Below are positions 1 to 64,000 of a DNA stretch of 64,000 nt, one piece after another. The stretch lies in the sequence record NC_048205.1; one strand, given 5' to 3'. This stretch comes from Escherichia phage vB_Eco_mar004NP2. A program made the position numbers and the translations under genes. Position 1 is the first letter of the stretch. The number at the start of each line of letters is the position of its first letter. Under the pieces are notes generated by a model, which saw only the letters and a list, made by a program, of their open reading frames with translations, had not been told where the DNA came from and searched no databases.

Positions 1-913
1 AATCTGGCAACCGATCTCTAGATCGAGAGAGTTAATATAATCAACGTTATTAAGAGTCGCCTTAACAATTGTAGCATCATCAATAATTACCGGTTCGAAA
101 TAGCCAACTGGAGTTACTTTACCAGAAACCCCTACCTGCCACTCAACTTTAGTAAGAGTTGTAATCTCGCCTTCTTCATCCTCTTTAATAGCGAATGCTC
201 CACGAGGGAATTTATTAGTCCAGCCTTCTCGGAAGAATTTGTTATTGTCATTAATACGAACAACTTTACCGTCCGTCGGAATCCATTTAAAGAAGGAACG
301 CACATTAACAACTGTTAAGAAGTTCTCATTCTCCAGCCAAAGCATATCTTTTAAATACGCTTCTGTAATACCTACAGATTCAGCAGAACACTGGATACCA
401 TATGCAACGAAGATTAAACCACCTTCCCCGATACGTTGTACGAAATCATCTCTATCCTTGAGGTTAATAGCACCAGAGGCAAAGTTACGTTTATTTTCTA
501 CTTCTTTTGTAATTAGAACTTCACCAGTGATTTGAGTAGGTACTTTTTGGGAAATCTTTTTAGGGATGTTCAGCAATCTTACGTTGCTTGTGACATCATT
601 CCCTAGAATGCCATTACCACGAGTTAATGCTTGAACAAATTCGCCATTAATATATAACAGAGAAATCGCACAACCATCTAACTTATCAGTTTCTACCTGA
701 CCTAATGGGTTAAACGGAGGTTTATCTCCACGATTATAATAAACTTTCTGTAAAGAATACATACGATACAGATGTGGAATATCGCCCTTAGGCCCGATCT
801 CTTCTTCTAACGGAAATCTTTTAATCAGACGATCATATTCTTCGTCAGAGATTAAAGACATTCCCTGGTAATATGCTTCTTGGCAACGTTTAATAAAGTC
901 TTTTACATTAGTC
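1..913 (-). CDS. NAD-dependent DNA ligase, N-terminal adenylation part (truncated by window start)
   Basis: Manual translation of minus strand from ATG at 913: MTNVKDF...TDKLDGCAISLLY contains KxDG adenylation motif; promoter and RBS upstream. Confidence 0.75.
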
Positions 914-946
914 ATTTATTTGTATCTCTCATTAATTTATATAAAT

Positions 947-975
947 ATTATATAACAAAACTGAGTTGAAAGCAA
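947..975 (-). promoter_or_regulatory. T5-type early promoter (minus strand) for ligase gene
   Basis: -35 TTGCTT, 17-bp spacer, -10 TATAAT on minus strand; AT-rich upstream. Confidence 0.6.
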
Positions 976-1002
976 ATACATTTATAAAGAAAAAGCCAAG
1001 AA

Positions 1003-1311
1003 CTAGGCATTCTTGGCTTTGAGTTCTTCAGCTCGTTTCTGTACTTCATGTAAAACCTCAGATTCGCTAAGAATCTGTGTAAACGCATAGAAAAGCTGCG
1101 ATGTTGTTTCTAGGGTGTAAGGAAAAGAGAAGCCAGATTTCGTTGGAAACCATTCATCATTAATATCAAGAAGCCAGTAACGAATACCCATGTATAGATT
1201 CCCACGAAATTCAGATACTGTTAATCTTACTTGTTCTCCCTCCTTCTCCCAGAGTATGATGGACTGGTCATCAACGTGTCCTTCATAGTTTTGATTTACC
1301 TGTTCGCTCAT
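1003..1311 (-). CDS. PC4/YdbC-like ssDNA-binding protein (putative)
   Basis: RLTVSEFRGNLYMGIRYW...KSGFSF resembles PC4 C-terminal domain pattern. Confidence 0.45.
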   Translation of the reverse strand: MSEQVNQNYEGHVDDQSIILWEKEGEQVRLTVSEFRGNLYMGIRYWLLDINDEWFPTKSGFSFPYTLETTSQLFYAFTQILSESEVLHEVQKRAEELKAKNA

Positions 1312-1330
1312 TTACATATCCCAAATACAC

Positions 1331-1351
1331 AAAAAGCCCCATATAGGGGCT
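1331..1351 (-). terminator. rho-independent terminator (minus strand)
   Basis: Hairpin AGCCCC-ATAT-AGGGGCT followed by T-run on minus strand. Confidence 0.6.
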
Positions 1352-1361
1352 AATTGGTTTC

Positions 1362-1658
1362 TTATCGGCCTACTGGAGAAGCACGATCTAACTCTGATTG
1401 GAGGCTAGTCACACGACGGACTTTCTCGACAGGAATAAAACGGAAGCTATCATTAGTACGAGAGAAGACAAGGATCTCATCATCTTTCGCTTTACGAATA
1501 CGTTCACGTTTAATACGCTCAGCCAGATATTTATCTTGGGCTGGATCAAATTCCATCGTACCCTGAAGGTACGTGGTTCCTTTCTGACGAAGTTTCTCGT
1601 AATGAAGATAAAACTCACCAAATTTTTCACATTGTGTGATAATTTCAGCTTTGGTCAT
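1362..1658 (-). CDS. hypothetical protein
   Basis: ORF with AAGGAA RBS upstream; followed by hairpin plus T-run. Confidence 0.55.
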   Translation of the reverse strand: MTKAEIITQCEKFGEFYLHYEKLRQKGTTYLQGTMEFDPAQDKYLAERIKRERIRKAKDDEILVFSRTNDSFRFIPVEKVRRVTSLQSELDRASPVGR

Positions 1659-1694
1659 AACTGTGTTCCTTTTGTTGGTGGATTTATCTAAAAA

Positions 1695-2105
1695 TTACTT
1701 AGTGATAGCTCGGATTGCTTCTGCCAGATGAGCAGCCGCTTTACCGGTCAGTTTGTCGATAATTGCATCATCCAGAAAATCTGGTGCTAAGCCAGCATCA
1801 GAGAATGCTGAACGAAGATCGGCATGAGCTTGGGCTTTGGAAGTACGAGAACCACCAGAAGCTTTTTCTCCAGTAGATGCGCTAGATTTAGAAGCAGAGC
1901 CAGCAGCTTTCTTGATATACACACCTGCTTTAGTTAGCTTCATACGAAAACCGTTCGGAGTTACACCATTTTCCTGGGCAATTTCGCTAACAATTTCCAT
2001 GCTAACACCCGGACGTTCATCCTCTGGGAATTGCTCCATACGAGCAACGTATTCGGAAGACATTTTTTCGAACAGTTCATCAGTCCACTGAGTTGGAGTA
2101 GTCAT
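1695..2105 (-). CDS. hypothetical protein
   Basis: ORF with RBS and T5-type promoter upstream (2163-2191). Confidence 0.6.
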   Translation of the reverse strand: MTTPTQWTDELFEKMSSEYVARMEQFPEDERPGVSMEIVSEIAQENGVTPNGFRMKLTKAGVYIKKAAGSASKSSASTGEKASGGSRTSKAQAHADLRSAFSDAGLAPDFLDDAIIDKLTGKAAAHLAEAIRAITK

Positions 2106-2162
2106 ATTTTATATTTCCTTAATTAATAATTAAACAGAATAGTTCTTTCAAACTATGAGAAT

Positions 2163-2191
2163 ATTATATCAAGAATTATAGGATTAAGCAA
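2163..2191 (-). promoter_or_regulatory. T5-type early promoter (minus strand)
   Basis: -35 TTGCTT / 17 bp / -10 TATAAT. Confidence 0.6.
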
Positions 2192-2211
2192 CTGAAATTT
2201 TTCTGTAATTG

Positions 2212-2475
2212 CTACACATCTAGCTCAACGATCTCCCAATCATCCGCCAGAGCTTCTTCTAGGGTTAGGGAGGAGGTTTTCCATGTTGCGTCTTTTATAT
2301 CGAACTTGGTATACCCATCTTCATTGGGCCACCAGGTAAACTCGACAATATCATTATTATCAACATCTACTTTTATAATGGTAGAGTAATAAGTACGAGC
2401 GTCCCAATTACCCCAGCTATCCCGCTGGAGATATTTTACATCTCCATCTTTAAGCAAATCTGTTAGCTTACTCAC
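2212..2475 (-). CDS. hypothetical protein
   Basis: ORF; likely GTG start at 2475 preceded by AAGGAA; overlaps stop of upstream gene by 8 nt. Confidence 0.45.
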   Translation of the reverse strand: MSKLTDLLKDGDVKYLQRDSWGNWDARTYYSTIIKVDVDNNDIVEFTWWPNEDGYTKFDIKDATWKTSSLTLEEALADDWEIVELDV

Positions 2476-3172
2476 GGCGTTTTCCTTTTTCTTTATCAAG
2501 CTTCAGGGCGGCCTTAACAGCTTCGTTAATCAACGTAATAATTTCTTCACGAGTCCACTTGTACCCTAGAGATTTTACGTCAACCCCTAACTTTTCTAGA
2601 TGCTTAACAGAGGCCAACTCGTAATTCATATAATGGACGTTCTGTTGTTTGCCTTCCGATAGAAGCCATACACGGTAACAACCAACAGGATTATCCATTG
2701 CTTTTTTGATTTCACCGATACACTGGTATCCAGGAACCCAAACAAGCTCACCAACTGCAAATTCTTCTGCTACAGCATCATCAGGAATAATTGGAGGATT
2801 CAATGGATCTACAATATCGTTCAAACGAAGTAGAGCACCATATCGTTCCAGAACAGATTTAACCATTGCTACAGAGCGGTAATTACGATCGGCAATTTCT
2901 TCAAAAGAATCACCAGATAAATACTGCTCAATAACGTTAGCTAACTCAATGCCTTCAATGAGTGTGCCACGTTTCTTTTTCTTCATTTCGGCAACTTGAA
3001 TCTGGCGGTCTTGCCATTCTTCAATCATTCTTTCCATAGTTGGATTAGATGATACGCCGAGCATTTCACATGCTGCTTTCTTAGTACCACCGTTCTCCAG
3101 ATGCTCTATAACCTTTTTAAAGACTTCATCCGGGATTTCATGGATATGTTTCTTTCTACGAGAACCAGCCAT
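2468..3172 (-). CDS. putative HTH DNA-binding protein
   Basis: N-terminal HTH-like segment (GGTKKAACEMLGVS); strong RBS GAGGAG and N25-like promoter upstream. Confidence 0.65.
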   Translation of the reverse strand: MAGSRRKKHIHEIPDEVFKKVIEHLENGGTKKAACEMLGVSSNPTMERMIEEWQDRQIQVAEMKKKKRGTLIEGIELANVIEQYLSGDSFEEIADRNYRSVAMVKSVLERYGALLRLNDIVDPLNPPIIPDDAVAEEFAVGELVWVPGYQCIGEIKKAMDNPVGCYRVWLLSEGKQQNVHYMNYELASVKHLEKLGVDVKSLGYKWTREEIITLINEAVKAALKLDKEKGKRRE

Positions 3173-3203
3173 ATTTAAACTCCTCTCTCAAATTTATGAA
3201 TCT

Positions 3204-3232
3204 ATTATACAGAAATTTTTTGCACTATGCAA
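3204..3232 (-). promoter_or_regulatory. T5-type early promoter (minus strand), N25-like
   Basis: -35 TTGCAT / 17 bp / -10 TATAAT followed by CATAAATTTGAGAGAGGAG leader. Confidence 0.65.
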
Positions 3233-3240
3233 ATAAATTT

Positions 3241-3483
3241 TTACGATTCCTTGAGCAAAGAAGCAAGTTCAGCATAGACTTTATCTAATTCAAAGCCGAT
3301 GCGAAGAGACACGTTTGTTTTCCGTTGTTTAAGTAACCACTCGGATATGTTAGGGATGCCAGCTAATCTAGCAGGAACCACCCTACATAGCTTTTCCGAA
3401 GTATCGTAAACAGGAACTTTACGCTCTTTTACTGGGAACTTCCTTGTTTCCCATTTTTTATTCTTCACTGTCATTTCTAGCAC
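3241..3483 (-). CDS. hypothetical protein
   Basis: ORF overlapping end of upstream gene; weak RBS. Confidence 0.45.
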   Translation of the reverse strand: MLEMTVKNKKWETRKFPVKERKVPVYDTSEKLCRVVPARLAGIPNISEWLLKQRKTNVSLRIGFELDKVYAELASLLKES

Positions 3484-6247
3484 CTAGCTCTGCCATTGCT
3501 TCATCATGCATATGTTTCTCCTCATCAGTCATAAACTTATAAGGAATTGGCATACACTCGATTTTACAATAGGTTCTGTACCAGTCTACAATATTTTCAG
3601 TGTTCATATCCTTACCAATACCCATCATACCAAGATACATTCTAGCATATTTTGGGTTAGCACTCTGACCTGTTTTAAGGAAGAAGTCCTTCTTCTTACC
3701 TTTCAGAGCTTCTATGAATGGTTTGATAGTGACGTTTGAACACTTCTTAATATCTTCCCAAAACATCTCGTGCATTTTATGGAAGAATGCCGCTCGATCA
3801 TTAGGTTTATCCTTGATATATTGTTCAACATGCTCAACTGTTACATCTTTAATAGACTCAAGATGATAATAGCGAACAAGAAGTAGTTTAGCTTCATACG
3901 CATCCGCATGACGTGGAGCACAATAATCAGGAGTTGAATGTAGAATAGCTTTGATTCGCTCTTCCATATATTCTTTCCCTGCACCTTCAATAGTTCCCCA
4001 GCTTTCGCTGAAAATATCAATAGTTGCACCCTGATCAAGCAAGTAATAACGTAAAGTACTAGTATAATTTCTAGATTCCAGCTCTCTACGACGTGCATAT
4101 AATTGCTGTGCTAACTCCAGCCAGCCCTCATCAATATTATATTGTTCAGAACCTGCAGAGAATCCACTCGTAGATTTATCAATAAAATAATAGATATTCT
4201 GAGCACCACGGTCGCGCCTGATTGCTTGAAAACGCATGTTTGGAGCTTGGTTACTGGTTCTAGTAATAACGAATACGTTATCAAAATAGTTAAAGTCAAC
4301 TCCACTCGTTACGGATGGACTACATAATAAGCAATCAATTTGTTGATCAATCAGCTCATTAGTTGTGTAATCCAGAATACGTCTAATATCCACATCAGAC
4401 GTAGAATTTGAGTGGATTTCCTTAACTAACGCACCCGTATTACGACGTAATGCCATACCCTTCTCATTCAGCTCATCAGGGCCACAATCAGATACCAGAA
4501 TAGATTTCTCACCCATCTCTAGAGAAGTCTGAAGTGCAACCCAAATACTGGATTCATCAGGAAACTCATAAGCATGAGCTTTTGACAGCATTTTACGGTG
4601 ATGATTATAAAATGCAACCGGTTTATCAAACTCGATCAAAGAACCATATGCTTCAATTGTTTCTGCACTAATATCACCATCTGATAATATAATGATTTTT
4701 GCAGTTGCAAGAATATCCCGAAGAACCTGAATACATTCACGACGTTGTTTAACAACCGGGGCGAATAATAGGTCGTTCATTACTGCATCACATTCATCGA
4801 TAAAGATTGCATCAATTTGACCAATAAAACTCTTGAACTTATGCAAAGAGTGAATAGTTGTGGACATACGGTCAATAGCACCACGCTTAAAATTAAGCAT
4901 ATCTACAGACTTATCATATTGTCCTGCACTAAATTTCTTAGCATTGGAAGATACCAGTGCTCGAGTATTGGTAATTGCTAAGAAATTACCTTTAATAACT
5001 CCTGAATCTAACCAACGCACAACCGCTGTAGTTTTACCTGTACCTAGACTCGCTTTTACAAAAGTCATATAACCTTCTGGTGGCACAGTATTTAATTTCA
5101 AGAAGTTATCAGTCTCTAAAGAGTTAGTTTCTAGCTTTTTGAGTGGAATACCTTTTAAAACATCCGGTATATCACGTTTAGAATTATTAACAAATGCTTT
5201 TAGAGCCTGTTTACGACCATTATTAAAGTAGTCTTGAATATTACGACTATTATCTTTAGTTGCAATATATTCTGATAAGGCTGGACGGATTTCTTTTTCT
5301 AGCCATGCAAAATCAACACCATCCTCTAAAGCCCTGTGATAGAGTTTAGGAATAATACGTAGATACACTCCATCCTCAGCTTCTTCTAGTTCGCTGATGG
5401 TTTCTTCTACTTTATCAGAGGCAGCTTTTTTACCCTTAATTTGGTCGAGTAAAGAGTAGAACTCTTCTTTAAACTCACCTCTAGTTGTTTCATAGTCAAC
5501 CAGATTATTGGGTAAATTTACTTTAGAACCCTTAACAAATACCAGACGTGAAGCACCCTCCGCTTTAAACGGATCTACTATACCATCGGTAAATAACGGA
5601 TCTGCAAAATAATGGAGCTGTACGGAAGAGTAATAAGCTAAGTCGGCAATATCAAAGCCATACTTTTGTCTACTACTTTCGTTGATAGATGTAAATAAGA
5701 ATTTGATTTGACCCTGAGTTACTTTAACATTAGATTCTAGTATTAAGTGCATTCGGATACCTGGTTTTAGCCCAGCCGAAGACGATGCATGAGCGATAAA
5801 CCCTGCATCAAGAGGAAACATATCCTCACTAATACTATTTAACATTCTAATAATATGTCGAGCCATGCCAACAAGATCAAACTTGTTACAACCACCTGTA
5901 TCTACAATACCATCCACATCCATTGCAATTATATGACTTGGGTTAGATACATTAAAGTTGCCCTTCTTACGTCGCACATTATTTTTAGGTGCAAGACATC
6001 GACCTCGTACCGCAACGATATGAGGGTCAGACGTTAAACGTCTCATAAGAGGAAGCATTTCTACTAGGGTTTGAGGATCAACTTCGTCAATTACATCAAA
6101 CTTGAAGGGCATTGAAGCTGGTTTACCTTCAGGATGCTTTGAGGAAAATCTTTTAGCAAAAAGATAATCTTCTGCTTTAACTTCTCGCCAATTGCCTGTG
6201 GCTAAATCGCGATGAAATCCTGCATGACCTTGTAGGATTGAAAACAC
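3458..6247 (-). CDS. putative replication primase/helicase (P-loop NTPase)
   Basis: Walker A GTGKTT, DECD Walker B-like, helicase-like motifs; track ORF extends to 6325 (TTG) but GTG at 6247 has AGGAG RBS 7 nt upstream. Confidence 0.6.
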   Translation of the reverse strand: MFSILQGHAGFHRDLATGNWREVKAEDYLFAKRFSSKHPEGKPASMPFKFDVIDEVDPQTLVEMLPLMRRLTSDPHIVAVRGRCLAPKNNVRRKKGNFNVSNPSHIIAMDVDGIVDTGGCNKFDLVGMARHIIRMLNSISEDMFPLDAGFIAHASSSAGLKPGIRMHLILESNVKVTQGQIKFLFTSINESSRQKYGFDIADLAYYSSVQLHYFADPLFTDGIVDPFKAEGASRLVFVKGSKVNLPNNLVDYETTRGEFKEEFYSLLDQIKGKKAASDKVEETISELEEAEDGVYLRIIPKLYHRALEDGVDFAWLEKEIRPALSEYIATKDNSRNIQDYFNNGRKQALKAFVNNSKRDIPDVLKGIPLKKLETNSLETDNFLKLNTVPPEGYMTFVKASLGTGKTTAVVRWLDSGVIKGNFLAITNTRALVSSNAKKFSAGQYDKSVDMLNFKRGAIDRMSTTIHSLHKFKSFIGQIDAIFIDECDAVMNDLLFAPVVKQRRECIQVLRDILATAKIIILSDGDISAETIEAYGSLIEFDKPVAFYNHHRKMLSKAHAYEFPDESSIWVALQTSLEMGEKSILVSDCGPDELNEKGMALRRNTGALVKEIHSNSTSDVDIRRILDYTTNELIDQQIDCLLCSPSVTSGVDFNYFDNVFVITRTSNQAPNMRFQAIRRDRGAQNIYYFIDKSTSGFSAGSEQYNIDEGWLELAQQLYARRRELESRNYTSTLRYYLLDQGATIDIFSESWGTIEGAGKEYMEERIKAILHSTPDYCAPRHADAYEAKLLLVRYYHLESIKDVTVEHVEQYIKDKPNDRAAFFHKMHEMFWEDIKKCSNVTIKPFIEALKGKKKDFFLKTGQSANPKYARMYLGMMGIGKDMNTENIVDWYRTYCKIECMPIPYKFMTDEEKHMHDEAMAELGARNDSEE

Positions 6248-6746
6248 AACAATACTCCTGTGTTGGAAATGAAATAAGTTTTCTTTAGGACTATTCAGAA
6301 AGAATAGAACAACTGTTACTGTCAATTTCTCAACAAATTAATCGCAAATACTGAAGTGGGGTGGCAACTTCCACTTTCACGCTGCGCTGCTGCTTTGCTA
6401 TACCGCACAAATCCTTGAGGATGGCCGCTAAGCCAGATTTGCTCACCTAATGCTTCATATACTAGCTCATACTAGATGCAATATAACTTACAGAATCACG
6501 TCTCGGAGTTTTTCACTCCTCCCGTCTCACTTCACAACCACCTCTATCTAGGTTGCTTCGAGGCCTTACCAGGGTTCCTACGGGACGCAGATCGCTAAGT
6601 ATTCTATTAACTATTTGTTTAAAAACTAACACGTAACAGTTAAAACAACCCTTAATGGGGCAGCCTAACTGTTCCGTATCGCGGATTGTAAACAAGAAAA
6701 ATTAGCAAAATCAATTTTTACTAATGTCTCTCAATTCAATATAAAT

Positions 6747-6775
6747 ATTATATCAAGATTTTGAGCACCATGCAA
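6747..6775 (-). promoter_or_regulatory. T5-type early promoter (minus strand) with about 400-nt leader before primase/helicase gene
   Basis: -35 TTGCAT / 17 bp / -10 TATAAT. Confidence 0.55.
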
Positions 6776-6866
6776 GTAAATTTTTCCCAAAGGTGCTATC
6801 AGTGTCTTTGAGTACAGAGAAAACCGAGCCAAAATGACTCGGTAATCAGAGTTCAGCTAGTAAAAA

Positions 6867-7259
6867 TCATTCATCATTTAGGCCTGGAACATAAATCCCA
6901 ACACGGTTTAATTGTTCTTTAGCTTCTTTGAGAATATCTGGAGTGTACTCCCAAATATCATCTTTCACCTGTAAAAGATGGGGCGAACAACCGTCATCAG
7001 GCACACGACATATGGCAAAACCACGTGGATGGAACAAAGAGAAATTTAGGGAAACAATTAAACCCATAGAGGACAATTCATTCCAGTCCATCTCCCATTC
7101 CCCGGCATATCCAGACAGGAAAACGCCAGTGCAGGGATCATCTATTTGCTGCTCTGGAAAAGTGAAGGAGGCTTGCTTTACCCCCAACCAACGTTGTAGC
7201 AGCTTCTCAGCACGCTTCACCAAACTAGGATCAATCTGACGCCAATATACTTGTTCCAT
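6867..7259 (-). CDS. hypothetical protein (paralog of 7269-7697)
   Basis: AAGGAGG RBS; shares W.EL..MGL...LN..LF.P and C-terminal G(I/Y).(V/I)PGL with neighbour. Confidence 0.65.
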   Translation of the reverse strand: MEQVYWRQIDPSLVKRAEKLLQRWLGVKQASFTFPEQQIDDPCTGVFLSGYAGEWEMDWNELSSMGLIVSLNFSLFHPRGFAICRVPDDGCSPHLLQVKDDIWEYTPDILKEAKEQLNRVGIYVPGLNDE

Positions 7260-7268
7260 TCTGCCTCC

Positions 7269-7697
7269 TTAAGCAGTTAAACCTGGGATCATATACCCGA
7301 AACGGCGAAGTTTCTGAATCCCCTCATTCACCTCTTCCGGTGAGTAAGACCAACCATAACGTTCATTAACCTGAAAACCAGGAGATTCACTAGTTTTATA
7401 GTTAACAACTAGGCGATGCTTAGCAGGCATAAACAGCTTATAGTTTAACGCAAAAACTAAGCCCATTTCGTCTAACTCTTTCCAGCCCACAATCTCTTCA
7501 AGACCATCCTCTACCTGCACAATTAAACCAATACAGGGGGCCTCATCAATATCATCCTTAAAAGCAAAGGAGATTTCGTTATTCTCACACCATATTTTCA
7601 AAGAGTTAATAGCCTCATTATACAGGCTAGCTGGGAGAGTACGCCAAAAGTTAACCAAAATTGGGTTAGCTTCTTTAGAGAATACATTATTGAACAT
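7269..7697 (-). CDS. hypothetical protein (paralog of 6867-7259)
   Basis: AAGGTG RBS; paralogous to adjacent ORF. Confidence 0.65.
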   Translation of the reverse strand: MFNNVFSKEANPILVNFWRTLPASLYNEAINSLKIWCENNEISFAFKDDIDEAPCIGLIVQVEDGLEEIVGWKELDEMGLVFALNYKLFMPAKHRLVVNYKTSESPGFQVNERYGWSYSPEEVNEGIQKLRRFGYMIPGLTA

Positions 7698-7699
7698 AT

Positions 7700-8206
7700 T
7701 TACACCTTAAATTGTTGTAAGGATTTACACATTTCAATATCTGGGCTAAATTCTAGCATATAGCTAACAGCTTTTAAATCTTGAAGATTTATCCCAGTCC
7801 TACCGTTGACTATAACCGTTGGATACTGATACATCATAGCACCAGCATCATCAAGCACACACCAATGTTTGAGCTTATGCTTTTCAACGAAACGGAGAAC
7901 AGAATTACCTCTAGATAGCCCACCCCCAGTAAAATCAGTTGTACCAAGAAAACGATCGATAAGACCTAATCCGGTCATAATCTGAACGTTCTCCATCTCA
8001 TTCCTGACAGAGAACCATGAGGATACTCCAACAATCATTATCGGAGAAGGACGAATAAAATCCTGAAAAGCCTTGAGAAGCGGTTTGAAAACCCAGTCAC
8101 TTCCAAAGAAAATCTTTTCATTATCAGGTGCATGATGATGGGAGATGCTCGAATTGAGCACCCCATCAATGTCTAGAAAAATAATTGGAGTATTACTTAT
8201 TTCCAT
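7700..8206 (-). CDS. HAD-superfamily hydrolase/phosphatase (putative)
   Basis: N-terminal IIFLDIDGVLN matches HAD motif I (DxDG); AAGGAA RBS. Confidence 0.55.
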   Translation of the reverse strand: MEISNTPIIFLDIDGVLNSSISHHHAPDNEKIFFGSDWVFKPLLKAFQDFIRPSPIMIVGVSSWFSVRNEMENVQIMTGLGLIDRFLGTTDFTGGGLSRGNSVLRFVEKHKLKHWCVLDDAGAMMYQYPTVIVNGRTGINLQDLKAVSYMLEFSPDIEMCKSLQQFKV

Positions 8207-8296
8207 TTTTGTTCCTTTCTAAGAACGTATCATACTCAACCGTATCAACATATATAACACCAAGTGCCAGACTAAGCTATAAAAATATCCCATTCA

Positions 8297-9115
8297 TTAT
8301 TTCTTGCTTCTCGACACATAAGGTCTACCCTCTAAATGGGCTTCTACACGAGCAATAAAATCAGGGTCATTGAAAGCATCTACCGCACCTTTACTCCAGT
8401 AAGGGATACCACGTTCTTCCAGCTGGTACATCTCACTACGAGTCATACCTTGATAGCCCGGTTCCGCTGCGAGGGCACTATCATAGTAGTTAACAACCAT
8501 AAGTTTCGCAGCAGTCAAATTAAGAACAGGAAATAATTCCCAGTAGAAGTTAATTACTTGGTTAGAGCAACCAACCACAATGATCATATCTTGACTGGTA
8601 ATACCATCAAAAATATTGTACATTTCTGCATACGCTGGAGCATGCTCCCCAAAGAAGATTACATTAGGTTTAACCCATTTATAATCATCTGGATCAATAG
8701 AATTGTACCCTATATCAATAATCCGTTTATTGCTACTATTGTAGCTATCAGCTACAACAACCTCTTTTAAATATCCGTGAATGTGCAGAATGTCACTATG
8801 TGGAACGCCAGCACGCTCAATAAGGTCATCAACGTTGGTAGTCAAGTTTACTACCTGACCTGGATATTGTTTATACCATTCACCAATACGCAAATGTGCA
8901 AGATTGGGTTCAACAGTTTTTAGCTCTTCACGACGTTTGTTGTAAAACATATGGGTTTTATGGTAAAAATTACCACGAAAGGTATGAATATTACATACTT
9001 CTTCTAGATCATAATCATCCCACAGTGCTTTACCACTAGCAGTATCAGTACGAAAAGCTCGTACACCACTTTCAACACTCAAACCCGCACCGCTAATAAT
9101 AATTAATCTACGCAT
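8297..9115 (-). CDS. Sir2-family NAD-dependent deacetylase/ADP-ribosyltransferase-like protein
   Basis: IISGAGLSVESGVRAFR matches Sir2 GAG..ESG..FR motif; start taken at Met 9115 with AGGTGG RBS. Confidence 0.75.
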   Translation of the reverse strand: MRRLIIISGAGLSVESGVRAFRTDTASGKALWDDYDLEEVCNIHTFRGNFYHKTHMFYNKRREELKTVEPNLAHLRIGEWYKQYPGQVVNLTTNVDDLIERAGVPHSDILHIHGYLKEVVVADSYNSSNKRIIDIGYNSIDPDDYKWVKPNVIFFGEHAPAYAEMYNIFDGITSQDMIIVVGCSNQVINFYWELFPVLNLTAAKLMVVNYYDSALAAEPGYQGMTRSEMYQLEERGIPYWSKGAVDAFNDPDFIARVEAHLEGRPYVSRSKK

Positions 9116-9329
9116 TTTCCACCTGTTCTCTGAAGTTTTGCCCAATACTGTCTAATAGCTCAGCTAATTCTTTATTGCCTTTCTCCATTAAGGTATTAGC
9201 AATAACTTCTAGCATATTAGCGCAGGATTCAACACCATCCTTATAGCCAGTTTCCCAATGCTGCATTAATGCGTTTTCCAAAGCGGCATTTAAACCCTTA
9301 TCTGGTAGCATCGGCTTCGAGAATGCCAT
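9108..9329 (-). CDS. hypothetical protein
   Basis: ORF with AGGAG RBS. Confidence 0.55.
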   Translation of the reverse strand: MAFSKPMLPDKGLNAALENALMQHWETGYKDGVESCANMLEVIANTLMEKGNKELAELLDSIGQNFREQVENA

Positions 9330-9501
9330 AAAGTTTCTCCTCTAGTTCCATAACACGATTTTCATAAGAAGCACGCAACTTTTCAATTGCCAGCGCACGC
9401 ACTGTAACCTCATTAGAATTAATAGCTAACTGGGCTAGGTCTTCTGTTTCCATACGTCCGTTGTAAATTAAGCGATATTTAAGATGTTTTACGTTCTTCA
9501 T
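9298..9501 (-). CDS. hypothetical protein
   Basis: ORF with GAGGAA RBS. Confidence 0.55.
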   Translation of the reverse strand: MKNVKHLKYRLIYNGRMETEDLAQLAINSNEVTVRALAIEKLRASYENRVMELEEKLYGILEADATR

Positions 9502-9710
9502 TCTTGTTCCTCAAACATTTCAATTTCTGCACTAGCAATAGAAAGGGCGGGCCCAGATAAGCACAATCCCACCCTAGGATCAATCTTCCCTTCGTCCATC
9601 CAAGTATTTACTAAACATAATTTAGCTATATCCCCACGGAGAATGGAACCATACGCCCCAGAATCCATAATAAAATAGATACGTTCTTTATCTACCTTGT
9701 GAACTCTCAT
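9498..9710 (-). CDS. hypothetical protein
   Basis: ORF with GAGGAG RBS and T5-type promoter upstream. Confidence 0.6.
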   Translation of the reverse strand: MRVHKVDKERIYFIMDSGAYGSILRGDIAKLCLVNTWMDEGKIDPRVGLCLSGPALSIASAEIEMFEEQE

Positions 9711-9738
9711 AGCTTTCTCCTCTCAAATTTATAAATCA

Positions 9739-9767
9739 ATTATACATAAATTTTTGGCTGAAAGCAA
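9739..9767 (-). promoter_or_regulatory. T5-type early promoter (minus strand), N25-like
   Basis: -35 TTGCTT / 17 bp / -10 TATAAT then CATAAATTTGAGAGGAG leader. Confidence 0.65.
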
Positions 9768-9809
9768 ATAAAATAAAAGCCAGGTCGACTAGCAACCCGG
9801 CTGATTAGC

Positions 9810-11684
9810 TTATTTAGCTCGAATATCCTGATGTTTCACCCTGCCCATAACCTCGTGCTGTTTACCAGGGTTAAATGGACGAGCACCTGGATTTCCAAGA
9901 TACCCACAAACTCGGCGAGTTACTTCAAGAGTTTCGGGATCATGATTACCACAGATAGGGCACTTAAACCCATCTTCGGATGCTACTGTTTCACCTAAGA
10001 ATCCACATTTACCGCAAGAATCCACTGGAGTATTAATACCGAAGTAATGAACTTTACTAGCAGCATAATTAATAACCCATTCCAGTGCATCTGGGAATCG
10101 TTTCATATCTGGTAGTTCTACATAGGAAATGCACCCACCAGAAGCAATAGGCGTAAAGTTAGATTCATAATCAAATTTCACATTGGGAGCAACCTTACGT
10201 TCTACATCAAGGTGGTGCGAGTTAGTGTAGTATCCTTTAGACAGAATATCTTCATGCTCCGGGAAATATTCGCGGTCTAGACGACAAAAACGGTCACATA
10301 GGGATTCTGATGGTGTAGCATACAGGCTATAACCTAACTTAGTTTCTTCCTTCTTCTGATCGACTCTATCCCGCATGTACTGCAATACACGCTGAACAAA
10401 CTTGATGCAGGTCTCGGACATTGTGTCTACATCTTTGCCAAACATGAACTGTAGCATTTCATGGCAACCAATATACCCTAGAGATACAGAAGCACGGTTA
10501 TAGAAATGATCGAATACATATTCATCAGGCTCCAAGCGCAGTCCAAAGGCTCCTGACATATAGAGGATGGGCGCAGCTTTAGCTTGGATGTATTTTAAGC
10601 GATCAACTCTCCACTCCAATGCTTTTAACGCTGTATCCACACGTAGCTCAAGCAAATCAAAGAATAGGTCAATATTTCCTTCAGCTTCGATAGCAATTCT
10701 AGGCAAGTTTACAGAAACAACACCTAAGTTATTACGACCGGCAGTTTCACCATCTTCTGTAGCAGCTAGGAATGAACGGCAGCCCATAGAAACTTTATAG
10801 TCTCCAGTAACTTCCACAACCTTATCATAGCTGATATAATCTGGATACATACGTTCAGCAGTACATTTCATAGCTAACTTCTTGATGTCATAATTAACAT
10901 CTCCTGGTTTCATGTTAACGCCATCACGGAGTACAAATACCAGTTTCGGGAAGATAGCTGTACGCTTATTGATACCTAAACCATCCATGCGTACTTTCAG
11001 TATTGCTTTCTGTACTAGACGTGCTTCCCAAGAAGTTCCTAGACCAAAACCAAAGGTAATAAACGGACTCTGACCATTAGAGTTGAACATGGTATTGATT
11101 TCATATTCTAAACCCTGACAAGCGTCATAGACTTCTTTTTCAGTCATCTCCGTAGCCATTACGGATGCTTTGGCTTCATCCTTAGTCCAACGTTTTGCAA
11201 ACGCATGATTTTTGTCATAGGATTTACGAACATAAGGTGCTAATACTTCATCAAGGCGATCTACAGAAGTACCACCATACTGATGGGAGCTAACTTGAGT
11301 GATAATCTGAGCAGTGATAGCCGCCGCAGTAGTGATAGAGTTTGGAGTGCTAATTTCAGCATTACCAACCTTCATACCATTCTTCAACATATCTTCCAGA
11401 GCTACCAGGCAACAGTTAGTCATGCCTAATGCAGCATAATCAGCATCATGGAAATGAATATCCCCAATCATATGAGCATTTCGAATCTGAATTGGCATTT
11501 CTTCTAGAATCAGATACTTACTCAATTCACCTGCAAGCATATCCCTTTGTGTAGGGAAACGTTCTGAGGGTTTATTGGCATTATTAAACAGCAGCTCTTC
11601 ATCTGCTGACCCTTCGATAATCTCTTTGCAGTTTCTAATTAACGCCTGCATTTCTTTATACTTTAGTTCTTCATTGCGATTCAT
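9810..11684 (-). CDS. nrdD: anaerobic ribonucleoside-triphosphate reductase
   Basis: 624 aa; C-terminal glycyl-radical motif RVCGYLG and Cys cluster CGKCG...CPICG; RBS AAGGAG. Confidence 0.9.
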   Translation of the reverse strand: MNRNEELKYKEMQALIRNCKEIIEGSADEELLFNNANKPSERFPTQRDMLAGELSKYLILEEMPIQIRNAHMIGDIHFHDADYAALGMTNCCLVALEDMLKNGMKVGNAEISTPNSITTAAAITAQIITQVSSHQYGGTSVDRLDEVLAPYVRKSYDKNHAFAKRWTKDEAKASVMATEMTEKEVYDACQGLEYEINTMFNSNGQSPFITFGFGLGTSWEARLVQKAILKVRMDGLGINKRTAIFPKLVFVLRDGVNMKPGDVNYDIKKLAMKCTAERMYPDYISYDKVVEVTGDYKVSMGCRSFLAATEDGETAGRNNLGVVSVNLPRIAIEAEGNIDLFFDLLELRVDTALKALEWRVDRLKYIQAKAAPILYMSGAFGLRLEPDEYVFDHFYNRASVSLGYIGCHEMLQFMFGKDVDTMSETCIKFVQRVLQYMRDRVDQKKEETKLGYSLYATPSESLCDRFCRLDREYFPEHEDILSKGYYTNSHHLDVERKVAPNVKFDYESNFTPIASGGCISYVELPDMKRFPDALEWVINYAASKVHYFGINTPVDSCGKCGFLGETVASEDGFKCPICGNHDPETLEVTRRVCGYLGNPGARPFNPGKQHEVMGRVKHQDIRAK

Positions 11685-11713
11685 TATACTCTCCTTCTCT
11701 AACTAAGACTACT

Positions 11714-11742
11714 ATTATAACTCATTCGAGGGCGGATGTCAA
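11714..11742 (-). promoter_or_regulatory. consensus sigma70-type promoter (minus strand) for nrdD
   Basis: -35 TTGACA / 17 bp / -10 TATAAT. Confidence 0.6.
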
Positions 11743-11796
11743 CAATATTTTACTATAAAGTTCTGTAACATGATCTGAGTCAAAAAATTTTATTTG

Positions 11797-11825
11797 CCAA
11801 TCTCTATTAAAAATTGTATAATCAC
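11797..11825 (+). promoter_or_regulatory. promoter (plus strand) upstream of phoH
   Basis: -35 TTGCCA / 17 bp / -10 TATAAT. Confidence 0.5.
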
Positions 11826-11934
11826 GCACTCGTACACGCGATATAAAATGATTATCTAGTATCACACATCTCACGTTAAAAGCAAGCAAATTTTTTATTT
11901 AAATGCAATATCATAGGCTTATTTAAAATTGTAG

Positions 11935-11963
11935 TTGCTTTTTACTGTATATATTGGTATAAT
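11935..11963 (+). promoter_or_regulatory. T5-type early promoter upstream of phoH
   Basis: -35 TTGCTT / 17 bp / -10 TATAAT. Confidence 0.6.
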
Positions 11964-12036
11964 ATATTTGTAAGTTGATAAACAAGATCTTTTTGTTGAT
12001 CCTCTGTTAGCGAAGTACACTATAGGAGTGTTATTT

Positions 12037-12789
12037 ATGGGAAAAGCACGTCAAAAAAGAGAGAACCGCAATGGTTCAAGAAAGCGTGGCAACAAATATG
12101 AGAATAACGTAATTCAGGCTGATTTTTCTAATGATTACGCTAACCCAGTTGCTAAATCCCTAGTAGGTAAAAACCGCGAGCAAAAATCATATATCAATAT
12201 GATCAAGAACAACACAGTGACTGTGGGTATCGGTGAGCCAGGTACTGGTAAAACCTTTATTCCGTCCGTTCTTGCAGCTCAGGAACTCGTAGACATTCAC
12301 TCAGATATTGAGCAAGTGATTCTCGTACGTCCTAATGAACCTCTAGGTAAGTCTCTTGGTATGCTTCCTGGTGATCTGGCGGAAAAGCTAGAGCCTTGGT
12401 TAGAGCCAATAGCTGATGGTATGAAATGGGCCATCGGCGATCATGCCTATAAGGGATATGTCGAACGTCAGAAAATTAAATTTTTGGCTGTCGAACATGC
12501 TCGTGGCAGAACTTTCAACAACTCCTATGTAATTGTCGATGAAGCTCAGAATATTTCCGTTGAGGCAATGATTTGTCTCCTAACTCGTGTAGGGCAAGAC
12601 TGCCGTTTAATTATCTGCGGAGATATAGCTCAGAAAGACATTAAAGGTGACTCAGGTCTAGCACTCCTTATGGAAGTCTATGAGAAATATGAAAATGCCC
12701 CATTCTCAATGATCGAATTGATTGATAACGTTCGTTCTGTTGAGTCTAAAGCATTCTATGATATTTTTAAAGATATGGGAAAGGTGTAA
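12037..12789 (+). CDS. phoH: PhoH-like ATPase
   Basis: P-loop GEPGTGKTF and PhoH-like length; ATG at 12037 follows AGGAG. Confidence 0.85.
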   Translation: MGKARQKRENRNGSRKRGNKYENNVIQADFSNDYANPVAKSLVGKNREQKSYINMIKNNTVTVGIGEPGTGKTFIPSVLAAQELVDIHSDIEQVILVRPNEPLGKSLGMLPGDLAEKLEPWLEPIADGMKWAIGDHAYKGYVERQKIKFLAVEHARGRTFNNSYVIVDEAQNISVEAMICLLTRVGQDCRLIICGDIAQKDIKGDSGLALLMEVYEKYENAPFSMIELIDNVRSVESKAFYDIFKDMGKV

Positions 12790-12790
12790 T

Positions 12791-13033
12791 ATGGGAAACG
12801 TCGTTCATCTGAGCCGTAAAACTAAAATACATCGTACTTCACTGAGTGCTGCTAATATGATTACACGTAAGGAAGGGGAAGAAAGTCCTAAGACAACCCT
12901 AGCGTGGAAAATTGTAACCTCAAATCCAAATAAACCATTCAATTATAACGAGCTGAGCACCTCTATAGATATTCTATTAAAAGAAGTAGCTAGAGCTAAA
13001 GTAATTGAACAAGCTAAAAAGCTAGACTGGTAA
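12791..13033 (+). CDS. hypothetical protein
   Basis: ATG immediately after phoH stop; in-frame part of track ORF 12722-13033. Confidence 0.5.
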   Translation: MGNVVHLSRKTKIHRTSLSAANMITRKEGEESPKTTLAWKIVTSNPNKPFNYNELSTSIDILLKEVARAKVIEQAKKLDW

Positions 13034-13154
13034 TATACAGGGCCTGGGTATGAAAATACTCGGGCCTTTTCTATCAGAAAATTTTATTTGCCTAATGACA
13101 GATAATAAAGTAGAATATTCCTTAAATCCTGATAACTATAAAAAGGAAAGCCAA

Positions 13155-15485
13155 ATGAGCCATCGCATTGAAAAAGTAATTAAACGTGACGGTACTGTAG
13201 AAGACTTTGCTCCTGAAAAACTCAATGGTTGGGCAGAGTATGGTTGCAAAACAGTTGATGTAAGTTGGTCAGCCATTACTATGGCTGCTCAAAAAACTCT
13301 GCCTAAGGGGGTTGTAGATTCCGACACTCTGATGGACGCATTAATTAAAGCTGCTGAAAGTCTTATCAAAGATAACCCAGCATACGATGTGCCAGCAAAG
13401 GAATTACGTCTTGCGCAAATGCGTAAACGCCTTTACGACTCTTTCGAACCACCTTCTCTACGCTTCTTCCATGACCATATGGTTAGCGTAGGTGCATGGG
13501 AAGACATGAGTGCATGGATTACCGATGAGCAGTTCGAAGCTCTGAATCAGGTTATCGACCATGATCGTGACCGTCTTTTTACTAGTGGTGGACTGAAACA
13601 GTTCTTTGATAAGTATTCCCGTCGTAACATAGCCACTGGTGAAATTTATGAAACTCCGCAGTTTGCCTACATGGGTATGGCAATGGCGATGTTATCTCAA
13701 CCTAGCTGGACAATTCTAGATGCAATCGACCTCTACAACGCAATGTCACTCCACAAAATCAACGTTCCTACGCCGCCACTGGTTGGTCTGCGCTCTAGTG
13801 ACCGTGGATTTGCTAGTTGCTGCCTCGTGGATTCCACTGACACGTTGGATTCAATCGACACCGCCGAGCACATCGTCTTCAAAATGGTCGCAGCCAGAGC
13901 GGGAATCGGGTATCATCTTGAAAGCCGATCAATTGCTGATCCGGTGCGAAATGGGGCATTCCCGCATTCCGGAAAACTGCCATATTATCGACACATTGAC
14001 CGCTCAGTAAAGGCCAATACTCAGCAAACTCGTGGTGGTTCTGCCACAGTGTCTTATCCGTACTTCGACCCTGAAATCATTCAATTGATGCAGGTTAAGC
14101 AACAACGTGCTACAGATGAGAATAAAATCGATAAGATGGATTATTCTCTGAGCTTTAACAATCTTTTGTTAAAACGTTATCTTAAAAACGAAGATATTAC
14201 GCTAATGTCATACTTCTATGCTCCAGAAGTTCATGAAGCGTTTTATAGTGATGACGAGGCTAAATTTGAAGAAATCTACGTGGCAGCGGAGAAACGTGTG
14301 GCATCTCTTACAAAGATCGACCACGAAGGAAAAACAGTTCCAGCAGCTCCTAAAGTCTCTGCAAAAGAAATCCTAGATACTTGGCTACGTATCCGAATGG
14401 AAACAGGACGTATGTATGCGCATCACATCGGGGAATCTAATCGTCACGGTAATTTCCTTGATCCGATCCGTATGACAAACCTTTGTGTTGAGATTACTCA
14501 GCCTACACGCCCGTTCCACCATATCACGGAACTGTATAAAACAAAAGAACAACTTGATCAAATGAAGCCGGAGGATATTGGTGAAGTATCTCTGTGTAAC
14601 TTAGGTGGTGTTGTACTTGGACGCATGGAATCTCTGGCTGAGTGGGAAAAAACTTGCTACATCCTCCTGAAATTCGTTGATACAATTATTGAAATCCAGG
14701 ATTATCCGTTCCCAACTATGGAATATACGGCTAAGAAACGTCGTAATGTTGGTATTGGACTGATGAACGCAGCAGGTGCAATGGCAGCAGAAGGTCTGGC
14801 TTATGAAGGTATTGAAGCCCGTAACTGGATTCACCGTGAGGCTGAAAAACTGTCTTACTTCCTGCATAAAGCCTCTGTACGCCTAGCTAAAGAACAGGGT
14901 GCATGTGAGTGGTTTGATCGTACTAAACCATCTAAAGGAATTCTGGTAATCGACACGTACAAGAAAACTGTTGATGAACTGGTATCCGTAGGTCTAGAAA
15001 TGGATTGGGAGTCTCTACGTGCAGATATTCTGAAATATGGTATGCGTAACTCTGTTCTGACTGCTCAGATGCCGGGAGAAAGTTCTTCTGTTCTGTTAGG
15101 TGTTACTAACTCTATTGAACCACCTCGTAAGATTGTATCTATCAAGGGTAGTGCAGTAAATAAAGTAATTGCAATTGCTCCAGGTGCAACCGATTGGGAA
15201 ACGTTAATGAGCTATAAACTGGCCTATGATGTAGATCGTATCGAGTGGATCAAGTGGGTAGCAACTATGCAGAAATTCTTCAGTCAGTCTATCAGTACTA
15301 ATATGTACTATGACTACACCAAGTTTGAGAATGAAATCATTCCTGGCCCAGTAGTAGTTCGTGATTTCATGACTGCTGTTAAGTATGGGTGGAAAACTTG
15401 GTATTATGCTAACTTCAATACCGCAAATGGTGGAGGTGCTGGAGAAGAAGCAGCCGGTTGTGCATCCGGTGGTTGTACTATTTAA
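13155..15485 (+). CDS. nrdA: ribonucleoside-diphosphate reductase large subunit (class Ia)
   Basis: ATP-cone start MSHRIEKVIKRDGTVEDF, catalytic-site C-terminus with CxxC tail; RBS AAGGAAAG before ATG 13155. Confidence 0.9.
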   Translation: MSHRIEKVIKRDGTVEDFAPEKLNGWAEYGCKTVDVSWSAITMAAQKTLPKGVVDSDTLMDALIKAAESLIKDNPAYDVPAKELRLAQMRKRLYDSFEPPSLRFFHDHMVSVGAWEDMSAWITDEQFEALNQVIDHDRDRLFTSGGLKQFFDKYSRRNIATGEIYETPQFAYMGMAMAMLSQPSWTILDAIDLYNAMSLHKINVPTPPLVGLRSSDRGFASCCLVDSTDTLDSIDTAEHIVFKMVAARAGIGYHLESRSIADPVRNGAFPHSGKLPYYRHIDRSVKANTQQTRGGSATVSYPYFDPEIIQLMQVKQQRATDENKIDKMDYSLSFNNLLLKRYLKNEDITLMSYFYAPEVHEAFYSDDEAKFEEIYVAAEKRVASLTKIDHEGKTVPAAPKVSAKEILDTWLRIRMETGRMYAHHIGESNRHGNFLDPIRMTNLCVEITQPTRPFHHITELYKTKEQLDQMKPEDIGEVSLCNLGGVVLGRMESLAEWEKTCYILLKFVDTIIEIQDYPFPTMEYTAKKRRNVGIGLMNAAGAMAAEGLAYEGIEARNWIHREAEKLSYFLHKASVRLAKEQGACEWFDRTKPSKGILVIDTYKKTVDELVSVGLEMDWESLRADILKYGMRNSVLTAQMPGESSSVLLGVTNSIEPPRKIVSIKGSAVNKVIAIAPGATDWETLMSYKLAYDVDRIEWIKWVATMQKFFSQSISTNMYYDYTKFENEIIPGPVVVRDFMTAVKYGWKTWYYANFNTANGGGAGEEAAGCASGGCTI

Positions 15486-15493
15486 TAAAAACA

Positions 15494-15520
15494 AGGAGAT
15501 CTTCGGGTCTCCTTTTTCTT
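15494..15520 (+). terminator. rho-independent terminator after nrdA
   Basis: Hairpin AGGAGATC-TTCG-GGTCTCCT then TTTTTCTTT. Confidence 0.65.
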
Positions 15521-15531
15521 TGAAATTTTAC

Positions 15532-15560
15532 TTGCTAATCGCTACCAGATTTGCTATAAT
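15532..15560 (+). promoter_or_regulatory. T5-type early promoter for nrdB-frd-thyA
   Basis: -35 TTGCTA / 17 bp / -10 TATAAT. Confidence 0.6.
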
Positions 15561-15591
15561 ATTCCTGAAATAGTGAGAAAGAGGAAAATCA

Positions 15592-16737
15592 ATGACTACT
15601 TTACTAAACCTGAATTGGGATCATACTAACGCTGACCTTTTCCTGGGAGATTCTCTCGGTATCGCAGATTATGTACGTGTAGCACATCCAGAACTAGAAC
15701 GTCTGGCACTTCTGCAACGCTCTCAATTTTGGACTGAAACTGAAATTAGTCTGGAAGCAGATAAGAAACAGTGGCCTAATCTCCCGCGTGAAATTCAGGA
15801 AATTACACTCCTGAACTTAGCATGGCAGACTCAAACAGATTCCTTTATCAGTCGTGCCCCTGAAGCAGCTATTATGCCGCTTGTAAGTCGTCCAGAGTTG
15901 GAAGGTATGCTCAAGCAGTGGAGCTACTTCGAAGATCTGCATAGCCGTGCATATAGTAATATTATTCGTAATGTGCTGACTGATCCAGCAGAATTTATTG
16001 ATTCTGTAACCAAAAACCAAGAAGCATTCGCACGCATCGCTGATTCTGTTGAACTATTCGATGAACTGTACCAGTTAGGTCAGTATTTCATCGCAGTACG
16101 CGATCATCGTGGCGACAATACATATCCAGAAACTGAGTTCCCTGAAGTTAAACGTGAAACTCAGGCTAAGCTATTAGATGCTTACTTTGCGATCTATGGT
16201 CTGGAAGCAATGCAGTTTTACGCATCCTTTGCATGTACCTTTGCATTAGCAGAGAACGATATTCTGCAAGGTATTGCTAAAAATCTGCAATTAATCGCTA
16301 AAGATGAAGCTCTGCACACTCAGATGTCCAAAGCAATCATCCAGATTATGTTTCAACAATTTGACAAAGATCTGGTAGATGAAGCAGTGGCTAAAGCACC
16401 AGCACAGCTCCTGAAAACTCTGAAAACTGAAATTGAATGGGGTCATTTCATTTTCAAAGGTCGTAGTCTGATTGGTTTGAACGCAGAACTTCTAGAAGAG
16501 TATCTATATTTTGTGGGGCGTAATGCGTTTATGCACATTGGTGTAGAATGGCCTAGTCATTTACCAGTAATCACCAAAAACCCTATTCCGTGGATCATGA
16601 ACTGGTTGGATACCACTTCTTTACAGCCTGCTCCACAAGAAATCCAGATTGGTGCAGCCTACCGTGTGGGTCAGGTAACTGAGACCTCTACTGATACTCT
16701 GAAAGATCTGGGTAATGAATTTGGAGATTTCTTATGA
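15592..16737 (+). CDS. nrdB: ribonucleoside-diphosphate reductase small subunit
   Basis: 381 aa with di-iron/tyrosyl radical family features; follows nrdA terminator and promoter. Confidence 0.9.
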   Translation: MTTLLNLNWDHTNADLFLGDSLGIADYVRVAHPELERLALLQRSQFWTETEISLEADKKQWPNLPREIQEITLLNLAWQTQTDSFISRAPEAAIMPLVSRPELEGMLKQWSYFEDLHSRAYSNIIRNVLTDPAEFIDSVTKNQEAFARIADSVELFDELYQLGQYFIAVRDHRGDNTYPETEFPEVKRETQAKLLDAYFAIYGLEAMQFYASFACTFALAENDILQGIAKNLQLIAKDEALHTQMSKAIIQIMFQQFDKDLVDEAVAKAPAQLLKTLKTEIEWGHFIFKGRSLIGLNAELLEEYLYFVGRNAFMHIGVEWPSHLPVITKNPIPWIMNWLDTTSLQPAPQEIQIGAAYRVGQVTETSTDTLKDLGNEFGDFL

Positions 16738-17267
16738 TAACGGCATTATATGCAGTTGGGCCGAATGGGGAGTTCGGCCTCCGAGGTAAACTCCCTTGGG
16801 GTTCCTTCAAAGAAGAACTAGATGCTTTCTACTCTCAACTGGACGTGTTGAACCCAGATAACATCATCATTGGTGCGGGTACTTATTTAGCACTTCCAGA
16901 AGTTATTCGGCAACGTATGATTGGAGAATCTGACCTCTTTATTCGTGCGGATCGTCCTCTGCCTGATGATATTAAACATGGTATCTATACCCCAATTTCT
17001 AAGATTGGGGATACATTACCTACGTTCTTAAAAGATCAGCAAACAGTAGTTCTAGGCGGAGCTAATCTTCTCCTAGAAATGTATCAGCATGGACATATAG
17101 AAAGTGCTTTTGTATCTACAATCTTTAGCGAGCAGAAGCTAGAGGCGGATATACACCTAGATAGTATGATACTGGATTATAACTACGAATCCACTCGATT
17201 AGTCTATGCAGTTGGCGCAAACAGTGATAACAGCCTGCGATTTGTACAGGAATTGGTTACTTATTAA
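16734..17267 (+). CDS. frd: dihydrofolate reductase
   Basis: MITALYAVGPNGEFGLRGKLPW typical DHFR N-terminus; overlaps nrdB stop (ATGA). Confidence 0.85.
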   Translation: MITALYAVGPNGEFGLRGKLPWGSFKEELDAFYSQLDVLNPDNIIIGAGTYLALPEVIRQRMIGESDLFIRADRPLPDDIKHGIYTPISKIGDTLPTFLKDQQTVVLGGANLLLEMYQHGHIESAFVSTIFSEQKLEADIHLDSMILDYNYESTRLVYAVGANSDNSLRFVQELVTY

Positions 17268-18106
17268 TGCAACAATACTTAAAAATTTTGACAGATGTAA
17301 TTTTACTAGGTGAACCCCGTAATGACCGTACAGGAACAGGCACAGTTTCAATTTTTGATTCCTATGCTAAATTCGACCTACGTGAGGGGTTTCCGGCTGT
17401 AACTACCAAACGTCTAGCTTGGAAATCCGTAGTAGGAGAACTCTTATGGTTCTTGTCTGGTTCCACAAATCTCCATGATCTACGTGTATTCACATTTGGT
17501 CGTGACGAAGGACAGTGGACCATCTGGACTCCAAATTATGAAGATCAAGCTATAAGTATGGGGTATGATAAGGGTAATCTAGGACCGGTATATGGTAAAC
17601 AGTGGCGTAACTTTGGTGGGCGAGATCAGATTCTAGAACTTATTGAAGGACTCAAGAATAATCCTCATGGCCGCAGACATCTAGTTTCTGCGTGGAACGT
17701 AGCTGAACTTGATAAAATGGCATTACCACCTTGTCACTACGGCTTCCAGTGCTATGTAAGTAACGATGGATACCTAGATCTTAAATGGACACAACGCTCT
17801 GTGGATTGTTTCCTCGGTTTACCTTTCAATATTGCTAGTTATGCTTTATTAACACATATCCTGGCAAAACTGACTGGATTAAAACCTCGCTACCTTATCT
17901 TTAGTGGCGGTGATACTCATATCTATAATGACCATATGGAACAGGTAGAAGAACAGGTAAAACGTAAACCTCGTTCTTTACCAACTCTAGTAATGCCAGA
18001 ATTTGTAGATCTCTACGATTTACTGGAGAATAATACTGCAGCTTGGTCATTCCATTTAGAGGGGTACGATCCTCACCCAGCTCTTAAAGCTAAGATGTCT
18101 TCTTAA
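17267..18106 (+). CDS. thyA: thymidylate synthase
   Basis: Active-site PPCH(Y)GFQCYV motif; 279 aa. Confidence 0.9.
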   Translation: MQQYLKILTDVILLGEPRNDRTGTGTVSIFDSYAKFDLREGFPAVTTKRLAWKSVVGELLWFLSGSTNLHDLRVFTFGRDEGQWTIWTPNYEDQAISMGYDKGNLGPVYGKQWRNFGGRDQILELIEGLKNNPHGRRHLVSAWNVAELDKMALPPCHYGFQCYVSNDGYLDLKWTQRSVDCFLGLPFNIASYALLTHILAKLTGLKPRYLIFSGGDTHIYNDHMEQVEEQVKRKPRSLPTLVMPEFVDLYDLLENNTAAWSFHLEGYDPHPALKAKMSS

Positions 18107-18111
18107 CTCAA

Positions 18112-18135
18112 ATAGCCCTTCGGGGCTATTATATT
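18112..18135 (+). terminator. rho-independent terminator after thyA
   Basis: Hairpin TAGCCC-TTCG-GGGCTA then T-rich tail. Confidence 0.6.
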
Positions 18136-18145
18136 TAAATTTCAT

Positions 18146-18174
18146 TTGCTTACTGAGTGAAATTTAGATATAAT
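18146..18174 (+). promoter_or_regulatory. T5-type early promoter
   Basis: -35 TTGCTT / 17 bp / -10 TATAAT. Confidence 0.6.
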
Positions 18175-18198
18175 ATATTTTATAAATCGGAGACAACT

Positions 18199-18453
18199 AT
18201 GGGACTATTTAAAAAGAAAGTTTATTTAACACAAAGTCAAGAACGTAGGTTCTTAGCTCTGTCTCAGTATTATCACTTACCTTTCGATCATTTTGTAGAA
18301 CGGGCGTTAGAACAATTCCTAGAAAAGGAATTAAAGGCAATTAGACCTGAACCGCCAAGAGTACTAAATGATGCACAGAGAGGTCAACCATGTATTCCTC
18401 CTATGCCGCCAATTCCTCCAGCGACTAGGGTAATTATAGAAGGCGAAAACTAA
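18199..18453 (+). CDS. hypothetical protein
   Basis: Start at internal Met with GGAGA RBS downstream of promoter. Confidence 0.55.
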   Translation: MGLFKKKVYLTQSQERRFLALSQYYHLPFDHFVERALEQFLEKELKAIRPEPPRVLNDAQRGQPCIPPMPPIPPATRVIIEGEN

Positions 18454-18722
18454 TGTCTATTCTTTTATCTGCTTTAGAAGCAAAACAAAATACTATTGCT
18501 GTTATTAAACAGGAAGTACTTAATCTAGAGTCACTTATTGCCGTAGAGATTGATAAAGCAATCAAAGAAAAAGAATTTAACTGCCATATTCAGGGATTAA
18601 CTGAATATTCAGAAAACGCCAGAAACAGCGTTATGCAACGACTCACTAAACTAGGCTACGTCGTAGAAGCTAAGTATGAGCAGCGTGAAGGTTTTTGGCT
18701 TGAAATTGACTGGAGCAAATAA
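18453..18722 (+). CDS. hypothetical protein
   Basis: ORF translationally coupled to neighbours. Confidence 0.55.
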   Translation: MSILLSALEAKQNTIAVIKQEVLNLESLIAVEIDKAIKEKEFNCHIQGLTEYSENARNSVMQRLTKLGYVVEAKYEQREGFWLEIDWSK

Positions 18723-19198
18723 TGTCGGTTTTCCACATTTACACAGATGGTGCTTGTAAGTCTAACCCAGGTCCAGGTGCTTGGGGATTTATTGTCTATG
18801 ATGATAACGATGATCGTTTAGGTTCTAAATCTGGATATAGTCCTAAAACTACAAATAATGAGATGGAACTCACGGCTATTGTAGAGGCTCTACGTTGGTC
18901 AGTTAAAAAAGATAATAGACCAATTGTTATCTATACTGATTCTGCTTATTGCAAAAATGGTATGGAAAGTTGGATGTTTTCTTGGCAAAGGAAAGGCTGG
19001 AAGAAAGCAGATGGTGAAGTTCCTCTTAATCTAGAACTTTGGCAGGAAGCATTTAAATTAACACAGCAGTATATCAACTTTCATAATACTAACCCTACCT
19101 TTATTAAGGTTAAAGGACATTCTGGTATTAGTGGTAATGAAGCTGTAGACGCCTTATGTAACACAGTTATTACTGAAGCTGAAATGGCTGAGATGTGA
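18722..19198 (+). CDS. rnh: ribonuclease H
   Basis: IYTDGAC...NNEMELTAIVEAL...IYTDSAY...GHSG..GNE.VD RNase H1 catalytic pattern. Confidence 0.85.
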   Translation: MSVFHIYTDGACKSNPGPGAWGFIVYDDNDDRLGSKSGYSPKTTNNEMELTAIVEALRWSVKKDNRPIVIYTDSAYCKNGMESWMFSWQRKGWKKADGEVPLNLELWQEAFKLTQQYINFHNTNPTFIKVKGHSGISGNEAVDALCNTVITEAEMAEM

Positions 19199-19219
19199 TA
19201 AATAAATTAAAAAATTTTC

Positions 19220-19248
19220 TTGCTTAAAGCCCTCTAATTTAGTATAAT
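19220..19248 (+). promoter_or_regulatory. T5-type early promoter
   Basis: -35 TTGCTT / 17 bp / -10 TATAAT. Confidence 0.6.
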
Positions 19249-19275
19249 ATTCGTATTGAAAGTGAGGAGGGCTTT

Positions 19276-19554
19276 ATGAGAATTTATAACTCAAATTCAT
19301 TAGGATTTAAACCGTTGAGAAAACGTGCACAATCACCTCGTCAAATAAGAAAGGCTAATATTGGTGAGCCAGAAACACGTCTTCCACCTCCTCCGGAACA
19401 ACGTTTAGTTTATCTGGATGAAGAATTAGCTGAACGCGAAAGAAAAGCTCAAGAAGAGATTGAGCGTAAGAAAATGTGTACTGCTCCAGCATATAATAAA
19501 GGAGCGTATCAATATGTTTCCGATGCAGAACAAGCCAAGATGGTTGGTAGATAA
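19276..19554 (+). CDS. hypothetical protein
   Basis: ORF with GAGGAGG RBS and promoter. Confidence 0.6.
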   Translation: MRIYNSNSLGFKPLRKRAQSPRQIRKANIGEPETRLPPPPEQRLVYLDEELAERERKAQEEIERKKMCTAPAYNKGAYQYVSDAEQAKMVGR

Positions 19555-19570
19555 TTTTTAAAAAATTCAT

Positions 19571-19599
19571 TTGCTAAACGCTTCAAATTCTCGTATAAT
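19571..19599 (+). promoter_or_regulatory. T5-type early promoter
   Basis: -35 TTGCTA / 17 bp / -10 TATAAT. Confidence 0.6.
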
Positions 19600-19637
19600 A
19601 TACTTCATAAATTGATAAACAAAAAGGAAAATAAATA

Positions 19638-20153
19638 ATGGCTAAGCAGAAAAACGCAAAAACTCAAGCAGCCCCGGCAGTTAAAACTTTCCCTCAGACT
19701 GAGGCTAACCGCAAAGCTCGTCTGGAACGCCACCTGCGCAAGCACCCTACTGATGCTCAAGCTGCACAGGCACTGAATCGTCCGGCTCCGATTCGTCAAA
19801 AGCCGAAGGCTAAGAATACCACTCGTTCTGTAGCCCGCCTTGTGACCTATGTACAGGGTTATGGTCACAAATCTGTTCCAGTAGCACTGAGTTTCAATGC
19901 TGGAGCAGAATTGTTCCCTCGTAATGGCATGGCCATGAAAGATTACGAGAAAGCAGTTAACCAGAAACGCAAACCAACGGCAGATGTATTGCGTGATACT
20001 CGTGGACAGTTTGGTTCTGTTAAGCCAAATATCTTCGGTGTAGAGTATAGCAAAGATAATGTTCGTGCTCTGTGTTACGGTGTAGGCATTAAGTTCACGG
20101 GTGATTCTGCTCGTAAATCTGCTAAACCAGCTCGTAAACGTAAAGCGAAGTAA
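19638..20153 (+). CDS. hypothetical basic protein
   Basis: Lys/Arg-rich 171 aa; AAGGAAA RBS; promoter upstream. Confidence 0.6.
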   Translation: MAKQKNAKTQAAPAVKTFPQTEANRKARLERHLRKHPTDAQAAQALNRPAPIRQKPKAKNTTRSVARLVTYVQGYGHKSVPVALSFNAGAELFPRNGMAMKDYEKAVNQKRKPTADVLRDTRGQFGSVKPNIFGVEYSKDNVRALCYGVGIKFTGDSARKSAKPARKRKAK

Positions 20154-20217
20154 TAGATAAATAGGGGCAGAAGCCCCTACAATCTACTAATTCTCTAACT
20201 AATCAAGGATATTTTTT

Positions 20218-20433
20218 ATGTTCTCTAAGAAACCACGTTCCGTTACTGAAATCGTTGCTTCCTTTACCACTATCACTGATGAGCTTCAAGCTCGTATTGA
20301 GGCTGATCAAAAAATTGCGGCGGATATTCAGAAACAGCAGGAAGAACTCGCTTTAAAGTTGGCTGAAACCAACAAGAGTGAAAAATCTGCCCAAACTATT
20401 ATGGAAAATATCCTTAAACTGCTGGGCAAGTGA
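20218..20433 (+). CDS. hypothetical protein
   Basis: ORF with AAGGA RBS. Confidence 0.55.
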   Translation: MFSKKPRSVTEIVASFTTITDELQARIEADQKIAADIQKQQEELALKLAETNKSEKSAQTIMENILKLLGK

Positions 20434-20474
20434 TTTAAATCAGGGGGCGAAAGCCACTCTTATTTGGAGAAACT

Positions 20475-20711
20475 ATGCGTAATTTTGTAGCAAAGAATGA
20501 TTTTAACCGTGCTAGCACTCATAAGTCCGCTAGAGATTATACACGACTTTCTAGTCATGAGGTAATGGACACCTGTTATGAAGAGCTGGAAGGTAGCTGG
20601 AATGAATGGCCCGACTTCTCTATGGAAGAGAACTGGGATGTCAGTGAGGATATGCTTCCTGGCTTTAAAGACCCCAAGAAGTGGGGGTCTATTAAAGAGA
20701 CAGCTCTTTAA
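20475..20711 (+). CDS. hypothetical protein
   Basis: ORF with GGAGA RBS. Confidence 0.55.
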   Translation: MRNFVAKNDFNRASTHKSARDYTRLSSHEVMDTCYEELEGSWNEWPDFSMEENWDVSEDMLPGFKDPKKWGSIKETAL

Positions 20712-20739
20712 TAGTTTTCTACACAGTAAAGGATAAGTT

Positions 20740-21441
20740 ATGAAAGTAAAACCATTTGGTATGCTAGATATTGAATCTCTAGGAACTCCAGGAGATTGTG
20801 GTACTACTCATATCGTAATGCCTTCTTTCGCTTTTGTGGCTATGCATGGGGTTGATAAAGACCCTGATCTAGTATTTGTTACTTTGGATGTGCAGGATCA
20901 GCTTAATTCTGGTGCCAAAGTTACAGCATCTACTCTAGCATTCTGGATGGATCAAGCTAAAAATAGCCCCTCTGCTATCCACATTATGGAAGCTATGAAG
21001 GAACGTAATCCAAAACTGATTGCCTTCCAAAATGGTAAACATCATTGCACTAATAAATTAGGCTCAAACTATGCTGCCTTCTCTATGGCTCAAAATATTA
21101 TGGAGTTGGCTCTAGGCGAAAATGCTTTGTATTATGGCAATGGCCCAGAGTTTGATATGACTATCTACTCTGCAAACACGTTCCATGCTGGAACCAATGA
21201 AGAGGTAGTTCCATGGAAATTCTGGAATTTGGGTAATGTTCGATCTCTTCGTAATCTCTGGATGCAAGCTGGATACAGTTATAAGGCTCTAGAGACCGAA
21301 GGTATTAGCTGGGCAATAGCTAAAATGGAGAAGATGGACACCATTCGTTATGGGATCTATCCGGTTAAGCACGACCCAGCATTCGATGCCCTAGTTGAGA
21401 GTTATTGTGTTGCAGCTATGATCGAAAAAATGAAAATTTGA
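20740..21441 (+). CDS. DnaQ-like 3'-5' exonuclease (DEDDh)
   Basis: Exo motif I FGMLDIESLG and motif III H-x4-D (YPVKHDPAFDALV). Confidence 0.6.
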   Translation: MKVKPFGMLDIESLGTPGDCGTTHIVMPSFAFVAMHGVDKDPDLVFVTLDVQDQLNSGAKVTASTLAFWMDQAKNSPSAIHIMEAMKERNPKLIAFQNGKHHCTNKLGSNYAAFSMAQNIMELALGENALYYGNGPEFDMTIYSANTFHAGTNEEVVPWKFWNLGNVRSLRNLWMQAGYSYKALETEGISWAIAKMEKMDTIRYGIYPVKHDPAFDALVESYCVAAMIEKMKI

Positions 21442-21442
21442 T

Positions 21443-21471
21443 TTGCTTCCGGCTCCAAAATTCTGTATAAT
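21443..21471 (+). promoter_or_regulatory. T5-type early promoter
   Basis: -35 TTGCTT / 17 bp / -10 TATAAT. Confidence 0.6.
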
Positions 21472-21511
21472 ATATTCATAAATTTGAGAAAACAATAAAA
21501 GGAAAACAAAT

Positions 21512-21694
21512 ATGCCAGTATCTAAAAATGTTCGTAAAAATGGTAAGAAAGCTACTCGTAATCTGGGTATCCGTCGTATGGCTGAACGTCAATCAGGTAT
21601 CCAGAAAATCTTTGATCTGCTAAATCGTGCTAATATTAAAATTGATAACAGTAATGATACTGTTCTGCGCACTCTGCTGGCAATTGGTCTGTAA
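21512..21694 (+). CDS. hypothetical protein
   Basis: ORF with AAGGAAA RBS and promoter. Confidence 0.55.
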   Translation: MPVSKNVRKNGKKATRNLGIRRMAERQSGIQKIFDLLNRANIKIDNSNDTVLRTLLAIGL

Positions 21695-21747
21695 TAGACC
21701 AAATTTAAACAAATTCAAATCTCAAACTTCATATAAGGAAGCAAATA

Positions 21748-22386
21748 ATGACTACTCGTATCTCTAAAACTCGCGCTCTAGCAACTATCAAATCTCTGGA
21801 AGCTAAAATCCGTAAAGCTACTGAACAACAGCTTCTGATCGCTGTTGGTGAAGGTAAGGATAAAAATAAGGTTGTAGTTGGCGCTGCAATCGAAGTAGAT
21901 GATTTATCTGAGCGTATTAAGACAGATTTCCAGTCTCTGCTGGATATGATGTCTCAGCGTGATCGTATCAAAGCTGCTCTGATTAAGAGCAATGCGGAAA
22001 CAGTAGTTGAGATTGGCTCTCGTAAGATGACTGTTGCGGAAGCAATTGAAGCTAAGCGTTCTATGGAGCTTAAAGCTCAACTGCTGGCTAACATGCGTAA
22101 GCAGTTCCATGCCGCTACGGTTAAATTTAATACGCAGAAAGCACAGTTTGATGCTAAATATGAGCGTTTGCAGGATAGCATGGCTACCCGCGATAAGAAA
22201 ACTTCCGAAGATGAAGTTAAAATGCAGCTCAACCTGCTGGAACTCAAGAATACTCCATTCTTGATTGATCCGCTGGAACTGGAGAAGCTGATTAAGCAGC
22301 ATGACGAGGAATACCAGGACTTTGCAACAAATGTTGACTTTGTTCTGTCCGAGTCTAACGCCTCTACCTTCATTGAAGTAGAGTAA
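21748..22386 (+). CDS. hypothetical coiled-coil protein
   Basis: 212 aa, RBS AAGGAAG. Confidence 0.6.
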   Translation: MTTRISKTRALATIKSLEAKIRKATEQQLLIAVGEGKDKNKVVVGAAIEVDDLSERIKTDFQSLLDMMSQRDRIKAALIKSNAETVVEIGSRKMTVAEAIEAKRSMELKAQLLANMRKQFHAATVKFNTQKAQFDAKYERLQDSMATRDKKTSEDEVKMQLNLLELKNTPFLIDPLELEKLIKQHDEEYQDFATNVDFVLSESNASTFIEVE

Positions 22387-22769
22387 TAATTTAAAAGCTA
22401 GTAAATCGGTAGACGAAAGCCCAAGCATCTTACCTCGCAGCAGCGGTTGAAATACGAGGTTAAATAAGACCGCTGACCATACTATAAAGTATAATCTATT
22501 GGAGATTATGTTTATTACACCAGCCTTTTAAGCTGACACGTAAGAACAAAGCGTCGTTGATATTACCGACACAACTTCAAAGATCAACATTTAAGTATGA
22601 AAGCTGAAAAGTTTAAAGAACTCAAACTTCTAAACTTCTAAAGCTAAAAGATGCAAAGTATTCGTTGATGATTCAAACCCTAGATCAAAGGTACATGGCT
22701 CATAAGATATGGCCTGTGGCGCCTCTAGGCTGTTTATCGGTTTACTAGTTTCACAATTTAAAAATGTAT

Positions 22770-22798
22770 TTGCTAATCCACTAAATTATATGTATAAT
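22770..22798 (+). promoter_or_regulatory. T5-type early promoter
   Basis: -35 TTGCTA / 17 bp / -10 TATAAT. Confidence 0.6.
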
Positions 22799-22828
22799 AT
22801 ATTTTTAAATTGATGAAACGAGGCTATT

Positions 22829-23146
22829 ATGACTTTTCATATTTTGATTGATGATGTGCGTAATCTTCATGGAATGGACATTATCATTCGAACCCCAGAA
22901 GCCGCTGTAGAGTTTCTGAATAAAACTGATACCACAGGCCATTTCGTTTATATGGATAATGACTTGGCTGTAGATGGTATGGAAGGTTATCAAATTCTTC
23001 GTTTACTCTTAGAATTTGGGCAGAGACCAAAGAAAGTGGTACTAGTAACCTCGAACCCAGTAGCTAAGCAAAATATGCGTAATGATTTGCTTGACTTAGG
23101 GTATAAAGAAAATTCCAATCGTGTTGAATATGATTGGCAGGAGTAA
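22829..23146 (+). CDS. CheY-like receiver (REC) domain protein (putative)
   Basis: ILIDDV...YMDNDL...VDGMEGYQILRLL...VVLVTSNP aligns by eye with receiver-domain fold. Confidence 0.45.
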   Translation: MTFHILIDDVRNLHGMDIIIRTPEAAVEFLNKTDTTGHFVYMDNDLAVDGMEGYQILRLLLEFGQRPKKVVLVTSNPVAKQNMRNDLLDLGYKENSNRVEYDWQE

Positions 23147-23151
23147 AAAGA

Positions 23152-23601
23152 ATGAAGGCAGCTTTGCTTTTAGTAGCTGCCCTTACCTTCAGCTTTAGTA
23201 GTCAGGCATCGCACGATGCAAAAGAAATAGATTGCATTGCTAAAAATATCTATTTCGAAAGTCGTGGTGAGGGCATAAAGGGAATGACGGCGATTGCACA
23301 TGTTACTAAAAACCGTGTAAACTCCGGTAAATTCCCAGATTCCTACTGTAAAGTAGTATATCAGTCTAACCAGTTCTCTTGGGTATCTAAGAGACCAAAA
23401 GTTGATAAAACTGATGAGGCTTGGCAAACCGCCAAGAATTTAGCTAGAGTGATATACTACGTTGATTTACCACAAGATCCTACACATGGAGCACTATACT
23501 TCCATAGTGGTAAAGATAAACCTTACTGGACAAAGAAGTTTAAGAAAACAACTAAGATTAAGGGACATACGTTTTATAAACCTGTTGTCACTAAAACTTA
23601 A
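23152..23601 (+). CDS. secreted cell-wall hydrolase, SleB-like
   Basis: Signal peptide then NIYFESRGEG...AHVTKNRV..GKFPDSYCKVVYQSNQFSW pattern; start at ATG 23152 with AGGAG. Confidence 0.65.
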   Translation: MKAALLLVAALTFSFSSQASHDAKEIDCIAKNIYFESRGEGIKGMTAIAHVTKNRVNSGKFPDSYCKVVYQSNQFSWVSKRPKVDKTDEAWQTAKNLARVIYYVDLPQDPTHGALYFHSGKDKPYWTKKFKKTTKIKGHTFYKPVVTKT

Positions 23602-23609
23602 AAATTTAC

Positions 23610-23638
23610 TTGCTTAAATACTTAAATTTCCGTATAAT
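23610..23638 (+). promoter_or_regulatory. T5-type early promoter
   Basis: -35 TTGCTT / 17 bp / -10 TATAAT. Confidence 0.6.
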
Positions 23639-23669
23639 ACTTCCATAAATTAATGAGAGGAAGCGAAAT

Positions 23670-23840
23670 ATGAAATCAGTTGTAATTATTGGTGTTAACA
23701 CTCGCGGTATTCGTACTACGAAAACTGTTAAAACTTCTAACGTTGCTGAGATCACTACGAACCCTAAAAAGTTTGATTTCGCCAAAGTCTCAGCAGTTAT
23801 GACAGAACGATCTTTTAACCAAGCGTTAGGAATGAAATAA
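23670..23840 (+). CDS. small hypothetical protein (56 aa)
   Basis: Unlisted short ORF with GAGAGGAAG RBS directly after promoter; stop overlaps next ATG. Confidence 0.45.
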   Translation: MKSVVIIGVNTRGIRTTKTVKTSNVAEITTNPKKFDFAKVSAVMTERSFNQALGMK

Positions 23841-24283
23841 TGGAAGAGAATATTTTAGATGTTTTGCGTAGAGCTTTGCAGGATTCTAAGTTTAATGGTT
23901 CTGATAAAGAAGTCGCTAAAAGCTATCAGACCATAATCGGGGATCTTCAGCGTATTAATAAAGATTTCATCACTTCTGAACAATTTGTGTCTTATCTCAA
24001 AGCTCAACTAAAAAGCATTAACCAGATGAAAGCTAAACTTCATGGTCAAGATCTTGATAGTTATAGCTTGCAGTCCGCTCAGTATGAATACATTCTAAAT
24101 AAGTGGTTGCAGGAGTATCTGCCTCCTCAGTTATCTGATACTGAGATTCGTAAATACTTTGCAGAATTAGTTAAGCTAAACCCTGGAATTACAAAAGGTA
24201 TGCTAATGAAAGCGATTAAGGAAGAATTTCCTGGGCGTTATGATGGTGGTACTGCTGCTCAGATTGCTGGCGAATTTAATTAA
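23840..24283 (+). CDS. GatB/YqeY-domain protein (putative)
   Basis: C-terminal G..KGMLMKAIKEEFPGRYDGGTAAQIA resembles YqeY motif. Confidence 0.5.
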   Translation: MEENILDVLRRALQDSKFNGSDKEVAKSYQTIIGDLQRINKDFITSEQFVSYLKAQLKSINQMKAKLHGQDLDSYSLQSAQYEYILNKWLQEYLPPQLSDTEIRKYFAELVKLNPGITKGMLMKAIKEEFPGRYDGGTAAQIAGEFN

Positions 24284-24291
24284 AAATTTAT

Positions 24292-24320
24292 TTGCTAAAT
24301 GCTTATAAATTCTGTATAAT
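24292..24320 (+). promoter_or_regulatory. T5-type early promoter driving about 900 nt without an ORF
   Basis: -35 TTGCTA / 17 bp / -10 TATAAT. Confidence 0.6.
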
Positions 24321-24558
24321 ATATTCATAAATTAGAGAACAGCGAGCCGATTACGCTGAACTTGTCTTAATGTAAGATGCGTCAAGCACTAAGATTCGTT
24401 GAATAGAGTCGGTGGGTTAGTTGTAAAACTAGTACACAGGGGGCGGCAATCCCGGTTAGTGGCTAGAACGTGTAAAATGAGGCGTCTGAAACCTCTCCCC
24501 TAAACTCTTCTCTAATTTATAAATAGTGGGGTGTGGAAATCACTTATGTAGTAACACT

Positions 24559-24630
24559 GCCGTCCTAGTATAATTGGTATTATCAAGCCGTAACTGGTGG
24601 AAGATGTAGGTTCGAATCCTACGGTCGGTA
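24559..24630 (+). pseudogene. tRNA-like element lacking a foldable anticodon arm (possible tRNA pseudogene)
   Basis: Acceptor-like pairing GCCGTCC/GGTCGGT and perfect T-arm GTAGG-TTCGAAT-CCTAC but no anticodon stem; no CCA. Confidence 0.3.
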
Positions 24631-25132
24631 AGAACTGGATAACTGATGCTTTTAACGTAAAAGCTTCCGAGGTTAGTTGCGCACTGCCTAAACCACGCGG
24701 TAGTTGGTTCCAGACTAACCAACCAGTCTGCTGAATAGTTTTATTACGATTTAACTATGCCCAGGCTAAAGAAGAACTTTAGAAGGTATTCTAGGGTAGT
24801 GAAGTTCTTTCTCCATATCGGAGTAGTTTTTCAAGCTATCCACAAAGTGGGAAATGCTGACATGAGAGATGTCACTAATGGTGCACAATAGCACAGGTAA
24901 TTCGCGATAACTCCTGTTGAGTAGCAGCAAAAGGTGGGAAGTCATGACCCCAAGCCTAACCGAGTCCTCAATATACCGCAGGACATAACCACTAAGTCAC
25001 CCTGACTTAAACTGGAAAATAATAGACGTTACCGTATTTTGTCTTGAAATACTTAATGAGTGAGACTTATGACTCTCCCGGTATCGTCTGTATTTTTAAG
25101 AGTTTTTACGAGAGTTCTTAAAAATACTTAAA

Positions 25133-25207
25133 CGGGGTGTAGTCTAAGGGATAGGCAGGAGTCTTCTAAATTCCTTTATGCAGGTTCGAATCCTGTCACC
25201 TCGGCCA
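25133..25207 (+). tRNA. tRNA-Arg (anticodon TCT)
   Basis: Hand-folded: acceptor CGGGGTG/CACCTCG, AC loop CTTCTAA, T-loop TTCGAAT, encoded CCA. Confidence 0.7.
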
Positions 25208-25241
25208 ATTTTATTAACTGTAACTAAAACAAAGGAAATAT

Positions 25242-26189
25242 ATGTTTAATACTAAAAATATGAAAGAACTAACTTCTGAGCAGAAAGTAATTCGTACTAT
25301 TAAACGTTGGGGGATTGGTGCTGTAGTTGGTTTAGCAGGTTTAATCCTAGCTTTTAATTCATATACTATTGTTTCTGATGGTACGGTTAAAACCCAAACA
25401 TTTCTTGGTAAAGTAGATCCTAACCCAGTATTACCTGGTTTCCATCCTGTAAACCCATTTGCATCTTTCGATACTTTTAGTACAAAAGATATTGCTGTAA
25501 AATTAGATAAACTTCAGGTTCCTAGCCAGGATAAGTTTAAATCCACTGTTGACCTGACTGTTATGTTGCAGTTTGATGGTTCTAAGGCACCGATTAACCG
25601 TATTAATGCAGGTACTCAGGATCAAGCATTAGACAAATATGTAACTGAAAAATTACTGTCTACTATTCGTGAGTTTGGTAAGTCTGTACCTAAAGCACAA
25701 GATTTATTTGATGCTAAAATTCAGGCTCAATTGCAAACTGCAATTCAACAGGAAGTTGAAGAGTATGCACGCCCATATGGCTACACAGTTAAGCAGGTGT
25801 TTCTTCAGGATATTACTTTGCCACCAGTAATCATGGAACAGGTACAGAATACCAAAGTTCGTGAAGAGCAAGTTAATGCTGCAAAAGCTGAACTGGCTCG
25901 CGTTGAACAAGAAGCTCAGCAGAAAGTTAAACAAGCAGAAGCAGACCGTGAAGCTCGTAATAACCAAGCTATTGCTAACGAACGCGACGCAGATGCTAAA
26001 CTGTACGCAGCTAAGAAAGAAGCTGAAGCTAACGCCGCGCTGCAACGTACCATTACTCCTGAGATGATTCGCTGGAAGCAACTAGAAGTTGAAATGATTC
26101 GTGCTCAGAAGTATCAAGGTGGTGTACCGCAGACTGTGGTTGGCACTGGTTACGATGGCCAGATGATTATGGATATGCGTAATAAGTAA
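25242..26189 (+). CDS. SPFH/band-7 (HflC/prohibitin-like) membrane protein
   Basis: N-terminal TM helix plus coiled-coil Ala/Glu/Lys-rich C-terminus; AAGGAAA RBS. Confidence 0.55.
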   Translation: MFNTKNMKELTSEQKVIRTIKRWGIGAVVGLAGLILAFNSYTIVSDGTVKTQTFLGKVDPNPVLPGFHPVNPFASFDTFSTKDIAVKLDKLQVPSQDKFKSTVDLTVMLQFDGSKAPINRINAGTQDQALDKYVTEKLLSTIREFGKSVPKAQDLFDAKIQAQLQTAIQQEVEEYARPYGYTVKQVFLQDITLPPVIMEQVQNTKVREEQVNAAKAELARVEQEAQQKVKQAEADREARNNQAIANERDADAKLYAAKKEAEANAALQRTITPEMIRWKQLEVEMIRAQKYQGGVPQTVVGTGYDGQMIMDMRNK

Positions 26190-26213
26190 TATCCACGCGT
26201 AATATTCGAAGTA

Positions 26214-26248
26214 AGCCCTGTGTTTCCTGGAGAGCGCAGGGCTTTTCT
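26214..26248 (+). terminator. rho-independent terminator after SPFH gene
   Basis: Hairpin GCCCTG...CAGGGC followed by TTTTCTG. Confidence 0.6.
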
Positions 26249-26286
26249 GTATAATGTATTTATACAACTAACTAGGGGATCAAATA

Positions 26287-26805
26287 ATGACTGTTGATGA
26301 ACTAACAGAACATCTCTTATCTAGAGGGTTTGATACAGATAAATATCACTGCTGGCTAAGCCCAGAAGGATGGCTAACAGTCCCATTGTATGACTTCTCT
26401 GGGATGTTGAGAGGCTATCAGACTTATAATCCTTCTGCTCCAAAAGGTCATGGTAAACGCCCCTTTGAAGCTAGATATTTTACTTATTCTACTACACAGT
26501 GTGTATGGGGACTAGAAACTCTCAATGGAGACGAAAAAGTAGTATTGATTGCTGAATCTGTATTTAAGGCAGTTGCGTTACATAACGCTGGTTATCCAGC
26601 CCTGGCAATGTTGGGTTCTTCCCCCGGAAAAGCGTTGTTAAAGCAATTGAAATTACTACCTTTTAAATTGGTAGCTGTTGGGGATAATGATCCTGCTGGT
26701 GAAAAATTTGCTAGACAATTAAATGGATTTGTTTCTCCTGTAGATGTGGATGAGATGTCTACCGAAAACTTGAAAAATTTTCTTGCTATGAAGCTAAATT
26801 TCTAA
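26287..26805 (+). CDS. Toprim-domain protein (putative)
   Basis: VVLIAESVFKA and VAVGDNDPAGEKFA resemble Toprim E and DxD motifs. Confidence 0.45.
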   Translation: MTVDELTEHLLSRGFDTDKYHCWLSPEGWLTVPLYDFSGMLRGYQTYNPSAPKGHGKRPFEARYFTYSTTQCVWGLETLNGDEKVVLIAESVFKAVALHNAGYPALAMLGSSPGKALLKQLKLLPFKLVAVGDNDPAGEKFARQLNGFVSPVDVDEMSTENLKNFLAMKLNF

Positions 26806-26811
26806 TATAAT
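26783..26811 (+). promoter_or_regulatory. T5-type promoter driving tRNA-Ser/tRNA-CAT
   Basis: -35 TTGCTA / 17 bp / -10 TATAAT. Confidence 0.55.
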
Positions 26812-26826
26812 ATATTTATAAATTCG

Positions 26827-26914
26827 GAAGAATAGCATAACGGTATTGCAGCAGATTGCTAATCTGTCGGTTTGAAATATAGCCTTGTGGGTTCGATTCC
26901 CACTTCTTCCGCCA
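26827..26914 (+). tRNA. tRNA-Ser (anticodon GCT), type II
   Basis: Acceptor GGAAGAA/TTCTTCC, AC loop TTGCTAA, long variable arm, CCA encoded. Confidence 0.7.
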
Positions 26915-26920
26915 AATTCT

Positions 26921-26998
26921 GGTTCTCAAGCTCATATGGTATGAGCACCCGGCTCATAACCGGAAGGTACGTAGGTTCGAATCCTCGGGGAGCCACCA
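26921..26998 (+). tRNA. tRNA with CAT anticodon (Met, fMet or Ile2)
   Basis: AC loop CTCATAA; acceptor with two G-U pairs; T-stem imperfect. Confidence 0.5.
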
Positions 26999-27214
26999 AC
27001 TTAATTAGGGGATTACAAGTGGAATTATACATAGTTTATGTTGTGTTTATTCAAGATAGAGAATACCCTGATGAATATAAAAAAGGATATAGGTTAGCCA
27101 GAGCTACTTCTGAAGCCCAAGCTATGGATAAAGTGGCAGATTATATGCTTACAGTAGAAAACGTACACTACATCGACTACCTTGAAGCCTCAAAAGTAAT
27201 TGACTAAACTACAC

Positions 27215-27291
27215 GGGGGTGTAATCGAATTGGCATAGGTACTGGACTTAAAATTCAGGTTTTGTGGGTTCGAATCCCACCACCCCTACCA
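27215..27291 (+). tRNA. tRNA-Leu-like, anticodon TAA, type-I length
   Basis: AC stem CTGGA/TTCAG, loop CTTAAAA; Leu-type D-arm (3 bp stem, GAATTGGCATA loop); 5-nt variable loop; A73; CCA. Confidence 0.5.
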
Positions 27292-27466
27292 AATTAAGGA
27301 AATAAGATGTATAGACACCCACCTCCGCCAACACGTCGTTCTAGAGAAGTTATCCTCATGGAATTGACTAAAAACTTCAAGGCAACTCTTGAGGATAGAG
27401 ATTTAGGCACGGATGAAGACATTGATTTTATTTGTAGACTATTAAAGATGAAACTGGAGAAACAAC

Positions 27467-27673
27467 ATGGCTAATCCTGAAATTACCATGCAACGATTCA
27501 TGGCTAAAGGCATGATAGCTGAGGCAGGAATTGAACAAGAAGTAAAAAGTTATTACGAACAGATTAAGGGTATTGTAGACTCGGCTAAAAACACCGGAGA
27601 AAAAGAACATGGTGCGGCAATTATGGCTATAACTCTTATTAGTCTAGACTTGGCCGAAGAATCTGGAGTTTAG
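27467..27673 (+). CDS. hypothetical protein
   Basis: ORF with GGAG RBS. Confidence 0.5.
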   Translation: MANPEITMQRFMAKGMIAEAGIEQEVKSYYEQIKGIVDSAKNTGEKEHGAAIMAITLISLDLAEESGV

Positions 27674-27703
27674 CTCCTCCAAACAGAATTTTTAAAAATG
27701 TAC

Positions 27704-27733
27704 TTGCCTTTTGCCTTAAATTTCTGATATAAT
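27704..27733 (+). promoter_or_regulatory. T5-type early promoter
   Basis: -35 TTGCCT / 18 bp / -10 TATAAT. Confidence 0.5.
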
Positions 27734-27763
27734 AATTATATAAATTGATGGAGGAGTTAACGA

Positions 27764-28039
27764 ATGCAAAATCGTGTTGTAGCAACTGGTATTGAAAGTG
27801 CAATCTGTAAATCCTGGGAAGGCTGGGAAGGTGAGATTGAATGGCTTTATTTCTATGATGTAGAACTTCTACCGGAAGTTAAAGCTAAATGTATTGAAGC
27901 TGGCATGGCTCCAGATGCAAAAGCTGATATTGATATTTTAATGTCTGAACTTAAAGGTCGTGTAGTTACCGTTAGTAATGAGGGCGAAGAAGTTTTCGAA
28001 CTTCCGTTTTCCTTAACTGTCACTCCTAAGTTCGACTAA
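27764..28039 (+). CDS. hypothetical protein
   Basis: ORF with GGAGGAG RBS and promoter. Confidence 0.6.
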   Translation: MQNRVVATGIESAICKSWEGWEGEIEWLYFYDVELLPEVKAKCIEAGMAPDAKADIDILMSELKGRVVTVSNEGEEVFELPFSLTVTPKFD

Positions 28040-28075
28040 CTAATACAGCACTGAGCAAGTTCTTTAAAATTTGAC

Positions 28076-28104
28076 TTGCTCAGTGCCTTAAAACTTGATA
28101 TAAT
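28076..28104 (+). promoter_or_regulatory. T5-type promoter driving the tRNA-Tyr/Glu/Trp/Phe block
   Basis: -35 TTGCTC / 17 bp / -10 TATAAT. Confidence 0.55.
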
Positions 28105-28121
28105 AGTTATCTAATTCGGAA

Positions 28122-28170
28122 ACATATTTAAAAGTGTTTAAACTAGTATTTGAATACTTTTAAATATGTT
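28122..28170 (+). other. 15-bp-stem palindrome immediately upstream of and overlapping the tRNA-Tyr 5' end
   Basis: AACATATTTAAAAGT ... ACTTTTAAATATGTT perfect inverted repeat. Confidence 0.6.
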
Positions 28171-28258
28171 GGATTAGTATCGTAGAGGTAGCGAAGCAGA
28201 CTGTAAATCTGCCGACTCGGAAGGGTCTCGGGTGGTTCGACTCCATCATCCAACACCA
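28168..28258 (+). tRNA. tRNA-Tyr (anticodon GTA), type II
   Basis: Acceptor GTTGGAT/ATCCAAC, AC loop CTGTAAA, long variable arm, CCA. Confidence 0.7.
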
Positions 28259-28265
28259 AATTTAA

Positions 28266-28342
28266 GTCCTGTTAGACAAACTGGTAAAGTCACTACCCTT
28301 TCAAGGTAGGGTTTGCGGGTTCGATCCCCGCACAGGACCCCA
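28266..28342 (+). tRNA. tRNA-Glu (anticodon TTC)
   Basis: Acceptor GTCCTGT/ACAGGAC, AC stem CTACC/GGTAG loop CTTTCAA, T-loop TTCGATC. Confidence 0.7.
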
Positions 28343-28351
28343 ATTAATAAT

Positions 28352-28422
28352 TGGGGTACGCATAGGTTGCAAATGGGCCTCCAAAACCCATGAAAAGGTT
28401 TCGAATACCTTTACCCCTGCCA
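28352..28422 (+). tRNA. tRNA-Trp (anticodon CCA), short D-arm
   Basis: AC loop CTCCAAA, perfect T-arm AAGGT/ACCTT, 3' end CCCCTGCCA; U1-U72 mismatch and short D region. Confidence 0.5.
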
Positions 28423-28428
28423 AAATTT

Positions 28429-28503
28429 GCACCTTTAGCTGAGATGGATTAGCGCTTGCCTGAAGAGCTTGAGAGGTTCGTTCGATACGAACAGGGTGCA
28501 CCA
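28429..28503 (+). tRNA. tRNA-Phe (anticodon GAA), tentative
   Basis: Acceptor GCACCTT/AGGGTGC, D-arm GCTG/TAGC, AC loop CTGAAGA with weak stem, T-arm GTTCG/CGAAC. Confidence 0.5.
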
Positions 28504-28520
28504 AATTGAAGGAGATGCTG

Positions 28521-28790
28521 ATGCATCCTGAAAACTTCTTTATTTACTGCGCGGATAAGTCGCTGAAACGTAGAATTAACAAAGTCTATCATTATCGTGT
28601 TAGTCAACAGCCTTATGTATACGCTTTTGACGGTGATCACATTTCATTAGAACAATTATCTTGTGATTACATGATATTGAAGAACTTTGACGAGACGAAG
28701 ATCTCAAGCGTTCACAATCGACAGAATCCATTAACGTGGAAATATAAGAAAAAGAAAGGCATCAAATTCTTAAAAAATGTAGTTGCTTAG
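28521..28790 (+). CDS. hypothetical protein
   Basis: ATG 6 nt after AAGGAG; begins right after tRNA-Phe. Confidence 0.5.
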   Translation: MHPENFFIYCADKSLKRRINKVYHYRVSQQPYVYAFDGDHISLEQLSCDYMILKNFDETKISSVHNRQNPLTWKYKKKKGIKFLKNVVA

Positions 28791-28811
28791 TTTCCAAAAG
28801 TTCTGTATAAT
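28783..28811 (+). promoter_or_regulatory. T5-type early promoter
   Basis: -35 TTGCTT / 17 bp / -10 TATAAT. Confidence 0.6.
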
Positions 28812-28840
28812 AAATACATAAATTGAACTGGAGAAGCAAC

Positions 28841-29059
28841 ATGACAGAACAAGAATTGAATGAACGTAAGCTAGTAATGCTTCGCTTACTAAATATTTTC
28901 TCTGGTATGGACGGTGGTGGTGATTTCTTAAGACTTAAGGTATTTACAGAAACTGCCGAAGGTGATGCAATCTCTAGAGTTATTAGGAACATGGGAAGCC
29001 TGCTAGATGTGGCTGGAGTAGCTACTCAATACACCTTAGATAATCCTACTGGAGAATAA
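28841..29059 (+). CDS. hypothetical protein
   Basis: ATG at 28841 with GGAGAAG RBS and promoter. Confidence 0.55.
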   Translation: MTEQELNERKLVMLRLLNIFSGMDGGGDFLRLKVFTETAEGDAISRVIRNMGSLLDVAGVATQYTLDNPTGE

Positions 29060-29251
29060 ATGAGAAGATTAGTTAGATTTAAGTGTTGTAGTTCTGAACA
29101 TATTTTCACACATCTTCGTGAATTTAAAATGTGTGATTGTGGTAAATCAGGCTATGACTCTGGAAATGGGTTCTACACCCGTACTCTAGGGAACTTCAAT
29201 GATTTAGAATTTGAAGATCTCGAAAAACAAGATAAACCGACCGTTGGCTGA
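29060..29251 (+). CDS. hypothetical Cys-rich protein
   Basis: CC...CDC motif; 3' end overlaps tRNA-Cys. Confidence 0.45.
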   Translation: MRRLVRFKCCSSEHIFTHLREFKMCDCGKSGYDSGNGFYTRTLGNFNDLEFEDLEKQDKPTVG

Positions 29252-29313
29252 ATGGCTTAGGCGAAGGATTGCAAATCCTTTTTATGTGAGTTCAAATCTC
29301 ATGCGGTCGTCCA
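29238..29313 (+). tRNA. tRNA-Cys (anticodon GCA)
   Basis: AC stem AAGGA/TCCTT loop TTGCAAA; T-loop TTCAAAT; CCA; overlaps 3' end of upstream ORF. Confidence 0.7.
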
Positions 29314-29334
29314 AATTACTAAAGGAAAGAAGTA

Positions 29335-29853
29335 GTGCATACAAAAGTTTTTGATAGTTTGGTAAAGAAAGGCGTTGTTACTAACGAGCCCTTCTATATA
29401 ACCGCAGAACTAATCCAGAGATTTATGGAAGAATATATAAATCTTTCAGGAACCAATGGTAATACCAAAAAGAATACAAATACTATGTATTCGAGAAAAC
29501 TTGCTGCACTTTCCTTTATAAAGTTTAAGCAGGAAAATAAACTTCCTATTTCTGAAGGTTTTGTATACTGTATTAGTAATCCTGCATGGAAAAATCAGTA
29601 TAAAATAGGTATGAGTCAAAATCCAAAAGAGAGATTAGCTCAATATCAGACTTATTCCCCTTATAGGGATTATAAGTTAGAGCATTGGTCTTTTTGGTTT
29701 GACAAACGAAAAGGTGAAAAACTAATTCACCAGTATTTCAAAGATTTAAAAGAACATGAGTGGTTTAGTATAAATTCTAGGGATCTTAGTAAATATCTAG
29801 AACGTATTAACTCTAGTTCTGACTTATATGGTTCCTTAGCTCTAATTGGTTAG
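29335..29853 (+). CDS. T5orf172-domain protein
   Basis: 172 aa; GFVYCISNPAWKNQYKIGMSQNPKERL matches the T5orf172 family signature as recalled; GTG start after AAAGGAAAG; 3' end overlaps next tRNA. Confidence 0.6.
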   Translation: MHTKVFDSLVKKGVVTNEPFYITAELIQRFMEEYINLSGTNGNTKKNTNTMYSRKLAALSFIKFKQENKLPISEGFVYCISNPAWKNQYKIGMSQNPKERLAQYQTYSPYRDYKLEHWSFWFDKRKGEKLIHQYFKDLKEHEWFSINSRDLSKYLERINSSSDLYGSLALIG

Positions 29854-29908
29854 AGCGGCATCTTGTTAAGTTGAGGGTTGCTGGATTCGAATCCAGCAGG
29901 AACCGCCA
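29830..29908 (+). tRNA. tRNA-Asn (anticodon GTT), tentative
   Basis: Acceptor GGTTCCT/AGGAACC, D-arm GCTC/GAGC; weak AC stem; T-loop one nt longer than canonical. Confidence 0.45.
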
Positions 29909-30010
29909 AATTCTGTGTAGAGTTAAGTAAACCGGTAGCCAACCAGCTATCATTGCTGACATCGAATTCAGCCATAGATACCATTTTCGTTAATAACTGA
30001 GGAAACAAGC

Positions 30011-30196
30011 ATGTCCAAGAATGTAATTGCGCAGCTAGAAGTTCATCGTGATAGCACTATCAACAATATTGAAGTTGAGAAGAAATACATAGAAGAACTT
30101 AAACATGATATACTGGTAAGTCTCAACCGTCTTAATGTACGAAAAGAGTTTCTTAAAGAACTTAATGCAGCTATTGAAAAACTCAAAGCTGAGTAA
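30011..30196 (+). CDS. hypothetical protein
   Basis: ORF with GAGGAAA RBS. Confidence 0.5.
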   Translation: MSKNVIAQLEVHRDSTINNIEVEKKYIEELKHDILVSLNRLNVRKEFLKELNAAIEKLKAE

Positions 30197-30205
30197 ATGA
30201 ATTAT

Positions 30206-30282
30206 GCGACCGGGGCTGGCTTGGTAATGGTACTCCCCTGTCACGGGAGAGAATGTGGGTTCAAATCCCATCGGTCGCGCCA
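30206..30282 (+). tRNA. tRNA-Asp (anticodon GTC)
   Basis: Acceptor GCGACCG/CGGTCGC, AC stem CTCCC/GGGAG loop CTGTCAC, T-loop TTCAAAT. Confidence 0.75.
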
Positions 30283-30299
30283 AATAAGGTAGGTTAGCT

Positions 30300-30458
30300 A
30301 TGGAACGTAGGGAGTTTACTCCAGAAGAGATAGAGCAGATAAAAGAATCTGCTATGAAAAATGCTAGAATATCTCTGTCACTGGAAGGTATCATTATTAG
30401 TGATGTAAACTTTGAAAAAATCAAAGCCATAGCTGATGAACTGGAAAAAGTAATTTAA
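30300..30458 (+). CDS. small hypothetical protein (52 aa)
   Basis: Unlisted ORF MERREFTPEEIEQIK... with AAGGTAGG RBS between two tRNAs. Confidence 0.4.
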   Translation: MERREFTPEEIEQIKESAMKNARISLSLEGIIISDVNFEKIKAIADELEKVI

Positions 30459-30459
30459 T

Positions 30460-30535
30460 ACATCCATAGCTCAATGGTTAGAGCTACCGCCTCTTAAGCG
30501 GAGGGTTCTAGGTTCAAGTCCTAGTGGGTGTACCA
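30460..30535 (+). tRNA. tRNA-Lys (anticodon CTT)
   Basis: D-arm GCTC/GAGC, AC loop CTCTTAA, T-arm CTAGG/CCTAG. Confidence 0.6.
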
Positions 30536-30561
30536 AATTAAACTAGCACGAGAAATATGCT

Positions 30562-30909
30562 ATGATTAATGCTAAAGAAGAATTGTTACTTGCCCTAAAG
30601 AATACTAATTCTGAAGTTAAGTGTATTAAGATAGAATTCGGTTATTATGGGGATAAAGAAGTTTGGGTATTACCCGTAGGTTATACAGAAAAAGATATTG
30701 AAGATTTTCTAGATAATCTAGACTTTAAATATGATTCTGGTTTCGGCGGACAATTGCTTTATGGTAACGTATGGTTTACCGATGGAACTTGGTTAGAACG
30801 TGGTGAATATGATGGTTCTGAATGGTGGGAATATAAGACTACACCAGCAATCCCAGAAGAATGCCGAACAATTAATGGTGAAGTAGATCGTACTTTACTA
30901 TTAAATTAA
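30562..30909 (+). CDS. hypothetical protein
   Basis: 115-aa ORF, weak RBS. Confidence 0.5.
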   Translation: MINAKEELLLALKNTNSEVKCIKIEFGYYGDKEVWVLPVGYTEKDIEDFLDNLDFKYDSGFGGQLLYGNVWFTDGTWLERGEYDGSEWWEYKTTPAIPEECRTINGEVDRTLLLN

Positions 30910-31031
30910 CAAAATTTCAGTGCAGAACACGGAGCTAGCAATTCGGAAGTGCTGACTCATGATAAGCTGCCTATGTACTTGCGAAGCGGTCGTGTCCAAG
31001 ACTCGGACTCTTGCACTGAAAACAATCAAAC

Positions 31032-31152
31032 ATTCTAGCGTGGTTGATGGGGAAACCAGCTTGGCGAGGGCAGAAGCTCGTTCGATTCGAGTGAAAGAAT
31101 GGTTCTCGTAAGTCCGCACAAGTGATAACAGGTTCGAGTCCTGTCTAGAATG
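31032..31152 (+). ncRNA. 121-nt tRNA-like structured RNA (extra arms between acceptor and T-arm)
   Basis: Perfect 7-bp acceptor ATTCTAG/CTAGAAT, D-like hairpin TGGTT/AACCA, perfect T-arm ACAGG-TTCGAGT-CCTGT, internal extra hairpins. Confidence 0.3.
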
Positions 31153-31301
31153 ACACTATAAAGTTTACTTATTATGTAGGTTCCGATAGACCGGCGGGTC
31201 TATTCTAGCATTTAAGAGAGGTCTCGCAAACTTCTTTGTCAGCCGTGGGGTTGGTAGCCTCCAGGTGGCCTACACAATAAGTAAATTTATTAAAAATTCA
31301 T

Positions 31302-31330
31302 TTGCTATTCTGCTTTATTATCTGTATAAT
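31302..31330 (+). promoter_or_regulatory. T5-type early promoter
   Basis: -35 TTGCTA / 17 bp / -10 TATAAT. Confidence 0.6.
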
Positions 31331-31362
31331 ATATTTTATAAAGTGAAGAGAAGGAAAGCAAA

Positions 31363-31521
31363 ATGAAACACAAGATAGCTCAAGTTTTTATGGCATTATG
31401 GTGTATACCAATAGCTATAACAGCATTTAATCTAGATACTTTTACTATAGAAGAAAAATGTATCGGATTAGTTAGCGGTTTTAGTATGCTGGGCTTATCT
31501 TTGCTGTGGTTAAAGAAATAA
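31363..31521 (+). CDS. small hydrophobic protein (52 aa)
   Basis: Unlisted ORF MKHKIAQVFMALWCIPIAI... with strong RBS after promoter. Confidence 0.45.
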   Translation: MKHKIAQVFMALWCIPIAITAFNLDTFTIEEKCIGLVSGFSMLGLSLLWLKK

Positions 31522-31525
31522 TATT

Positions 31526-31603
31526 CTCCGTGTAGCTCAGTTTGGCCAGAGCGTTTCGTTTGGGGCGATAGGGTCGGGGGTTCAAATCCTCCCACGGAGA
31601 CCA
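31526..31603 (+). tRNA. tRNA-Pro (anticodon TGG)
   Basis: Acceptor CTCCGTG/CACGGAG, AC loop TTTGGGG, T-loop TTCAAAT. Confidence 0.7.
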
Positions 31604-31609
31604 AACAAT

Positions 31610-31687
31610 TGCGGGTTAGATCTCTGGTAGAGATCGCTAGTCTCATAAGCTAGAAAGAGGTAGGTTCGATTCCTGCACCCGCTTCCA
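31610..31687 (+). tRNA. tRNA with CAT anticodon (Met, fMet or Ile2)
   Basis: D-arm GATC/GATC, AC stem CTAGT/GCTAG loop CTCATAA; U1-U72 mismatch. Confidence 0.6.
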
Positions 31688-31707
31688 CTTTAATAGAGGA
31701 TTTCGAA

Positions 31708-31875
31708 ATGAAAGTATTTCGATTAGTAGTAAGTGACAAACGTTTAGGTAAGAATACCTCAAAATCCTTACTTGCTCATTATGGAAAAGATGATAAAGAA
31801 GTAATGGCGGAGTTTGGGATTAATCACCCTTACTTGAAAGTTCACTCTATTAAAGAAGTATATAATGGTTACTAA
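31708..31875 (+). CDS. small hypothetical protein (55 aa)
   Basis: Unlisted ORF with AGAGGA RBS between tRNAs. Confidence 0.4.
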   Translation: MKVFRLVVSDKRLGKNTSKSLLAHYGKDDKEVMAEFGINHPYLKVHSIKEVYNGY

Positions 31876-31876
31876 T

Positions 31877-31955
31877 AGATCGCTAGCTCAATAGGTTTAG
31901 TAGCATCCGACTTTTAATCGGAAGGTTCTGGGTTCGAGTCCCAGGCGATCTACCA
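31877..31955 (+). tRNA. tRNA-Lys (anticodon TTT)
   Basis: Acceptor AGATCGC/GCGATCT, AC stem TCCGA/TCGGA loop CTTTTAA, T-arm CTGGG/CCCAG. Confidence 0.75.
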
Positions 31956-31973
31956 ATTTCAAGAAAAACGCAG

Positions 31974-32002
31974 TTGCTTGATACTTAATTTCTTGTTATA
32001 AT
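31974..32002 (+). promoter_or_regulatory. T5-type early promoter followed by hairpin and untranslated segment
   Basis: -35 TTGCTT / 17 bp / -10 TATAAT. Confidence 0.6.
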
Positions 32003-32240
32003 ATTTATATAAATTGATGAGGATTTCTCCTCATCATAGTTCACTAAGGTATTAGCTCGACCTAGGACTGGCTGCCAAAAAGCACGATCCCTACGATTCG
32101 GGAGGAGTTCTAGATTAGTCCACTAGATTCAGCGGCAACTGAATAGTGTATTGGGTTTGCGAGATGACGCGGTTCCTTCCGCTCGAAGCGAAGGTGCTGT
32201 AGTTACGCCGAGCTAATAGCCTTAGTAAACTAAAGAATTT

Positions 32241-32319
32241 GGGGGATGGGTCTGCTAGGGGTGGACACCTCGCTTGCACCGAGGACATCAGAACGATTCG
32301 AATTCGTTATCCTCCACCA
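32241..32319 (+). tRNA. tRNA-Ala (anticodon TGC)
   Basis: AC stem CCTCG/CGAGG loop CTTGCAC; G3-U70 pair present; 7-nt variable loop. Confidence 0.6.
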
Positions 32320-32324
32320 AATAC

Positions 32325-32401
32325 GCGTGATTGATGGAATTGGCATACATACCGTCCTTAGAAGTCGGGTTTTGAGGGTTCGAATCCCTTGTCACGCACC
32401 A
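32325..32401 (+). tRNA. tRNA-Leu-like, anticodon TAG, type-I length
   Basis: AC loop CTTAGAA; Leu-type D-arm ATG/CAT with GAATTGGCATA loop; short variable loop; A73. Confidence 0.5.
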
Positions 32402-32526
32402 AATTTGATGGTCAGAGTAAATTAAACCTACTATCTCGGTTGAGCTGTTTTAATGGGTTCGAATCCCAGCGAGGCGTAACTGCCTGGTGTGATAGAGGCA
32501 TCATTCCACTAACATTGGAAAAACTA

Positions 32527-32757
32527 ATGAAACGAAAATTAAAAAAGTCTTATATAATTAAGATAAATAAGCTACGAAGTAGGGCAAAAGGATGGCCACT
32601 TCGAATATTAATTGCGGATAACCATACTAGATACCATGCGGAACAACGTCATTACAAACAGTGGGAGTCATACTGCCGCTCAAAAGCAGGTCGTTTAGAT
32701 GGATCTTATGAGTTTCTATTTGGTAAGAAGCCTACTAGAGTAGCTTTAGGTAATTAA
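32527..32757 (+). CDS. hypothetical basic protein
   Basis: In-frame ATG within track ORF 32389-32757, downstream of tRNA-like fragment. Confidence 0.45.
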   Translation: MKRKLKKSYIIKINKLRSRAKGWPLRILIADNHTRYHAEQRHYKQWESYCRSKAGRLDGSYEFLFGKKPTRVALGN

Positions 32758-32762
32758 TACTT

Positions 32763-32853
32763 GGAAGAGCAAATCGAATTGGCGACGAAAACCGCTTGGA
32801 AAGTGGCTGACTGGTAAAACGGCTTGAGAGTTCAAATCTCTCCTCTTCCGCCA
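32763..32853 (+). tRNA. tRNA-Ser (anticodon GGA), type II
   Basis: Acceptor GGAAGAG/CTCTTCC, AC loop TTGGAAA, long variable arm, T-arm GAGAG/CTCTC. Confidence 0.65.
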
Positions 32854-32865
32854 AACAATTTATAT

Positions 32866-32960
32866 GGTAGGTCAATCCAACGGCTGGCGCTGGACTCCGA
32901 CTTGAAATCGGTTGATCGTAGTGATACGGTGTAAGGGTTCGATCCCCTTACCTACCTCCA
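32866..32960 (+). tRNA. tRNA-Ser (anticodon TGA), type II
   Basis: Perfect acceptor GGTAGGT/ACCTACC, AC loop CTTGAAA, long variable arm. Confidence 0.65.
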
Positions 32961-32965
32961 AATCT

Positions 32966-33096
32966 TGGAATATGCCGGAATTGGTAGACGGGACTGCCGA
33001 ATAGGTTTACTAGGAACATCCACTCCTAGAAATATACCTTAAAAGCGGTTGAGTTAAATGGTCTAACTCATGAAGGTTCAAGCCCTTCTATTCCTT
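32966..33096 (+). pseudogene. tRNA-Leu-like gene (type II) interrupted by about 40 nt in the anticodon loop
   Basis: Acceptor GGAATA/TATTCC, Leu D-arm GCCGGAATTGGTAGACGGG, AC stem ACTGC/GCGGT enclosing 47 nt ending CTTAAAA, hairpin variable arm, T-arm GAAGG-TTCAAGC-CCTTC; no CCA, U73. Confidence 0.3.
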
Positions 33097-33210
33097 GATA
33101 CATCAATGGCTCAAAGTGTAACGGTGCTATTTGATGCTCTTGGAAAGACTTTCCCGACATGCGTTCGGGGGTAAGCTTCTGAGGCTAGAATAGAAGAGTT
33201 TCTGAGAGCC

Positions 33211-33330
33211 GCCACAATTGAAAATTCGTACTCGTCTTGAGCTGCGTGCAATAGGAGATAACTTGATTAGTATTCTAGAACATGCTAATTGAGGATGGTT
33301 TCGCTAACCCTGCGAGTTTTCAATTGTGGC
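33211..33330 (+). other. 18-bp inverted repeat whose 3' arm overlaps the tRNA-His 5' end
   Basis: GCCACAATTGAAAATTCG (33211-33228) vs CGAGTTTTCAATTGTGGC (33313-33330), 17/18 complementary. Confidence 0.55.
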
Positions 33331-33403
33331 TATATCATAATTGGTTAATGATCCTGATTGTGAATCAGGCCTATGTGGATTCGAATTCCACTAGCCACCC
33401 CCA
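33326..33403 (+). tRNA. tRNA-His (anticodon GTG)
   Basis: Acceptor GTGGCTA/TAGCCAC, D-arm TCAT/ATGA, AC stem CCTGA/TCAGG loop TTGTGAA; C-rich 3' tail. Confidence 0.7.
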
Positions 33404-33428
33404 AATTAACTTAAATAGGAAATAAAAT

Positions 33429-33623
33429 ATGGCTGATTTCTGCAAACAATGCTCCATTGATATGTGGGGCAGAGATACTGGTGATCTTTCTGGGCTGATT
33501 ACAGAAGCCGAAGTCAAAGAAGGTTATGGTGCAGTTGTGGTTTGTGAAGGATGCGGAGTCATTCGAGTAGATCATGAGGGTAAGCGCCTTGAAGAACCTG
33601 AGCCAGTTACCCTATTTCCCTAA
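33429..33623 (+). CDS. hypothetical zinc-ribbon-like protein
   Basis: CxxC...CxxC pairs; RBS AGGAAA. Confidence 0.5.
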   Translation: MADFCKQCSIDMWGRDTGDLSGLITEAEVKEGYGAVVVCEGCGVIRVDHEGKRLEEPEPVTLFP

Positions 33624-33636
33624 AGTAAAGAATTAT

Positions 33637-33712
33637 TGGGATGTAGATCAATTGGCAGATCGTCGGCCTCTGACTCCGAAGGTTCCACGTTCGATCCGTG
33701 GCATCCCAGCCA
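33637..33712 (+). tRNA. tRNA-Gln (anticodon CTG)
   Basis: Acceptor TGGGATG/CATCCCA, D-arm GATC/GATC, AC loop CTCTGAC, T-arm CCACG/CGTGG. Confidence 0.65.
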
Positions 33713-33718
33713 AATACT

Positions 33719-33794
33719 TGGAGAGTAGTGTAACGGTTAGCACAACGGCCTTTGACTCCGTTAATGGTAGGTTCGATTCCTCCTTCTCCAGCCA
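33719..33794 (+). tRNA. tRNA-Gln (anticodon TTG)
   Basis: Acceptor TGGAGAG/TTCTCCA, AC loop CTTTGAC, T-loop TTCGATT. Confidence 0.7.
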
Positions 33795-33801
33795 AATTAA
33801 T

Positions 33802-33876
33802 GCGTGATTAGTTCAGTGGCTAGAATAACTGGCTTCCAACCAGTAGACACGAGTTCGACTCTCGTATCCCGCACCA
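33802..33876 (+). tRNA. tRNA-Gly (anticodon TCC)
   Basis: AC stem ACTGG/CCAGT loop CTTCCAA, T-arm ACGAG/CTCGT. Confidence 0.7.
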
Positions 33877-33890
33877 AATAAGGAAACACT

Positions 33891-34142
33891 ATGCACGTTT
33901 TTGAGTTTCGTAATAAAAGTACTGATAAGCGAGTTATCATTATTGGAGAAACATATCGAGCATATGAACAAACTGATGGCTCTGTTATCTTGAATGATGA
34001 GAAAGGAGGTTTTAGCTTTTATCCAGAAGAACCTTATGAAGAGTTTCGAAAACAATTTAACCTAGACTGGAGAAAGCATTTAAACACTGTTGCTTCATCT
34101 GTAGTATTGCCAACTACCAGTACTGTACTCTCTAATGGCTGA
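33891..34142 (+). CDS. hypothetical protein
   Basis: ORF with AAGGAAA RBS. Confidence 0.55.
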   Translation: MHVFEFRNKSTDKRVIIIGETYRAYEQTDGSVILNDEKGGFSFYPEEPYEEFRKQFNLDWRKHLNTVASSVVLPTTSTVLSNG

Positions 34143-34309
34143 CAACCTAAAAGTAAAGATTGATAAACAAAAGAAACGTGTAGAAGTAGAGATTGGTGAA
34201 GAACGTGTTGGCTTTACTTTTGAATTTCTACAGCAAATGGCAATGGCAGTTATGACTGATAAGTCTCCTGTTATTGAAAAAGAAATCCCGTTGAAATAAC
34301 GGGATCATC

Positions 34310-34384
34310 GCTCCTAAAGCATTGCTGGCGATGCAGTTGCCTTGTAAGCATCTGAACCGGGTTCGATTCCTGGTGGGAGCACCA
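34310..34384 (+). tRNA. tRNA-Thr (anticodon TGT)
   Basis: D-arm GCAT/ATGC, AC loop CTTGTAA, T-loop TTCGATT. Confidence 0.7.
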
Positions 34385-34399
34385 AATTTAAAAATTCAT

Positions 34400-34428
34400 T
34401 TGCCTTCTCTCTTATTTATTGTTATAAT
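34400..34428 (+). promoter_or_regulatory. T5-type early promoter
   Basis: -35 TTGCCT / 17 bp / -10 TATAAT. Confidence 0.55.
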
Positions 34429-34458
34429 ATTTATATAAATTAATGAGAGGGAAACCAA

Positions 34459-34749
34459 ATGAAACGTTATCTTTCTATTGTATTCCAAACTGGTGGTCAA
34501 AGATATACCTATGAATTTCCATCTTCTTGGAAAATCAAAGAAGGTGATCAAGTAGTAGTGTTAACACCGCGTGAAGGGTATAAAGTAGTAATGGTTAAAC
34601 AAGTATTCCCAAAAGATCATGAACCAGCTAAAGGCATTCGCTATAAGATGATTCATGGTGTGGTCCGTCAAGTACCACGAACTGAGGTAGAAGTAGATAA
34701 GACTGGAGAAACTAAATTCCATTATACTTCTTACTTAGATAGTGTGTGA
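34459..34749 (+). CDS. hypothetical protein
   Basis: ORF with GAGAGGG RBS and promoter. Confidence 0.55.
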   Translation: MKRYLSIVFQTGGQRYTYEFPSSWKIKEGDQVVVLTPREGYKVVMVKQVFPKDHEPAKGIRYKMIHGVVRQVPRTEVEVDKTGETKFHYTSYLDSV

Positions 34750-34764
34750 TGTAAATATTCTAAT

Positions 34765-34841
34765 ACTTCGGTAGCTTAGCGATCTAAAGCACCCGGCTGA
34801 TAACCGAGAGATCGGGGGTTTAAATCCCTCCCGGAGTACCA
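34765..34841 (+). tRNA. tRNA-Ile (anticodon GAT)
   Basis: D-arm GCTT/AAGC, AC loop CTGATAA, T-loop TTTAAAT. Confidence 0.7.
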
Positions 34842-34937
34842 AATTTAGGAATTAAGACTATGCGTCCAGGAAAGTTTAAAAAAGCTAATTGGTCTAAAGA
34901 GTATAAAGAATACTTACTTAGTCTAGTAAAACATAAC

Positions 34938-35013
34938 AGTTAGTTGGCAGAGTGGTTATGCACCTCCTTCATACGGAGCGACTACAGTGGTTCAAATCCA
35001 CTACTAACTACCA
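34938..35013 (+). tRNA. tRNA with CAT anticodon (Met, fMet or Ile2)
   Basis: Perfect acceptor AGTTAGT/ACTAACT, AC loop TTCATAC, T-arm AGTGG/CCACT. Confidence 0.6.
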
Positions 35014-35050
35014 TTAAAATAGCTAGAGATAGCTAAATTTAGGAGCAGCT

Positions 35051-35245
35051 ATGTTAACAATTAAAATAATGTCAGCCAAGAATGGTGAACATATCCATAC
35101 AGGCAAAAGCGTAAGCTTTAATCCTAGAAATAAGAGATTGGCTATAGTTGGAGTAGATCAAGCCATCTTTTTAAAAGAAGATGAAGTAGCATACGTCATG
35201 AACCAAACTGGTAAGACAGTTTCCGTATACTATGGAAAAGTATAA
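35051..35245 (+). CDS. hypothetical protein
   Basis: ORF with AGGAG RBS. Confidence 0.5.
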   Translation: MLTIKIMSAKNGEHIHTGKSVSFNPRNKRLAIVGVDQAIFLKEDEVAYVMNQTGKTVSVYYGKV

Positions 35246-35287
35246 AGAATAAAGAGCTGAGCCAAATTCTAGCATCGTGGAGATCTA

Positions 35288-35656
35288 ATGAAAGCATATC
35301 AAAATCTTAAGTCTGGCGTAATTAATCTTGTTCATGATAATCAGATTATTCAACTGTACTCTAAAAATGGCGAACTTAAACAAAAAGTTCTGGTTGAGGA
35401 TCTAGAGGGTATTACACCCCATTTTGACCCCGAGTCCTTTCGTGAAGTCAAGGTGGAAGTCGCCCCTCAAATTGAAGGTGGTCAGCACCTAAATGTCAAT
35501 GTGTTAAGTCGTGATCAGCTTTTGGATGCACAGAAACATCCTGAAAAATACCCTCAATTAACTATCCGTGTTTCAGGGTACGCTGTGCGTTTTAACGCAC
35601 TGACGCGTGAACAGCAGAACGACGTTATTAGTCGTACATTTACTCAGGCGATGTAA
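35288..35656 (+). CDS. grcA: autonomous glycyl radical cofactor (GrcA/YfiD-like)
   Basis: [12 protein letters not shown]...[37 protein letters not shown] closely matches GrcA including RVSGY glycyl-radical motif. Confidence 0.85.
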
Positions 35657-35737
35657 TGGGGCTTGGATACGGTTTCTACGAACTACGTAAGGTAGTCGAG
35701 CAAACTCCATTTATCTCCCAAGTTTTAGGAGAAATGT

Positions 35738-36052
35738 GTGGATCGAGCATTAAGACGTCATCACCGGCAACGTGTAAAGAACAACCGCAAGAAGTATTGG
35801 ACAGTCTTCCCACATGAAGAAAGCCCTAAACGGTTAGGTATTATCACTACTACTCCTTGTATCTGTTCTTGTTGGATGTGCGGGAATCCTCGCAAATACT
35901 TTAAGAATAGTAAAGCAGGGATGAAAACCTCGGAGATTAGGAAAATGGAAGCAATGATTACGGATATTTCAAATGATGAATTTGATGGCTTTGTAGGATT
36001 CGGAGAAGGAATTAGCTCAGGCTGTTTCGAAGATGTACGCCCCGATTTGTAA
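35738..36052 (+). CDS. hypothetical Cys-rich protein
   Basis: GTG start after GGAG; followed by intrinsic terminator. Confidence 0.5.
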   Translation: MDRALRRHHRQRVKNNRKKYWTVFPHEESPKRLGIITTTPCICSCWMCGNPRKYFKNSKAGMKTSEIRKMEAMITDISNDEFDGFVGFGEGISSGCFEDVRPDL

Positions 36053-36063
36053 TTAATAACAAA

Positions 36064-36096
36064 CCCCAGCTATTGAATAGGTAGTCTGGGGTTTTT
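36064..36096 (+). terminator. rho-independent terminator
   Basis: Hairpin CCCCAG...CTGGGG followed by TTTTT. Confidence 0.7.
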
Positions 36097-36173
36097 CTGT
36101 ATACAGGTAGATAATTTATGTATAATAAAATTCATCCACATTAGGTTAATTTAAAAAACTTAATGGAGGTAAT

Positions 36174-36521
36174 ATGAGCCGTACTTATCGTAAACAATCT
36201 GGTGATCAGTGGTGGAAGTCTAAAGAACAATTCTCTCAAGAATATTCTTTCATCAAAGAAAATGGCTACTGGATTCGTGTTATTTATGCCAAATCTTGGG
36301 ACGACATCAAAAAAGAAATGAAGGAAGCAACCATTCGTAATGAGAAAAAGGATGGTTATAACTGGAATTCTGTTAGTAAGAATGTTAAGTGGCATTCTAA
36401 TAAAATGGTTCGTCAAGGGAATCGTCAAGAACTCCACCGCGTGATGAAAGATCCAGAAAATTACGACTATAATCGCGATCATGACATGCGTAAGCGTGGA
36501 TTATGGTGGTGCTACGACTAA
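36174..36521 (+). CDS. hypothetical protein
   Basis: ORF with GGAGG RBS. Confidence 0.55.
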   Translation: MSRTYRKQSGDQWWKSKEQFSQEYSFIKENGYWIRVIYAKSWDDIKKEMKEATIRNEKKDGYNWNSVSKNVKWHSNKMVRQGNRQELHRVMKDPENYDYNRDHDMRKRGLWWCYD

Positions 36522-36538
36522 TTTCTGAAATAATTCAT

Positions 36539-36567
36539 TTGCTAAACCTCTCTTTTCTTGTTATAAT
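36539..36567 (+). promoter_or_regulatory. T5-type early promoter
   Basis: -35 TTGCTA / 17 bp / -10 TATAAT. Confidence 0.6.
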
Positions 36568-36597
36568 ATATTTATAAATTGATGGGAGAGGTTTGAA

Positions 36598-36879
36598 ATG
36601 AAAACTCGTCTAGACTGTGCTATCCACGTTGTCGAGCATAGTGTTGTTGGAACCTGTATGTCTTACCATGAGGCAGGTCGCTTAATTAAAGAACGTGTGG
36701 CAGATGTATGTGGATTGAAGATTACTGCTGAGGAAGCTGATGATCTTTTAGGCCAAGCACTTGAGAAAACCGAAATATTCCTCTGTGATTCTTGTTCTTG
36801 GTGGTGTGAAGCTCACGAACATTCCTTCAATGATTATGATGTATGCCGTGACTGTAATGAGGAAGATACTGATGAATAA
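36598..36879 (+). CDS. hypothetical Cys-rich protein
   Basis: ORF with RBS and promoter. Confidence 0.55.
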   Translation: MKTRLDCAIHVVEHSVVGTCMSYHEAGRLIKERVADVCGLKITAEEADDLLGQALEKTEIFLCDSCSWWCEAHEHSFNDYDVCRDCNEEDTDE

Positions 36880-37171
36880 GTTTATTATTGCATTGATGGT
36901 TTCGGCAGTTAGTTTCGGTTCTCTAGCATCTACCAAAGTTTTTATGAAAAATGGCAATGTTAAAGTACAACAGAACGGCATTATTACCGAGTATGGTAAA
37001 GTTCGTGATGTTAAGGAACGTAACGGCAAAGTAGAAATATATACTAATAAAAACTTCTCTACTCCGGCTGTTACTGTTAGCAAACGTGGTGAGATAACTA
37101 CTCAACGTACTAATAGCTCTAGTTCTTTTACTTGTCGTTATGATTGCGACTTTGAAGGTGAAGATGAATAA
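36872..37171 (+). CDS. secreted small protein (signal peptide)
   Basis: MNKFIIALMVSAVSFGSLAS signal-like N-terminus; overlaps upstream stop. Confidence 0.5.
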   Translation: MNKFIIALMVSAVSFGSLASTKVFMKNGNVKVQQNGIITEYGKVRDVKERNGKVEIYTNKNFSTPAVTVSKRGEITTQRTNSSSSFTCRYDCDFEGEDE

Positions 37172-37559
37172 TTTAGACCCTAGAATTAAATTTGCAATTA
37201 CAGAAATCCAAGATCAAATTGATGAGGACTTCACTGTTTGGTCAAGGTCTGGTAATGGAGAATATTGCCAGCTTTATAGCATGAAAATGGGTATCTCAAT
37301 TGAGCTTAATATCAACTCTGAAGGTAGAGTAGAAGCCCAACCTATGTTTAGTATTCCAGGCTTCTCTGGATTTGTTGCAGGTATGAAATTGTGTCTACCA
37401 AATAACCATCTTCATCGAGTTATTTGTCAACTAGAGACTATTAAACACTTCTTACCAGAAGATAACATTAATGACCACTACCATGAAGTAGTAGCAGCTC
37501 ATATGATGAAAGAATGCAAACGTCGGAGAGAAGAACGTGAAAAAGCTAAACATCAATAG
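37164..37559 (+). CDS. hypothetical protein
   Basis: Internal ATG of track ORF 37140-37559 with GAAGGTGAAG RBS. Confidence 0.5.
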   Translation: MNNLDPRIKFAITEIQDQIDEDFTVWSRSGNGEYCQLYSMKMGISIELNINSEGRVEAQPMFSIPGFSGFVAGMKLCLPNNHLHRVICQLETIKHFLPEDNINDHYHEVVAAHMMKECKRRREEREKAKHQ

Positions 37560-37833
37560 CACAGTGCAGATTCCAGCAACTAAGGATATTTTAACATTCC
37601 TACGTAGTGAAAACACTCAGTTTTGGCACGACTATATTCAGGAAAATAAAAATAATCCAGATATAGTGGCTTTTGCCAAAACCCGTATTGGGGAATACAA
37701 AGATCCAGAAATTAAAGATGGCATGATTACTATGCAGTTATGGATAGCTATGAAAACATTTGGACCTACTATGAGTTTAGGATTTGCCCCTCTGTTTACT
37801 GATATTCTAATTAAGGAAAAGGATCTGAAATGA
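37537..37833 (+). CDS. hypothetical protein
   Basis: GTG start after GGAGAGAAG. Confidence 0.45.
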   Translation: MKKLNINSTVQIPATKDILTFLRSENTQFWHDYIQENKNNPDIVAFAKTRIGEYKDPEIKDGMITMQLWIAMKTFGPTMSLGFAPLFTDILIKEKDLK

Positions 37834-38114
37834 TTATCTCTCCATTTGCTCTTTGGTTCGTCATTGGGTCTATAGTTGCTATTTACAGCTTGATTGATGA
37901 TCTGTATATCTCTAAGAACAAAGATGTACTTTTATATGTTATACATAAAACACGTCCACTAGATCTAGCACCTCTTGACGATAAAACACTATTAAGATGT
38001 GGTATGTCTGTGCTATTTATTATGGATATTCTGCTAGGACCAGCATCTGTATTTTTCTATTACCGAAAAACTCGTAATATGAAAAAATTTAAAGCAGAAA
38101 TGCAGAATAATTAA
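37830..38114 (+). CDS. hypothetical membrane protein
   Basis: Hydrophobic helices; AAGGAAAAGG RBS. Confidence 0.5.
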   Translation: MIISPFALWFVIGSIVAIYSLIDDLYISKNKDVLLYVIHKTRPLDLAPLDDKTLLRCGMSVLFIMDILLGPASVFFYYRKTRNMKKFKAEMQNN

Positions 38115-38224
38115 AGAACTCGCGTAGGACCGAGTTGCGTCACCTGCAACTGTTACGGATAAGGGAGTCGTGCCCCTTAGTGCGGTAAGTGGTGAGTTGG
38201 TCGCTGACCTTAACTGGAGATGAT

Positions 38225-38569
38225 ATGACTATAGTATTAATTCTTGTTACCACTTGGTTTTTAATTGGTGCTGGGTATGCAGTAGCTGTACTTAGACATT
38301 TGGACGAATATTCTGCTGAATGGTTCATCAAATACCTTCGTATCGACAACAAGGAACATGAATTTAAAGATGAAAAGCAGAAAAAGGCAGTAGAGAAAAT
38401 GACAGCCAAAGAATGTTTATTCTACATGCGTATTATAGGATTCTTTGGGTTATTAATTGCTGGCCCAATTGGTTCTACTATTGCTCCGTACAAAGAAACA
38501 GTTGCTGACATCAAATTATGGAGAAATGCAGGGGTACTACGCAAAGCTAGAGAAACTAATATTACATAA
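38225..38569 (+). CDS. hypothetical membrane protein
   Basis: ATG at 38225 after GGAG; TM helices. Confidence 0.5.
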   Translation: MTIVLILVTTWFLIGAGYAVAVLRHLDEYSAEWFIKYLRIDNKEHEFKDEKQKKAVEKMTAKECLFYMRIIGFFGLLIAGPIGSTIAPYKETVADIKLWRNAGVLRKARETNIT

Positions 38570-38663
38570 GATTGACACTAAGTCAACTTACTAGCAAAAG
38601 CAAATAATGACAAAGCCCAGCCTGCACTTTTGCGACTGGGCTATTTTTGTAATAAAATTTTAG

Positions 38664-38692
38664 TTGCATAGATGCCCAAACTTTTGTATAAT
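38664..38692 (+). promoter_or_regulatory. T5-type early promoter
   Basis: -35 TTGCAT / 17 bp / -10 TATAAT. Confidence 0.55.
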
Positions 38693-38723
38693 ATACTCAT
38701 AGATTGAGGCAATAGGATTAAAT

Positions 38724-39422
38724 ATGAGAATCATTTCTAAATTCGCAGATGTGTATGATTTGCAGAACAGTTTGTTTGATCCCGATCGTGTTTGGGAGCG
38801 TAAAACTGAAGAGTTACTAGTTAAGGTAACTGATGATGCAGAAAAGAACATTGTGCATACTCGCCAAGTATTTCGTGAGGGTTCACTATCTTTCCGTGGT
38901 GACTTCGAATACTTCGTAAACCCACTGTTTATTGCAGGTGAAGTTTACTGGCTACACGAGCTGTACTGCTGGCACCCAGCATTTAGTTTCAAAACGTTCA
39001 ACCTCGACACTATGTTCGATAAAATGGAAGAGATGGGATTGCATGCTCGCTCCTACTTAATGGATAAGAGTCGTGGAGATGTTCGTGAAACAATGCGTGA
39101 TTTGCTCGTTGAAGCAAAACCTAAAGCAGAACGTATCTTGTCCGAACTGCGTGTACCGATTGCATATGTGAAAGGTATTAAGAAGAACGATAACGATGAT
39201 GTTCGTAACTTCGTGATTCAGACTAACATTCGTTTCCATCAGTCAGGTATTCCGTGGCAGGAAATTGAAAGTAACTTATACCGTTTACACCAGATGATCG
39301 AGCAATATATCTGGGGCGTATTAGGAACCGGTGAACCAGATACTATTACCACTTCCGATAAGGATCGCTTAGCTGCATATGGATTTGATATTGTTACTTC
39401 TTTTAGGAATATGAAAAGATGA
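38724..39422 (+). CDS. hypothetical protein
   Basis: 232-aa ORF downstream of promoter. Confidence 0.6.
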   Translation: MRIISKFADVYDLQNSLFDPDRVWERKTEELLVKVTDDAEKNIVHTRQVFREGSLSFRGDFEYFVNPLFIAGEVYWLHELYCWHPAFSFKTFNLDTMFDKMEEMGLHARSYLMDKSRGDVRETMRDLLVEAKPKAERILSELRVPIAYVKGIKKNDNDDVRNFVIQTNIRFHQSGIPWQEIESNLYRLHQMIEQYIWGVLGTGEPDTITTSDKDRLAAYGFDIVTSFRNMKR

Positions 39423-39916
39423 TCAGTAAGGAAGAGCTAAGAAGGATGTTCGATTACCGAGATGATGGTAATCTTATCTGGAAACCCAGGGAAGGGGACG
39501 AACACTTTAATAAGATATTCGCCGGAACAGTAGCAGGATCTAGACAAAGTACAGGACATAGAGTAGTTGAGCTGTATAATGGTTCCCTAGCTATAGGTAC
39601 ACATAGATTAATCTATGCATGGCATACTGGAGAATGGCCAGAAATAGTTGACCATAAGGATAAAGACTCAACTAATGATAGGTTTGAGAACCTAAGACCT
39701 GCTACAAGATCTGATAACGCTTGTAATCAAAAAGTAAGAAGCGACAACCATTTAGGCGTTAAAAATATTCATAGAAAAACAAATGGGACTTACCAAGTAA
39801 GAATCACTAAACATGGTAAGCAAGTTTCGAAAACACTTAAGAGTTTGGAAGAGGCCATAGAATGGAGAGACGCCAAACTTAAAGAACTCCACGGTGAGTT
39901 TGCGAGTACAGGCTGA
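39419..39916 (+). CDS. HNH homing endonuclease (HNH + AP2-like domain)
   Basis: VDHKDKDSTNDRFENLRPATRSDN HNH motif; AP2-like GVKNIHRK..GTYQVRI segment. Confidence 0.7.
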   Translation: MISKEELRRMFDYRDDGNLIWKPREGDEHFNKIFAGTVAGSRQSTGHRVVELYNGSLAIGTHRLIYAWHTGEWPEIVDHKDKDSTNDRFENLRPATRSDNACNQKVRSDNHLGVKNIHRKTNGTYQVRITKHGKQVSKTLKSLEEAIEWRDAKLKELHGEFASTG

Positions 39917-40359
39917 TGTGGAAATGGTTTGTAGACTTAGTTTGGGATAATAAGATGTATATCCTGGGAGCAGGTCTAGCGATAGGCATCGGATTCGGTG
40001 CTTATCACTTAGTTAATAAGGTTGAGACTCTAGCAGGTGATCTTGCAGCAGCTACTAAAAAGATCTCTTCTCTAGAAACCTCCCTTAATAATGTGAGGGC
40101 TGAGAGTGAACTTCGTGAGACTCGAATGAATCAGTATTTCACAATGAATAATGTTTCGCAAGCAGATCTAGACAAGAAAATTAATCAGCTTGATAAAGCA
40201 CTTAGTCGTCAAGATATTATAGCTGCAAAGCCTGGATTGGTTACATTAATTGCTAAAAAGCAGAGTAAGGAGTTCGAGGAAAGATTAGCATGTTTAACTG
40301 GAAACTTGGAATACTGCTCGCAGCCGCAATCACAATCACAGGCTGTGCACAAGAAATAA
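39916..40359 (+). CDS. putative i-spanin-like protein (N-terminal TM, coiled-coil)
   Basis: TM helix YILGAGLAIGIGFGAY then coiled-coil; 3' end overlaps next ORF. Confidence 0.4.
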   Translation: MWKWFVDLVWDNKMYILGAGLAIGIGFGAYHLVNKVETLAGDLAAATKKISSLETSLNNVRAESELRETRMNQYFTMNNVSQADLDKKINQLDKALSRQDIIAAKPGLVTLIAKKQSKEFEERLACLTGNLEYCSQPQSQSQAVHKK

Positions 40360-40643
40360 AGCCAGAACCTACCCATGAACTACCAACAGCTCATGTGGAC
40401 TGGCCTAAAGGACTTCAACCTTGTAGCTTTGATTTCAAATTTGAAAAGAAATTAGCTACAAACGGTGAAGATGGTGTAGTAGTAGTCGTACCATATAAAG
40501 ATTGGAATATGTTGGCAAAATGCCGCGAGGCAGAATATTCATATATCTCACGACTGACAAGTATGGTTTGCTTCTACCGCCAAGATTTGCAAGAAAAACG
40601 TTGTTTAGTATATTATCCACCAATTAACAATAGGAAAGATTAA
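40290..40643 (+). CDS. putative lipoprotein (o-spanin-like)
   Basis: Lipobox LAAAITITGC; start embedded in 3' end of previous ORF. Confidence 0.4.
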   Translation: MFNWKLGILLAAAITITGCAQEIKPEPTHELPTAHVDWPKGLQPCSFDFKFEKKLATNGEDGVVVVVPYKDWNMLAKCREAEYSYISRLTSMVCFYRQDLQEKRCLVYYPPINNRKD

Positions 40644-41395
40644 TGTCAGTATTAGTCGGTTTACATGGTGAAGCTGGTTCGGGAAAAGATACCGTTGCAA
40701 AATTAATTATCGATTGGTGTAATGACACGTATCCAACGTGTTTACCCCGTCGTTACAGTTTTGCCAAGCCCGTTTATGAACTTGCATCTGTAATCCTCGG
40801 TGTAACTCCAGAGTTTCTAGGAGAGCGCAGGGGAAAAGAGATTGACCAATGGTTTACGGTCACACAATCTCAATTGGAGCGAGCTAGAGACGTATGGTTT
40901 AAATACGGTATCGATAAGTTTGAAGACTTCTCGTACGTTTGGCCGATTTTTGAGGAAAAATATCTTAATCCTCAACAACTTATCTCAGAGAATAAAGAAG
41001 ACGGACTTTATAGTTTATTTATTTCTCCGAGAAAAATGTTACAGCTCGTAGGGACAGAGCTAGGAAGGCAGCTGGTACATGAACGCATTTGGCTCATAAT
41101 TCTGGAGCAATCCATCGCTAAAGACGACCCAGATGTCGCCGTAATAACAGATGTGAGATTCCCCAATGAAGGAGAGCTACTCAGAGAAACAAACCATTTA
41201 GATATGGATTCTTTGATAGTAAATGTAGTACCAGCTGAGCAGAAGTTCACTATTAAATCAGATCATCCATCTGAAAGTGGTATTCCTGCAAAATATATTA
41301 CTCACGAATTAGTTAATAAATTCGATGGTATCAATAACCTTAAACTAGAAGTTTATAACTTCTGTGACTTAGAGCTAGAACCACTAGTTGGATAA
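40643..41395 (+). CDS. dnk: deoxynucleoside monophosphate kinase
   Basis: P-loop GLHGEAGSGKDT; 250 aa as in T5-type dNMP kinase. Confidence 0.65.
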   Translation: MSVLVGLHGEAGSGKDTVAKLIIDWCNDTYPTCLPRRYSFAKPVYELASVILGVTPEFLGERRGKEIDQWFTVTQSQLERARDVWFKYGIDKFEDFSYVWPIFEEKYLNPQQLISENKEDGLYSLFISPRKMLQLVGTELGRQLVHERIWLIILEQSIAKDDPDVAVITDVRFPNEGELLRETNHLDMDSLIVNVVPAEQKFTIKSDHPSESGIPAKYITHELVNKFDGINNLKLEVYNFCDLELEPLVG

Positions 41396-41407
41396 TCAAG
41401 GATCGCT

Positions 41408-42007
41408 ATGACTAATAAAAAAGAAGAAAAGACTAACCTGTTTCACTCCATTCGCCAATCTAATGAGTATACCTTTTTCTTTGATGAAGAACTCGGTCCG
41501 CCGGATGAATACCGTGATTTATCAATGGTACTTATGCAAGCAAATGAGGACGACGAAATTAATCTGATGATTAATGGTCCAGGTGGTTATGTTGATACTG
41601 CTGCACAGTTATCTAACTTAATTGCTAATTGCCGTGGAACAGTTATAGGACATCTGGTTGGTCCTAGTGCTTCTGCTTACTGCACAATTTTCCTATCCTG
41701 TCATGGATGGGTAGTACATCCACATGCTACGCTAATGGGACACACGTTCTCTGGCGGATTCTGTGAGAAAGGTCAAGAAATCAAGAAAGCCTATGAATCT
41801 TACAACAAGTTCGTAGAAGATATGATGCTAGATGTCTACTATCCGTTCTTCTCAATAGATGAAATAGACGAGATGGTAAAAGACAACAAAAATATCTATC
41901 TAGATAGCAAGGAAATCCATAAGCGTATTGAAATCTTGGCGAAATATAGATCTGAGCAATATAATAAAATGCAGTTAACTCAATCTGAGGAGCACAACGA
42001 AGAGTAA
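41408..42007 (+). CDS. ClpP-like serine protease (putative)
   Basis: INGPGGYV and GPSASAYC...HPHATLMGH resemble ClpP INSPGG / AAS..G / MIHQ blocks. Confidence 0.55.
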   Translation: MTNKKEEKTNLFHSIRQSNEYTFFFDEELGPPDEYRDLSMVLMQANEDDEINLMINGPGGYVDTAAQLSNLIANCRGTVIGHLVGPSASAYCTIFLSCHGWVVHPHATLMGHTFSGGFCEKGQEIKKAYESYNKFVEDMMLDVYYPFFSIDEIDEMVKDNKNIYLDSKEIHKRIEILAKYRSEQYNKMQLTQSEEHNEE

Positions 42008-42026
42008 GTAATTTTAAGCCAGGGTT

Positions 42027-42057
42027 AAGTACCCTGGCTTTTCTTTTATCTAAAATT
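42027..42057 (+). terminator. rho-independent terminator after ClpP-like gene
   Basis: Hairpin AGCCAGGGT-TAAGT-ACCCTGGCT then TTTCTTTT. Confidence 0.7.
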
Positions 42058-42109
42058 CTTCTTGACAACGACATAATTTTATGCTCCAAGTGTAACATTT
42101 AAAAACCCA

Positions 42110-42138
42110 TTGAAATTTTCCTCCAAAATTAGTATAAT
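42110..42138 (+). promoter_or_regulatory. promoter upstream of holin-endolysin
   Basis: -35 TTGAAA / 17 bp / -10 TATAAT. Confidence 0.5.
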
Positions 42139-42163
42139 GGTACTGGTTAGAGGAGGTTACAAA

Positions 42164-42820
42164 TTGGAAAAGTTCTTACAATTATTAACAGTACTGCTCC
42201 AAGAAGCGAAAGACCCAGCATCGCTTCTTAAACGTCTGCTAACTATCTTAGTTGCTGTCATTATTTTCTTATTTGTTAGTAATACTAGTGAAGTAATGTC
42301 ATTCTTAAAGACTTTTTCCACGTCTGCAGTTTTACAGGATTTACAAACCCAGAGGATAGATAACTTCCCTAATGTGGCGAGGGAAAAGAGCATGGTTCTC
42401 TTCTCTCAGACGGGTGCAGATGCTGTTTTTGTAGTCAAGTATAAACCAGATGCTATCAATGATTATTCCAATATTATTGCATGGGAAAGTAATGCGCAAT
42501 TAGATAGGGCTGACTTGGCCGATAAAGCGGTAAATAAAACGTCTGAATTATACAGACGTCATTTAGAGGGCTTTAACTACGCATCGGATTTAAGTGTAAG
42601 AGTAAATAAATATATGGGGTTAAATATACCTGCGTTTAAAAACGTTACTTTTAATTACATATACACTTGTCCATACTTCAATCTAAAAAATATCTATGCT
42701 GGGTACATTGGTATTGCTTGGAAAGATAATCCGGTAGATACAGCTGATTCTGAACAGTTCAAGGAATATTTAGCAAAGCTCTGTTCCCCACAACAGAGAT
42801 CTTTAGGTAGGTCAATATGA
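42164..42820 (+). CDS. holin (T5-type, putative)
   Basis: TTG start 7 nt after AGGAGG; single TM LLTILVAVIIFLFV; immediately upstream of endolysin. Confidence 0.55.
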   Translation: MEKFLQLLTVLLQEAKDPASLLKRLLTILVAVIIFLFVSNTSEVMSFLKTFSTSAVLQDLQTQRIDNFPNVAREKSMVLFSQTGADAVFVVKYKPDAINDYSNIIAWESNAQLDRADLADKAVNKTSELYRRHLEGFNYASDLSVRVNKYMGLNIPAFKNVTFNYIYTCPYFNLKNIYAGYIGIAWKDNPVDTADSEQFKEYLAKLCSPQQRSLGRSI

Positions 42821-43230
42821 GTTTTAAATTTGGTAAAAATAGCGAAAAACAATTAGCTACCGTTAAGCCCGAGCTACAAAAAGTAGCTCGTAGGGCTTTA
42901 GAATTATCTCCGTATGATTTCACAATCGTGCAAGGTATTCGTACAGTAGCACAAAGTGCCCAGAACATTGCTAATGGTACTTCATTTCTAAAAGATCCTA
43001 GTAAAAGCAAACATATTACTGGGGATGCTATTGATTTTGCTCCATATATTAATGGCAAAATTGATTGGAATGACTTAGAAGCATTTTGGGCGGTTAAAAA
43101 GGCTTTTGAACAAGCTGGTAAAGAACTAGGCATTAAACTTCGTTTTGGTGCTGATTGGAATGCTTCAGGAGACTATCACGATGAAATAAAACGTGGTACC
43201 TATGATGGCGGTCATGTCGAACTAGTTTAA
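42817..43230 (+). CDS. endolysin, L-alanyl-D-glutamate peptidase (peptidase M15)
   Basis: 137 aa; HITGDAIDF and DGGHVE zinc-ligand motifs; terminator follows. Confidence 0.85.
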   Translation: MSFKFGKNSEKQLATVKPELQKVARRALELSPYDFTIVQGIRTVAQSAQNIANGTSFLKDPSKSKHITGDAIDFAPYINGKIDWNDLEAFWAVKKAFEQAGKELGIKLRFGADWNASGDYHDEIKRGTYDGGHVELV

Positions 43231-43240
43231 TTAATAACTG

Positions 43241-43265
43241 AGGCGGGAATATTCCCGCCTTTTTA
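43241..43265 (+). terminator. rho-independent terminator after endolysin
   Basis: Hairpin GGCGGGAAT-ATTCCCGCC then TTTTT. Confidence 0.7.
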
Positions 43266-43307
43266 GGCAAAGGGGGCTTTAATAATTTTTGAAGATAGGA
43301 GAAAGCC

Positions 43308-43724
43308 ATGTTTGCAGAACTATTCACTATGATGCTGCTAGGTATCTGGAAAATAAGTCTAGTAGTATTCGTTTTAATGATAGTCTTTACTATCATTGCA
43401 TTAACTACCCGAAATAGCTTATTAATAAAGGTTATTCACGGACTAGAGTATATAATTATGGGTTCATTCGGCGTTTGTAAATGCAATTGCCATAGAGATA
43501 CGAAATATTGTTGGTTATGGATGGAACTAGAGAATCCCATATCCATAGCTTTGGCTGTTTCATTCGGTATGATTCTTATGGCCCTTACTCTAGCATTAAT
43601 ACCTTTAATGTTAGCTGGGGGAGTTACAGCGTATTTCACCCTTTTCTCCCCGATACTTATGTACTCAATTTACCCAATAACTATGTATCTAGTTAGGAAA
43701 AGATTTATACATGCAGTAGATTAA
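43308..43724 (+). CDS. hypothetical polytopic membrane protein
   Basis: Multiple hydrophobic helices; AGGAGAAAG RBS. Confidence 0.55.
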   Translation: MFAELFTMMLLGIWKISLVVFVLMIVFTIIALTTRNSLLIKVIHGLEYIIMGSFGVCKCNCHRDTKYCWLWMELENPISIALAVSFGMILMALTLALIPLMLAGGVTAYFTLFSPILMYSIYPITMYLVRKRFIHAVD

Positions 43725-43737
43725 GATAAAAAAGTAG

Positions 43738-43766
43738 TTGACTTTTAGCCCTAGTTATTATATAAT
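43738..43766 (+). promoter_or_regulatory. T5-type early promoter
   Basis: -35 TTGACT / 17 bp / -10 TATAAT. Confidence 0.6.
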
Positions 43767-43799
43767 ATATACATAAATTAGTTAAGAGAGGTATATATT

Positions 43800-44231
43800 A
43801 TGTCTGATCGTTTCTACACTCAAATGGCGGAACATTTTCGTATACCACATTACGAGCTAAACATTGCACTCCGTGATCATGACTCTCCTGAGTACAAAAA
43901 GCTCGAAAAGAAAGCGGAAAAATCTATTGATACAAAGGTAGGTGCATCTATGTCTAAGGGCAAAAAGTTAACTCGTCTTGATCTTAATAAAATTTTAACT
44001 GAACTTTTGGGTACTGATATTGAAGGTGCTAAATTACCACTTCTTGTACTAGAGACTATGATTAAAAAGGTCAAAAATAAAGAATATAAGAAGGTAGAAG
44101 TCCCAGAGGGCAGATTAAAGGCTCCTTATCAGGAAGCATTAACCGAGTGTTTGGGTGTAAATCTTGATCTGAGCACCGCAACCGTAAAAACTATGAAAAA
44201 CTTCTTAGAGGCCATTAATAACTATGAGTAA
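43800..44231 (+). CDS. hypothetical protein
   Basis: ORF with GAGAGG RBS and promoter. Confidence 0.6.
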   Translation: MSDRFYTQMAEHFRIPHYELNIALRDHDSPEYKKLEKKAEKSIDTKVGASMSKGKKLTRLDLNKILTELLGTDIEGAKLPLLVLETMIKKVKNKEYKKVEVPEGRLKAPYQEALTECLGVNLDLSTATVKTMKNFLEAINNYE

Positions 44232-44514
44232 ATTAGTCTATCTATTAAAAGGTTCCACCTGTAACCCGTGTAAACTTTTCGAGCCAGTATTTGATAAAGT
44301 AGTCAGTGACTATAATTTGGAAATCCATAAAGAGACTGATAATACAGAATTAATGCAGAAATTTGGTGTGCGCCAAGTTCCTGTAGTAGTTCTGGCGGAT
44401 CGCTTACCTAATGGTCGAGTAGAAGCTAATCATATTCTGATTGGACGTCAGCTTCGTAAAGAAACTATGCACGAAGCTATTAAAAATTTCCTGGATGATA
44501 ATCCAGAGGACTAA
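44224..44514 (+). CDS. thioredoxin/NrdH-glutaredoxin-like protein
   Basis: CNPC redox motif and VRQVPVVV beta-strand similar to NrdH. Confidence 0.5.
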   Translation: MSKLVYLLKGSTCNPCKLFEPVFDKVVSDYNLEIHKETDNTELMQKFGVRQVPVVVLADRLPNGRVEANHILIGRQLRKETMHEAIKNFLDDNPED

Positions 44515-44520
44515 TAAACA

Positions 44521-44555
44521 AAGCCTGATCTTAGCTGATCAGGCTTTTATTTTAC
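44521..44555 (+). terminator. rho-independent terminator
   Basis: Hairpin AAGCCTGATC-TTAG-CTGATCAGGCTT then T-run. Confidence 0.7.
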
Positions 44556-44584
44556 TTGCTTTTTGCTAAAAATTTTGGTATAAT
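44556..44584 (+). promoter_or_regulatory. T5-type early promoter
   Basis: -35 TTGCTT / 17 bp / -10 TATAAT. Confidence 0.6.
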
Positions 44585-44641
44585 ACTTATATAAATTGAT
44601 GAAAAGGCTATCTACACACTACAAGAAATAGGGGTATTCCA

Positions 44642-45019
44642 ATGAACTATGCATATCTAATTATTAATAATAACGTAGTTTGTGGTACTCGCGCCGTTGA
44701 GATGGGTATTACAGAAGAAAAGTATAAGTCACTTCCAGAAAAGGAACAACAATATTATGTTGAAGAAGCTGCTTGGGAATATGCTGATGTTTATCCCGAA
44801 CAGCGTGAAGATCGCGTTACTATTGTTGTCTCTTTGGGGCTGGTTGGCTGTGATACCGAAGTTGATACAGACCTAGAGACTTTAGAAGAGTGGGGAGAAT
44901 TAGACATTTCAGCTAAAAACTCTTTAATCCGTGAGGCTTTTTGGGAAGCAGTTGACTGCCATGTTGTCTTTGAGCCTAACGATGAGGAAGCTGAGAAGCA
45001 TACTAACCACTGGGGATAA
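44642..45019 (+). CDS. hypothetical acidic protein
   Basis: ORF with RBS and promoter. Confidence 0.55.
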   Translation: MNYAYLIINNNVVCGTRAVEMGITEEKYKSLPEKEQQYYVEEAAWEYADVYPEQREDRVTIVVSLGLVGCDTEVDTDLETLEEWGELDISAKNSLIREAFWEAVDCHVVFEPNDEEAEKHTNHWG

Positions 45020-45023
45020 TTAA

Positions 45024-45269
45024 ATGTTAGCGGAACAAGCAAAACGTTTAGCTAGGATAAATAGAGCTGCAATTCTTAAGAGCAGAAAGAAACCATATAA
45101 GTATGTTAAAAAGAGAATAGTTTCTTCTGTGGAGATTGGAGGTTCTTTTGTACAGTTTAATCGTGATGAAATTAGTTATGAAGCTATAAAAGCCCTCTAT
45201 AAAGAGGGTTATACTCTCCAACTATCTAATGAGTATGGCACAACTATTTTAACTGTTATTTGGGAATAA
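45024..45269 (+). CDS. hypothetical protein
   Basis: 81-aa ORF. Confidence 0.5.
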   Translation: MLAEQAKRLARINRAAILKSRKKPYKYVKKRIVSSVEIGGSFVQFNRDEISYEAIKALYKEGYTLQLSNEYGTTILTVIWE

Positions 45270-45271
45270 TT

Positions 45272-46135
45272 ATGAAAAAAGAATTTAATGTACATAAAAC
45301 TCTAGTAGTGCCAGATGATGCCAACTTGTTTTTCGTTGGTGATATTCATGGATGCAATGATTTGCTGGAAGATGCGTTGAAATTAGCTGGGTATAATAGC
45401 AAGAAAGATTGCGTAGTATGTGTTGGTGACTTAATTGACCGGGGCACACAAAACTTACAAGTTTTAGCTAAATTCTTATATAATCCACGTTTTTGTAGCG
45501 TTCGTGGAAATCATGACCAGTTTATGATTGTAGGAGATTGGGCTAACTGGATGTATAATGGAGGTATGTGGGCTATGAATGAGCTGGACGCAGATACCAT
45601 TAAAAATATTGCCGAAGACATGGCTGAAAAACTTCCAGTATTTATGACTGTGCTGCATCGTGGCAAGAAGTATGGTGTTGTTCATGGTGGTGTACCTTTT
45701 ACATACAAAGAATGTGGTAACGAAGTAGAAACTCCAGTATGGGATAACCTTATTGCACAAGTAGAAGCAGCTAAGGAAGACCCACATGACCATCCTGGAT
45801 ACCATGTTGAACCATATTTATGGGATCGAGATGTAATACAAGAAATAGGCTTCCATTTGTCCAAAAATGGTGAGGAACACCCGTATTTCCAGCGTTATTC
45901 TGGGTTTAAAGAAAAATACATGGTAGAAATACCTCCAGTTAGTGGGGTAGACTTTGTGTTTCATGGGCATACTGGAGTACCTTACCCTATTTTACACCAA
46001 AATCGTGTTTACTTAGATACTGGCGGTGTTTTCAACGGGCAGTTGACGGTTGCGCAAGTTAATGATGAAACTGGCAAAATCACAACATTTACCACGCTTC
46101 GCGAAGATAGCTGTGGCATACAGAGGATTCTTTAA
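45272..46135 (+). CDS. Ser/Thr protein phosphatase-like metallophosphatase
   Basis: GDIHG, GDLIDRG, GNHD calcineurin-like motifs. Confidence 0.7.
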   Translation: MKKEFNVHKTLVVPDDANLFFVGDIHGCNDLLEDALKLAGYNSKKDCVVCVGDLIDRGTQNLQVLAKFLYNPRFCSVRGNHDQFMIVGDWANWMYNGGMWAMNELDADTIKNIAEDMAEKLPVFMTVLHRGKKYGVVHGGVPFTYKECGNEVETPVWDNLIAQVEAAKEDPHDHPGYHVEPYLWDRDVIQEIGFHLSKNGEEHPYFQRYSGFKEKYMVEIPPVSGVDFVFHGHTGVPYPILHQNRVYLDTGGVFNGQLTVAQVNDETGKITTFTTLREDSCGIQRIL

Positions 46136-46656
46136 TGAAAGTCTGCTTTTGGAGCGATCTACACTTAGGACATGCAAATATTACTAAATTCAGACCAATC
46201 TTCTCTACTATGGAAGAGCATGATGAATTTATTATGGATACTATTACATCCATGAAAGATAAGCGTACAGTATTTTATATTTTAGGGGATGCATTTGTAT
46301 CTAGAAATGGTTTGGAGAAATTCGAAAAACTCTTTAGTAATGTTAGAACTACATTAGTTTTGGGGAACCACGACTTAGAACGAGAAGGGTTATCTTTCAA
46401 AGACTTAGTGGGAGTTGTAGATAACGTACAATCCCTAGTTAAGTATAAAAACTTTTGGCTTTCCCATGCTCCAGTACATCCAGAAGAGTTAAGGGGCAAG
46501 AAGAACTTACATGGGCATACTCACTTTGAGTTAATGGGGGACCCTCGTTATATTAACGTTTGTGTAGAGTATGCAAAATCACCAGTACGCCTGGAAGACA
46601 TCATGAATGGTAAGTACACTTCTCATGATAAAACTAGCTGGATGTTAAATGTCTAA
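46135..46656 (+). CDS. calcineurin-like metallophosphoesterase
   Basis: DLHLGH, GNHD, HGHTH motifs. Confidence 0.6.
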   Translation: MKVCFWSDLHLGHANITKFRPIFSTMEEHDEFIMDTITSMKDKRTVFYILGDAFVSRNGLEKFEKLFSNVRTTLVLGNHDLEREGLSFKDLVGVVDNVQSLVKYKNFWLSHAPVHPEELRGKKNLHGHTHFELMGDPRYINVCVEYAKSPVRLEDIMNGKYTSHDKTSWMLNV

Positions 46657-46764
46657 GTATATAGCTGAGGTTATTATTAAACGAATTATACAGGCGATAG
46701 CAATACTTATAATCATTTGTATTGCTATTGGCACAGGATTAGGCATTTTAATTGAAAGTTTTAT

Positions 46765-46793
46765 TTGCTAAAATGCCTAAGTTTCTGTATAAT
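46765..46793 (+). promoter_or_regulatory. T5-type early promoter
   Basis: -35 TTGCTA / 17 bp / -10 TATAAT. Confidence 0.6.
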
Positions 46794-46823
46794 TACTTTA
46801 TAAATTGATGAGAAGGAATCAAA

Positions 46824-47255
46824 ATGAACAAAGTTGATAAAGCTCTAGTTTTCACAGCAGCAGATAAGTTTGAACAAGTTAAGGCAACTTTCCGAACCTT
46901 GTTCCAGTCTTACGTTCAGGATAAGTCTAATCCTATCTCTGAACGTTTGATGGTCTGGGAATGTCATGCATGCAATGCCTTATTAATTGCTGATTATCGT
47001 AGCGATATAGATAAAGATCTGTGCGAAATTCTTATCGCTGAGGAGGCAGAACGTTATCAGTTAATCTCTTTCCAAGATTTGGCAGAGCATATCATTCCCG
47101 ATGATCTTTGGGATAAATACTATGGTGATCCTGAAGATGAAGGAATGACTCCAGAAGCATGCATTGAGCTGATCTGCAAAGATCATCCTGAAATTGCAGA
47201 GAAATTTGAAAAAGTTTTTGCTTCTGAGTTCTCCGGCGTTGTTAACGATTGGTAA
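46824..47255 (+). CDS. hypothetical protein
   Basis: ORF with GAGAAGGAA RBS and promoter. Confidence 0.6.
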   Translation: MNKVDKALVFTAADKFEQVKATFRTLFQSYVQDKSNPISERLMVWECHACNALLIADYRSDIDKDLCEILIAEEAERYQLISFQDLAEHIIPDDLWDKYYGDPEDEGMTPEACIELICKDHPEIAEKFEKVFASEFSGVVNDW

Positions 47256-47272
47256 GTAATTAAAAAATTCAG

Positions 47273-47301
47273 TTGCTTTAAGCCTTAAAATTCTGTATAA
47301 T
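47273..47301 (+). promoter_or_regulatory. T5-type early promoter
   Basis: -35 TTGCTT / 17 bp / -10 TATAAT. Confidence 0.6.
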
Positions 47302-47333
47302 AAGTTCATAAATTAATGAGAGAGGAAATTCTA

Positions 47334-47585
47334 ATGGAAAACATGACTAAAAATGAAATGGCTAACGTTCTGGCAATTCTCCTCGACATGCAGGGTTTTG
47401 AAGGCCAGCTCATGAAGATGTCTATTCCGGCAATGAAAAAGATGTACGATTCCCTGAATAAGAATGCTATGGCGTTCAACCTTGCAAAACAAGAAGCACG
47501 TTTTGCTAAAGAGCATCAGGCAACTGCCGAACGTCGTGCAGCATCTTTTGAGCGTGAAGTTAAGCAACTGAAAGGTAAGAAATAA
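47334..47585 (+). CDS. hypothetical protein
   Basis: Second ATG of track ORF, 8 nt after GAGAGAGG. Confidence 0.55.
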   Translation: MENMTKNEMANVLAILLDMQGFEGQLMKMSIPAMKKMYDSLNKNAMAFNLAKQEARFAKEHQATAERRAASFEREVKQLKGKK

Positions 47586-47749
47586 TGGAAAGAATATCCA
47601 TTTTTATGCTATCACTCCTTTTAGGAGTGTTAATATATAGTATAGTTTCTCTTCACACACGTTTAGCAGAACTAGACAATTCTATCCACGAGTTAAATGT
47701 GGAGTTGTGTAAACTAGTTCCAAACAATGAAAAATGTAAGGATATTTAA
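47585..47749 (+). CDS. small membrane protein (54 aa)
   Basis: Unlisted ORF MERISIFMLSLLLGVLIY...; start overlaps upstream stop. Confidence 0.4.
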   Translation: MERISIFMLSLLLGVLIYSIVSLHTRLAELDNSIHELNVELCKLVPNNEKCKDI

Positions 47750-48030
47750 TGTTGATTGAAATTCTTATTGGGTTACTAGTTCTTACTACACTAGTAGCGA
47801 TTGGTGGAGTTATTGGGATTGTGAATGCACGAAAAAACATGGAAAGTATGCTTAGTACTAATGATGGACTACACCACCGTTTGCTAGAGCAAGAGCAAGA
47901 TATTGAATTAGCACAAAGACGCTCGGATATTCTTAAGGAAAAACTAAATAGTATAGAAGCAATAGTTGGGAATAATAAATTACCGGCTAAAGTAATGCGT
48001 ACACAGATAATCACGGAGATTAAAAAATGA
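47749..48030 (+). CDS. hypothetical membrane protein
   Basis: N-terminal TM helix; coupled starts. Confidence 0.5.
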   Translation: MLIEILIGLLVLTTLVAIGGVIGIVNARKNMESMLSTNDGLHHRLLEQEQDIELAQRRSDILKEKLNSIEAIVGNNKLPAKVMRTQIITEIKK

Positions 48031-48272
48031 TGATGTTTATTCTAGCATTTTATCTAATCGTGGTGGGAGTTCTAGTTACTAAGTACCATACATGGGCACC
48101 AAAGAATGTAGTTAAGGTAGCACTATTTGTTATTCCAGTCCCACTTATTATACTTTCTATGTTACTGGTGATGTTAATTGGTAAAGTGACGAAGACCGAT
48201 ATTAAACGCATTGCTGATGAATTGCAACAGTCTTGTGATATGGTAGAGGATATTCTTAAAGATGAAGCTTAA
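48027..48272 (+). CDS. hypothetical membrane protein
   Basis: Two TM helices; GGAGA RBS. Confidence 0.5.
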   Translation: MMMFILAFYLIVVGVLVTKYHTWAPKNVVKVALFVIPVPLIILSMLLVMLIGKVTKTDIKRIADELQQSCDMVEDILKDEA

Positions 48273-48588
48273 TTTTAATGAATTAAATACCTTACATGAG
48301 ATACTACAGTTTGTGAATAATAATATTAGCATTCCAGATGACACGCTAGAAGTTCTCATGTTAATCGAGAAAAAGGTAGGAATTGAAATTGAGGATTCTT
48401 GGAAACCACTTTCTGTATTAACACCACTTAATATGAAAGTGATAGTTAAAAATATTGATACTGGTGAAGAGTGTGAAATGATTCGTAAAGAACTAGCTGA
48501 TAGCTATTCACCAAAGTCTGTAGTAATGTACCATGATGATACCGCTAAGACTCTACAGACAGCTAATTATGTATGGCGTCTCCCATGA
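48262..48588 (+). CDS. hypothetical protein
   Basis: 108-aa ORF. Confidence 0.5.
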   Translation: MKLNFNELNTLHEILQFVNNNISIPDDTLEVLMLIEKKVGIEIEDSWKPLSVLTPLNMKVIVKNIDTGEECEMIRKELADSYSPKSVVMYHDDTAKTLQTANYVWRLP

Positions 48589-48687
48589 TTGATTTAGTAC
48601 CAATTACTGCGGGGCTAATAGCACTATTAGTGCTCGCAGTTTTCATTATTGTGGAGCAGGCCAAAGTAATAAGGAGACTTAAAAACA

Positions 48688-48888
48688 ATGGTAAAACGTC
48701 TTGTTTATCAGGCACCAAAGATTGTAACTGAGTATTTTGTATTACTGCCTCAGATTGTATTTCTAACAGCATTATTTAATATACTTTTTCGACATCTAGG
48801 AATAACGGAAAATATCTTCTACACTTCTGGGCTACTTCCTTTTATGTACGAAGGCATCATCGTGGCAATTAACGGAGTTCGTAAATGA
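48688..48888 (+). CDS. hypothetical membrane protein
   Basis: AAGGAG RBS. Confidence 0.5.
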   Translation: MVKRLVYQAPKIVTEYFVLLPQIVFLTALFNILFRHLGITENIFYTSGLLPFMYEGIIVAINGVRK

Positions 48889-49346
48889 CAGCACTACAAC
48901 AACTACAGAATTACTGGTTTGATAACCAATTTAACGATCTCTTCATCCAGTTGTTTGTCGAAACGAACGGACGCTTCAACTACCGATTCTTTAATAAGTT
49001 TCACGAAACAAAATTCTCGCATACAGAAATTAATGCAGCAATCCAAGACCTAACTGGTTCTAAAGTAATTCAGTATCGTGAAGTAGACTTCACACCAGAT
49101 TGTTTTGGGTTTGAATTGTTTAAGAAAGCGTATAAATTTGGTAAGTTTGAGGATGCTCGTCAATGGGTTCATGATTTCTGGTACAACACCGATATTGTCC
49201 CTAGTCGCGTGCTGATTCTTAACTGGATTGCTAAGCAACATCCACCTAAAACGCAATCATCCTTCTTACCGACTGACACAGGAAACCTCTACCATGACAG
49301 AAAAGAAAAACCCATTATTGGAGCAGATGAAGGAGTGGGAGAGTAA
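48885..49346 (+). CDS. hypothetical protein
   Basis: 153-aa ORF with GGAG RBS. Confidence 0.55.
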   Translation: MTALQQLQNYWFDNQFNDLFIQLFVETNGRFNYRFFNKFHETKFSHTEINAAIQDLTGSKVIQYREVDFTPDCFGFELFKKAYKFGKFEDARQWVHDFWYNTDIVPSRVLILNWIAKQHPPKTQSSFLPTDTGNLYHDRKEKPIIGADEGVGE

Positions 49347-49665
49347 TATTGAAACTGGTCTAATAGACGGTGAAGATATTGTCAACTCCATGCTAGAAGT
49401 AACAGTAGATAATATTAATCCTATTTTGGCTGGAGAAACCTCAGATCTTATAGGACTCTCTAGCACATTTGATTCTTTGGCTAAATTAGCTTTAGACGAT
49501 GAAGATATAACCAAAGAAGATCTCGCTACAGCTATGAATATGGCTATTAATGCTTACATCGGTAAACGTACTGATGAACTTGGTAAACAGATCAATAAGC
49601 GTGATGCTACGCTAGGTCTTATGGAAACGGCCACTATGTTAAGAAGTGGTAAACAACTTCATTAA
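49294..49665 (+). CDS. hypothetical protein
   Basis: Internal ATG of track ORF 49228-49665; start uncertain (49294 or 49330). Confidence 0.45.
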   Translation: MTEKKNPLLEQMKEWESNIETGLIDGEDIVNSMLEVTVDNINPILAGETSDLIGLSSTFDSLAKLALDDEDITKEDLATAMNMAINAYIGKRTDELGKQINKRDATLGLMETATMLRSGKQLH

Positions 49666-49672
49666 TTTTAGG

Positions 49673-49709
49673 AGGCCAGGACTTAGTTGTTCTGGCCTTT
49701 TATGTTTTC
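49673..49709 (+). terminator. rho-independent terminator
   Basis: Hairpin AGGCCAGGA...TCTGGCCT then TTTTATGTTTT. Confidence 0.65.
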
Positions 49710-49721
49710 AAGGAACTTCAA

Positions 49722-49925
49722 ATGCAAGTATATGTCCTTACTAGAGATATAAATGAGTATAATCAGGATGGTGAGTATTTTGTAAAAGTATTCGCTGAAA
49801 AGCCAAGTAAACAACAATTATTAGATGCGGGGGTACCCGAAGACCAGGCTAAGTGTATACTACAAGATAAAGAGTTTACCGGGGATGCTTACGAATGTTT
49901 CTACCTTAACTGTGAGACTATTTAA
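49722..49925 (+). CDS. hypothetical protein
   Basis: ORF after terminator; AAGGAA RBS. Confidence 0.5.
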   Translation: MQVYVLTRDINEYNQDGEYFVKVFAEKPSKQQLLDAGVPEDQAKCILQDKEFTGDAYECFYLNCETI

Positions 49926-49926
49926 T

Positions 49927-50373
49927 ATGAGAGAGAAAGTAAATGAATTATTAATCGAGGAAGCTAACAACTTTCCAATAAATAGGTTCATCAAATCGGA
50001 TGGATCTATTAATAGAACTAAAATTAAGCAGCTACATCCCGACTTCCAACAAGAAGCACTAAACCTTATATTTATCAAGAAAGCTGTTGCAGCTCATGGA
50101 GCTTTCTTCGGGTATGAGCGTGTAAATTATAAGACAATGCAACAGCAAGTTGAGATCTATTGTCCAGATCACGATGGTTATTACTGGCAAACTGCTAGAT
50201 CTCATTTAGAAGGTCATGGATGTCGACTGTGCGCACACAAGGTTGTGCAGCGTGTCACGGATTATGGAACTTATACCGTACCAGCATGTTACCATAAATT
50301 TGTAATTGACGATAATCATATAGTTTGGTATAATAAGTTTTCAAAGCTAAGAATGGAGATAAGTAGTGAGTAG
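49927..50373 (+). CDS. hypothetical Cys/His-rich protein
   Basis: In-frame ATG of track ORF 49825-50373. Confidence 0.5.
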   Translation: MREKVNELLIEEANNFPINRFIKSDGSINRTKIKQLHPDFQQEALNLIFIKKAVAAHGAFFGYERVNYKTMQQQVEIYCPDHDGYYWQTARSHLEGHGCRLCAHKVVQRVTDYGTYTVPACYHKFVIDDNHIVWYNKFSKLRMEISSE

Positions 50374-50656
50374 CTATATTGTATGGTCAAACCCACTAGC
50401 AGCACTTAGTAACAAACTATTTAAAACAACGTGGGGGTATAATGAAATAGACTTAGGTAGTCGCCCAATACCAAACAAACACCCCTTAGTTCCAGAGCTG
50501 TATAAGGTAGTGATAAATGGCACGGAGTATTTGGTTGATAAATTTGACAGAAAACGTTTACTAGAGGGTATCTACGATAATTCTACATCGATAAATGAAT
50601 TAGTAGAACATGCCCAAATATACGATAAGAGCTGGATGTTAATATGGAGATCATAG
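50366..50656 (+). CDS. hypothetical protein
   Basis: GTG start after GGAGA. Confidence 0.45.
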   Translation: MSSYIVWSNPLAALSNKLFKTTWGYNEIDLGSRPIPNKHPLVPELYKVVINGTEYLVDKFDRKRLLEGIYDNSTSINELVEHAQIYDKSWMLIWRS

Positions 50657-50877
50657 TAATTATTTTAGCAGTTATGTTATTTATTGTAACATTTGTATCG
50701 TTTGCTATTATGCGCAGAGCTATAGAACTAGCGGAAGATATAACAAAATTACGCGGTGAGTTGGCTGCTCTTAAACTACAACGTGAAGCCCTCAAGCTAT
50801 TTGTAGCTCAAGGTAGCGTAGAGCATACAGCAGAAGACTTCATCATATATCTCAAACGTTACATGGGAGTTAAATAA
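50644..50877 (+). CDS. hypothetical membrane protein
   Basis: TM helix then coiled-coil. Confidence 0.45.
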   Translation: MEIIVIILAVMLFIVTFVSFAIMRRAIELAEDITKLRGELAALKLQREALKLFVAQGSVEHTAEDFIIYLKRYMGVK

Positions 50878-51062
50878 TGGAAACTCTTTTTCTTTTAATG
50901 CTCGTAGGTTCCTTGCTAGTTATATTAGCACTTCTACTGATCTGCAATATTCTTAATAATAAGAATCTAGAGCTAAAGTGTGAGAACCAAATCCTTAACC
51001 GTGAACTTAAACAATATAATCTAGCAGCCCATAAACTGTTAGACAAACTGGAGAATAAATAA
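50877..51062 (+). CDS. hypothetical membrane protein
   Basis: TM helix; GGGAG RBS. Confidence 0.45.
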   Translation: METLFLLMLVGSLLVILALLLICNILNNKNLELKCENQILNRELKQYNLAAHKLLDKLENK

Positions 51063-51664
51063 TGTTTACACAACAACCTATTCAAGTAGTACCAGACCAT
51101 GAACTGAACACATGGGATTATAGCCTTAAAGATTTAACTGCTACTGTACAATTCAAATCTATGAAGCTAACATTTGCACACACTGACCTTAGAGCCTGTA
51201 AAGATCTTGAAGGTAAGCTCGAAGATGCTCGTAGGATTTTTGGCACGGCTCGCATCCCGGCTGATAACCTGATTAATGCACTAATCGATGCGGGATACAA
51301 ACTCGTGAAGACTGAGGTGAACCGCCCCAATACTCCAGTGACTATTAGAGACCCGTGGCAGTCAGGGCCAAATACAATGTGGAACAGCCCTAAAATAACG
51401 TCGGATTTGCACAATGTTCCTTGTGGGGGTGTGGTAAGTAGTACGAAGTCATATAAGTTTGGTGAAGATTATGGGCCTTCTGTACAGTTAAAGCATACCC
51501 AAGAAGCTCTTGAATCTGACATGAAAAGCGTAGCGCCTGCGGATACTGAAGGTTTTAGAAGTCCCATCTATGTTACTCACTTTAATAATCTTAGACCTGG
51601 GAGTATAAATGATACTATCCTTGAGGCGTTGGGAGCTGCTCTTAATGAGAGTAAAAAGGATTAA
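51062..51664 (+). CDS. hypothetical protein
   Basis: 200-aa ORF with GGAGA RBS. Confidence 0.55.
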   Translation: MFTQQPIQVVPDHELNTWDYSLKDLTATVQFKSMKLTFAHTDLRACKDLEGKLEDARRIFGTARIPADNLINALIDAGYKLVKTEVNRPNTPVTIRDPWQSGPNTMWNSPKITSDLHNVPCGGVVSSTKSYKFGEDYGPSVQLKHTQEALESDMKSVAPADTEGFRSPIYVTHFNNLRPGSINDTILEALGAALNESKKD

Positions 51665-51744
51665 TAATTTCCTAATACATGAGCCTCTACGGAGGCTCTA
51701 AAATAAAAAGAAGGTCATCCAGACCTTAAAAACGGGAGATAATA

Positions 51745-52629
51745 ATGTATAACTTTAAAGATAAACTAAGACAAAATGCTGGTAAAACAAAACCTAAAGA
51801 GAATAATAATGTTCCTAATGCCAAAGTATTACCATTTCCAGAACTGTCTCAAGAAGAAAAAGATAAGTTAGCATTTATGTTTGATGCTCTTCTAGGGCTA
51901 AGTGGACGTTTATATTCCTCACTCAATATTAATGAGAAACGTCTAGTAGAGATGTTCTGTAAACGTTACCAAGTTACTTCAAAGGGCAATTCTTATAAAG
52001 AAGGTGAAAAAGCATTTACAGTCTTAAAGATTAGCGCATATGCACATCGTTTCTTAGTTTATGGATTGCAAATGGAATACTTCACCATCCCATCATTTAG
52101 CTCTTTCCATATCTTTGAAGATGAACGAATGAATATTGATGATCTCTATGGGGATACGTACAAATACTCAGGAAGTCCATTCCACGATGCATTAAGGAGC
52201 TACCCTACTAGTTACTTACCAGTTAGGGCATCTCAAGGTAAAGCTAGCGTTTTTGCTGTTTACTCAGGATCTAAAGCATCGGATCTAGAAACTTATATAT
52301 TTAAAGAGCGTAAATCTGTACTTCCAGATGAAGCATTGTATAGCAATCCATTGCTTCCAGAAAAAGAACCAGAGAAAATTGATGTAACCCCACCAATCCC
52401 ATCTGATTCTCAATATTTAATTTATGAGAAACAAGTTAAGTTATCCCTAGAAATTGGGTTAGTTACACCGCTTGCTGCAGCGTTCATAAATAGATACCTA
52501 GAAATCCCAGATGAGTTCCACCAACGTTATAATACGAATATTCAGATAACGGATGAATTAATTGCGTTAGCAAAAGATACACCTACTGACACTGAGGCGT
52601 ATCAAAAAGCATACCAAGAGTTATTATAA
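51745..52629 (+). CDS. hypothetical protein
   Basis: 294-aa ORF with GGGAGA RBS; last gene before repeat region. Confidence 0.6.
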   Translation: MYNFKDKLRQNAGKTKPKENNNVPNAKVLPFPELSQEEKDKLAFMFDALLGLSGRLYSSLNINEKRLVEMFCKRYQVTSKGNSYKEGEKAFTVLKISAYAHRFLVYGLQMEYFTIPSFSSFHIFEDERMNIDDLYGDTYKYSGSPFHDALRSYPTSYLPVRASQGKASVFAVYSGSKASDLETYIFKERKSVLPDEALYSNPLLPEKEPEKIDVTPPIPSDSQYLIYEKQVKLSLEIGLVTPLAAAFINRYLEIPDEFHQRYNTNIQITDELIALAKDTPTDTEAYQKAYQELL

Positions 52630-53162
52630 TATTCTGCATGTCTCGGTGCACAATACCTGTACCGAGACTCAAATACAAACTCTCGTTGACAGATAGCTAA
52701 ATGTATGTTATCATAACTCTATGAGTTAATAGAATTAACCATTTAGAGTTGCCACACAGAAGGTGTGGTGGTTCAGTAATTTAAAATTACTAACTTGTAG
52801 CGGAGGATACGGAGCGACAGGACAAGTTAATAAGTAATTTAATATAAATTGCTAGAAACATCACGAGACCTTCTGGCGGGGGCAAAGCTCTATATGAGAA
52901 CCCTGGGGGATCTTATATTTAAAATAAAAGTAAAACTTTTGACCATATAATTTACATTCAAGATGATACACCTGTTGCCGCTCATCTGCTAGGATGGCAC
53001 AACACTTTCTTCTAGACTCCTAAGTTTCTAGGAAAACTCTTACACTCTAGGGCAGTTTCTCTCCAACGTTACATATCCTAGGCCGGTTTAATACAGGGCG
53101 GTTATTGGGAGGGCGGTTATTTCTAGAAGACATTTTTCCAAAACACATTTCCAGAAATTACT

Positions 53163-53764
53163 GTCGGATTCGCACATTGTGTTTCTAGAAATTTATGGTC
53201 GGATTTGCACAATTGCCTAAGTTTTCATGGACACATAATCTCCTGAAAATGGCAGCATTATTTCGGGCCGAAGGCCCATGATTGCCTGAGTTTTTAGAGC
53301 CACAAGAATTTTCACTTGTCAAGCTATTTTGCCACCTTTAGCAAATAAAATTTTACTTTATCTCCACTAATCTCAAATTAACCCAAATCTTCTCAACTCT
53401 TCCCCCAAAAACGCAGCAAATCAGGCGTTGCACGCCACCCATGCTGCTCCTCCAGTTTCTCCACTTATTTTCTCTCGCTCTCTCATCTTCTCCTCAAACC
53501 TATACAATCACACACCCTCCAATCGAAGTCACAAAAATCTTGTCGGATTCGCACATCTTAATCCTAGAAAAACCGTGTCGGATTTGCACATATCCCACAG
53601 GATTCGAACGCAGTTCGAGATTGCTGGAGTTTTTGGGAAAATTCATTGTCGGATTTGCACACTATAAAAATTTTTGGGGTCGGATTTGCACACTACCAAA
53701 AATTGTCGGATTCGCACATACACGCCCGCGCGTAATCCATGGTGGCAAATGTCGGATTTGCACA
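53163..53764. repeat. array of 8 dispersed direct repeats (T/G)GTCGGATT(C/T)GCACA
   Basis: Copies at 53163, 53198, 53541, 53576, 53647, 53678, 53704, 53750 with irregular spacing; iteron-like. Confidence 0.8.
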
Positions 53765-53766
53765 AA

Positions 53767-54000
53767 AGCGCAGGGCAATTGCCCTGCGCTAAATACGAAT
53801 GATAATGAGAATCATTCGTATTTAAAAAGCGGAATAAGAATGATAATAGTTCTCATTTAGAAAGTGAAATGAGAATCAATCTCATTTAAGAAAGGGAATG
53901 AGAACTATTCAAAAAATGAAATGATTCTCATTTAAAAAATGGAATGATTATCGGTTAGATAGTGAAATGCGAATGATAATGATTCTCATTTAAGAATGGA
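53767..54000. repeat. cluster of palindromic repeats (GCGCAGGGCAATTGCCCTGCGC and repeated AATGAGAATCATTCTCATT-type units)
   Basis: Perfect 22-bp palindrome at 53767-53788, then at least 6 copies of an inverted-repeat unit; related copy near 54320. Confidence 0.75.
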
Positions 54001-54083
54001 AGCGAGAAACACTATTATTTAAGTTACCCACAGACTTATTAACAGCACGATTTGATTTGACAGAATCCTAGCCATTTTGAGGC

Positions 54084-54128
54084 GTTATCAACAGACTTAT
54101 CCACAGCTTATCCTACTGTATAAATATA
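54084..54128. promoter_or_regulatory. DnaA-box cluster and left arm of inverted repeat
   Basis: TTATCCACA at 54097-54105 plus near-match TTATCAACA; segment is reverse complement of 57608-57649. Confidence 0.6.
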
Positions 54129-54389
54129 CAGTATTCCTACGCAGTGAATAATTCTAATATAGCGTTAAAACGTCCTAAATCGCATTCTAACGCGCTTAAT
54201 TTTGATGGGGATACTAAAACAAGGGCAAAATTGGAGGAGGCTTAAAAATTAGTTAGCTTGCTAACGATCACACAAGGCGACACGTAACACCCTAATCATT
54301 AGCAGGCTAACCATCACGGGCGCGGTTAAATGAGAATCACTCTCATTTGAGAATTGGGGGCACTCCCTGGTAGTTGCGCCCCGTTATTA

Positions 54390-54584
54390 TTAGTCTGGTA
54401 GTCGATGCGTGATCTTTTCCTCCTCCCCGTAGGAATCCACCAAATGCTGATAATAACCATCGTGATCATAAATCACTTTATCATACTCGCCACGCTCGAC
54501 CGCTTGTCGGTTTTCCGGCGTATCGGGCACGTAAAAAACATCAACCATTGTACTGATTTTGGTTACAACAATTTTATTGCTCAT
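54390..54584 (-). CDS. hypothetical protein (pre-early-region operon)
   Basis: Start at Met 54584 with AGGGG RBS; track ORF uses TTG at 54614. Confidence 0.45.
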   Translation of the reverse strand: MSNKIVVTKISTMVDVFYVPDTPENRQAVERGEYDKVIYDHDGYYQHLVDSYGEEEKITHRLPD

Positions 54585-54686
54585 AATAACCCCTAGTAAA
54601 TATATTTTTGCCAATAGTGGCGAACGTTATCGCCACCAGCGGAATCATTTGCAGCCTCAACATTACCCGCGAAAATATATATAATC

Positions 54687-55031
54687 TCATTGCGCCACCT
54701 TTCGAAACGCTGTTTCAATACTATCCGCAGTGGATTGAATATACGCGCCTTTCATTATCAGGCGCTCGGTGCATATCTTGCGAAAAATATTAATAAAATC
54801 ATCTTCATTTTCTGCAATTAACGCCTCACCCATGACCTGAACGTCGCAAGATGCAAAGGTCAAAAATTGAAACGCTAGTTCACGGGCAACGACCGCATTG
54901 ATTTTATAATGCGCCTTGCCTTCATAAATATTAATAACGCCCTTATAAGCTGGGGAAAGCTGATTTAAGTAGTTTGCTAGTAATGCCGGACGGCAATTAG
55001 CAACAAAACGATTGCCTTCATAAATTACCAT
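54687..55031 (-). CDS. hypothetical protein (pre-early-region operon)
   Basis: Start at Met 55031 with GGGGAG RBS. Confidence 0.5.
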   Translation of the reverse strand: MVIYEGNRFVANCRPALLANYLNQLSPAYKGVINIYEGKAHYKINAVVARELAFQFLTFASCDVQVMGEALIAENEDDFINIFRKICTERLIMKGAYIQSTADSIETAFRKVAQ

Positions 55032-55032
55032 T

Positions 55033-55245
55033 TTATAGCACTCCCCGAAACGCAGCGTAAAAGGTGGCAAAATGTTTAACTGTTTCAGCTATCACGTTGC
55101 CCCGTTTATCGAATTTTTTCTCGGTAACACGGAAGGCGTTTTTATTTCGCGCTACATATTCAATTTTACAATCTTCCCGCTCGAACGTGTTAACGTCCAC
55201 CAGCTTAAAGCCTTTTGAACGTGCAAGGGAAACGTTACGAATCAT
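55033..55245 (-). CDS. hypothetical protein (pre-early-region operon)
   Basis: AAGGAG RBS 7 nt upstream. Confidence 0.55.
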   Translation of the reverse strand: MIRNVSLARSKGFKLVDVNTFEREDCKIEYVARNKNAFRVTEKKFDKRGNVIAETVKHFATFYAAFRGVL

Positions 55246-55247
55246 TT

Positions 55248-55397
55248 TTATTCTCCTTTACTAGTCATGCAGCCCAGCAGATAAGAAAATACAGCGATAC
55301 CCGCACCAATAATAACCGCGTGAACGCCGAAAGCTATTGCAAAAAGTGATAAAATAGCGCCCAAGATACCTGCTAGAATAGCTCGAAAAATAACCAT
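55248..55397 (-). CDS. small membrane protein (49 aa)
   Basis: Unlisted hydrophobic ORF MVIFRAILAGILGAILSLFAIAF... with AGGAGG RBS. Confidence 0.4.
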   Translation of the reverse strand: MVIFRAILAGILGAILSLFAIAFGVHAVIIGAGIAVFSYLLGCMTSKGE

Positions 55398-55446
55398 TTG
55401 TGATAGCCTCCTAGTTATCGGGGGATATTATATCCCCCGTTATTAA

Positions 55447-55677
55447 TTACATTAAAACAATTTTTGCAGCTTGTTTTTTGGTGCAATGTTCCGCCTTCAG
55501 GGTATCCAGCAAAAAGCCAGCCGTTTGCTGATCGATTTTATCGGCGTTATATAGTTCCTGAATGGTATTATAGGTTTTAGCAATACCGAACTCCTGCACC
55601 ATTTCATAGATGACAGCACGATTAGATACCCAGCCTTGCGCGGTAAACAGATGACTAGCAGAAGAATAAGCAACCAT
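55447..55677 (-). CDS. hypothetical protein (pre-early-region operon)
   Basis: Start at Met 55677, GGAGG RBS 6 nt upstream. Confidence 0.5.
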   Translation of the reverse strand: MVAYSSASHLFTAQGWVSNRAVIYEMVQEFGIAKTYNTIQELYNADKIDQQTAGFLLDTLKAEHCTKKQAAKIVLM

Positions 55678-55783
55678 TTTAAGCCTCCAAATTTTTGGGA
55701 AAATTTTCAACCGTCCTTAAACGGTGTAAAGGCATTATAACAAAAAAGGCCACCAATTATGGCGACCTTTACAAAACTTTACA

Positions 55784-56278
55784 TTAAACTACTTGTAATG
55801 TTTCAATATTGAAACATCGTTTCAATTCGTCATGCAAAACAGCGTATTCATCCCATCGGGTACTATCAGGGATATAAACAAGCTGTTTTAGTCGGTTTGC
55901 GTATATTACCGCTTTATTTCCGATTATTTCAGCGCCACCATATTTAATAATTAATTTCATGACGGAATTAATAGGATCGCCGCCGTTTACATATGTGCCG
56001 GATTTACTTAATTGATAATGATAAAGGCTTGCATATACATTATCATTCTCATACCATTCGCCCGTTTCCTCATCTTCATAGCCATCGCTACCAAAACGAG
56101 AAGCATTATCAACAGCCATTTCATGAGCGAAAGCGTCGAGATCCGTACCAGCAGGAACAAAATATTCCTCAGTATTCCCTTCACCGCAATAGCCAGTATG
56201 ACAATCGACCAAAATGATCATATCATGTTTAGCCTTGCTCACTTCCCCTAGCGAAAACCCATATTTTTCCTCAGCCAT
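55784..56278 (-). CDS. hypothetical protein (pre-early-region operon)
   Basis: 164 aa, AGGAGG RBS. Confidence 0.6.
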   Translation of the reverse strand: MAEEKYGFSLGEVSKAKHDMIILVDCHTGYCGEGNTEEYFVPAGTDLDAFAHEMAVDNASRFGSDGYEDEETGEWYENDNVYASLYHYQLSKSGTYVNGGDPINSVMKLIIKYGGAEIIGNKAVIYANRLKQLVYIPDSTRWDEYAVLHDELKRCFNIETLQVV

Positions 56279-56343
56279 TTATTAGCCTCCTATTAATTAA
56301 TAAGGGAATAGTAAAGCGGGGAAACAATCCCCGCTAAATATTA

Positions 56344-57336
56344 TTACTCGCTTTCGGTGCTAGTGGTAAAAGTAGAAATATCGATACCTTTCACCATTTC
56401 ATCAATCATTTCAGCGATGTTAAAACTTTGCACCATTTCTAGCATTGCCGCTTCCATAGCTGCGCCTGCTACCGCTTTCGCTTTCTGGTTATTCGGGGCG
56501 TACTGGTCAACCGCTACGCTCAGCAGGTTAGCAATAACTACCCGACCAATCGGCGTATCAATATAACCTTTAATCATAAACGGCGCTTTTTTAGCCGCTA
56601 CTTTCGTGATTTGAGTCAATGCAATTTTGCCAGCTTCCAGTTTTGCAGCATTTACAACAGCGGATTTATTAGCGGCAACGATATTAGCGATCTTGGTCAT
56701 GGTATTATTTCCTTTGTTTTCAGTAGTTTGAGTGTTAACGCTTTGAGTGTTAGAATTTACAGCATGTTTTTCCGTGTTGTCAATAGGCTGATCTTCCTCC
56801 TTCCAGAAAGAAAAGCCCGCGCTTTCAATATCCCCATCATATACATAAGGGTACACTTCCGACGGTAACAAAAAATTACCGTTATCATCAAAGGCCATTA
56901 CAGCCGCGAAACGATACCCGTCACAATCCGACCGATTCCAGCCAACTGATAAATAACGCCAAAATGAATCAAGAAAATTTTCAATATCATAAAGATCATT
57001 GGGGTTGGCTTCATAATTTTCTATTGAAAAAACTTCTAAGCCTGCCCCAGTATCATAGGCTTTTACTGTGCTACCTTTTACGATTATGAAATCAGTATCC
57101 GGCCCTCGACTAGTGAGCAATTGATAATCTTGATTATATAAAACAAGCGTTGCCCCTTGTTTATATAACGGTAGAAAACTATTCATATCATAGGCATCGA
57201 AATCACCAAAAAAGTTTTGGTGAATAGTTTCAGCCTTGTTAATAAAATGTTTAATGCTGGTTGTTCTGCTACCGTCCAGCAGGTTACGCAGCGCACCTTT
57301 TAAGACGGTTGCGTTATCTGGTTTATATAGCCTCAT
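56344..57336 (-). CDS. hypothetical protein (pre-early-region operon)
   Basis: 330 aa, GAGGGAGG RBS; first gene of minus-strand operon. Confidence 0.6.
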   Translation of the reverse strand: MRLYKPDNATVLKGALRNLLDGSRTTSIKHFINKAETIHQNFFGDFDAYDMNSFLPLYKQGATLVLYNQDYQLLTSRGPDTDFIIVKGSTVKAYDTGAGLEVFSIENYEANPNDLYDIENFLDSFWRYLSVGWNRSDCDGYRFAAVMAFDDNGNFLLPSEVYPYVYDGDIESAGFSFWKEEDQPIDNTEKHAVNSNTQSVNTQTTENKGNNTMTKIANIVAANKSAVVNAAKLEAGKIALTQITKVAAKKAPFMIKGYIDTPIGRVVIANLLSVAVDQYAPNNQKAKAVAGAAMEAAMLEMVQSFNIAEMIDEMVKGIDISTFTTSTESE

Positions 57337-57607
57337 TTGTTGGCCTCCCTCGTTAATCGGTGAGTGAATGATAAAGGCAATTTTCTAGCATAGGCAAATA
57401 TTATTTTACCTTTTTATTTTCCTTGCCTAGCGCCTAGTTTTATGCTAACCGCGCAGCGGTACAGTAAAGAGCAAAACACGGTGAAGCCACCAGGGCGACG
57501 GGTGAAGGCTTCACTTTAATATTACCCCACCGCATTTAGCTCGTTAGAAAGCGTTTTAGGCCGCCTAAAATTGATTGCAGTTGTTAACACTACCTTTTTA
57601 CCCTGTA

Positions 57608-57710
57608 TATTTATACAGTAGGATAACATGTGGATAAGTCTGTGGATAAGTCCTTATATCGTCGCCTATCGTGTCAAATCATTTTGTGCTGTTAATAAAC
57701 TTGTGGATAA
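57608..57710. promoter_or_regulatory. DnaA-box cluster and right arm of inverted repeat
   Basis: TGTGGATAA at 57629, 57641, 57702; CTGTATATTTATACAGTAGGATAA mirrors 54.1 kb copy. Confidence 0.6.
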
Positions 57711-57993
57711 CTTAAATGATAGTGGTTCTCACTTAGGACGATAGTTTCTTATAGTTATTATTTCTATCGGTTACGATTTCTTATAATTATTATTTCTCAT
57801 TAATTTATAAGTATATTATATATCATGAAATAGTTAGTTGGCTAATGAGATTTTCCGTGATTAATAGTCTGCTAACAGTTCCGGCTGTTACAATCCACCA
57901 GCATGATTATCATCCTAGCAACTATTAGTCTGCTATCTTTCCGATGCATACTAACAAATAAAAGTCAATTAATTTATTTCATAAAATAAGTAG

Positions 57994-58069
57994 TTATCCA
58001 CTGGAAAATAAAAGTCAAGTGGATAACTAGGAAAATTTCATTTTTGCTTTTGGGGATAAGTTATCAACA
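57994..58069. promoter_or_regulatory. additional DnaA-box-like sites
   Basis: TTATCCACT, AGTGGATAA, TTATCAACA near-consensus boxes. Confidence 0.45.
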
Positions 58070-58482
58070 AGGCTAGAATGCGCCTAAAACGCCCTATAAC
58101 GCGATGAAGTTTTTAGCCATGCCATTGCATTGCCTACCCTCGTTTATCGCTACCACGAGCTTTTTAGTTTTTGTCAAGTAGGGCAAGGCAAATATAAATG
58201 AAAAAATTACTTGCCAACCTGCTGGGTTTTATGGTATTCGCGCGCCCGTTTCCTTTAATTTTAGTGCGCCGCGCCCAGGTCGCCGCACGGTGTCCGGTGG
58301 CATTTTGTCTTTACGTTTCTTTACAAAAATAAGGTTGCGCCATTTTTACTATTTGCTATTATTTATCTCGTAGGGCGGCAATGACGAACTACACGGCGGG
58401 AAGTTTACCGCCGCGCTCTTTAAAAATTGGGTACATCTTAAAGTCTATCGGCGGTAAACTTATATTATAAGGAATCGCAGAT

Positions 58483-58686
58483 ATGAAACAAACTTTATTG
58501 ATCACTGGTAAACCAGCTAAAAAATTAGATGGTACTACTAAAAAATTGTTGACAATAGCCCAGCAATCCGTAAAATACCGATTTGCTCAGTACAAGAAAG
58601 GCCGCCAGCAGGGTTTAGAAATGATCTGGCGTAATATTATGATCGACCTGAAAGAAAATCATAAAAAACTGCAAAAAACAGTTTGA
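58483..58686 (+). CDS. hypothetical basic protein
   Basis: 67-aa ORF with AAGGAA RBS. Confidence 0.5.
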   Translation: MKQTLLITGKPAKKLDGTTKKLLTIAQQSVKYRFAQYKKGRQQGLEMIWRNIMIDLKENHKKLQKTV

Positions 58687-58916
58687 CACCCTAGCCGATA
58701 GGCTTTAAGATGTACCCAGTTCGATGAGAGCGATAACTTGATACAATTTGACGGTTAGGTGATTCCCCATAAATCATCCTGCCCCCTAACTGGGATATAG
58801 CAGCCTGCGTGGAGTTCCTTAAATTGATTATAGCGGTGAGCGGATTGTTGCTTATTACCTGCTACTTTCTAGCAGGTAATGCGGAACAATCCCCTAAATA
58901 ACTTGGAGTTTATACT

Positions 58917-59168
58917 ATGCAAAACGTTATTACCGCGCCTAAAATTGGTCAATCCGTTTTTATTCCTTTCGTTACTAAAACGGATGAACTAACCGGAAAA
59001 GCCGAACGTATTAAAGGTGCGGCGCTTATGCCGTTTGATACAATCGACGCGGTATACGCTGAAAATGAACGTAGTAACAACGGCAAAACCGTTTTTAGCG
59101 TTCGCGTTAAATCCGGCGACGTTGTAAAGGTTGTACAGCGTAACGAAAAATGGGAAGCTGTAGCGTAA
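58917..59168 (+). CDS. hypothetical protein
   Basis: TGGAGTTTAT RBS context; hairpin follows. Confidence 0.55.
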   Translation: MQNVITAPKIGQSVFIPFVTKTDELTGKAERIKGAALMPFDTIDAVYAENERSNNGKTVFSVRVKSGDVVKVVQRNEKWEAVA

Positions 59169-59264
59169 TAGTGTTACTTTTATATCCCCCAGTAGTTCGG
59201 GGGATATAACGATTAACATTATGTTAATCTTATCCCTTAAATTAAACTAATAGGAGTTTTTACC

Positions 59265-59672
59265 ATGACTAACGTTAAAACCGCAAAATTTGCTTGGAAT
59301 GAAGAAAACACTCAAAAAGCTGTTTCTATGTACCAGCAGTTAATTAATGAAAACGGTTTAGATTTCGCAAATAGCGACGGTTTAAAAGAGATTGCAAAAG
59401 CAGTGGGCGCGTCTTCTCCCGTGTCTGTTCGCTCAAAATTGACCAGCGCAAAAGCGTATCAGAAAAGCGATAAGCCTCGCAAAGTTGGCGGCGGTAGCTC
59501 AATCCGCAAAGCTCACTATGTACGCGTTATCGCTAAACATGCTATTGATTCCGGCATTATTAAAGACGCCGACGATCTGGCAAGTCTGGAAAGTGCAAAA
59601 CTTGAAACGCTGGACGCCGTAGCGCAACTGTTAGGCGTTGCCGATGAAGTAAAACAGGCCGCAGGTGAATAA
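59265..59672 (+). CDS. hypothetical protein
   Basis: AGGAGTTTTT RBS context. Confidence 0.55.
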   Translation: MTNVKTAKFAWNEENTQKAVSMYQQLINENGLDFANSDGLKEIAKAVGASSPVSVRSKLTSAKAYQKSDKPRKVGGGSSIRKAHYVRVIAKHAIDSGIIKDADDLASLESAKLETLDAVAQLLGVADEVKQAAGE

Positions 59673-59728
59673 ATTTAATTAGTGGGGAATATTCCCCACT
59701 ATAATTTCCCTTTGACTGGAGTTTTAAA

Positions 59729-59926
59729 ATGATCTTTTACCCCACTGAATCGTTAATTTTAGGCTTATTTATTATGGCGGCCTCGTTATTATTCGCTTAT
59801 TTTCAAAATGATTTAGACTCATATTATTTTAAACGTAAGTCTAAATTGGCAAAGCGTTTAGGTCTGATTTGTTTTATTGCCGCCATTGCTTGTGGTGTTA
59901 GTTCTAGCCTTATGCCTTTAAATTAA
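59729..59926 (+). CDS. hypothetical membrane protein
   Basis: Two TM helices; TGGAGTTTTA RBS. Confidence 0.5.
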   Translation: MIFYPTESLILGLFIMAASLLFAYFQNDLDSYYFKRKSKLAKRLGLICFIAAIACGVSSSLMPLN

Positions 59927-60023
59927 TGTTGCAAATTATAACGCCTATTATTCAAGGCGTTATATTTGGCAATATTTGCCAATAACAAACGTTTTTTAAT
60001 CCCTTTAATGGAGTTTTATTAAT

Positions 60024-61688
60024 ATGATTATTTCCGCAGAAAAACAAACCGTTATCCTGAAAATGGCCGCTGACTTTAATTTCTATGGTAAACGTCTGCG
60101 CGCTACTAAACTGGAGGTCTGCGACGATATATCAAAAGCGGTCTACGATACAACAAAACACTCGACCGCTATCTGCGACTGGTTGGAAGCAAATAAACCA
60201 GCTAAACCGAAAGCGGCGAAAGTAGCAAAAGCCATTAAAAACGATGAGCGTCCAGAAGCGGCGGGGATTGTTTCTAGCACGGTTGAGCAATGGGAAGTAA
60301 AGCAGGGTAAACGCTTTATTATTACGTCGATTCAGAATAATACTTTCCCGCATAAAAACTTTTTAGCCTCATTGGAGCAATTTGCTAAATATATCGGCGC
60401 TGATTTGCTGGTTAGCAAGTTTATTTATAACAAAAACGGTTTTCAAAATGGCGAGGGTGCAGAAGGAATAAAATATGATTCCGCATTTGACAAATATATC
60501 TGCAATAAAAACGTGTTTTTAAATAACCGCCGTTTTGCTTTCATGGCTGAAATTAACGTTTTGCCAACCGCAGATTATCCGCTTTCTGGATTCGCTGAAA
60601 CTGCAACGGCGCTTAATCTGGAAGGTCTGGCAATTGGTCACGCTAAAATTACCGCTGAAAGCGTGCCAGCTTTAAAAGGTGAAGTAGTGCGCCGTATGTA
60701 CTCAACCGGAACGGCAACGCTCAAAAACTACATTCAGCAGAAAGCAGGACAAAAGGCCGAGGCGCTGCATAACTTCGGTGCGCTAATTGTCGAGTTCGAC
60801 GAGGACGGGGAATTTTTTGTACGCCAGCTCGAAACGATGGACGAAAGCGGGGTATTTTATGATCTGAATGTGTGCGCTACTCCTGCCGGATGCTATGAGA
60901 CATCGGGGCATGTTTTAGGCTTGCAATACGGCGATATTCACGCAGAAAAACTAGATGATGATTGTGCCGTTGCGTCATGGGCTGGCGAAAATAGCTTGCT
61001 TGATATTCTCAAGCCTAAATATCAGTTTATCCATGACGTGCATGATTTTACATCACGCAACCATCACAACCGCGCATCCGGTGTATTCCTAGCAAAACAA
61101 TACGCCGCCGGACGTGATAAGGTATTAGATGATCTTATCGATACGGGGCGCGTGCTGGAATCAATGGAACGTGATTTCTCGCAAACAATCATTGTTGAAT
61201 CTAATCACGATTTGGCGCTATCCCGTTGGCTTGATGATCGTAATGCTAACATTAAAGACGATCCAGCAAACGCGGAACTATATCACCGCCTAAATGCCGC
61301 GATTTATGGAGCTATTGCAGAAAAAGACGATACTTTCAACGTGCTAGATTATGCGCTGCGCAAGGTTGCAGGTTGTGAGTTTAACGCCATTTTTCTAACT
61401 ACTGACCAATCTTTCAAGATTGCAGGCATTGAATGCGGCGTACACGGTCACAACGGCATTAACGGCAGCCGTGGCAATCCTAAACAATTTAAGAAATTGG
61501 GCAAATTAAACACCGGACACACTCACACCGCCAGCATTTATGGCGGCGTGTATACCGCTGGCGTAGCTGGTAGTCTGGACATGGGTTACAACGTTGGCGC
61601 GTCAAGCTGGACGCAAACGCATTTAATTACCTATGCAAACGGTCAGCGCACTTTGATTGACTTTAAAAACGGTAAATTCTTTGCGTAA
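60024..61688 (+). CDS. A1-like pre-early protein, calcineurin-like metallophosphoesterase
   Basis: 554 aa; GDIHAE, ESNHD, VHGHNG, GHTHTASIY phosphoesterase motifs; size matches T5 A1 (about 556 aa, from memory). Confidence 0.65.
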   Translation: MIISAEKQTVILKMAADFNFYGKRLRATKLEVCDDISKAVYDTTKHSTAICDWLEANKPAKPKAAKVAKAIKNDERPEAAGIVSSTVEQWEVKQGKRFIITSIQNNTFPHKNFLASLEQFAKYIGADLLVSKFIYNKNGFQNGEGAEGIKYDSAFDKYICNKNVFLNNRRFAFMAEINVLPTADYPLSGFAETATALNLEGLAIGHAKITAESVPALKGEVVRRMYSTGTATLKNYIQQKAGQKAEALHNFGALIVEFDEDGEFFVRQLETMDESGVFYDLNVCATPAGCYETSGHVLGLQYGDIHAEKLDDDCAVASWAGENSLLDILKPKYQFIHDVHDFTSRNHHNRASGVFLAKQYAAGRDKVLDDLIDTGRVLESMERDFSQTIIVESNHDLALSRWLDDRNANIKDDPANAELYHRLNAAIYGAIAEKDDTFNVLDYALRKVAGCEFNAIFLTTDQSFKIAGIECGVHGHNGINGSRGNPKQFKKLGKLNTGHTHTASIYGGVYTAGVAGSLDMGYNVGASSWTQTHLITYANGQRTLIDFKNGKFFA

Positions 61689-61744
61689 ATAATTAATCCC
61701 CTAGCGGCTTGAAATATAGCCGCTATTACAGGAGCTAAATTAGA

Positions 61745-62002
61745 ATGAAAGTTACATTACCCAAAACGCTAGACGAAAAAGCATTTATTTCACCGGATGA
61801 AATGGAATCCGATAAAGTTTACAGCTTCGGGCCTATTCTAGCCGCCAAAACTAATACTGATGGGATTATTACGGTCGATTATCGTGATAATGATATTGTA
61901 CCCTTTGACGATGATGGTGCTTTTTATGAGTGGCTAAGCGATAATAATTTACCCGTAAACGGTGAATTAACGCCGTACCAGATGCAGATTATTATCAAAT
62001 AA
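61745..62002 (+). CDS. hypothetical protein
   Basis: 85-aa ORF with AGGAG RBS. Confidence 0.5.
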   Translation: MKVTLPKTLDEKAFISPDEMESDKVYSFGPILAAKTNTDGIITVDYRDNDIVPFDDDGAFYEWLSDNNLPVNGELTPYQMQIIIK

Positions 62003-62040
62003 ATTAAATCCATTATTAAACTAATTGGAGTTTTATAAAC

Positions 62041-62433
62041 ATGAAAAAGCAAAATATTCCATTTGACCGCGCTCAATCCTCAATTGTTCTGGTTTATTCT
62101 AATGGTGAGCGTTACCACGTCGAGGCGGGGCACGTTATTGATGAATTGCTAGATTTCAATGACGCTTTGCAGGTTACAACATTTGCATATATGCAAGGCA
62201 AACTAACTAGCCATATTAAAGCAAAAGGCGTTTATGTTGACACGGTGAAACAAGAAACGATTATCATCGACGCAGTAAAATCCGGTCTAACCTTTGCAGT
62301 TGTCGCGCCTTGCCCCGCTTGCCTTGATGATCAATTGATTTCTGCAAAAGTATATACTTGTGCGGGGATTCGTTCCCATGTATCAGGTGAGGATGTTAGT
62401 TTTATCGCCGATGCGTTGGCTTATGGTCTTTAA
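62041..62433 (+). CDS. hypothetical pre-early protein (possibly A2-like)
   Basis: 130 aa next to A1-like gene; TGGAGTTTTA RBS; assignment by position and size only. Confidence 0.4.
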   Translation: MKKQNIPFDRAQSSIVLVYSNGERYHVEAGHVIDELLDFNDALQVTTFAYMQGKLTSHIKAKGVYVDTVKQETIIIDAVKSGLTFAVVAPCPACLDDQLISAKVYTCAGIRSHVSGEDVSFIADALAYGL

Positions 62434-62512
62434 TAGTTAATTTATTATTACCCGCTTATAAATAGCGGGTAATGCTGAATTAATCTAATCCCTTAAATGG
62501 AGAACGTAACAA

Positions 62513-63247
62513 ATGAATAAAGCTATCATGAATCTTTCCCGCAGCTTCCCGCATATTTCCCGCGTCATGATTTGGGATTTAGACGGCACTATCATTAATT
62601 CTTTCCATCGTGTAGCACCCTGCTTTGATAGCGAGGGCAATTTAGATTTAAATAAGTATAAAAATGAAGCGTGTAAACACCATTTAATAATGCAAGATAC
62701 TTTATTGCCATTGGTTGAATATATGCGCCAGTGCATGAATGACGCAAATACTTTAAACATTATTTGCACCGCTCGACTGATGAGTAAGTCGGACTATTAT
62801 TTCTTGCGTAAACAAGGGTTGCGCGGTCGTGGTAATAGTAATATCCGCGTATTTTCCCGCGATACACTACACAAATATTTTAAAGCTGATAAGGTTAGCG
62901 AAATATACCACAGCAAAGACGCAGTATATAAATCTTATTATTTTGAATTATTTAAACAGTTATATCCTAACGCTGATTTTACAATGATTGATGATCATAA
63001 AGGCGTGCTATCAGCGGCAGCGTCATACGGATTTAAAACGCTGGACGCACAAGCCGTTAATGATATTCTATCAATCGGCGTGGCATTGATAGGTGAAACC
63101 TTTATTGATGAATCTCTCGACGATGATAATGATTATCAATTCCTAGCTGACCGTTTAAAATTATGCTGGGAAGGTATGACCGAGGAAGAACGCGCAGAAT
63201 ATAGTTGCAGTCCTCAACAATATATTGAGAAATTAAAAGTTGCCTAA
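62513..63247 (+). CDS. dmp: HAD-family 5'-deoxyribonucleotidase (dmp-like)
   Basis: RVMIWDLDGTIIN HAD motif I; 244 aa; pre-early location. Confidence 0.6.
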   Translation: MNKAIMNLSRSFPHISRVMIWDLDGTIINSFHRVAPCFDSEGNLDLNKYKNEACKHHLIMQDTLLPLVEYMRQCMNDANTLNIICTARLMSKSDYYFLRKQGLRGRGNSNIRVFSRDTLHKYFKADKVSEIYHSKDAVYKSYYFELFKQLYPNADFTMIDDHKGVLSAAASYGFKTLDAQAVNDILSIGVALIGETFIDESLDDDNDYQFLADRLKLCWEGMTEEERAEYSCSPQQYIEKLKVA

Positions 63248-63399
63248 CAATTAAAGTTGAAATAGTCACGGTGTGTAATGATACCATGCCGTGACTATTA
63301 GCCTGCTAAGTACCGGGCGGTAATGAGACTCATTCTCATCTGGGGGGCCACTGGACACACCCACGCGTACGTAATCCAAAGAAATTGGCAAAAGTCAAA

Positions 63400-63645
63400 T
63401 TAGCGCATAGAAGGGTCATCAAACCTGTATTCTGGTCTGAACTCACGGAATCTCTTCCGCGACGCCCGAGATCCATCCGACCACTCCCGCTCAAACTCCG
63501 CACGTTTCTCGTCAAACTTCCGCTCCCTTTCCGCAATCTCCCGCGTCACTCCCGCAATATATTTACGATGCTTATTGATTGCCGCAGTCGTCCCGAAAAC
63601 TCCCGTGAGTATCCCGATAATAAAAGCAATTACAATACTAAACAT
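63400..63645 (-). CDS. hypothetical membrane/coiled-coil protein
   Basis: N-terminal TM helix, Arg/Glu-rich tail; GAGAGGG RBS. Confidence 0.5.
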   Translation of the reverse strand: MFSIVIAFIIGILTGVFGTTAAINKHRKYIAGVTREIAERERKFDEKRAEFEREWSDGSRASRKRFREFRPEYRFDDPSMR

Positions 63646-63832
63646 CTAATTCCCTCTCAATTTGCAGAATACGGGTACTATCACAGCGTTGAAGCTCTAC
63701 TAATTTTTCTAGTGCAAATTGTTGCTGCTTTACCTGGGCCTCTAGAGTTTTTAGGCGAACATACGCGGTATAAGAAACAATGAAAATTGCCCAGATTAAT
63801 ATTACTATTAATGTAGCTGCCACTTCCATCAT
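63638..63832 (-). CDS. hypothetical membrane/coiled-coil protein
   Basis: TM helix plus coiled coil; GGAGA RBS. Confidence 0.5.
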   Translation of the reverse strand: MMEVAATLIVILIWAIFIVSYTAYVRLKTLEAQVKQQQFALEKLVELQRCDSTRILQIERELDV

Positions 63833-64000
63833 TTACGTTTCTCCAGCAATAAAGTTTCAATTCTAGCTAAGTGATTATCTAAAATACATTGCCCAATAAT
63901 CACAATCCCTAATAGTGCAATAATTACCCATTCCATTAAATCCACCCCGCCATAGCTGCTAACCAAAAACCTACGAAAATAAAGAATAGGAGAGTTCCGA

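What the first reader, a model, noticed from the sequence alone, without database searches (positions are those of the whole stretch)
35288..35656. GrcA-like glycyl-radical spare-part protein alongside NrdD, with no NrdG activase seen
The 122-aa protein has a C-terminal half nearly identical in pattern to bacterial GrcA/YfiD, including RVSGY. The window also encodes the glycyl-radical enzyme NrdD (9810-11684), but I found no radical-SAM activase (CxxxCxxC) ORF. The phage may rely on host activase and use the GrcA-like protein to rescue oxygen-damaged glycyl-radical enzymes.
Basis: partly seen in the sequence, partly recalled or inferred. Interest (0 to 1): 0.5.

Follow-up and report, generated by a model that had tools for sequence, protein, structure and literature searches.

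The report
T5-like phage copy of GrcA
This is the T5-family phage version of a known small "spare-part" protein (GrcA/YfiD, T4 Y06I) that most likely repairs the host's oxygen-damaged pyruvate formate-lyase; it is real and conserved, but already catalogued and ordinary.

Summary
ORF 35288-35656 (+) encodes a 122-aa protein. Its last 60 residues are 80% identical to both E. coli GrcA and the PflB C-terminus, and they include RVSGYAV with the radical glycine at G97. The window is a T5-like Salmonella/E. coli phage (99-100% identical to PMBT29/EH4), and the gene is the ortholog of T5.056 (119/122 identical). It aligns full-length with T4 Vs.6/Y06I, the phage protein shown to rescue O2-cleaved PFL. 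dN/dS of 0.04-0.07 shows a gene under selection.

No NrdG or PflA activase is present in the window, in the complete PMBT29 genome, or in T5. That nrdD occurs without nrdG in many phages was already reported in 2013, in a paper that also describes the T5 RNR gene layout.

The radical domain copies PFL, not NrdD, so the likely target is host PflB and the likely activase is host PflA. The missing NrdG is a separate matter: T4 has NrdG and still carries GrcA. GrcA and NrdD lie 23.6 kb apart on opposite strands. A plausible indirect link is that PFL makes formate, the reductant of this type of NrdD.

Verdict: a known kind, already annotated in GenBank. Low interest.

The parts
35288..35656 (+). 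CDS of the 122-aa GrcA-like autonomous glycyl-radical protein (ortholog of T5.056; homolog of T4 Vs.6/Y06I)
   Evidence: ORF; Pfam/NCBIfam; 119/122 identical to T5.056; 52% identical over the full length to T4 Vs.6, E=9e-39; phrog_1209 full-length match, E=4.7e-48
35279..35282 (+). GGAG ribosome-binding site, 5 nt before the ATG
   Evidence: read directly from the sequence
35288..35467 (+). N-terminal half (residues 1-60). It is diverged: 26% identical to E. coli GrcA and 38% to T4 Vs.6. It is still under purifying selection. By analogy with YfiD residues 1-60 it is the likely docking/recognition part.
   Evidence: N-half dN 0.02-0.08 against dS 0.4-1.5; role of YfiD 1-60 from PMC8683613; AF2 predicts beta strands at moderate confidence, pLDDT 65-79
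35468..35653 (+). C-terminal glycyl-radical domain (residues 61-122), a copy of PFL residues 698-759
   Evidence: phmmer to 1h16/1cm5, residues 61-122 against 698-759, E=5e-27; 6owr E=1.6e-30. Foldseek: 6owr TM 0.74 normalised to the target, 80% identity over 60 residues. 41 invariant columns across 38 phage and bacterial homologs.
35576..35578 (+). Codon of Gly97, the predicted radical-bearing glycine in RVSGYAV (equivalent to GrcA G102 and PflB G734)
   Evidence: sequence and alignments; G102/G734 numbering from PMC12338860
34400..34428 (+). Sigma-70-like promoter (TTGCCT-17-TATAAT with TG). It is the likely start of the early transcription unit carrying the T5.058 homolog, tRNA-Ile, tRNA-Met, a 64-aa ORF and the GrcA gene. 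Its position matches annotated promoter P11 of T5.
   Evidence: consensus scan (10/12 match, though the number of sites in the region is no greater than in shuffles); tRNAs; T5 annotation of P11 upstream of T5.058. The assignment is inferred, not shown.
9810..11684 (-). NrdD, a class III anaerobic ribonucleotide reductase of the formate type, with no cognate NrdG in the phage. It is not physically linked to the GrcA gene and is listed because the finding refers to it.
   Evidence: Pfam NRDD E=3.4e-172; 53% identical to E. coli NrdD; keeps G594 (=G681), C302 (=C384), M300 (=M382), C91 (=C175) and four Zn-site Cys

Best explanation
The gene encodes a phage GrcA/YfiD-type 'spare-part' protein, an auxiliary metabolic gene expressed from the T5-type early region.

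Proposed mechanism, by homology with E. coli YfiD and T4 Y06I:
1. When oxygen cleaves the host's active pyruvate formate-lyase at Gly734, the phage protein docks onto the damaged enzyme. Its N-terminal half helps binding.
2. The host's own radical-SAM activase PflA installs a glycyl radical on Gly97 of the RVSGYAV loop.
3. That radical domain substitutes for the lost PFL C-terminus, so pyruvate is again converted to acetyl-CoA and formate.

Why a phage would carry it (inferred): T5-type phages shut off host gene expression, so the host cannot make more GrcA or PflB. Keeping existing PFL alive in low-oxygen gut conditions preserves ATP supply. It also preserves formate, the reductant of the phage's formate-type NrdD.

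The phage encodes neither PflA nor NrdG. Both its GrcA and its NrdD must therefore be activated by host enzymes.

Shown here: sequence and fold homology, conservation, purifying selection, and absence of activases. Inferred: activation by PflA, rescue of PFL, the formate link, and the use of host NrdG.
For: - Radical domain: 48/60 identical to both E. coli GrcA and the PflB C-terminus, with RVSGYAV intact. Foldseek best hits are YfiD 6owr and PFL 2pfl.
- Full-length homology to T4 Vs.6: 52% identical, E=9e-39. Vs.6 is annotated as GrcA in T4. YfiD and T4 Y06I are the two validated PFL spare parts, activated by PFL-AE (PMC8683613; PMC12338860).
- Selection: dN/dS is 0.04-0.07 among four T5-like orthologs, and both halves are constrained.
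- Distribution: about 430 T5-like phage records at 90% amino-acid identity or more, and 1582 phage records in total. Homologs also occur in about 350-kb jumbo phages and Vibrio phages.
- Host genes: E. coli carries pflA, pflB, grcA and nrdG.
- No phage activase in the window, the whole PMBT29 genome or T5.
- The NrdD keeps the residues of E. coli's enzyme, including the Met at E. coli position 382. Formate is listed as the class III reductant (PMC2795772).
- The NrdD glycyl-loop region is closer to E. coli's (59% identical) than T4's is (48%). This is consistent with use of host NrdG.
- T5 annotation notes that A1 mediates host shut-off and that dmp dephosphorylates dNMPs.
Against: - No biochemical or genetic test exists for any T5-like member; literature searches returned nothing.
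- The protein scores below NCBIfam's GrcA equivalog cutoff (121.5 against 170 bits), because the N-terminal half is only 26% identical to E. coli GrcA. In YfiD that half matters for binding cleaved PFL and for activation, so its divergence could change the target or the affinity.
- The formate-to-NrdD rationale is an inference.
- Whether host NrdG can activate this NrdD is untested. From memory, T4 NrdD required its own NrdG, which would argue against easy cross-activation. I could not verify this in the library.
Confidence: 0.8

Rival explanations
1. Spare part or radical relay for the phage's own NrdD. The GrcA-like protein, activated by host PflA, would replace or re-radicalise the oxygen-damaged glycyl domain of NrdD and so compensate for the missing NrdG.
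For: NrdD is present while NrdG is absent from the whole phage genome. Authors in the field have speculated that spare parts for other glycyl radical enzymes might exist (PMC8683613).
Against: - The protein shows no similarity to the NrdD C-terminus (blastp E=5.7).
- NrdD's radical loop is RRVCGYLG, preceded by a four-Cys Zn site that GrcA lacks.
- The domain is 80% identical to PFL's.
- T4, Vibrio/Aeromonas T4-likes and jumbo phages carry GrcA together with NrdG, so GrcA does not track NrdG loss.
Confidence: 0.03
2. Decoy or inhibitor. The protein would soak up host PflA, or occupy PFL without restoring catalysis, to redirect pyruvate flux during infection.
For: The N-terminal half is strongly diverged from bacterial GrcA (26% identity). 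A phage could benefit from rewiring central metabolism.
Against: - All 41 invariant columns of the radical domain, including the glycine loop, are retained. A mere binder would not need these.
- The T4 homolog restores PFL activity.
- dN in the C-half is 0.00-0.02.
Confidence: 0.06
3. Spare part for a different host PFL-type enzyme, for example TdcE (2-ketobutyrate formate-lyase), rather than PflB.
For: Some GenBank records call it '2-ketobutyrate formate-lyase'. E. coli genomes show a median of three places similar to the gene, of which only pflB was listed.
Against: Those names are automatic annotations. The best DNA-level match in E. coli is pflB (74.2%). PflB is the abundant fermentative enzyme and the validated target of YfiD/Y06I.
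Confidence: 0.08
4. Non-functional captured fragment of a host pflB or grcA gene.
For: Only the C-terminal half resembles host genes at the DNA level (query 184-369, 74% identical to pflB).
Against: - The ORF is intact in hundreds of genomes.
- dN/dS is 0.04-0.07 with dS up to 0.87.
- It has its own SD sequence.
- Synonymous sites against host genes are saturated, so this is an old phage lineage, not a recent capture.
Confidence: 0.01

Closest known systems
Bacteriophage T4 Vs.6 (Y06I), autonomous glycyl radical cofactor
   Same: Same size (120 against 122 aa) and the same two-part architecture. It aligns over the full length (52% identity, E=9e-39), including the MKAYQ N-terminus. Both are phage-encoded, and both phages lack PflA. 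It is a validated rescuer of O2-cleaved PFL.
   Different: T4's radical domain is essentially E. coli grcA: 59/62 aa and 95.7% nt identical over the last 62 codons, with dS 0.08. The T5-type domain is an old, separate lineage, about 70-72% nt identical to grcA, pflB and vs.6 alike. T4 also encodes NrdG; T5-type phages do not. The T5-type N-half carries an extra '[13 protein letters not shown]' segment.
E. coli GrcA/YfiD (PDB 6owr; NCBIfam TIGR04365)
   Same: A small standalone protein whose C-terminal 60 residues are 80% identical, with the RVSGYAV glycine loop. The fold match to 6owr has TM 0.74 on the target.
   Different: The N-terminal approximately 60 residues are only 26% identical. The protein scores 121.5 bits, below the 170-bit equivalog cutoff. 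Of the 12 positions where GrcA and PflB differ in the radical domain, it matches GrcA at 3 and PflB at 3, and is unique at 6 (read from the alignment).
C-terminal glycyl-radical domain of pyruvate formate-lyase PflB (residues 698-759; PDB 1h16/2pfl)
   Same: 48/60 identical. PflB is the best DNA-level match in E. coli genomes (74.2%).
   Different: The phage protein lacks the approximately 700-residue catalytic barrel, so it cannot be a formate-lyase. GenBank names such as 'pyruvate formate-lyase', '2-ketobutyrate formate-lyase', 'acetyltransferase' and 'ribonucleotide reductase subunit' are misnomers.
Phage class III RNR modules (nrdD with or without nrdG)
   Same: NrdD here is a typical phage/enterobacterial class III RNR. 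It sits in the T5-type layout with phoH between nrdD and nrdAB, the layout described in PMC3653736.
   Different: There is no nrdG, unlike the T4-type nrdGD operon. The GrcA gene is not part of this module: it lies 23.6 kb away on the opposite strand.

Membership tests
GrcA/YfiD-Y06I autonomous glycyl radical cofactor | Small standalone protein (about 120-130 aa) with no catalytic barrel | tested here: met
   122 aa; its own SD, start and stop
GrcA/YfiD-Y06I autonomous glycyl radical cofactor | C-terminal Gly_radical domain with the RVSGYAV glycine loop, near-identical to the PFL C-terminus | tested here: met
   PF01228 66.4 bits (cutoff 22.2); 48/60 identical to PflB and to GrcA; PDB matches
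GrcA/YfiD-Y06I autonomous glycyl radical cofactor | Full-length match above the NCBIfam equivalog threshold (TIGR04365, 170 bits) | tested here: not met
   121.5 bits, with only residues 50-122 aligned. The N-terminal half is diverged. The model is built on bacterial GrcA. The phage-wide family phrog_1209 matches over the full length at E=4.7e-48.
GrcA/YfiD-Y06I autonomous glycyl radical cofactor | Full-length homology to an experimentally validated member | tested here: met
   T4 Vs.6/Y06I: 52% identity over residues 1-122 against 1-120, E=9e-39
GrcA/YfiD-Y06I autonomous glycyl radical cofactor | Glycyl radical installed by PFL-activating enzyme (PflA) | not testable with these tools
   Only the substrate loop RVSGYAV is conserved. 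The phage has no PflA and the E. coli host does.
GrcA/YfiD-Y06I autonomous glycyl radical cofactor | Restores activity to O2-cleaved PFL | not testable with these tools
   Shown for YfiD and T4 Y06I only
Class III RNR system (NrdD plus NrdG) | NrdD with the glycyl-radical Gly, the thiyl Cys and the C-terminal Zn-Cys4 site | tested here: met
   G594, C302, C91, C557/C560/C575/C578; Pfam NRDD E=3.4e-172
Class III RNR system (NrdD plus NrdG) | Cognate radical-SAM activase NrdG (CX3CX2C) encoded with it | tested here: not met
   Absent from the window, the whole PMBT29 genome and T5. The positive control finds T4 NrdG at E=4.8e-47.

The most novel reading that the evidence does not exclude
The GrcA-like protein, radicalised by host PflA, also serves the phage's NrdD in T5-type phages. 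It would act either as a trans-acting replacement glycyl domain or as a radical relay, and so functionally substitute for the missing NrdG. This would be the first spare part or activation bypass for a glycyl radical enzyme other than PFL.

A milder version is much more likely, roughly 0.3. In it, phage GrcA is needed under low oxygen because PFL-derived formate is the obligatory reductant for phage NrdD in a phage that does not recycle host nucleotides.
Probability: 0.03. Interest if true: 0.8.

Novelty: already known. Interest (0 to 1): 0.18.

Why it matters
It matters little as a discovery. The protein family and its repair mechanism were established in 2001 for E. coli YfiD and T4 Y06I. 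The T5 ortholog (T5.056) carries a glycyl-radical InterPro domain match in the T5 reference record, and several GenBank records already call the T5-like gene an autonomous glycyl radical cofactor.

There are two modest points of value:
- Annotation clean-up. PHROGs lists the family as 'unknown function', and GenBank names include 'pyruvate formate-lyase', 'acetyltransferase' and 'ribonucleotide reductase subunit'.
- A testable physiological idea. Gut phages that shut off host expression may carry GrcA to keep host PFL working, and with it ATP and formate for their formate-dependent NrdD, at fluctuating oxygen. On this idea T5-type phages depend on two host radical-SAM activases, PflA and NrdG.

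Tried and rejected
1. Hidden activase. I searched for CX3CX2C and related motifs in all frames of the window. I also ran tblastn, an NrdG profile HMM and PflA phmmer against six-frame ORFs (30 aa or longer) of the window, the full PMBT29 genome and T5. Nothing scored better than E=0.14. The only CX3CX2C in a sizeable ORF is 'CICSCWMC' in the T5.055 homolog (35738-36052), which has no radical-SAM similarity.

2. GrcA as a mimic of the NrdD C-terminus. No similarity was found.

3. Recent capture from the host. Rejected for the T5-type gene, because synonymous sites are saturated against grcA and pflB. It does appear true for the T4 vs.6 radical domain.

4. Literature on T5-like GrcA, on GrcA as an auxiliary metabolic gene, and on T5 nrdD/nrdG. 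Three searches returned nothing. I could not verify from the library whether E. coli NrdG can activate a phage NrdD.

5. Fold of the N-terminal half. AF2 gives a moderately confident beta meander (pLDDT 65-79), but Foldseek finds no significant match for it. No conclusion was drawn.

6. The promoter scan gives a P11-like site, but the region as a whole has no more sites than shuffled sequence. No terminator was found.

Full report
**1. What is there.**
ORF 35288..35656 on the + strand (ATG to TAA) encodes 122 aa. A GGAG sits at 35279-35282, five bases before the start.
- Pfam places residues 62-103 in Gly_radical (PF01228, E=3.8e-18, 66.4 bits against a 22.2-bit cutoff).
- The best NCBIfam models are the GrcA families: TIGR04365 (E=2.6e-35), GrcA3 and GrcA2, followed by the C-terminus of formate C-acetyltransferase. 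The TIGR04365 score of 121.5 bits is under the 170-bit equivalog cutoff because only residues 50-122 align.
- Against PDB sequences, the top hits are YfiD/GrcA 6owr (E=1.6e-30) and E. coli PFL, residues 698-759 (E=5e-27).
- I took E. coli K-12 GrcA, PflB, PflA, NrdG and NrdD and T4 Vs.6 and NrdG from annotated records. The last 60 residues are 48/60 identical to GrcA, 48/60 to the PflB C-terminus and 47/60 to T4 Vs.6. The first approximately 60 residues are 26% identical to GrcA and 38% to Vs.6.
- The radical glycine of RVSGYAV is G97 (codon 35576-35578).

**2. Where the window comes from.**
Megablast of 34000-38000 gives 100% identity to Salmonella phages EH4, PMBT29 and SPLA5b, and 92-97% to many Escherichia and Salmonella T5-like phages. 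Close relatives are classified in Demerecviridae, genera Epseptimavirus and Tequintavirus.
- The window aligns to PMBT29 positions 40638-104077 at 99.2-99.8%, apart from a window stretch (39414-39950) that is missing from PMBT29.
- The ortholog in T5 itself is T5.056 (27656..28024). It is annotated 'putative acetyltransferase-related protein, match to IPR001150' and is 119/122 identical.
- The gene lies in the tRNA-rich early region, downstream of tRNA-Ile and tRNA-Met. It follows a promoter-like site at 34400-34428 that corresponds in position to T5 promoter P11. That assignment is inferred.

**3. Is it a real, selected gene?**
tblastn finds it in 1582 phage records:
- about 430 T5-like records at 90% identity or more;
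- T4-like phages of Escherichia, Klebsiella, Yersinia, Enterobacter and Aeromonas at about 50-60%, many annotated 'autonomous glycyl radical cofactor GrcA' (vs.6).

The large protein database adds about 350-kb jumbo phages at 57-60% identity, Vibrio phages, and bacterial GrcA of Vibrio, Aeromonas and Photobacterium. An alignment of 38 phage and bacterial members has 41 invariant columns, all in the C-terminal domain.

Nei-Gojobori estimates among the window gene, T5.056, SH9 and KKP 3953 give dN/dS of 0.04-0.07 with dS up to 0.87. Both halves are constrained. This rules out a decaying fragment.

At the DNA level the radical domain is about 70-72% identical to E. coli grcA, E. coli pflB and T4 vs.6 alike, with saturated synonymous sites. 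The T5-type gene is therefore an old phage lineage rather than a recent host capture.

**4. Structure.**
AlphaFold2 on the 38-sequence alignment gave mean pLDDT 70. The model has helix 75-83, a beta hairpin at 92-95/98-101 flanking G97, and helix 107-118. Foldseek's only significant hits are YfiD 6owr (TM 0.74 normalised to the target, 80% identity) and PFL 2pfl/1cm5. The N-terminal half is predicted as beta strands at moderate confidence and has no structural match. I draw no conclusion from it.

**5. The activase question.**
- No CX3CX2C motif occurs in any stop-to-stop frame of 50 aa or more in the window, other than CICSCWMC in the T5.055 homolog.
- I searched six-frame ORFs of 30 aa or more from the window, the complete 106,910-bp PMBT29 genome and 112 kb of T5. 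The remaining T5 sequence is the terminal repeat.
- These were searched with tblastn (window and PMBT29 only), a T4 plus E. coli NrdG profile HMM, and E. coli PflA by phmmer. Nothing scored better than E=0.14.
- As a positive control, phmmer with E. coli NrdG finds T4 NrdG at E=4.8e-47.
- In the phage collection, NrdG is found in 2273 records (T4-like, FelixO1-like, rV5-like, ICP1, jumbo phages). No T5-like genome is identifiable among the 60 sampled rows.
- In T5, nrdD is annotated with its own promoter and terminator.

The absence is therefore real and lineage-wide. It is not new. Dwivedi et al. [quoted passage not shown] RNRdb had already counted 30 phage NrdD against 21 NrdG.

**6. The NrdD.**
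ORF 9810..11684 (-) is a full NrdD (Pfam NRDD E=3.4e-172), 53% identical to E. coli NrdD.
- It keeps the radical Gly (G594 = G681), the Cys at E. coli positions 384 and 175, the Met at E. coli position 382, and the four Zn-site cysteines.
- From memory, that Met marks formate-dependent enzymes. RNRdb lists formate as the class III reductant.
- From the first Zn cysteine to the C-terminus it is 59% identical to E. coli NrdD, against 48% for T4 NrdD. It shares TRRVCGYLG exactly with the host, whereas T4 has IRRTCGYLG. This is weak but consistent evidence that it is adapted to host NrdG.

**7. How it most likely works.**
YfiD and T4 Y06I are the only validated spare-part proteins. PFL-AE (PflA) installs the glycyl radical on them, and they complex with O2-cleaved PFL and restore activity. 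YfiD residues 1-60 are disordered but needed for binding cleaved PFL and for efficient activation (PMC8683613). G102 of GrcA hands the radical to C419 of PflB (PMC12338860).

The window protein has the same architecture, an intact radical domain and full-length homology to Y06I. The best-supported mechanism is therefore rescue of host PflB, and possibly TdcE, using host PflA.

The rationale for a T5-type phage is inferred from two points:
- T5 annotation records A1-dependent shut-off of host gene expression and a dNMP phosphatase. The infected cell therefore cannot renew PflB or GrcA, and phage dNTPs must come from ribonucleotide reduction.
- PFL supplies acetyl-CoA/ATP and the formate that NrdD consumes.

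**8.
It is right that this is a GrcA-like spare part and that host activases must be used. It is wrong, or unsupported, in tying it to NrdD and NrdG:
- The domain copies PFL and shows no similarity to NrdD (E=5.7).
- The relevant activase is PflA.
- T4 has NrdG and still carries Vs.6.
- The two genes are 23.6 kb apart on opposite strands.

**9. Novelty and score.**
The kind is known, and the T5-like member is already in GenBank, sometimes correctly named: KKP 3953, PECP14 and rutana. The absence of nrdG in many phages is published. No paper in the searchable library discusses the T5-type protein, and PHROGs lists its family (phrog_1209) as function unknown. The residual value is therefore annotation and a testable physiological hypothesis. 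Interest 0.18.

The most novel reading not excluded is that GrcA serves NrdD in place of NrdG. I put this at about 3%.

Noticed in passing
L004:23558-23746 (T4 vs.6, last 62 codons) against L005 grcA: The radical-domain half of T4 vs.6 is 178/186 nt (95.7%) identical to E. coli K-12 grcA, with dS about 0.08. Its N-terminal half is diverged. This suggests a recent recombination or gene conversion between T4 and the host gene. The T5-type gene shows no such signal.
   Followed up: partly
window 39419-39916 (+): A 165-aa HNH-type homing-endonuclease-like ORF lies in a window stretch (39414-39950) that is absent from the otherwise 99%-identical phage PMBT29. Judged from the gene order in the annotations, this looks like the slot that hegF (T5.046) occupies in T5. 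It is a presence/absence polymorphism of a mobile endonuclease.
   Followed up: partly
window 35656-36052 (+): Immediately downstream of GrcA, two overlapping candidate genes are annotated inconsistently between records. One is a 53-aa ORF (35656-35817, phrog_31464) whose ATG overlaps the GrcA stop codon. The other is a 104-aa GTG-start ORF (35738-36052, T5.055 homolog, phrog_4499) with an Arg/Lys-rich N-terminus and a CICSCWMCGNPRK cysteine motif. It has no Pfam match and its function is unknown.
   Followed up: partly
L009:3961-5685 (T5 nrdD) against window 9810-11684: T5 NrdD is annotated as 574 aa, against 624 aa here. The alignment is 91% identical but has 50 gap positions on the T5 side. 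This may be a deletion or an annotation/sequence difference in the reference T5 record.
   Followed up: no
window 35288-35656; GenBank and PHROGs annotations: Names given to this 122-aa protein across records include 'pyruvate formate-lyase', '2-ketobutyrate formate-lyase', 'putative acetyltransferase', 'ribonucleotide reductase subunit', 'hypothetical protein' and, correctly, 'autonomous glycyl radical cofactor'. PHROGs phrog_1209 is 'unknown function'.
   Followed up: yes
P0106 (NCBI protein, 137 aa) in alignment A1: This enterobacterial-type GrcA sequence carries a tandem duplication of the radical motif ([21 protein letters not shown]). It could be an assembly artefact or a natural duplication of the glycine loop.
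   Followed up: no
window 8297-9145 (-) and 7700-8206 (-): A Sir2-family protein (Pfam SIR2, E=1.3e-24) lies about 0.7 kb downstream of nrdD, as in T5 (T5.102; T5.105 is also annotated Sir2). Its role in the phage was not examined here.
   Followed up: no

What the first reader, a model, noticed from the sequence alone, without database searches (positions are those of the whole stretch)
53163..54128. Iteron-like direct repeats, palindromes and a DnaA box at the early/pre-early boundary
Eight copies of (T/G)GTCGGATT(C/T)GCACA at irregular spacing, a perfect 22-bp palindrome, several copies of an AATGAGAATCATTCTCATT-type unit and a DnaA box lie in an ORF-free 1.7 kb. Its position, about 10 kb from the window's right end, fits the region where T5 is reported to have an injection-stop signal rich in repeats and DnaA sites (from memory). 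The repeat array could act as a protein-binding platform for injection pausing or replication control.
Basis: partly seen in the sequence, partly recalled or inferred. Interest (0 to 1): 0.6.

Follow-up and report, generated by a model that had tools for sequence, protein, structure and literature searches.

The report
Phage T5 injection-stop repeat region
This is a T5-like phage's copy of the long-known, repeat-rich non-coding stretch at the inner end of the terminal repeat, where phage T5 pauses DNA injection; it is real and strongly conserved but already described, and how it works is still unproven.

Summary
There are eight exact, co-oriented copies of GTCGGATTYGCACA, against 0.44 expected by chance. 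There is also a perfect 22/24-bp palindrome, an array of AATGAGAATCATTCTCATT-type units and a consensus DnaA box with three near-consensus ones. All lie in 1.76 kb with no conserved ORF.

The window is a T5-like phage in reverse orientation. The stretch aligns base-for-base (about 88%) with the feature annotated "injection stop signal" in T5 (NC_005859 9140-10149), which Davison calls "Repeat Region 3". The finding is therefore a correct rediscovery of a known element.

Three things were added here:
- **Repeat boundary.** The right end of the long terminal repeat (the terminase cut) falls inside the repeat array, at 53296|53297. Two repeats lie outside it and six inside. This layout is kept in Klebsiella, Serratia and Pectobacterium T5-like phages.
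- **Fur-box resemblance.** The palindromic units match the Fur-box consensus as well as real E. coli Fur operators do. No held paper found in one search links the two.
- **Nick site.** T5's 7.9% nick maps to the edge of the palindrome.

The mechanism remains inference: a multi-protein platform for the injection stop and for defining the repeat boundary. An iteron-type replication origin is unlikely.

The parts
52630..54389 (.). Non-coding gap between the last early gene (T5.018-like, + strand, stop at 52629) and the last pre-early gene (T5.017-like, - strand, stop at 54390). The two transcription units converge on it.
   Evidence: ORF list; PHROG matches for the two flanking ORFs only; the 139-aa internal ORF is not conserved.
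52960..54240 (.). Core conserved non-coding block, mostly 75-99% column identity with dips to 16-66% at 53040-53080, 53440-53480 and 53840-53880, across 7 Tequintavirus/Epseptimavirus relatives. It is the orthologue of T5 'Repeat Region 3' / iss.
   Evidence: Multiple alignment conservation track; pairwise map to T5; T5 annotation; Davison 2020.
53163..53211 (+). DRD cluster A: two copies of GTCGGATTYGCACA (53163-53176 and 53198-53211). They lie on the unique side, 134 and 99 bp outside the repeat boundary.
53265..53277 (.). GC hairpin GGGCCGAAGGCCC just outside the boundary. This 20-bp bin is 99% conserved.
53280..53295 (+). 16-nt motif GATTGCCTGAGTTTTT abutting the cut. Two further copies are at 53211-53226 and 53619-53634.
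   Evidence: family D8.
53296..53297 (.). Predicted right boundary of the long direct terminal repeat, i.e. the genome's right physical end: ...GAGTTTTTA|GAGCCACAAGAATTTTCACTTGTCAAGC. The repeat would span 53297-63357 (10,061 bp).
   Evidence: The same site is annotated as the repeat end in T5, MM-1, SIA3lw and Sepoy, the last by PhageTerm. My1 has it at the homologous spot. Seven to eight full-length genome records end exactly there.
53306..53324 (+). GAATTTTCACTTGTCAAGC, a motif starting 10 nt inside the terminus. It is conserved even in Pectobacterium phage My1 (GAACTTTTTCATTTGTCAATC).
53300..53540 (+). Strand-asymmetric tract: C-rich on the + strand and G-rich on the T5 top strand. GC skew reaches -0.61.
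53542..53764 (+). DRD cluster B: six copies starting at 53542, 53577, 53648, 53679, 53705 and 53751. They lie inside the repeat, 245-454 bp from the boundary.
   Evidence: The offsets are the same in T5 and six other genomes.
53767..53790 (.). Perfect 24-bp palindrome AGCGCAGGGCAATTGCCCTGCGCT. T5's annotated 'major DNA single-chain interruption' (9748/9749, the 7.9% nick) maps to 53768/53767. PhageTerm places Klebsiella phage Sugarland's repeat end at the homologous GCGC.
53790..54020 (.). AT-rich array (27% GC) of palindromic units. The consensus is AATGA[G/T]AAT[G/C]ATT[C/A][T/G]CATTT. They resemble Fur boxes, matching the consensus GATAATGATAATCATTATC at 13-15 of 19 positions.
54024..54105 (+). 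Two pairs of DnaA boxes, 3 bp apart within each pair: TTACCCACA/TTATTAACA (54024-54044) and TTATCAACA/TTATCCACA (54085-54105). This is T5's IRD'-spacer-IRC'.
   Evidence: (family D9); Davison 2020.
54115..54132 (.). 18-bp palindrome ACTGTATAAATATACAGT next to the DnaA boxes.
   Evidence: aligned to T5 with two central mismatches.
54329..54347 (.). Isolated palindromic unit AATGAGAATCACTCTCATT, just past the 3' end of the pre-early operon. T5 has no copy at this position.
57629..57710 (-). Partner DnaA-box cluster with three TTATCCACA (T5 'Repeat Region 2', IRC-spacer-IRD). It is inverted relative to 54024-54105.
51400..51413 (+). Solitary ninth DRD copy inside the T5.019-like ORF, in the same orientation. 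A copy at a similar distance (about 1.7-2.6 kb upstream of cluster A) recurs in most related genomes.

Best explanation
The stretch is the orthologue of the phage T5 injection-stop-signal region ('Repeat Region 3'). This is a composite, cis-acting, non-coding control region that straddles the inner (right) boundary of the 10-kb terminal repeat.

Shown here:
- It is homologous and collinear with the T5 iss feature.
- The terminal-repeat end (the terminase cut) lies at 53296|53297, inside the repeat array.
- The 14-bp DRD sites are strictly co-oriented and form two clusters that bracket this cut.
- T5's 7.9% nick maps to the GC palindrome that closes cluster B.
- On the side that enters the cell first lie an array of Fur-box-like palindromes and two pairs of DnaA boxes.

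Inferred mechanism: the region is a platform for several sequence-specific proteins and does two jobs.

1. The DnaA boxes, and possibly the Fur-like units, are the last sequences delivered in the first step. They sit at the mapped shear point (about 7.9% of the genome). They load host proteins that help hold the DNA at the arrest, as Davison proposed for DnaA. I give this about 0.35.

2. The co-oriented DRD array is read by a conserved phage-encoded factor, most likely the terminase small subunit or a partner, to define where the terminal repeat ends during packaging. I give this about 0.3.

Because the left end is injected first, packaging should start at this right-hand boundary and move into cluster B. 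That step rests on the general last-in-first-out rule, not on T5 data.
For: Identity:
- 88.5% alignment to T5 12571-9317, with a base-level map of iss, repeat end and nick.
- The order of elements matches Davison's description.
- 454 phage records match, essentially all T5-like.

Boundary:
- Annotated at an identical site in T5, MM-1, SIA3lw and Sepoy, and at the homologous site in My1.
- Genome records L048, L057, L060, L063, L078 and L083 start exactly with GAGCCACA. L070 has the variant GGGCCACA at the same position, and L041 starts one base earlier.
- The 53240-53320 segment is 94-99% conserved per 20-bp bin, among the highest values in the region.

DRD repeats:
- 99 copies in 11 phages are all on one strand, with a 14-position high-information logo.
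- The two-cluster layout around TTTTA|GAGCCACA is kept in Klebsiella phages. Serratia phage Kamaji and Pectobacterium phage My1 keep two DRD clusters, and My1's annotated boundary lies between its two.
- DRD pairs occur almost only in T5-sized viral contigs, and in no Enterobacterales genome.

Host-factor sites:
- All four perfect TTATCCACA boxes in the 64 kb lie in the repeat.
- Fur-like scores of 13-15 of 19 here, and up to 17 of 19 in relatives, compare with 13-16 of 19 in the E. coli fhuA, fepA-fes, entS and entC promoter regions.
- None of 2000 composition-matched simulations reaches the observed counts, and AT-rich control windows reach at most 13.
Against: - No protein has been shown to bind any of these sites in any T5-like phage, so both mechanistic steps are inference.
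- The T5 small terminase is only 52% identical between T5 and Klebsiella T5-like phages, while the DRD core is unchanged. That is uncomfortable for a co-evolving phage factor.
- Cluster B starts 245 bp from the cut, further than typical small-terminase sites.
- No DRD lies near the left end of the repeat.
- Three annotations put the repeat end elsewhere (Kenya-K18, Kenya-K20, saus111K). Sugarland's PhageTerm call sits at the nick-homologous site. Some of the concordant ends may have been set by analogy to T5.
- Host proteins can bind only DNA already inside the cell, so they cannot by themselves explain why translocation stops.
- T5 ejects its whole genome in vitro with FhuA alone, although mostly stepwise.
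Confidence: 0.5

Rival explanations
1. Davison's DnaA-anchor model, extended. Membrane-bound host DnaA binds the DnaA boxes of the entering DNA and physically holds it. The DRDs would be further low-affinity DnaA sites, because their 3' nine bases ATTTGCACA match TTWTNCACA at 8 of 9 positions. A1/A2 would then cut or release the DNA so that the second step can proceed.
For: - Paired DnaA boxes 3 bp apart are conserved here and in Kamaji and My1, as in 25 phages surveyed by Davison.
- The only part of the DRD kept in a distant Vibrio T5-like phage (A1 34% identical) is the DnaA-like half, xTTYGCACAT.
- Two Klebsiella DRD copies read TTTTGCACA, a full match to the relaxed consensus.
Against: - The 5' half GTCGG is as strongly conserved as the DnaA-like half across Escherichia, Klebsiella, Serratia and Pectobacterium phages. 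DnaA recognition does not explain this.
- Box position 4 is C in 3 of the 8 copies here, and position 2 is A in some Klebsiella copies.
- Spacing of 26-46 bp is unlike DnaA filament arrays.
- At the arrest the DRDs lie beyond the shear point, so they are not yet in the cytoplasm (inference).
- The model is untested.
Confidence: 0.2
2. Virion-side stall. The stop is read inside the particle rather than in the cell. The internal copy of the packaging boundary (cluster A, hairpin, cut-site sequence), or the nick at the palindrome, jams at the head-tail connector. A1/A2 are needed to pull the DNA through.
For: - Geometry: reported T5 tail lengths are 160-250 nm, which is 470-735 bp of DNA.
- Adding this to the shear point (about T5 9618-9700, near window 53820) puts the DNA at the connector at about window 53350-53085. 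That stretch holds the repeat boundary and DRD cluster A, which exist only at the left-repeat junction.
- In vitro, T5 ejection is mostly stepwise, with pauses that correspond to nick positions. Jamming in the connector or tail has been proposed.
Against: - A significant share of particles eject without halting in vitro, and complete injection into FhuA proteoliposomes has been demonstrated, so there is no absolute intrinsic block.
- The shear-point estimate dates from the 1970s-80s and has an error of hundreds of bp.
- From my own knowledge, not checked here: nick-less T5 mutants are reported to be viable.
Confidence: 0.1
3. Iteron-type replication origin: the DRDs are iterons for a phage initiator, helped by the adjacent DnaA boxes and AT-rich DNA, as in P1 oriR or RK2 oriV.
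For: - The anatomy fits: DnaA boxes, then a 230-bp stretch at 27% GC, then co-oriented direct repeats.
- In Klebsiella phages and My1, cluster A has a regular 27-bp spacing.
- Arrays with the same core (TCGGAATTGCACTCAT, 23-bp spacing) sit next to a primase gene in Weeksellaceae elements.
Against: - No initiator gene is adjacent. The neighbouring roughly 245-aa gene diverges to 24-52% identity while the DRD stays constant.
- The Weeksellaceae neighbour protein has no detectable homologue in the window.
- Spacing in Tequintaviruses is irregular.
- Davison cites electron-microscopy work placing T5 origins near the genome centre, and replication genes are not expressed during the first step.
- The array is split by the genome terminus.
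Confidence: 0.07
4. The palindromic units are genuine Fur operators. Host Fur-Fe2+ coats the roughly 230-bp array at the arrest point. It would act as a roadblock, or tie the infection programme to iron status; T5's receptor FhuA is itself Fur-regulated. This is a sub-hypothesis and does not exclude the others.
For: - Matches of 13-15 of 19 to the Fur consensus here and 14-17 of 19 in 10 relatives, including My1.
- These are comparable to four real E. coli Fur-regulated promoter regions at 13-16 of 19.
- All seven hits of at least 15 of 19 in the 64 kb lie in the terminal repeat.
- None of 2000 simulations reaches the observed counts.
- The fhuA operator AATCATTCTCGTTTA is 14 of 15 identical to a phage unit.
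Against: - This is consensus similarity only.
- The commonest unit carries a symmetric G/C departure (GAGAAT...ATTCTC) from the Fur hexamer. That could mean a different dimeric protein, for example the DNA-binding dimer A2.
- The units are replaced by a different AT-rich repeat in Serratia phage Kamaji.
- BF23-type phages use BtuB, which (from memory) is not Fur-regulated.
- The one held paper containing both 'phage T5' and 'Fur box' was not opened, and its title is unrelated.
Confidence: 0.15
5. The stretch encodes small proteins, as several GenBank records annotate, or the repeats are chance.
For: - A 139-aa ORF is present.
- PMBT29 annotates 8 hypothetical proteins under the match.
Against: - The ORF has no PHROG match and is interrupted in five of seven relatives.
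- The repeats far exceed chance and are conserved across phage subfamilies.
Confidence: 0.02

Closest known systems
Phage T5 injection stop signal (iss) / 'Repeat Region 3' of the left terminal repeat (annotated in NC_005859; analysed in Davison 2020, bioRxiv 10.1101/866236; earlier papers recalled from memory as Heusterspreute 1987 and Wang 2005, neither of them read here)
   Same: Same position, between pre-early and early genes and spanning the repeat end. About 88% sequence identity. The same elements appear in the same order: DnaA-box pairs, DRC/palindrome units, GC palindrome with the nick site, then DRD repeats.
   Different: There are 8 DRDs in the array rather than T5's 9; T5's extra copy sits in a 46-bp insertion absent here. 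One extra 29-bp palindromic unit lies at 53868-53896. Further units at 54329 and 63322 are not found in T5.
Repeated recognition sites flanking a terminase cut (P1 pac hexamer repeats, lambda cosB R sites, SPP1 pacL/pacR; all recalled from memory)
   Same: Short sequence-specific repeats lie on both sides of the site where the packaging enzyme makes the genome end.
   Different: The distances are much larger here (99-134 bp outside the cut and 245-454 bp inside). All copies are co-oriented. No binding of any T5 terminase subunit has been shown.
Iteron-containing plasmid/phage origins (P1 oriR, RK2 oriV, pSC101; recalled from memory)
   Same: DnaA boxes, AT-rich DNA and co-oriented direct repeats of 14-20 bp.
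   Different: There is no adjacent initiator gene, the spacing is irregular, the array is split by a genome terminus, and T5 origins are mapped elsewhere.
E. coli Fur operators (fhuA, fepA-fes, fepD-entS, fepB-entC promoter regions)
   Same: Overlapping GATAAT-like hexamers in 6-1-6 / 7-1-7 palindromes, with equal or better consensus scores than those operators.
   Different: The array is not at a promoter. The dominant variant is GAGAAT rather than GATAAT. Binding is untested.
Chromosomal DnaA-box clusters (oriC, datA; recalled from memory)
   Same: Several consensus and near-consensus 9-mers are clustered and arranged in pairs.
   Different: There is no unwinding-element logic, and each pair is exactly 3 bp apart. 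A second, inverted cluster lies 3.5 kb away.

Membership tests
T5-type injection-stop region (Repeat Region 3) | Lies at the inner end of the long terminal repeat, in the non-coding gap between pre-early and early genes | tested here: met
   The gap 52630-54389 lies between the T5.017-like and T5.018-like genes. The repeat end is at 53296|53297.
T5-type injection-stop region (Repeat Region 3) | Sequence homology to T5 9140-10149 | tested here: met
   88.5% identity over 3.3 kb; the iss feature maps to window 54398-53367.
T5-type injection-stop region (Repeat Region 3) | Paired DnaA / DnaA-like boxes 3 bp apart, with an inverted partner cluster further inside the repeat | tested here: met
   Pairs at 54024-54044 and 54085-54105; partner cluster at 57629-57710 on the opposite strand.
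T5-type injection-stop region (Repeat Region 3) | Series of DRD direct repeats and DRC/palindrome units in the T5 order | tested here: met
T5-type injection-stop region (Repeat Region 3) | DNA transfer actually arrests here until A1/A2 are made | not testable with these tools
   This needs blender-shear or qPCR time courses on this phage.
Iteron replication origin | Regularly spaced iterons bound by an initiator encoded next to them | tested here: not met
   Spacing is 26-344 bp. The neighbouring genes have no Rep-like family match, and the neighbour gene diverges while the DRD is constant.
Iteron replication origin | DnaA box and AT-rich region adjacent | tested here: met
Iteron replication origin | Replication initiates at the site | not testable with these tools
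   Published electron microscopy, as cited by Davison, places origins near the genome centre.
Terminase recognition site (pac/cos type) | Immediately associated with the genome terminus | tested here: met
   The DRD clusters lie at -134/-99 and +245 to +454 from the boundary. The layout is conserved in Klebsiella phages and My1.
Terminase recognition site (pac/cos type) | Bound by the small terminase subunit and required for cutting/packaging | not testable with these tools
   There is only an indirect check: the small terminase is 52% identical between T5 and Klebsiella phages while the DRD core is unchanged. This is inconclusive.
Fur box | Match to the 19-bp consensus GATAATGATAATCATTATC at the level of known operators | tested here: met
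   Three sites score 15 of 19, and relatives reach 17 of 19. Known E. coli operator regions score 13-16 of 19. None of 2000 simulations reaches the observed counts.
Fur box | Fur-Fe2+ binding / iron-dependent effect | not testable with these tools
   This needs a gel shift or footprint, a Fur titration assay, or a fur mutant host.
Known RNA family | Reaches an Rfam gathering score | tested here: not met
   Only two far-sub-threshold matches (SprD at 29 of 100 bits, PrrF at 23 of 90 bits). No tRNA lies in the interval.

The most novel reading that the evidence does not exclude
The co-oriented DRD array would not be part of a host-DnaA plug. It would be a polar signal read by the phage's own machinery. 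Under this reading it marks the terminase cut that creates the right end of the terminal repeat. The internal copy of that packaging boundary sits about one tail length beyond the mapped shear point, and it would be what stalls at the head-tail connector during first-step transfer. In parallel, the palindromic units would be true Fur operators, making the host iron regulator a player in T5 injection.
Probability: 0.1. Interest if true: 0.75.

Novelty: already known. Interest (0 to 1): 0.3.

Why it matters
How T5 stops after injecting about 8% of its genome and then restarts has been an open question for more than 50 years. This region is the only candidate cis-signal for the stop, and nobody has tested it experimentally.

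The finding itself adds nothing beyond the published description. The analysis here sharpens what to test:
- The terminal-repeat end lies inside the repeat array.
- The DRDs are strictly polar and kept across Demerecviridae that infect Enterobacterales.
- The palindromic units are statistically Fur-box-like.
- The sequences that would sit at the connector during the arrest are the boundary and DRD cluster A.

Each point gives a simple binding or deletion experiment.

Tried and rejected
- **Structured RNA in the repeat region.** Rfam at a permissive threshold gave only chance-level matches, and no tRNA lies in the interval.
- **Coding potential.** The 139-aa and 79-aa ORFs have no PHROG match, and the 139-aa ORF is not conserved in relatives.
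- **An 'ultra-conserved' stretch.** Window 52640-52950 is about 99% identical to T5. It turned out to be a module shared only with T5 and Kenya-K20, not a family-wide element.
- **A host DRD array.** Scanning 185,579 bacterial and archaeal species genomes for DRD pairs found none in Enterobacterales. It did find Weeksellaceae arrays with the same core next to a primase gene. Their neighbouring protein has no homologue in the window and no family match, so I treat the resemblance as probably coincidental.
- **The neighbouring gene as DRD binder.** It diverges far too fast for this.
- **Conservation of terminase small subunit versus A2 versus A1 as a discriminator.** All three follow phylogeny, at 52%, 66% and 72% identity between T5 and Klebsiella phages, so the comparison is not decisive.
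- **Other regulator sites.** By eye, the DRD does not fit LexA, CRP, IHF, sigma-54, H-NS or Pho-box consensus sequences as I recall them. No tool was used for this.
- **Chi sites.** There is no Chi site in the G-rich tract next to the terminus, although three lie deeper in the repeat.
- **Davison's 2015 review.** It could not be retrieved.
Full report
**What the window is.** The 1.85 kb around the finding matches 454 phage records, essentially all T5-like (Demerecviridae). The best match is Salmonella phage PMBT29 at 95%. Against T5 itself, window 51001-54225 aligns to T5 12571-9317 on the opposite strand at 88.5% identity. The window is therefore a T5-like genome read in reverse orientation.

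The pre-early genes occupy 54.4-63.2 kb: A1 at 60024-61688, A2 at 59265-59672 and dmp at 62513-63247. The dmp gene ends at 63247. The T5 left-end sequence (the reverse complement of TGTCCACTG...) is recognisable, ending at 63357. Beyond that the window runs straight into genes found at the right end of the T5 unique region. The source assembly therefore has the terminal repeat collapsed. The repeat's left physical end is at 63357|63358.

**Checking the observation.** Every element is present.
- GTCGGATTYGCACA occurs exactly eight times between 53163 and 53764, all on the + strand, with a ninth copy at 51400. Shuffles give 0.44 matches on average, and none of 100 reached ten.
- The palindrome is perfect over 24 bp, at 53767-53790.
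- AATGAGAATCATTCTCATT-type units are clustered at 53798-53990, with another at 54329.
- TTATCCACA lies at 54097-54105. It is paired 3 bp from TTATCAACA. A second pair, TTACCCACA/TTATTAACA, lies 61 bp away.
- The gap between conserved genes is 52630-54389. The one sizeable ORF in it (139 aa) has no PHROG match. It is broken in T5, Kenya-K20, Kenya-K18, MM-1 and Sepoy.

**What it corresponds to.** The T5 reference record annotates 'injection stop signal (iss)' at 9140-10149. It gives the left terminal repeat as 1-10219 and a 'major DNA single-chain interruption' at 9748/9749. A base-level alignment maps these to window 54398-53367, 53297 and 53768/53767 respectively.

Davison's preprint describes the same stretch as 'Repeat Region 3'. 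He lists it in this order: IRD'-spacer-IRC' with DnaA boxes, DRE/DRC repeats and palindromes palE-palJ, nine DRD repeats, then DRA. He states that it overruns the repeat end by about 270 bp. The window shows this order in reverse.

Papers from 2023 and 2026 still describe it only as a repeat-rich non-coding region where transfer halts. The 2023 paper says experimental studies are lacking.

**Conservation.** I aligned seven Tequintavirus/Epseptimavirus relatives. The block 52960-54240 is mostly 75-99% identical per 20-bp bin, but dips to 16-66% at 53040-53080, 53440-53480 and 53840-53880. Conservation falls away in the coding sequence on the pre-early side. The peaks are at:
- 52960-53020;
- the DRDs;
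- 53240-53320;
- 53480-53555;
- the palindrome;
- the DnaA-box segment.

Window 52640-52950 is about 99% identical to T5, but only T5 and Kenya-K20 share it. It is a mosaic module rather than a family-wide element.

**The terminal-repeat boundary lies inside the repeat array.** Annotated repeat ends in T5, MM-1, SIA3lw and Sepoy (the last by PhageTerm) fall at one identical site...CCTGAGTTTTTA|GAGCCACARGAATTTTCACTTGTCAAGC. Pectobacterium phage My1, from a different subfamily, has its end at the homologous position upstream of GAACTTTTTCATTTGTCAATC.

Among contigs retrieved from the viral collection, six full-length genomes including T5 begin exactly with GAGCCACA when oriented like the window. 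A seventh begins GGGCCACA at the same position, and an eighth starts one base earlier. In the window this site is 53296|53297, giving a 10,061-bp repeat.

Not all annotations agree. Kenya-K18, Kenya-K20 and saus111K annotate other points. Sugarland's PhageTerm boundary falls right after the last DRD, at GCGC. That is the position homologous to the T5 nick. A frequent nick can probably mimic a terminus in read pile-ups. Some of the concordant ends may also have been set by analogy with T5, so they are not all independent.

**Anatomy around the boundary.** Relative to the first base of the repeat, the DRDs lie at -134 and -99 (cluster A, unique side). Inside the repeat they lie at +245, +280, +351, +382, +408 and +454 (cluster B). 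T5 and several other genomes have nearly the same offsets.

A 16-nt motif abuts the cut and recurs next to both DRD clusters (D8). A GC hairpin lies 19 bp outside the cut. The first roughly 240 bp inside the repeat is strongly strand-asymmetric, with GC skew down to -0.61.

I collected 99 DRD copies from 11 phages. All lie on the same strand. The logo is (A-rich)...(T)GTCGGATT(T/C)GCACA(T), with about 14 informative positions.

The two-cluster layout around TTTTA|GAGCCACA is kept in Klebsiella T5-like phages, where cluster A has a 27-bp spacing. Pectobacterium phage My1 keeps the two clusters with its annotated boundary between them, and Serratia phage Kamaji keeps two DRD clusters. A Vibrio T5-like phage whose A1 is only 34% identical keeps just the 3' half, xTTYGCACAT, at 13-bp spacing.

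DRD pairs occur almost only in T5-sized viral contigs. They occur in no Enterobacterales genome.

**The palindromic units look like Fur boxes.** Seventy units from 11 phages give the consensus AATGA[G/T]AAT[G/C]ATT[C/A][T/G]CATTT. This is the 6-1-6 / 7-1-7 core of the Fur box.
- Against GATAATGATAATCATTATC the window has three sites at 15 of 19 within 53801-53975. Relatives reach 16-17 of 19, including My1.
- As a calibration, the best sites in four genuine E. coli K-12 Fur-regulated promoter regions score 14 (fhuA), 13 (fepA-fes), 16 (entS) and 15 (entC).
- None of 2000 composition-matched simulations of the 231-bp array reaches the observed counts. Forty-four equally AT-rich control windows elsewhere in the phage never exceed 13.
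- All seven hits of at least 15 of 19 in the 64 kb lie inside the terminal repeat.
- Davison's text never mentions Fur. A search of the held library found one paper containing both 'phage T5' and 'Fur box'. I did not open it, and its title concerns coliphages in infant faeces.

This is sequence similarity only. The commonest variant carries a symmetric departure from the Fur hexamer (GAGAAT/ATTCTC). Kamaji has a different AT-rich repeat in this position. A phage dimer such as A2 is an equally reasonable reader.

**DnaA boxes.** All four exact TTATCCACA boxes in the window lie in the repeat. One is here and three are in the inverted partner cluster at 57629-57710, as Davison describes. The 3' nine bases of the DRD (ATTTGCACA) match the relaxed DnaA consensus at 8 of 9 positions. 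This keeps a DnaA reading of the DRDs alive. It does not explain the equally conserved GTCGG half.

**How it most likely works.** The firm part is that this is the iss / Repeat Region 3 orthologue, and that it also contains the terminase-generated right end of the repeat. The rest is inference.

DNA enters the cell left end first. In window coordinates that means from 63357 downwards. The order of entry is DnaA boxes, then Fur-like units, then the palindrome and nick, then DRD cluster B, then the boundary, then cluster A.

The classical shear point is at about 7.9% of the genome. That is about 9618 in AY587007 numbering. I estimate it at roughly window 53820, within the palindromic array. At the arrest the host-factor-like sites are therefore the last DNA inside the cell, which fits a host-protein hold as in Davison's model.

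The DRDs would still be in the tail. Tail lengths of 160-250 nm correspond to 470-735 bp. The DNA at the connector would then be about 53350-53085, which holds the boundary and cluster A.

Strict polarity, bracketing of the cut and restriction to T5-like phages make a packaging-boundary role for the DRDs the reading I favour, at about 0.3. An accessory role in the stop comes next.

Against the packaging reading, the small terminase is only 52% identical between T5 and Klebsiella phages while the DRD core is unchanged. Cluster B is also hundreds of bp from the cut.

An iteron origin is unlikely for four reasons. No adjacent initiator gene is present. The neighbouring gene evolves fast. Spacing is irregular. 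Published origin mapping places initiation elsewhere.

**Verdict.** The residual value lies in three testable refinements:
- the boundary lies inside a polar DRD array;
- the palindromic units are Fur-box-like;
- the boundary and cluster A would sit at the connector during the arrest.

Noticed in passing
window 52686-52935 (+): A near-consensus sigma-70 promoter lies at 52686-52714 (TTGACA, 17-nt spacer, TATCAT, with a TG extension; 11 of 12 positions). It is followed by a 214-nt segment that folds into a long, very stable hairpin as RNA (-63.8 kcal/mol, z = -6.5). The module is about 99% identical to T5 but is found only in T5 and Kenya-K20 among the relatives compared. It has no Rfam match. 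It could be a small structured RNA or a DNA-level inverted repeat.
   Followed up: partly
window 54633, 55197 and 57895 (- strand): The only three exact Chi sites (GCTGGTGG) in the 64 kb all lie inside the terminal repeat, all on the same strand. In this orientation RecBCD would recognise them when entering from the right-hand end of the repeat.
   Followed up: no
window 63322-63340 and 63357|63358: The window crosses the left physical end of the terminal repeat, so the source assembly has the repeat collapsed. A palindromic unit (TAATGAGACTCATTCTCAT, 15 of 19 to the Fur consensus) sits 17 nt inside that end. T5 has no such unit there.
   Followed up: partly
window 63119-63143 (inside the dmp ORF): TGATAATGATTATCA is a perfect 7-1-7 Fur-type palindrome, scoring 16 of 19 to the Fur consensus. 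This is the best match in the window, and it lies within coding sequence.
   Followed up: no
L021:3700-4000, L027:1589-1900, L031:1670-1945 (Kaistella and Chryseobacterium genomes): Weeksellaceae genomes carry arrays of up to 8-9 co-oriented TCGGAATTGCACTCAT repeats at 23-bp spacing. The core is the same as the phage DRD. In L021 and L027 they lie between an uncharacterised 369-376-aa gene and a zinc-ribbon/Toprim primase gene, which looks like the origin of a mobile element. The 369-aa protein has no Pfam or NCBIfam match and no homologue in the window.
   Followed up: partly
L035 (Klebsiella phage Sugarland), record position 10138: PhageTerm places Sugarland's repeat end immediately after the last DRD, at GCGC. 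This is the position homologous to T5's 7.9% nick rather than to the T5 repeat end. It suggests that nicks can be mistaken for termini, or that the boundary really differs in this genus.
   Followed up: partly
L006:72-818, L007:2-727, L008:54-785, L011:184-948, L012:496-1233, L034:3882-4652: The first early gene next to the repeat region is a roughly 245-aa protein of unknown function. It diverges unusually fast (24-52% identity between phages that otherwise share 70-90%). In this window, T5 and Kenya-K20 a 294-aa protein with no BLAST similarity to this family takes its place.
   Followed up: partly
window 51400-51413 (+), inside ORF 51062-51664: A solitary exact DRD copy lies in coding sequence about 1.75 kb upstream of cluster A, in the same orientation. 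A copy at a similar distance (about 1.7-2.6 kb) recurs in most related genomes retrieved.
   Followed up: partly
window 25133-35013 (+): A block of 21 tRNA genes, as expected for a T5-like phage.
   Followed up: no

What the first reader, a model, noticed from the sequence alone, without database searches (positions are those of the whole stretch)
54084..57710. Seven-gene operon of unknown function bounded by inverted repeats carrying DnaA boxes
A 3.5-kb segment with seven minus-strand ORFs (54390-57336, each with a strong RBS, one a 49-aa membrane peptide) is flanked by imperfect inverted repeats of about 50 bp (54097-54128 vs 57608-57649) that each contain consensus DnaA boxes. None of the proteins shows a motif I can recognise. 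The segment is visibly more GC-rich than the early region and sits where T5-like phages carry first-step-transfer genes used for host takeover and defence evasion, so these are candidate anti-defence or host-shutoff proteins, or a module acquired separately.
Basis: partly seen in the sequence, partly recalled or inferred. Interest (0 to 1): 0.75.

Follow-up and report, generated by a model that had tools for sequence, protein, structure and literature searches.

The report
Known T5 pre-early genes and repeats
This is the well-described right half of the "first-step-transfer" end of a T5-like phage: early host-takeover genes flanked by a published, conserved pair of inverted repeats carrying DnaA boxes, so it is real but not new.

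Summary
Seven minus-strand ORFs (54390-57336) lie between inverted repeats that are larger than reported: 132 nt at 80% ungapped, about 220 nt with gaps. All four perfect TTATCCACA boxes in the 64-kb window fall in the two arms.

It is not new. The window is a T5-like Tequintavirus, about 98% identical to Salmonella phage PMBT29. The segment is the right-hand pre-early unit of the terminal repeat: orthologues of T5.011, .012, .013, .014, .015 and .017, a T5.016 remnant, and one accessory 164-aa gene.

The repeats are T5's named IRC-spacer-IRD and IRD'-spacer-IRC', with eight paired DnaA boxes. They were described in 1987, 2005, 2015 and 2020 and proposed as part of the injection stop signal.

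In T5, gene 015 encodes an Ung-dependent nickase, genes 011, 013 and 015 are toxic, and hegG-017 is deletable. The repeats do not mark a mobile or invertible cassette: order and orientation are fixed in 30 loci, the arms show no concerted evolution, and GC is ordinary.

One possibly unreported detail: each arm carries a near-consensus LexA box beside the DnaA boxes, conserved across four genera.

The parts
53542..53764 (.). Direct repeats GTCGGATTYGCACA in the injection-stop (iss) non-coding region. Six copies lie here. Further copies are at 53163, 53198 and 51400, beyond the inferred inner boundary of the terminal repeat (about 53.3 kb).
   Evidence: 9 copies against 0.03 expected. The region aligns with T5 9.3-11.5 kb at 88%, which T5 annotates as iss.
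53797..54019 (.). Cluster of AATGAGAATCATTCTCATT-type palindromic and direct repeats in Repeat Region 3, just outside the left arm. The estimated T5 FST shear point (about 9618) maps near window 53.92 kb.
   Evidence: families D1-D5, I2, I4. The mapping is inferred from the alignment and from Davison's preprint.
54000..54225 (.). Left inverted-repeat arm, equivalent to T5 IRD'-spacer-IRC' (Repeat Region 3, part of iss). DnaA-box pairs lie at 54024-54044 and 54085-54105.
   Evidence: It is 91% identical to T5 9317-9542. Named and described in bioRxiv 10.1101/866236.
54114..54133 (.). LexA-box-like palindrome TACTGTATAAATATACAGTA inside the left arm.
   Evidence: It matches 19 of 20 positions of the consensus TACTG(TA)5CAGTA (consensus from my own knowledge).
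54390..54584 (-). T5.017 homologue (64 aa from the ATG; phrog_6973).
   Evidence: 89% amino-acid identity.
54592..54648 (-). Remnant of the N-terminus of T5.016. The rest of the gene is deleted here.
   Evidence: a 100% match to the first ~19 residues only. One search shows no full-length homologue.
54687..55031 (-). T5.015 homologue (114 aa from the ATG). By T5 locus-tag numbering this is the Ung-dependent abasic-site nickase.
   Evidence: 93% identity. PMC8201957. The 114-aa SIA3lw orthologue is annotated as an AP endonuclease. RefSeq and PHROG place that label on the 70-aa neighbour instead.
55033..55245 (-). T5.014 homologue (70 aa, basic, pI 10).
   Evidence: 100% identity.
55248..55397 (-). 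T5.013 homologue: a 49-aa membrane peptide with two hydrophobic segments. T5 gp013 is reported toxic and lytic.
   Evidence: bioRxiv 10.64898/2026.04.02.716235.
55447..55677 (-). T5.012 homologue (76 aa from the ATG).
   Evidence: 83% identity.
55745..55770 (-). Terminator-like hairpin (11 pairs plus a T-run) after the 164-aa gene.
55784..56278 (-). Accessory 164-aa acidic protein (pI 4.5; phrog_6741). It is absent from T5 and was detected in 17 of the 30 IMG/VR loci (15 at 84% identity or more, two divergent at 32% and 48%). The predicted fold has no PDB match.
56315..56335 (-). Terminator-like hairpin after the T5.011 homologue, at the same position as T5's annotated terminator.
56344..57336 (-). 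T5.011 homologue (330 aa, Pfam DUF7566). It has a variable N-terminal domain and a nearly invariant helical C-terminal domain. T5 gp011 is toxic and disturbs the nucleoid.
57340..57430 (-). Promoter region of the right-hand pre-early unit, assigned by position and homology to the promoter annotated upstream of T5.011.
   Evidence: T5 6411-6489; alignment; two 9/12 consensus matches; experimentally characterised in T5, according to Annor et al..
57510..57734 (.). Right inverted-repeat arm, equivalent to T5 IRC-spacer-IRD (Repeat Region 2). It lies in the divergent control region between the two pre-early units. DnaA-box pairs are at 57629-57649 and 57690-57710, and the LexA-box-like palindrome is at 57601-57620.
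57990..58110 (.). Repeat-Region-1-like elements: DnaA-like boxes in palindromic arrangement (57994-58069) and a third copy of the CCTAAAACGC..TAACG motif (58082-58108), inverted relative to 57535-57561.
   Evidence: I5. The T5 equivalent is I3.

Best explanation
Identity (shown). Window 53.3-63.4 kb is the terminal-repeat (first-step-transfer, FST) DNA of a T5-like Tequintavirus, reverse-complemented relative to the standard T5 map.

The flagged 54.0-57.7 kb segment is its right-hand pre-early transcription unit. It holds orthologues of T5.011, .012, .013, .014, .015 and .017, a T5.016 remnant and one accessory 164-aa gene. It is transcribed away from the divergent control region it shares with the hdi-A2-A1-dmp unit and towards the injection stop signal.

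The flanking inverted repeats are T5's IRC-spacer-IRD (Repeat Region 2) and IRD'-spacer-IRC' (Repeat Region 3), each with two pairs of DnaA boxes.

Gene function (from T5 literature). These are non-essential host-takeover genes expressed during the injection pause. Gene 015 nicks abasic sites made by host Ung, 013 damages the membrane, and 011 disturbs the nucleoid.

Repeat function (inferred; sub-claim confidence about 0.35). The arms are not transposon ends and do not pair with each other. They are two copies of a cis-acting protein-docking module: a DnaA-box pair, a 3-bp gap, then a near-consensus LexA-type palindrome 8-10 bp away.

No phage protein exists in the cell when FST DNA enters. 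Pre-existing host DNA-binding proteins are therefore the most plausible readers: DnaA as Davison proposed, and possibly LexA. The outer arm, next to the shear point, would contribute to the injection pause. The inner arm would act in the divergent pre-early control region.
For: Identity:
- Megablast gives 98% identity to Salmonella phage PMBT29 and hits in 470 T5-like records.
- Gene-by-gene orthology to T5.
- The same inverted repeat is in T5 at 6098-6296 and 9350-9541, and the four arms align.
- Both arms are present in 30 of 30 IMG/VR loci and in 540 phage records, typically two places per record.
- The repeats and their DnaA boxes are published (bioRxiv 10.1101/866236; PMC10644984).

Gene function:
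- PMC8201957 and bioRxiv 10.64898/2026.04.02.716235.

Docking-module reading:
- Within-phage arm-to-arm identity (0.678) equals between-phage identity (0.673). Identity between orthologous arms is 0.85 (Repeat Region 2) and 0.91 (Repeat Region 3). Only shared motifs are maintained, so neither pairing nor gene conversion explains the repeat.
- The blocks most conserved in both arms are the DnaA boxes and the palindrome.
- The DnaA pair plus palindrome persists in Sugarlandvirus (Klebsiella) and Pogseptimavirus (Vibrio) phages.
- All perfect DnaA boxes of the window are in the arms.
- Only two AT-spaced CTGT-N8-ACAG sites occur in the window, one in each arm.
Against: - No experiment has yet shown that DnaA or LexA binds here, or that the arms cause the injection stop (PMC10644984).
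- T5 with hegG-017 deleted is viable, though with small plaques. I infer this deletion removes the inner arm, but its exact end-points were not available.
- Davison reports that some T5-like phages lack IRC/IRD altogether.
- Four of 24 distinct inner arms carry TTGT instead of CTGT in the palindrome.
- The palindrome could equally be the site of the dimeric phage DNA-binding protein A2.
- A promoter overlapping the palindrome is only weakly supported, and its -35 element is not conserved in T5 (my reading of the alignment).
Confidence: 0.9

Rival explanations
1. The repeat-bounded segment is a mobile or separately acquired cassette, such as a composite transposon or an invertible segment, carrying anti-defence genes.
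For: - Inverted repeats flank a gene block whose content varies. The inner distance is 2740-3959 bp, and the 164-aa gene, 016 and 017 come and go.
- Davison notes that this coding block is far less conserved than its flanks.
Against: - No transposase, integrase or invertase appears among the seven products.
- Both arms are present at the same place in 30 of 30 loci, always with 011 next to the inner arm and hdi/007 on the opposite strand outside it, so no inversion is seen.
- The arms are only about 68% identical, and are no more alike within a phage than between phages.
- GC content is ordinary.
Confidence: 0.03
2. The arms are transcriptional operators rather than an injection brake. Host DnaA and LexA, or phage factors, would gate the pre-early promoters: the inner arm in the divergent control region, and the outer arm as a roadblock or terminator preventing read-through into iss.
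For: - The inner arm lies in the 1.1-kb divergent region between 011 and 009/hdi.
- A 10/12 promoter-like site (57584-57611, + strand) has its -10 element inside the LexA-like palindrome.
- The outer arm begins about 165 bp downstream of the last gene's stop codon.
Against: - The promoter-like -35 element is not conserved in T5 (my reading of the alignment).
- The experimentally mapped promoters lie elsewhere: upstream of 011 and within hdi.
- Pre-early shut-off genetically requires A1, not host factors.
Confidence: 0.2
3. The conserved palindrome and repeats are recognition sites for phage proteins: the dimeric DNA-binding protein A2, with A1. These would release or cut the paused DNA. On this reading the likeness to a LexA box is coincidental.
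For: - A1 and A2 are required for second-step transfer, and A2 is a dsDNA-binding dimer.
- Davison proposes that A1/A2 act at a palindrome in this region.
- A palindrome suits a dimer.
Against: - The 20-mer matches the gamma-proteobacterial LexA consensus at 19 of 20 positions, and variation among phages falls in the AT-rich centre, which even flips AAA/TTT. This is as expected for LexA half-site recognition (my own knowledge).
- A2 shows no sequence similarity to LexA or to any Pfam or PDB entry.
- A2 is absent when the DNA first enters.
Confidence: 0.2
4. The conserved non-coding arms persist mainly as homology anchors that let co-infecting T5-like phages exchange the variable accessory-gene block by recombination.
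For: - Highly conserved flanks (85-91% between phages) surround a mosaic gene block.
- The T5.011 gene is itself a mosaic, with a variable N-terminal part and a near-invariant C-terminal part.
Against: - This does not explain why the two anchors are inverted copies of one another.
- It does not explain why the conserved columns coincide with protein-binding motifs at fixed spacing.
- Exchange could be a by-product of conservation rather than its cause.
Confidence: 0.1

Closest known systems
Phage T5 IRC-spacer-IRD (Repeat Region 2) and IRD'-spacer-IRC' (Repeat Region 3, injection stop signal). Described by Heusterspreute 1987, Wang 2005, Davison 2015, and Davison 2020 (bioRxiv 10.1101/866236).
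   Same: - Same position, orientation and sequence. The outer arm is 91% identical to T5's, and the inner arm about 74%.
- Same eight DnaA or DnaA-like boxes, in pairs separated by 3 bp.
   Different: - There is no difference of kind.
- This phage has all eight boxes, four of them perfect, whereas T5 has seven.
- The distance between arms is 3.3-3.5 kb here against about 3.2 kb in T5.
T5 right-hand pre-early genes T5.011-T5.017
   Same: - Orthologues of 011, 012, 013, 014, 015 and 017 in the same order and on the same strand.
- The same promoter position and the same terminator after 011.
   Different: - An extra 164-aa gene (phrog_6741) lies between 011 and 012.
- T5.016 is reduced to a remnant of about 19 codons.
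- gp013 is 10 residues shorter.
- There is no hegG homing endonuclease next to the inner arm.
oriC-type clusters of DnaA boxes
   Same: Closely spaced, oriented 9-mers matching TTATCCACA.
   Different: - The boxes lie in pre-early DNA of a phage whose replication origins are reported near the genome centre.
- No replication role is proposed.
- No DNA-unwinding element was tested.
LexA (SOS) operators of gamma-proteobacteria, consensus TACTG(TA)5CAGTA
   Same: A 16-bp CTGT-N8-ACAG palindrome with an all-A/T spacer, matching 19 of 20 positions of the consensus, in both arms and across four phage genera.
   Different: - It is not shown to overlap a functional promoter.
- It sits in a virulent phage with no known SOS link.
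- Binding has not been tested.

Membership tests
T5-type first-step-transfer (pre-early) region, right-hand unit | Lies inside the long terminal repeat, between the divergent pre-early control region and the iss non-coding repeats | tested here: met
   - Flanked by homologues of 009, hdi, 007, A2, 005, A1, 002 and dmp on one side, and by iss repeats plus a T5.018 homologue on the other.
- Related records annotate the region as terminal repeat.
T5-type first-step-transfer (pre-early) region, right-hand unit | Orthologues of T5.011-T5.017 in conserved order, transcribed opposite to A1/A2 | tested here: met
   - Six of seven T5 genes are present at 68-100% amino-acid identity, and 016 survives as a remnant.
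- The strand is opposite to A1/A2.
T5-type first-step-transfer (pre-early) region, right-hand unit | The segment is duplicated at both genome ends (direct terminal repeat) | tested here: inconclusive
   - Only one copy is in the window.
- Complete relatives show 4 arm matches per record, and collapsed assemblies show 2.
IRC-spacer-IRD / IRD'-spacer-IRC' repeat pair of T5-like phages | An inverted repeat of about 131 bp, one copy upstream of 011 and one at the gene-proximal edge of iss | tested here: met
IRC-spacer-IRD / IRD'-spacer-IRC' repeat pair of T5-like phages | Eight DnaA or DnaA-like boxes, arranged in pairs separated by 3 bp | tested here: met
   - Pairs at 54024/54036, 54085/54097, 57629/57641 and 57690/57702.
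- The rule is stated.
IRC-spacer-IRD / IRD'-spacer-IRC' repeat pair of T5-like phages | Acts in cis to stop DNA injection | not testable with these tools
   This is a hypothesis even for T5. Experimental studies are lacking.
Composite transposon or IS-bounded module | Encodes, or lies next to, a transposase or recombinase | tested here: not met
   Pfam, PHROG and PADLOC scans of all seven products give no such domain.
Composite transposon or IS-bounded module | Presence/absence polymorphism of the whole bounded unit; near-identical arms | tested here: not met
   - Both arms are present in 30 of 30 loci at the same site.
- The arms are about 68% identical, with no within-genome excess.
Invertible DNA segment (Gin/Hin/Cin type) | Both orientations found among relatives; invertase gene present | tested here: not met
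   - Orientation relative to hdi/007 is identical in all 30 loci.
- No invertase is present.
LexA (SOS) operator | CTGT-N8-ACAG palindrome with an A/T-rich spacer close to TACTG(TA)5CAGTA | tested here: met
   - Sites at 54114-54133 and 57601-57620.
- Conserved in 44 of 48 distinct arms and in two further genera.
LexA (SOS) operator | Bound by LexA and overlapping a repressed promoter | not testable with these tools
   There is only a weak consensus promoter match over the inner-arm site, and no binding data exist.
Replication origin with DnaA boxes | DnaA-box cluster with an adjacent unwinding element and origin activity | not tested
   - The boxes are present.
- The literature places T5 origins near the genome centre.
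- No unwinding element was sought.

The most novel reading that the evidence does not exclude
The palindrome conserved in both arms is a genuine LexA operator. The arms would then be composite docking sites for two host proteins, DnaA and LexA, that are already in the cell when the first 8% of the genome enters.

Binding of these proteins would help hold the DNA at the pause or gate pre-early transcription. LexA self-cleavage, triggered by A1-driven destruction of host DNA, would help time the release. This would link two-step injection to the SOS system.

I found no mention of LexA in the T5 papers I could read. The 1987, 2005 and 2015 papers were not available to me.
Probability: 0.15. Interest if true: 0.6.

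Novelty: already known. Interest (0 to 1): 0.2.

Why it matters
As submitted, the finding re-discovers a textbook oddity of phage T5: conserved repeats with DnaA boxes around the dispensable half of the pre-early genes. Recognising this prevents a false 'novel anti-defence island' call.

Three items still have some value:
- How T5 stops and restarts DNA injection is a 60-year-old open question. The comparative data here argue that the two arms are kept as protein-docking modules rather than as pairing partners or transposon ends.
- The data also point to a second candidate host factor, LexA, which can be tested with simple gel-shift and mutant-host experiments.
- The 164-aa accessory protein and the two-domain gp011 family remain without a recognisable fold. 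They are reasonable targets for host-takeover studies.

Tried and rejected
- **Mobile cassette or invertible segment: rejected.** There is no recombinase, order and orientation are fixed in 30 loci, and the arms show no concerted evolution.
- **Foreign origin by composition: rejected.** GC is 0.402 against 0.390 +/- 0.017.
- **Arm-to-arm pairing or gene conversion: rejected.** Within-phage arm identity equals between-phage identity.
- **Known RNA families: none.** The only hit is a sub-threshold SprD match in the AT-rich repeats (29 bits against a gathering score of 100), which I treat as chance.
- **Is A2 LexA-like? No similarity found** in Pfam or PDB sequences.
- **Which ORF Mahata et al. 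called T5.015: unresolved.** No sizes or primers are in the text and no supplements are held. I assigned it by locus tag, consistent with Annor et al.'s use of NC_005859 numbering.
- **Davison 2015 (PMC4743489) is not held.** I could not check whether it mentions a LexA site.

Full report
**1. What is in the sequence**

The ORF list shows seven minus-strand ORFs between 54390 and 57336, of 330, 164, 87, 49, 70, 127 and 74 codons counted from the first possible start. Counted from their ATG codons the last five are 76, 49, 70, 114 and 64 residues. Most are preceded by GGAGG-type ribosome-binding sites.

The repeat finder returns an inverted repeat with arms at 54000-54131 and 57603-57734. It is 132 nt long and 80% complementary. 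A second co-linear block pairs 54171-54200 with 57534-57563. In a gapped alignment the similarity runs over about 220 columns.

All four perfect DnaA boxes (TTATCCACA) in the 64-kb window lie in the two arms. Shuffles predict 0.73, and none of 100 shuffles reaches 4. With one mismatch allowed, 11 of 35 matches fall in 54.0-58.1 kb. Read directly from the sequence, the boxes form four pairs separated by 3 bp: 54024/54036, 54085/54097, 57629/57641 and 57690/57702.

Two parts of the description do not hold:
- The GC content of the block is 0.402. That is within one standard deviation of 3-kb windows across the window (0.390 +/- 0.017), and 20% of such windows are as high or higher.
- Terminator-like hairpins after the first and second genes (56335-56315 and 55770-55745) argue against a simple uninterrupted operon.

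**2. What it is**

Megablast of 53400-58400 finds 470 phage records, nearly all T5-like phages of Salmonella, Escherichia and Klebsiella. The best are 98% identical: Salmonella phage PMBT29 and Escherichia phage vB_Eco_mar004NP2.

Comparison with the annotated T5 genome (NC_005859) and with Salmonella phage SIA3lw places the segment inside the long terminal repeat. This is the first-step-transfer (FST) DNA that enters the cell first. The window is reverse-complemented relative to the T5 map.

Homologues of 009, hdi (008), 007, A2, 005, A1, 002 and dmp occupy 58381-63244 on the plus strand. The homologue of the first unique gene, T5.018, lies at 52065-52628. Window 52066-54225 aligns with T5 9317-11500 at 88%.

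The seven ORFs map to T5 as follows:

| Window ORF | T5 gene | Amino-acid identity |
|---|---|---|
| 330 aa | T5.011 | 79% |
| 164 aa | none | absent from T5 |
| 76 aa | T5.012 | 83% |
| 49 aa | T5.013 | 68% |
| 70 aa | T5.014 | 100% |
| 114 aa | T5.015 | 93% |
| 64 aa | T5.017 | 89% |

T5.016 survives only as a remnant of about 19 codons at 54592-54648. Every product falls in a PHROG family, and gp011 matches Pfam DUF7566.

**3. The repeats are known**

T5 itself has the same inverted repeat, at 6098-6296 and 9350-9541. Davison's preprint (bioRxiv 10.1101/866236) names the two copies IRC-spacer-IRD (Repeat Region 2) and IRD'-spacer-IRC' (Repeat Region 3, inside the injection stop signal). It traces the DnaA boxes to a 1987 paper and the repeat nomenclature to the 2005 genome paper.

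[quoted passage not shown] It proposes that membrane-bound DnaA holds the entering DNA at these sites. The BF23 genome paper repeats the observation and notes that experimental tests are lacking (PMC10644984).

I confirmed the conservation independently. Both arms occur in all 30 IMG/VR loci retrieved with the gp011 homologue. The outer arm is found in 540 phage records, usually twice per record and four times where both terminal repeats are assembled.

**4. The genes are partly characterised**

In T5, 13 genes of unknown function were screened for toxicity, and 008, 011 and 015 were toxic. The 015 product binds host Ung and nicks the abasic sites it creates (PMC8201957).

A 2026 preprint found 011, 013 and 015 toxic (bioRxiv 10.64898/2026.04.02.716235):
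- 011 gives uneven nucleoids.
- 013 gives lysis-like ghosts.
- 015 gives guillotined nucleoids.

The same preprint showed that a phage lacking hegG through 017 is viable with smaller plaques. It also reported that 011 is among the more widely conserved pre-early genes.

But these are named, conserved, partly studied genes.

**5. Tests of the alternative readings**

Mobile or invertible cassette:
- None of the seven products has a recombinase, transposase or defence-related domain.
- In all 30 loci the gene order is the same. Gene 011 always abuts the inner arm, and hdi and 007 always lie outside it on the other strand.
- Only the content varies. The inner distance is 2740-3959 bp, and the 164-aa gene, 016 and 017 are variably present.

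Pairing or gene conversion between arms:
- The two arms of one phage are no more alike (0.678) than arms from different phages (0.673).
- Each arm is 0.85-0.91 identical to its orthologue elsewhere.
- The duplication is therefore old. The arms evolve independently, and what is shared is a set of short motifs at fixed spacing.

That pattern fits protein-docking sites. It does not fit a structure formed by the two arms.

**6. A detail that may be new**

The most conserved block common to both arms, apart from the DnaA boxes, is a palindrome 8-10 bp from the inner DnaA pair. It reads TACTGTATAAATATACAGTA at 54114-54133 and CCCTGTATATTTATACAGTA at 57601-57620.

It matches the LexA operator consensus of gamma-proteobacteria, TACTG(TA)5CAGTA, at 19 of 20 positions (consensus from my own knowledge). 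These are the only two AT-spaced CTGT-N8-ACAG sites in the window.

The palindrome is widely conserved:
- It is present in 44 of 48 distinct arms from 24 phages. The other four have TTGT in place of CTGT.
- It is present in 32 of 34 fetched loci.
- Both arms of Klebsiella phage KpGranit (Sugarlandvirus) carry it.
- One arm of Vibrio phage VB_Vhy_SJ1 (Pogseptimavirus) carries it, again right after a DnaA-box pair.
- Variation among phages sits in the A/T centre, which even flips between AAA and TTT. This is what half-site recognition would allow.

Neither Davison's preprint, nor the BF23 paper, nor two literature searches mention LexA in this context.

The site could instead belong to the dimeric phage protein A2. 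A2 shows no sequence similarity to LexA or to anything in Pfam or the PDB.

**7. Proteins without assignable function**

gp011 has a variable N-terminal alpha/beta domain, a low-confidence (probably disordered) linker and an almost invariant helical C-terminal domain:
- The N-terminal domain has pLDDT near 88 and is only 36% identical to the most distant relatives.
- The C-terminal domain is 91-98% identical to those same relatives.
- Synonymous sites in the C-terminal part are only moderately more conserved than in the N-terminal part.

No fold match was found for gp011. No Rfam family matches the region.

**8. How it most likely works**

Shown: the identity of the genes and repeats, their conservation, and the independence of the two arms.

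From the literature: pre-early expression during the injection pause, the toxicity of 011, 013 and 015, the Ung-dependent nicking by 015, and the dispensability of the block.

Inferred: the arms are two copies of a host-factor docking module made of DnaA boxes plus a LexA-type palindrome. The copy beside the shear point contributes to the pause, and the copy in the divergent control region acts there.

I put about 0.35 on this mechanism. Its rivals are a purely transcriptional role, A1/A2 sites, and recombination anchors. The viability of the hegG-017 deletion, and of natural phages lacking the inner arm, shows that at least the inner copy is not essential.

**9. Verdict**

This is a real, non-random feature that is already described in the T5 literature. 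The interpretation as a novel or separately acquired module is not supported.

Interest is low (0.2). The LexA-type palindrome is a small, cheaply testable lead on the long-standing question of how T5 pauses injection.

Noticed in passing
window 54114-54133 and 57601-57620; also L001 6213-6228 and 9411-9426; L034 6117-6132 and 9744-9759; L033 6032-6051: A near-consensus LexA (SOS) box lies 8-10 bp from a DnaA-box pair in both repeat arms. It is conserved across Tequintavirus, Epseptimavirus-like, Sugarlandvirus and Pogseptimavirus phages. It is not mentioned in the T5 papers I could read.
   Followed up: partly
window 56344-57336 (minus strand): The gp011 family (DUF7566) is a two-part mosaic. 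The N-terminal ~190 residues drop to 36% identity between lineages, while the C-terminal ~125 residues stay 91-98% identical. Annor et al. could not clone the wild-type T5 gene and succeeded only with a recoded copy.
   Followed up: partly
[not shown]
   Followed up: yes
window 54592-54648 (minus strand): A remnant of the first ~19 codons of T5.016 is all that remains of that gene. This fits reports that 016 is among the least frequent pre-early genes.
   Followed up: yes
window 55033-55245 versus 54687-55031; L001 8086-8298 versus 8300-8644: Database labels disagree on which ORF is the Ung-dependent abasic-site nickase. RefSeq NC_005859 and PHROG 4227 put the name on the 70-aa T5.014. Locus-tag numbering and the SIA3lw annotation point to the 114-aa T5.015.
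   Followed up: partly
window 51400, 53163, 53198 and 53542-53764: There are nine copies of GTCGGATTYGCACA. Its core, ATTYGCACA, is one mismatch from a DnaA box. Three copies lie beyond the inferred inner end of the terminal repeat, one of them inside the early region at 51400.
   Followed up: no
proteins P0139-P0204 (relatives of window 56344-57336): Many UniRef entries call DUF7566 proteins 'DNA N-6-adenine methyltransferase'. Neither Pfam, nor PDB sequence search, nor the predicted fold supports that name.
   Followed up: partly
window 57990-58110: A third repeat region lies between the inner arm and gene 009. DnaA-like boxes face each other at 57994-58026 and 58051-58069, and there is a third copy of the CCTAAAACGC..TAACG motif (58082-58108). 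This corresponds to T5 Repeat Region 1. No hegG homing endonuclease separates it from the inner arm here.
   Followed up: no
window 39473-39889: There is a weak protein match (28% over 150 residues) to the T5 HNH endonuclease hegG in the early region. It is probably another homing-endonuclease gene.
   Followed up: no
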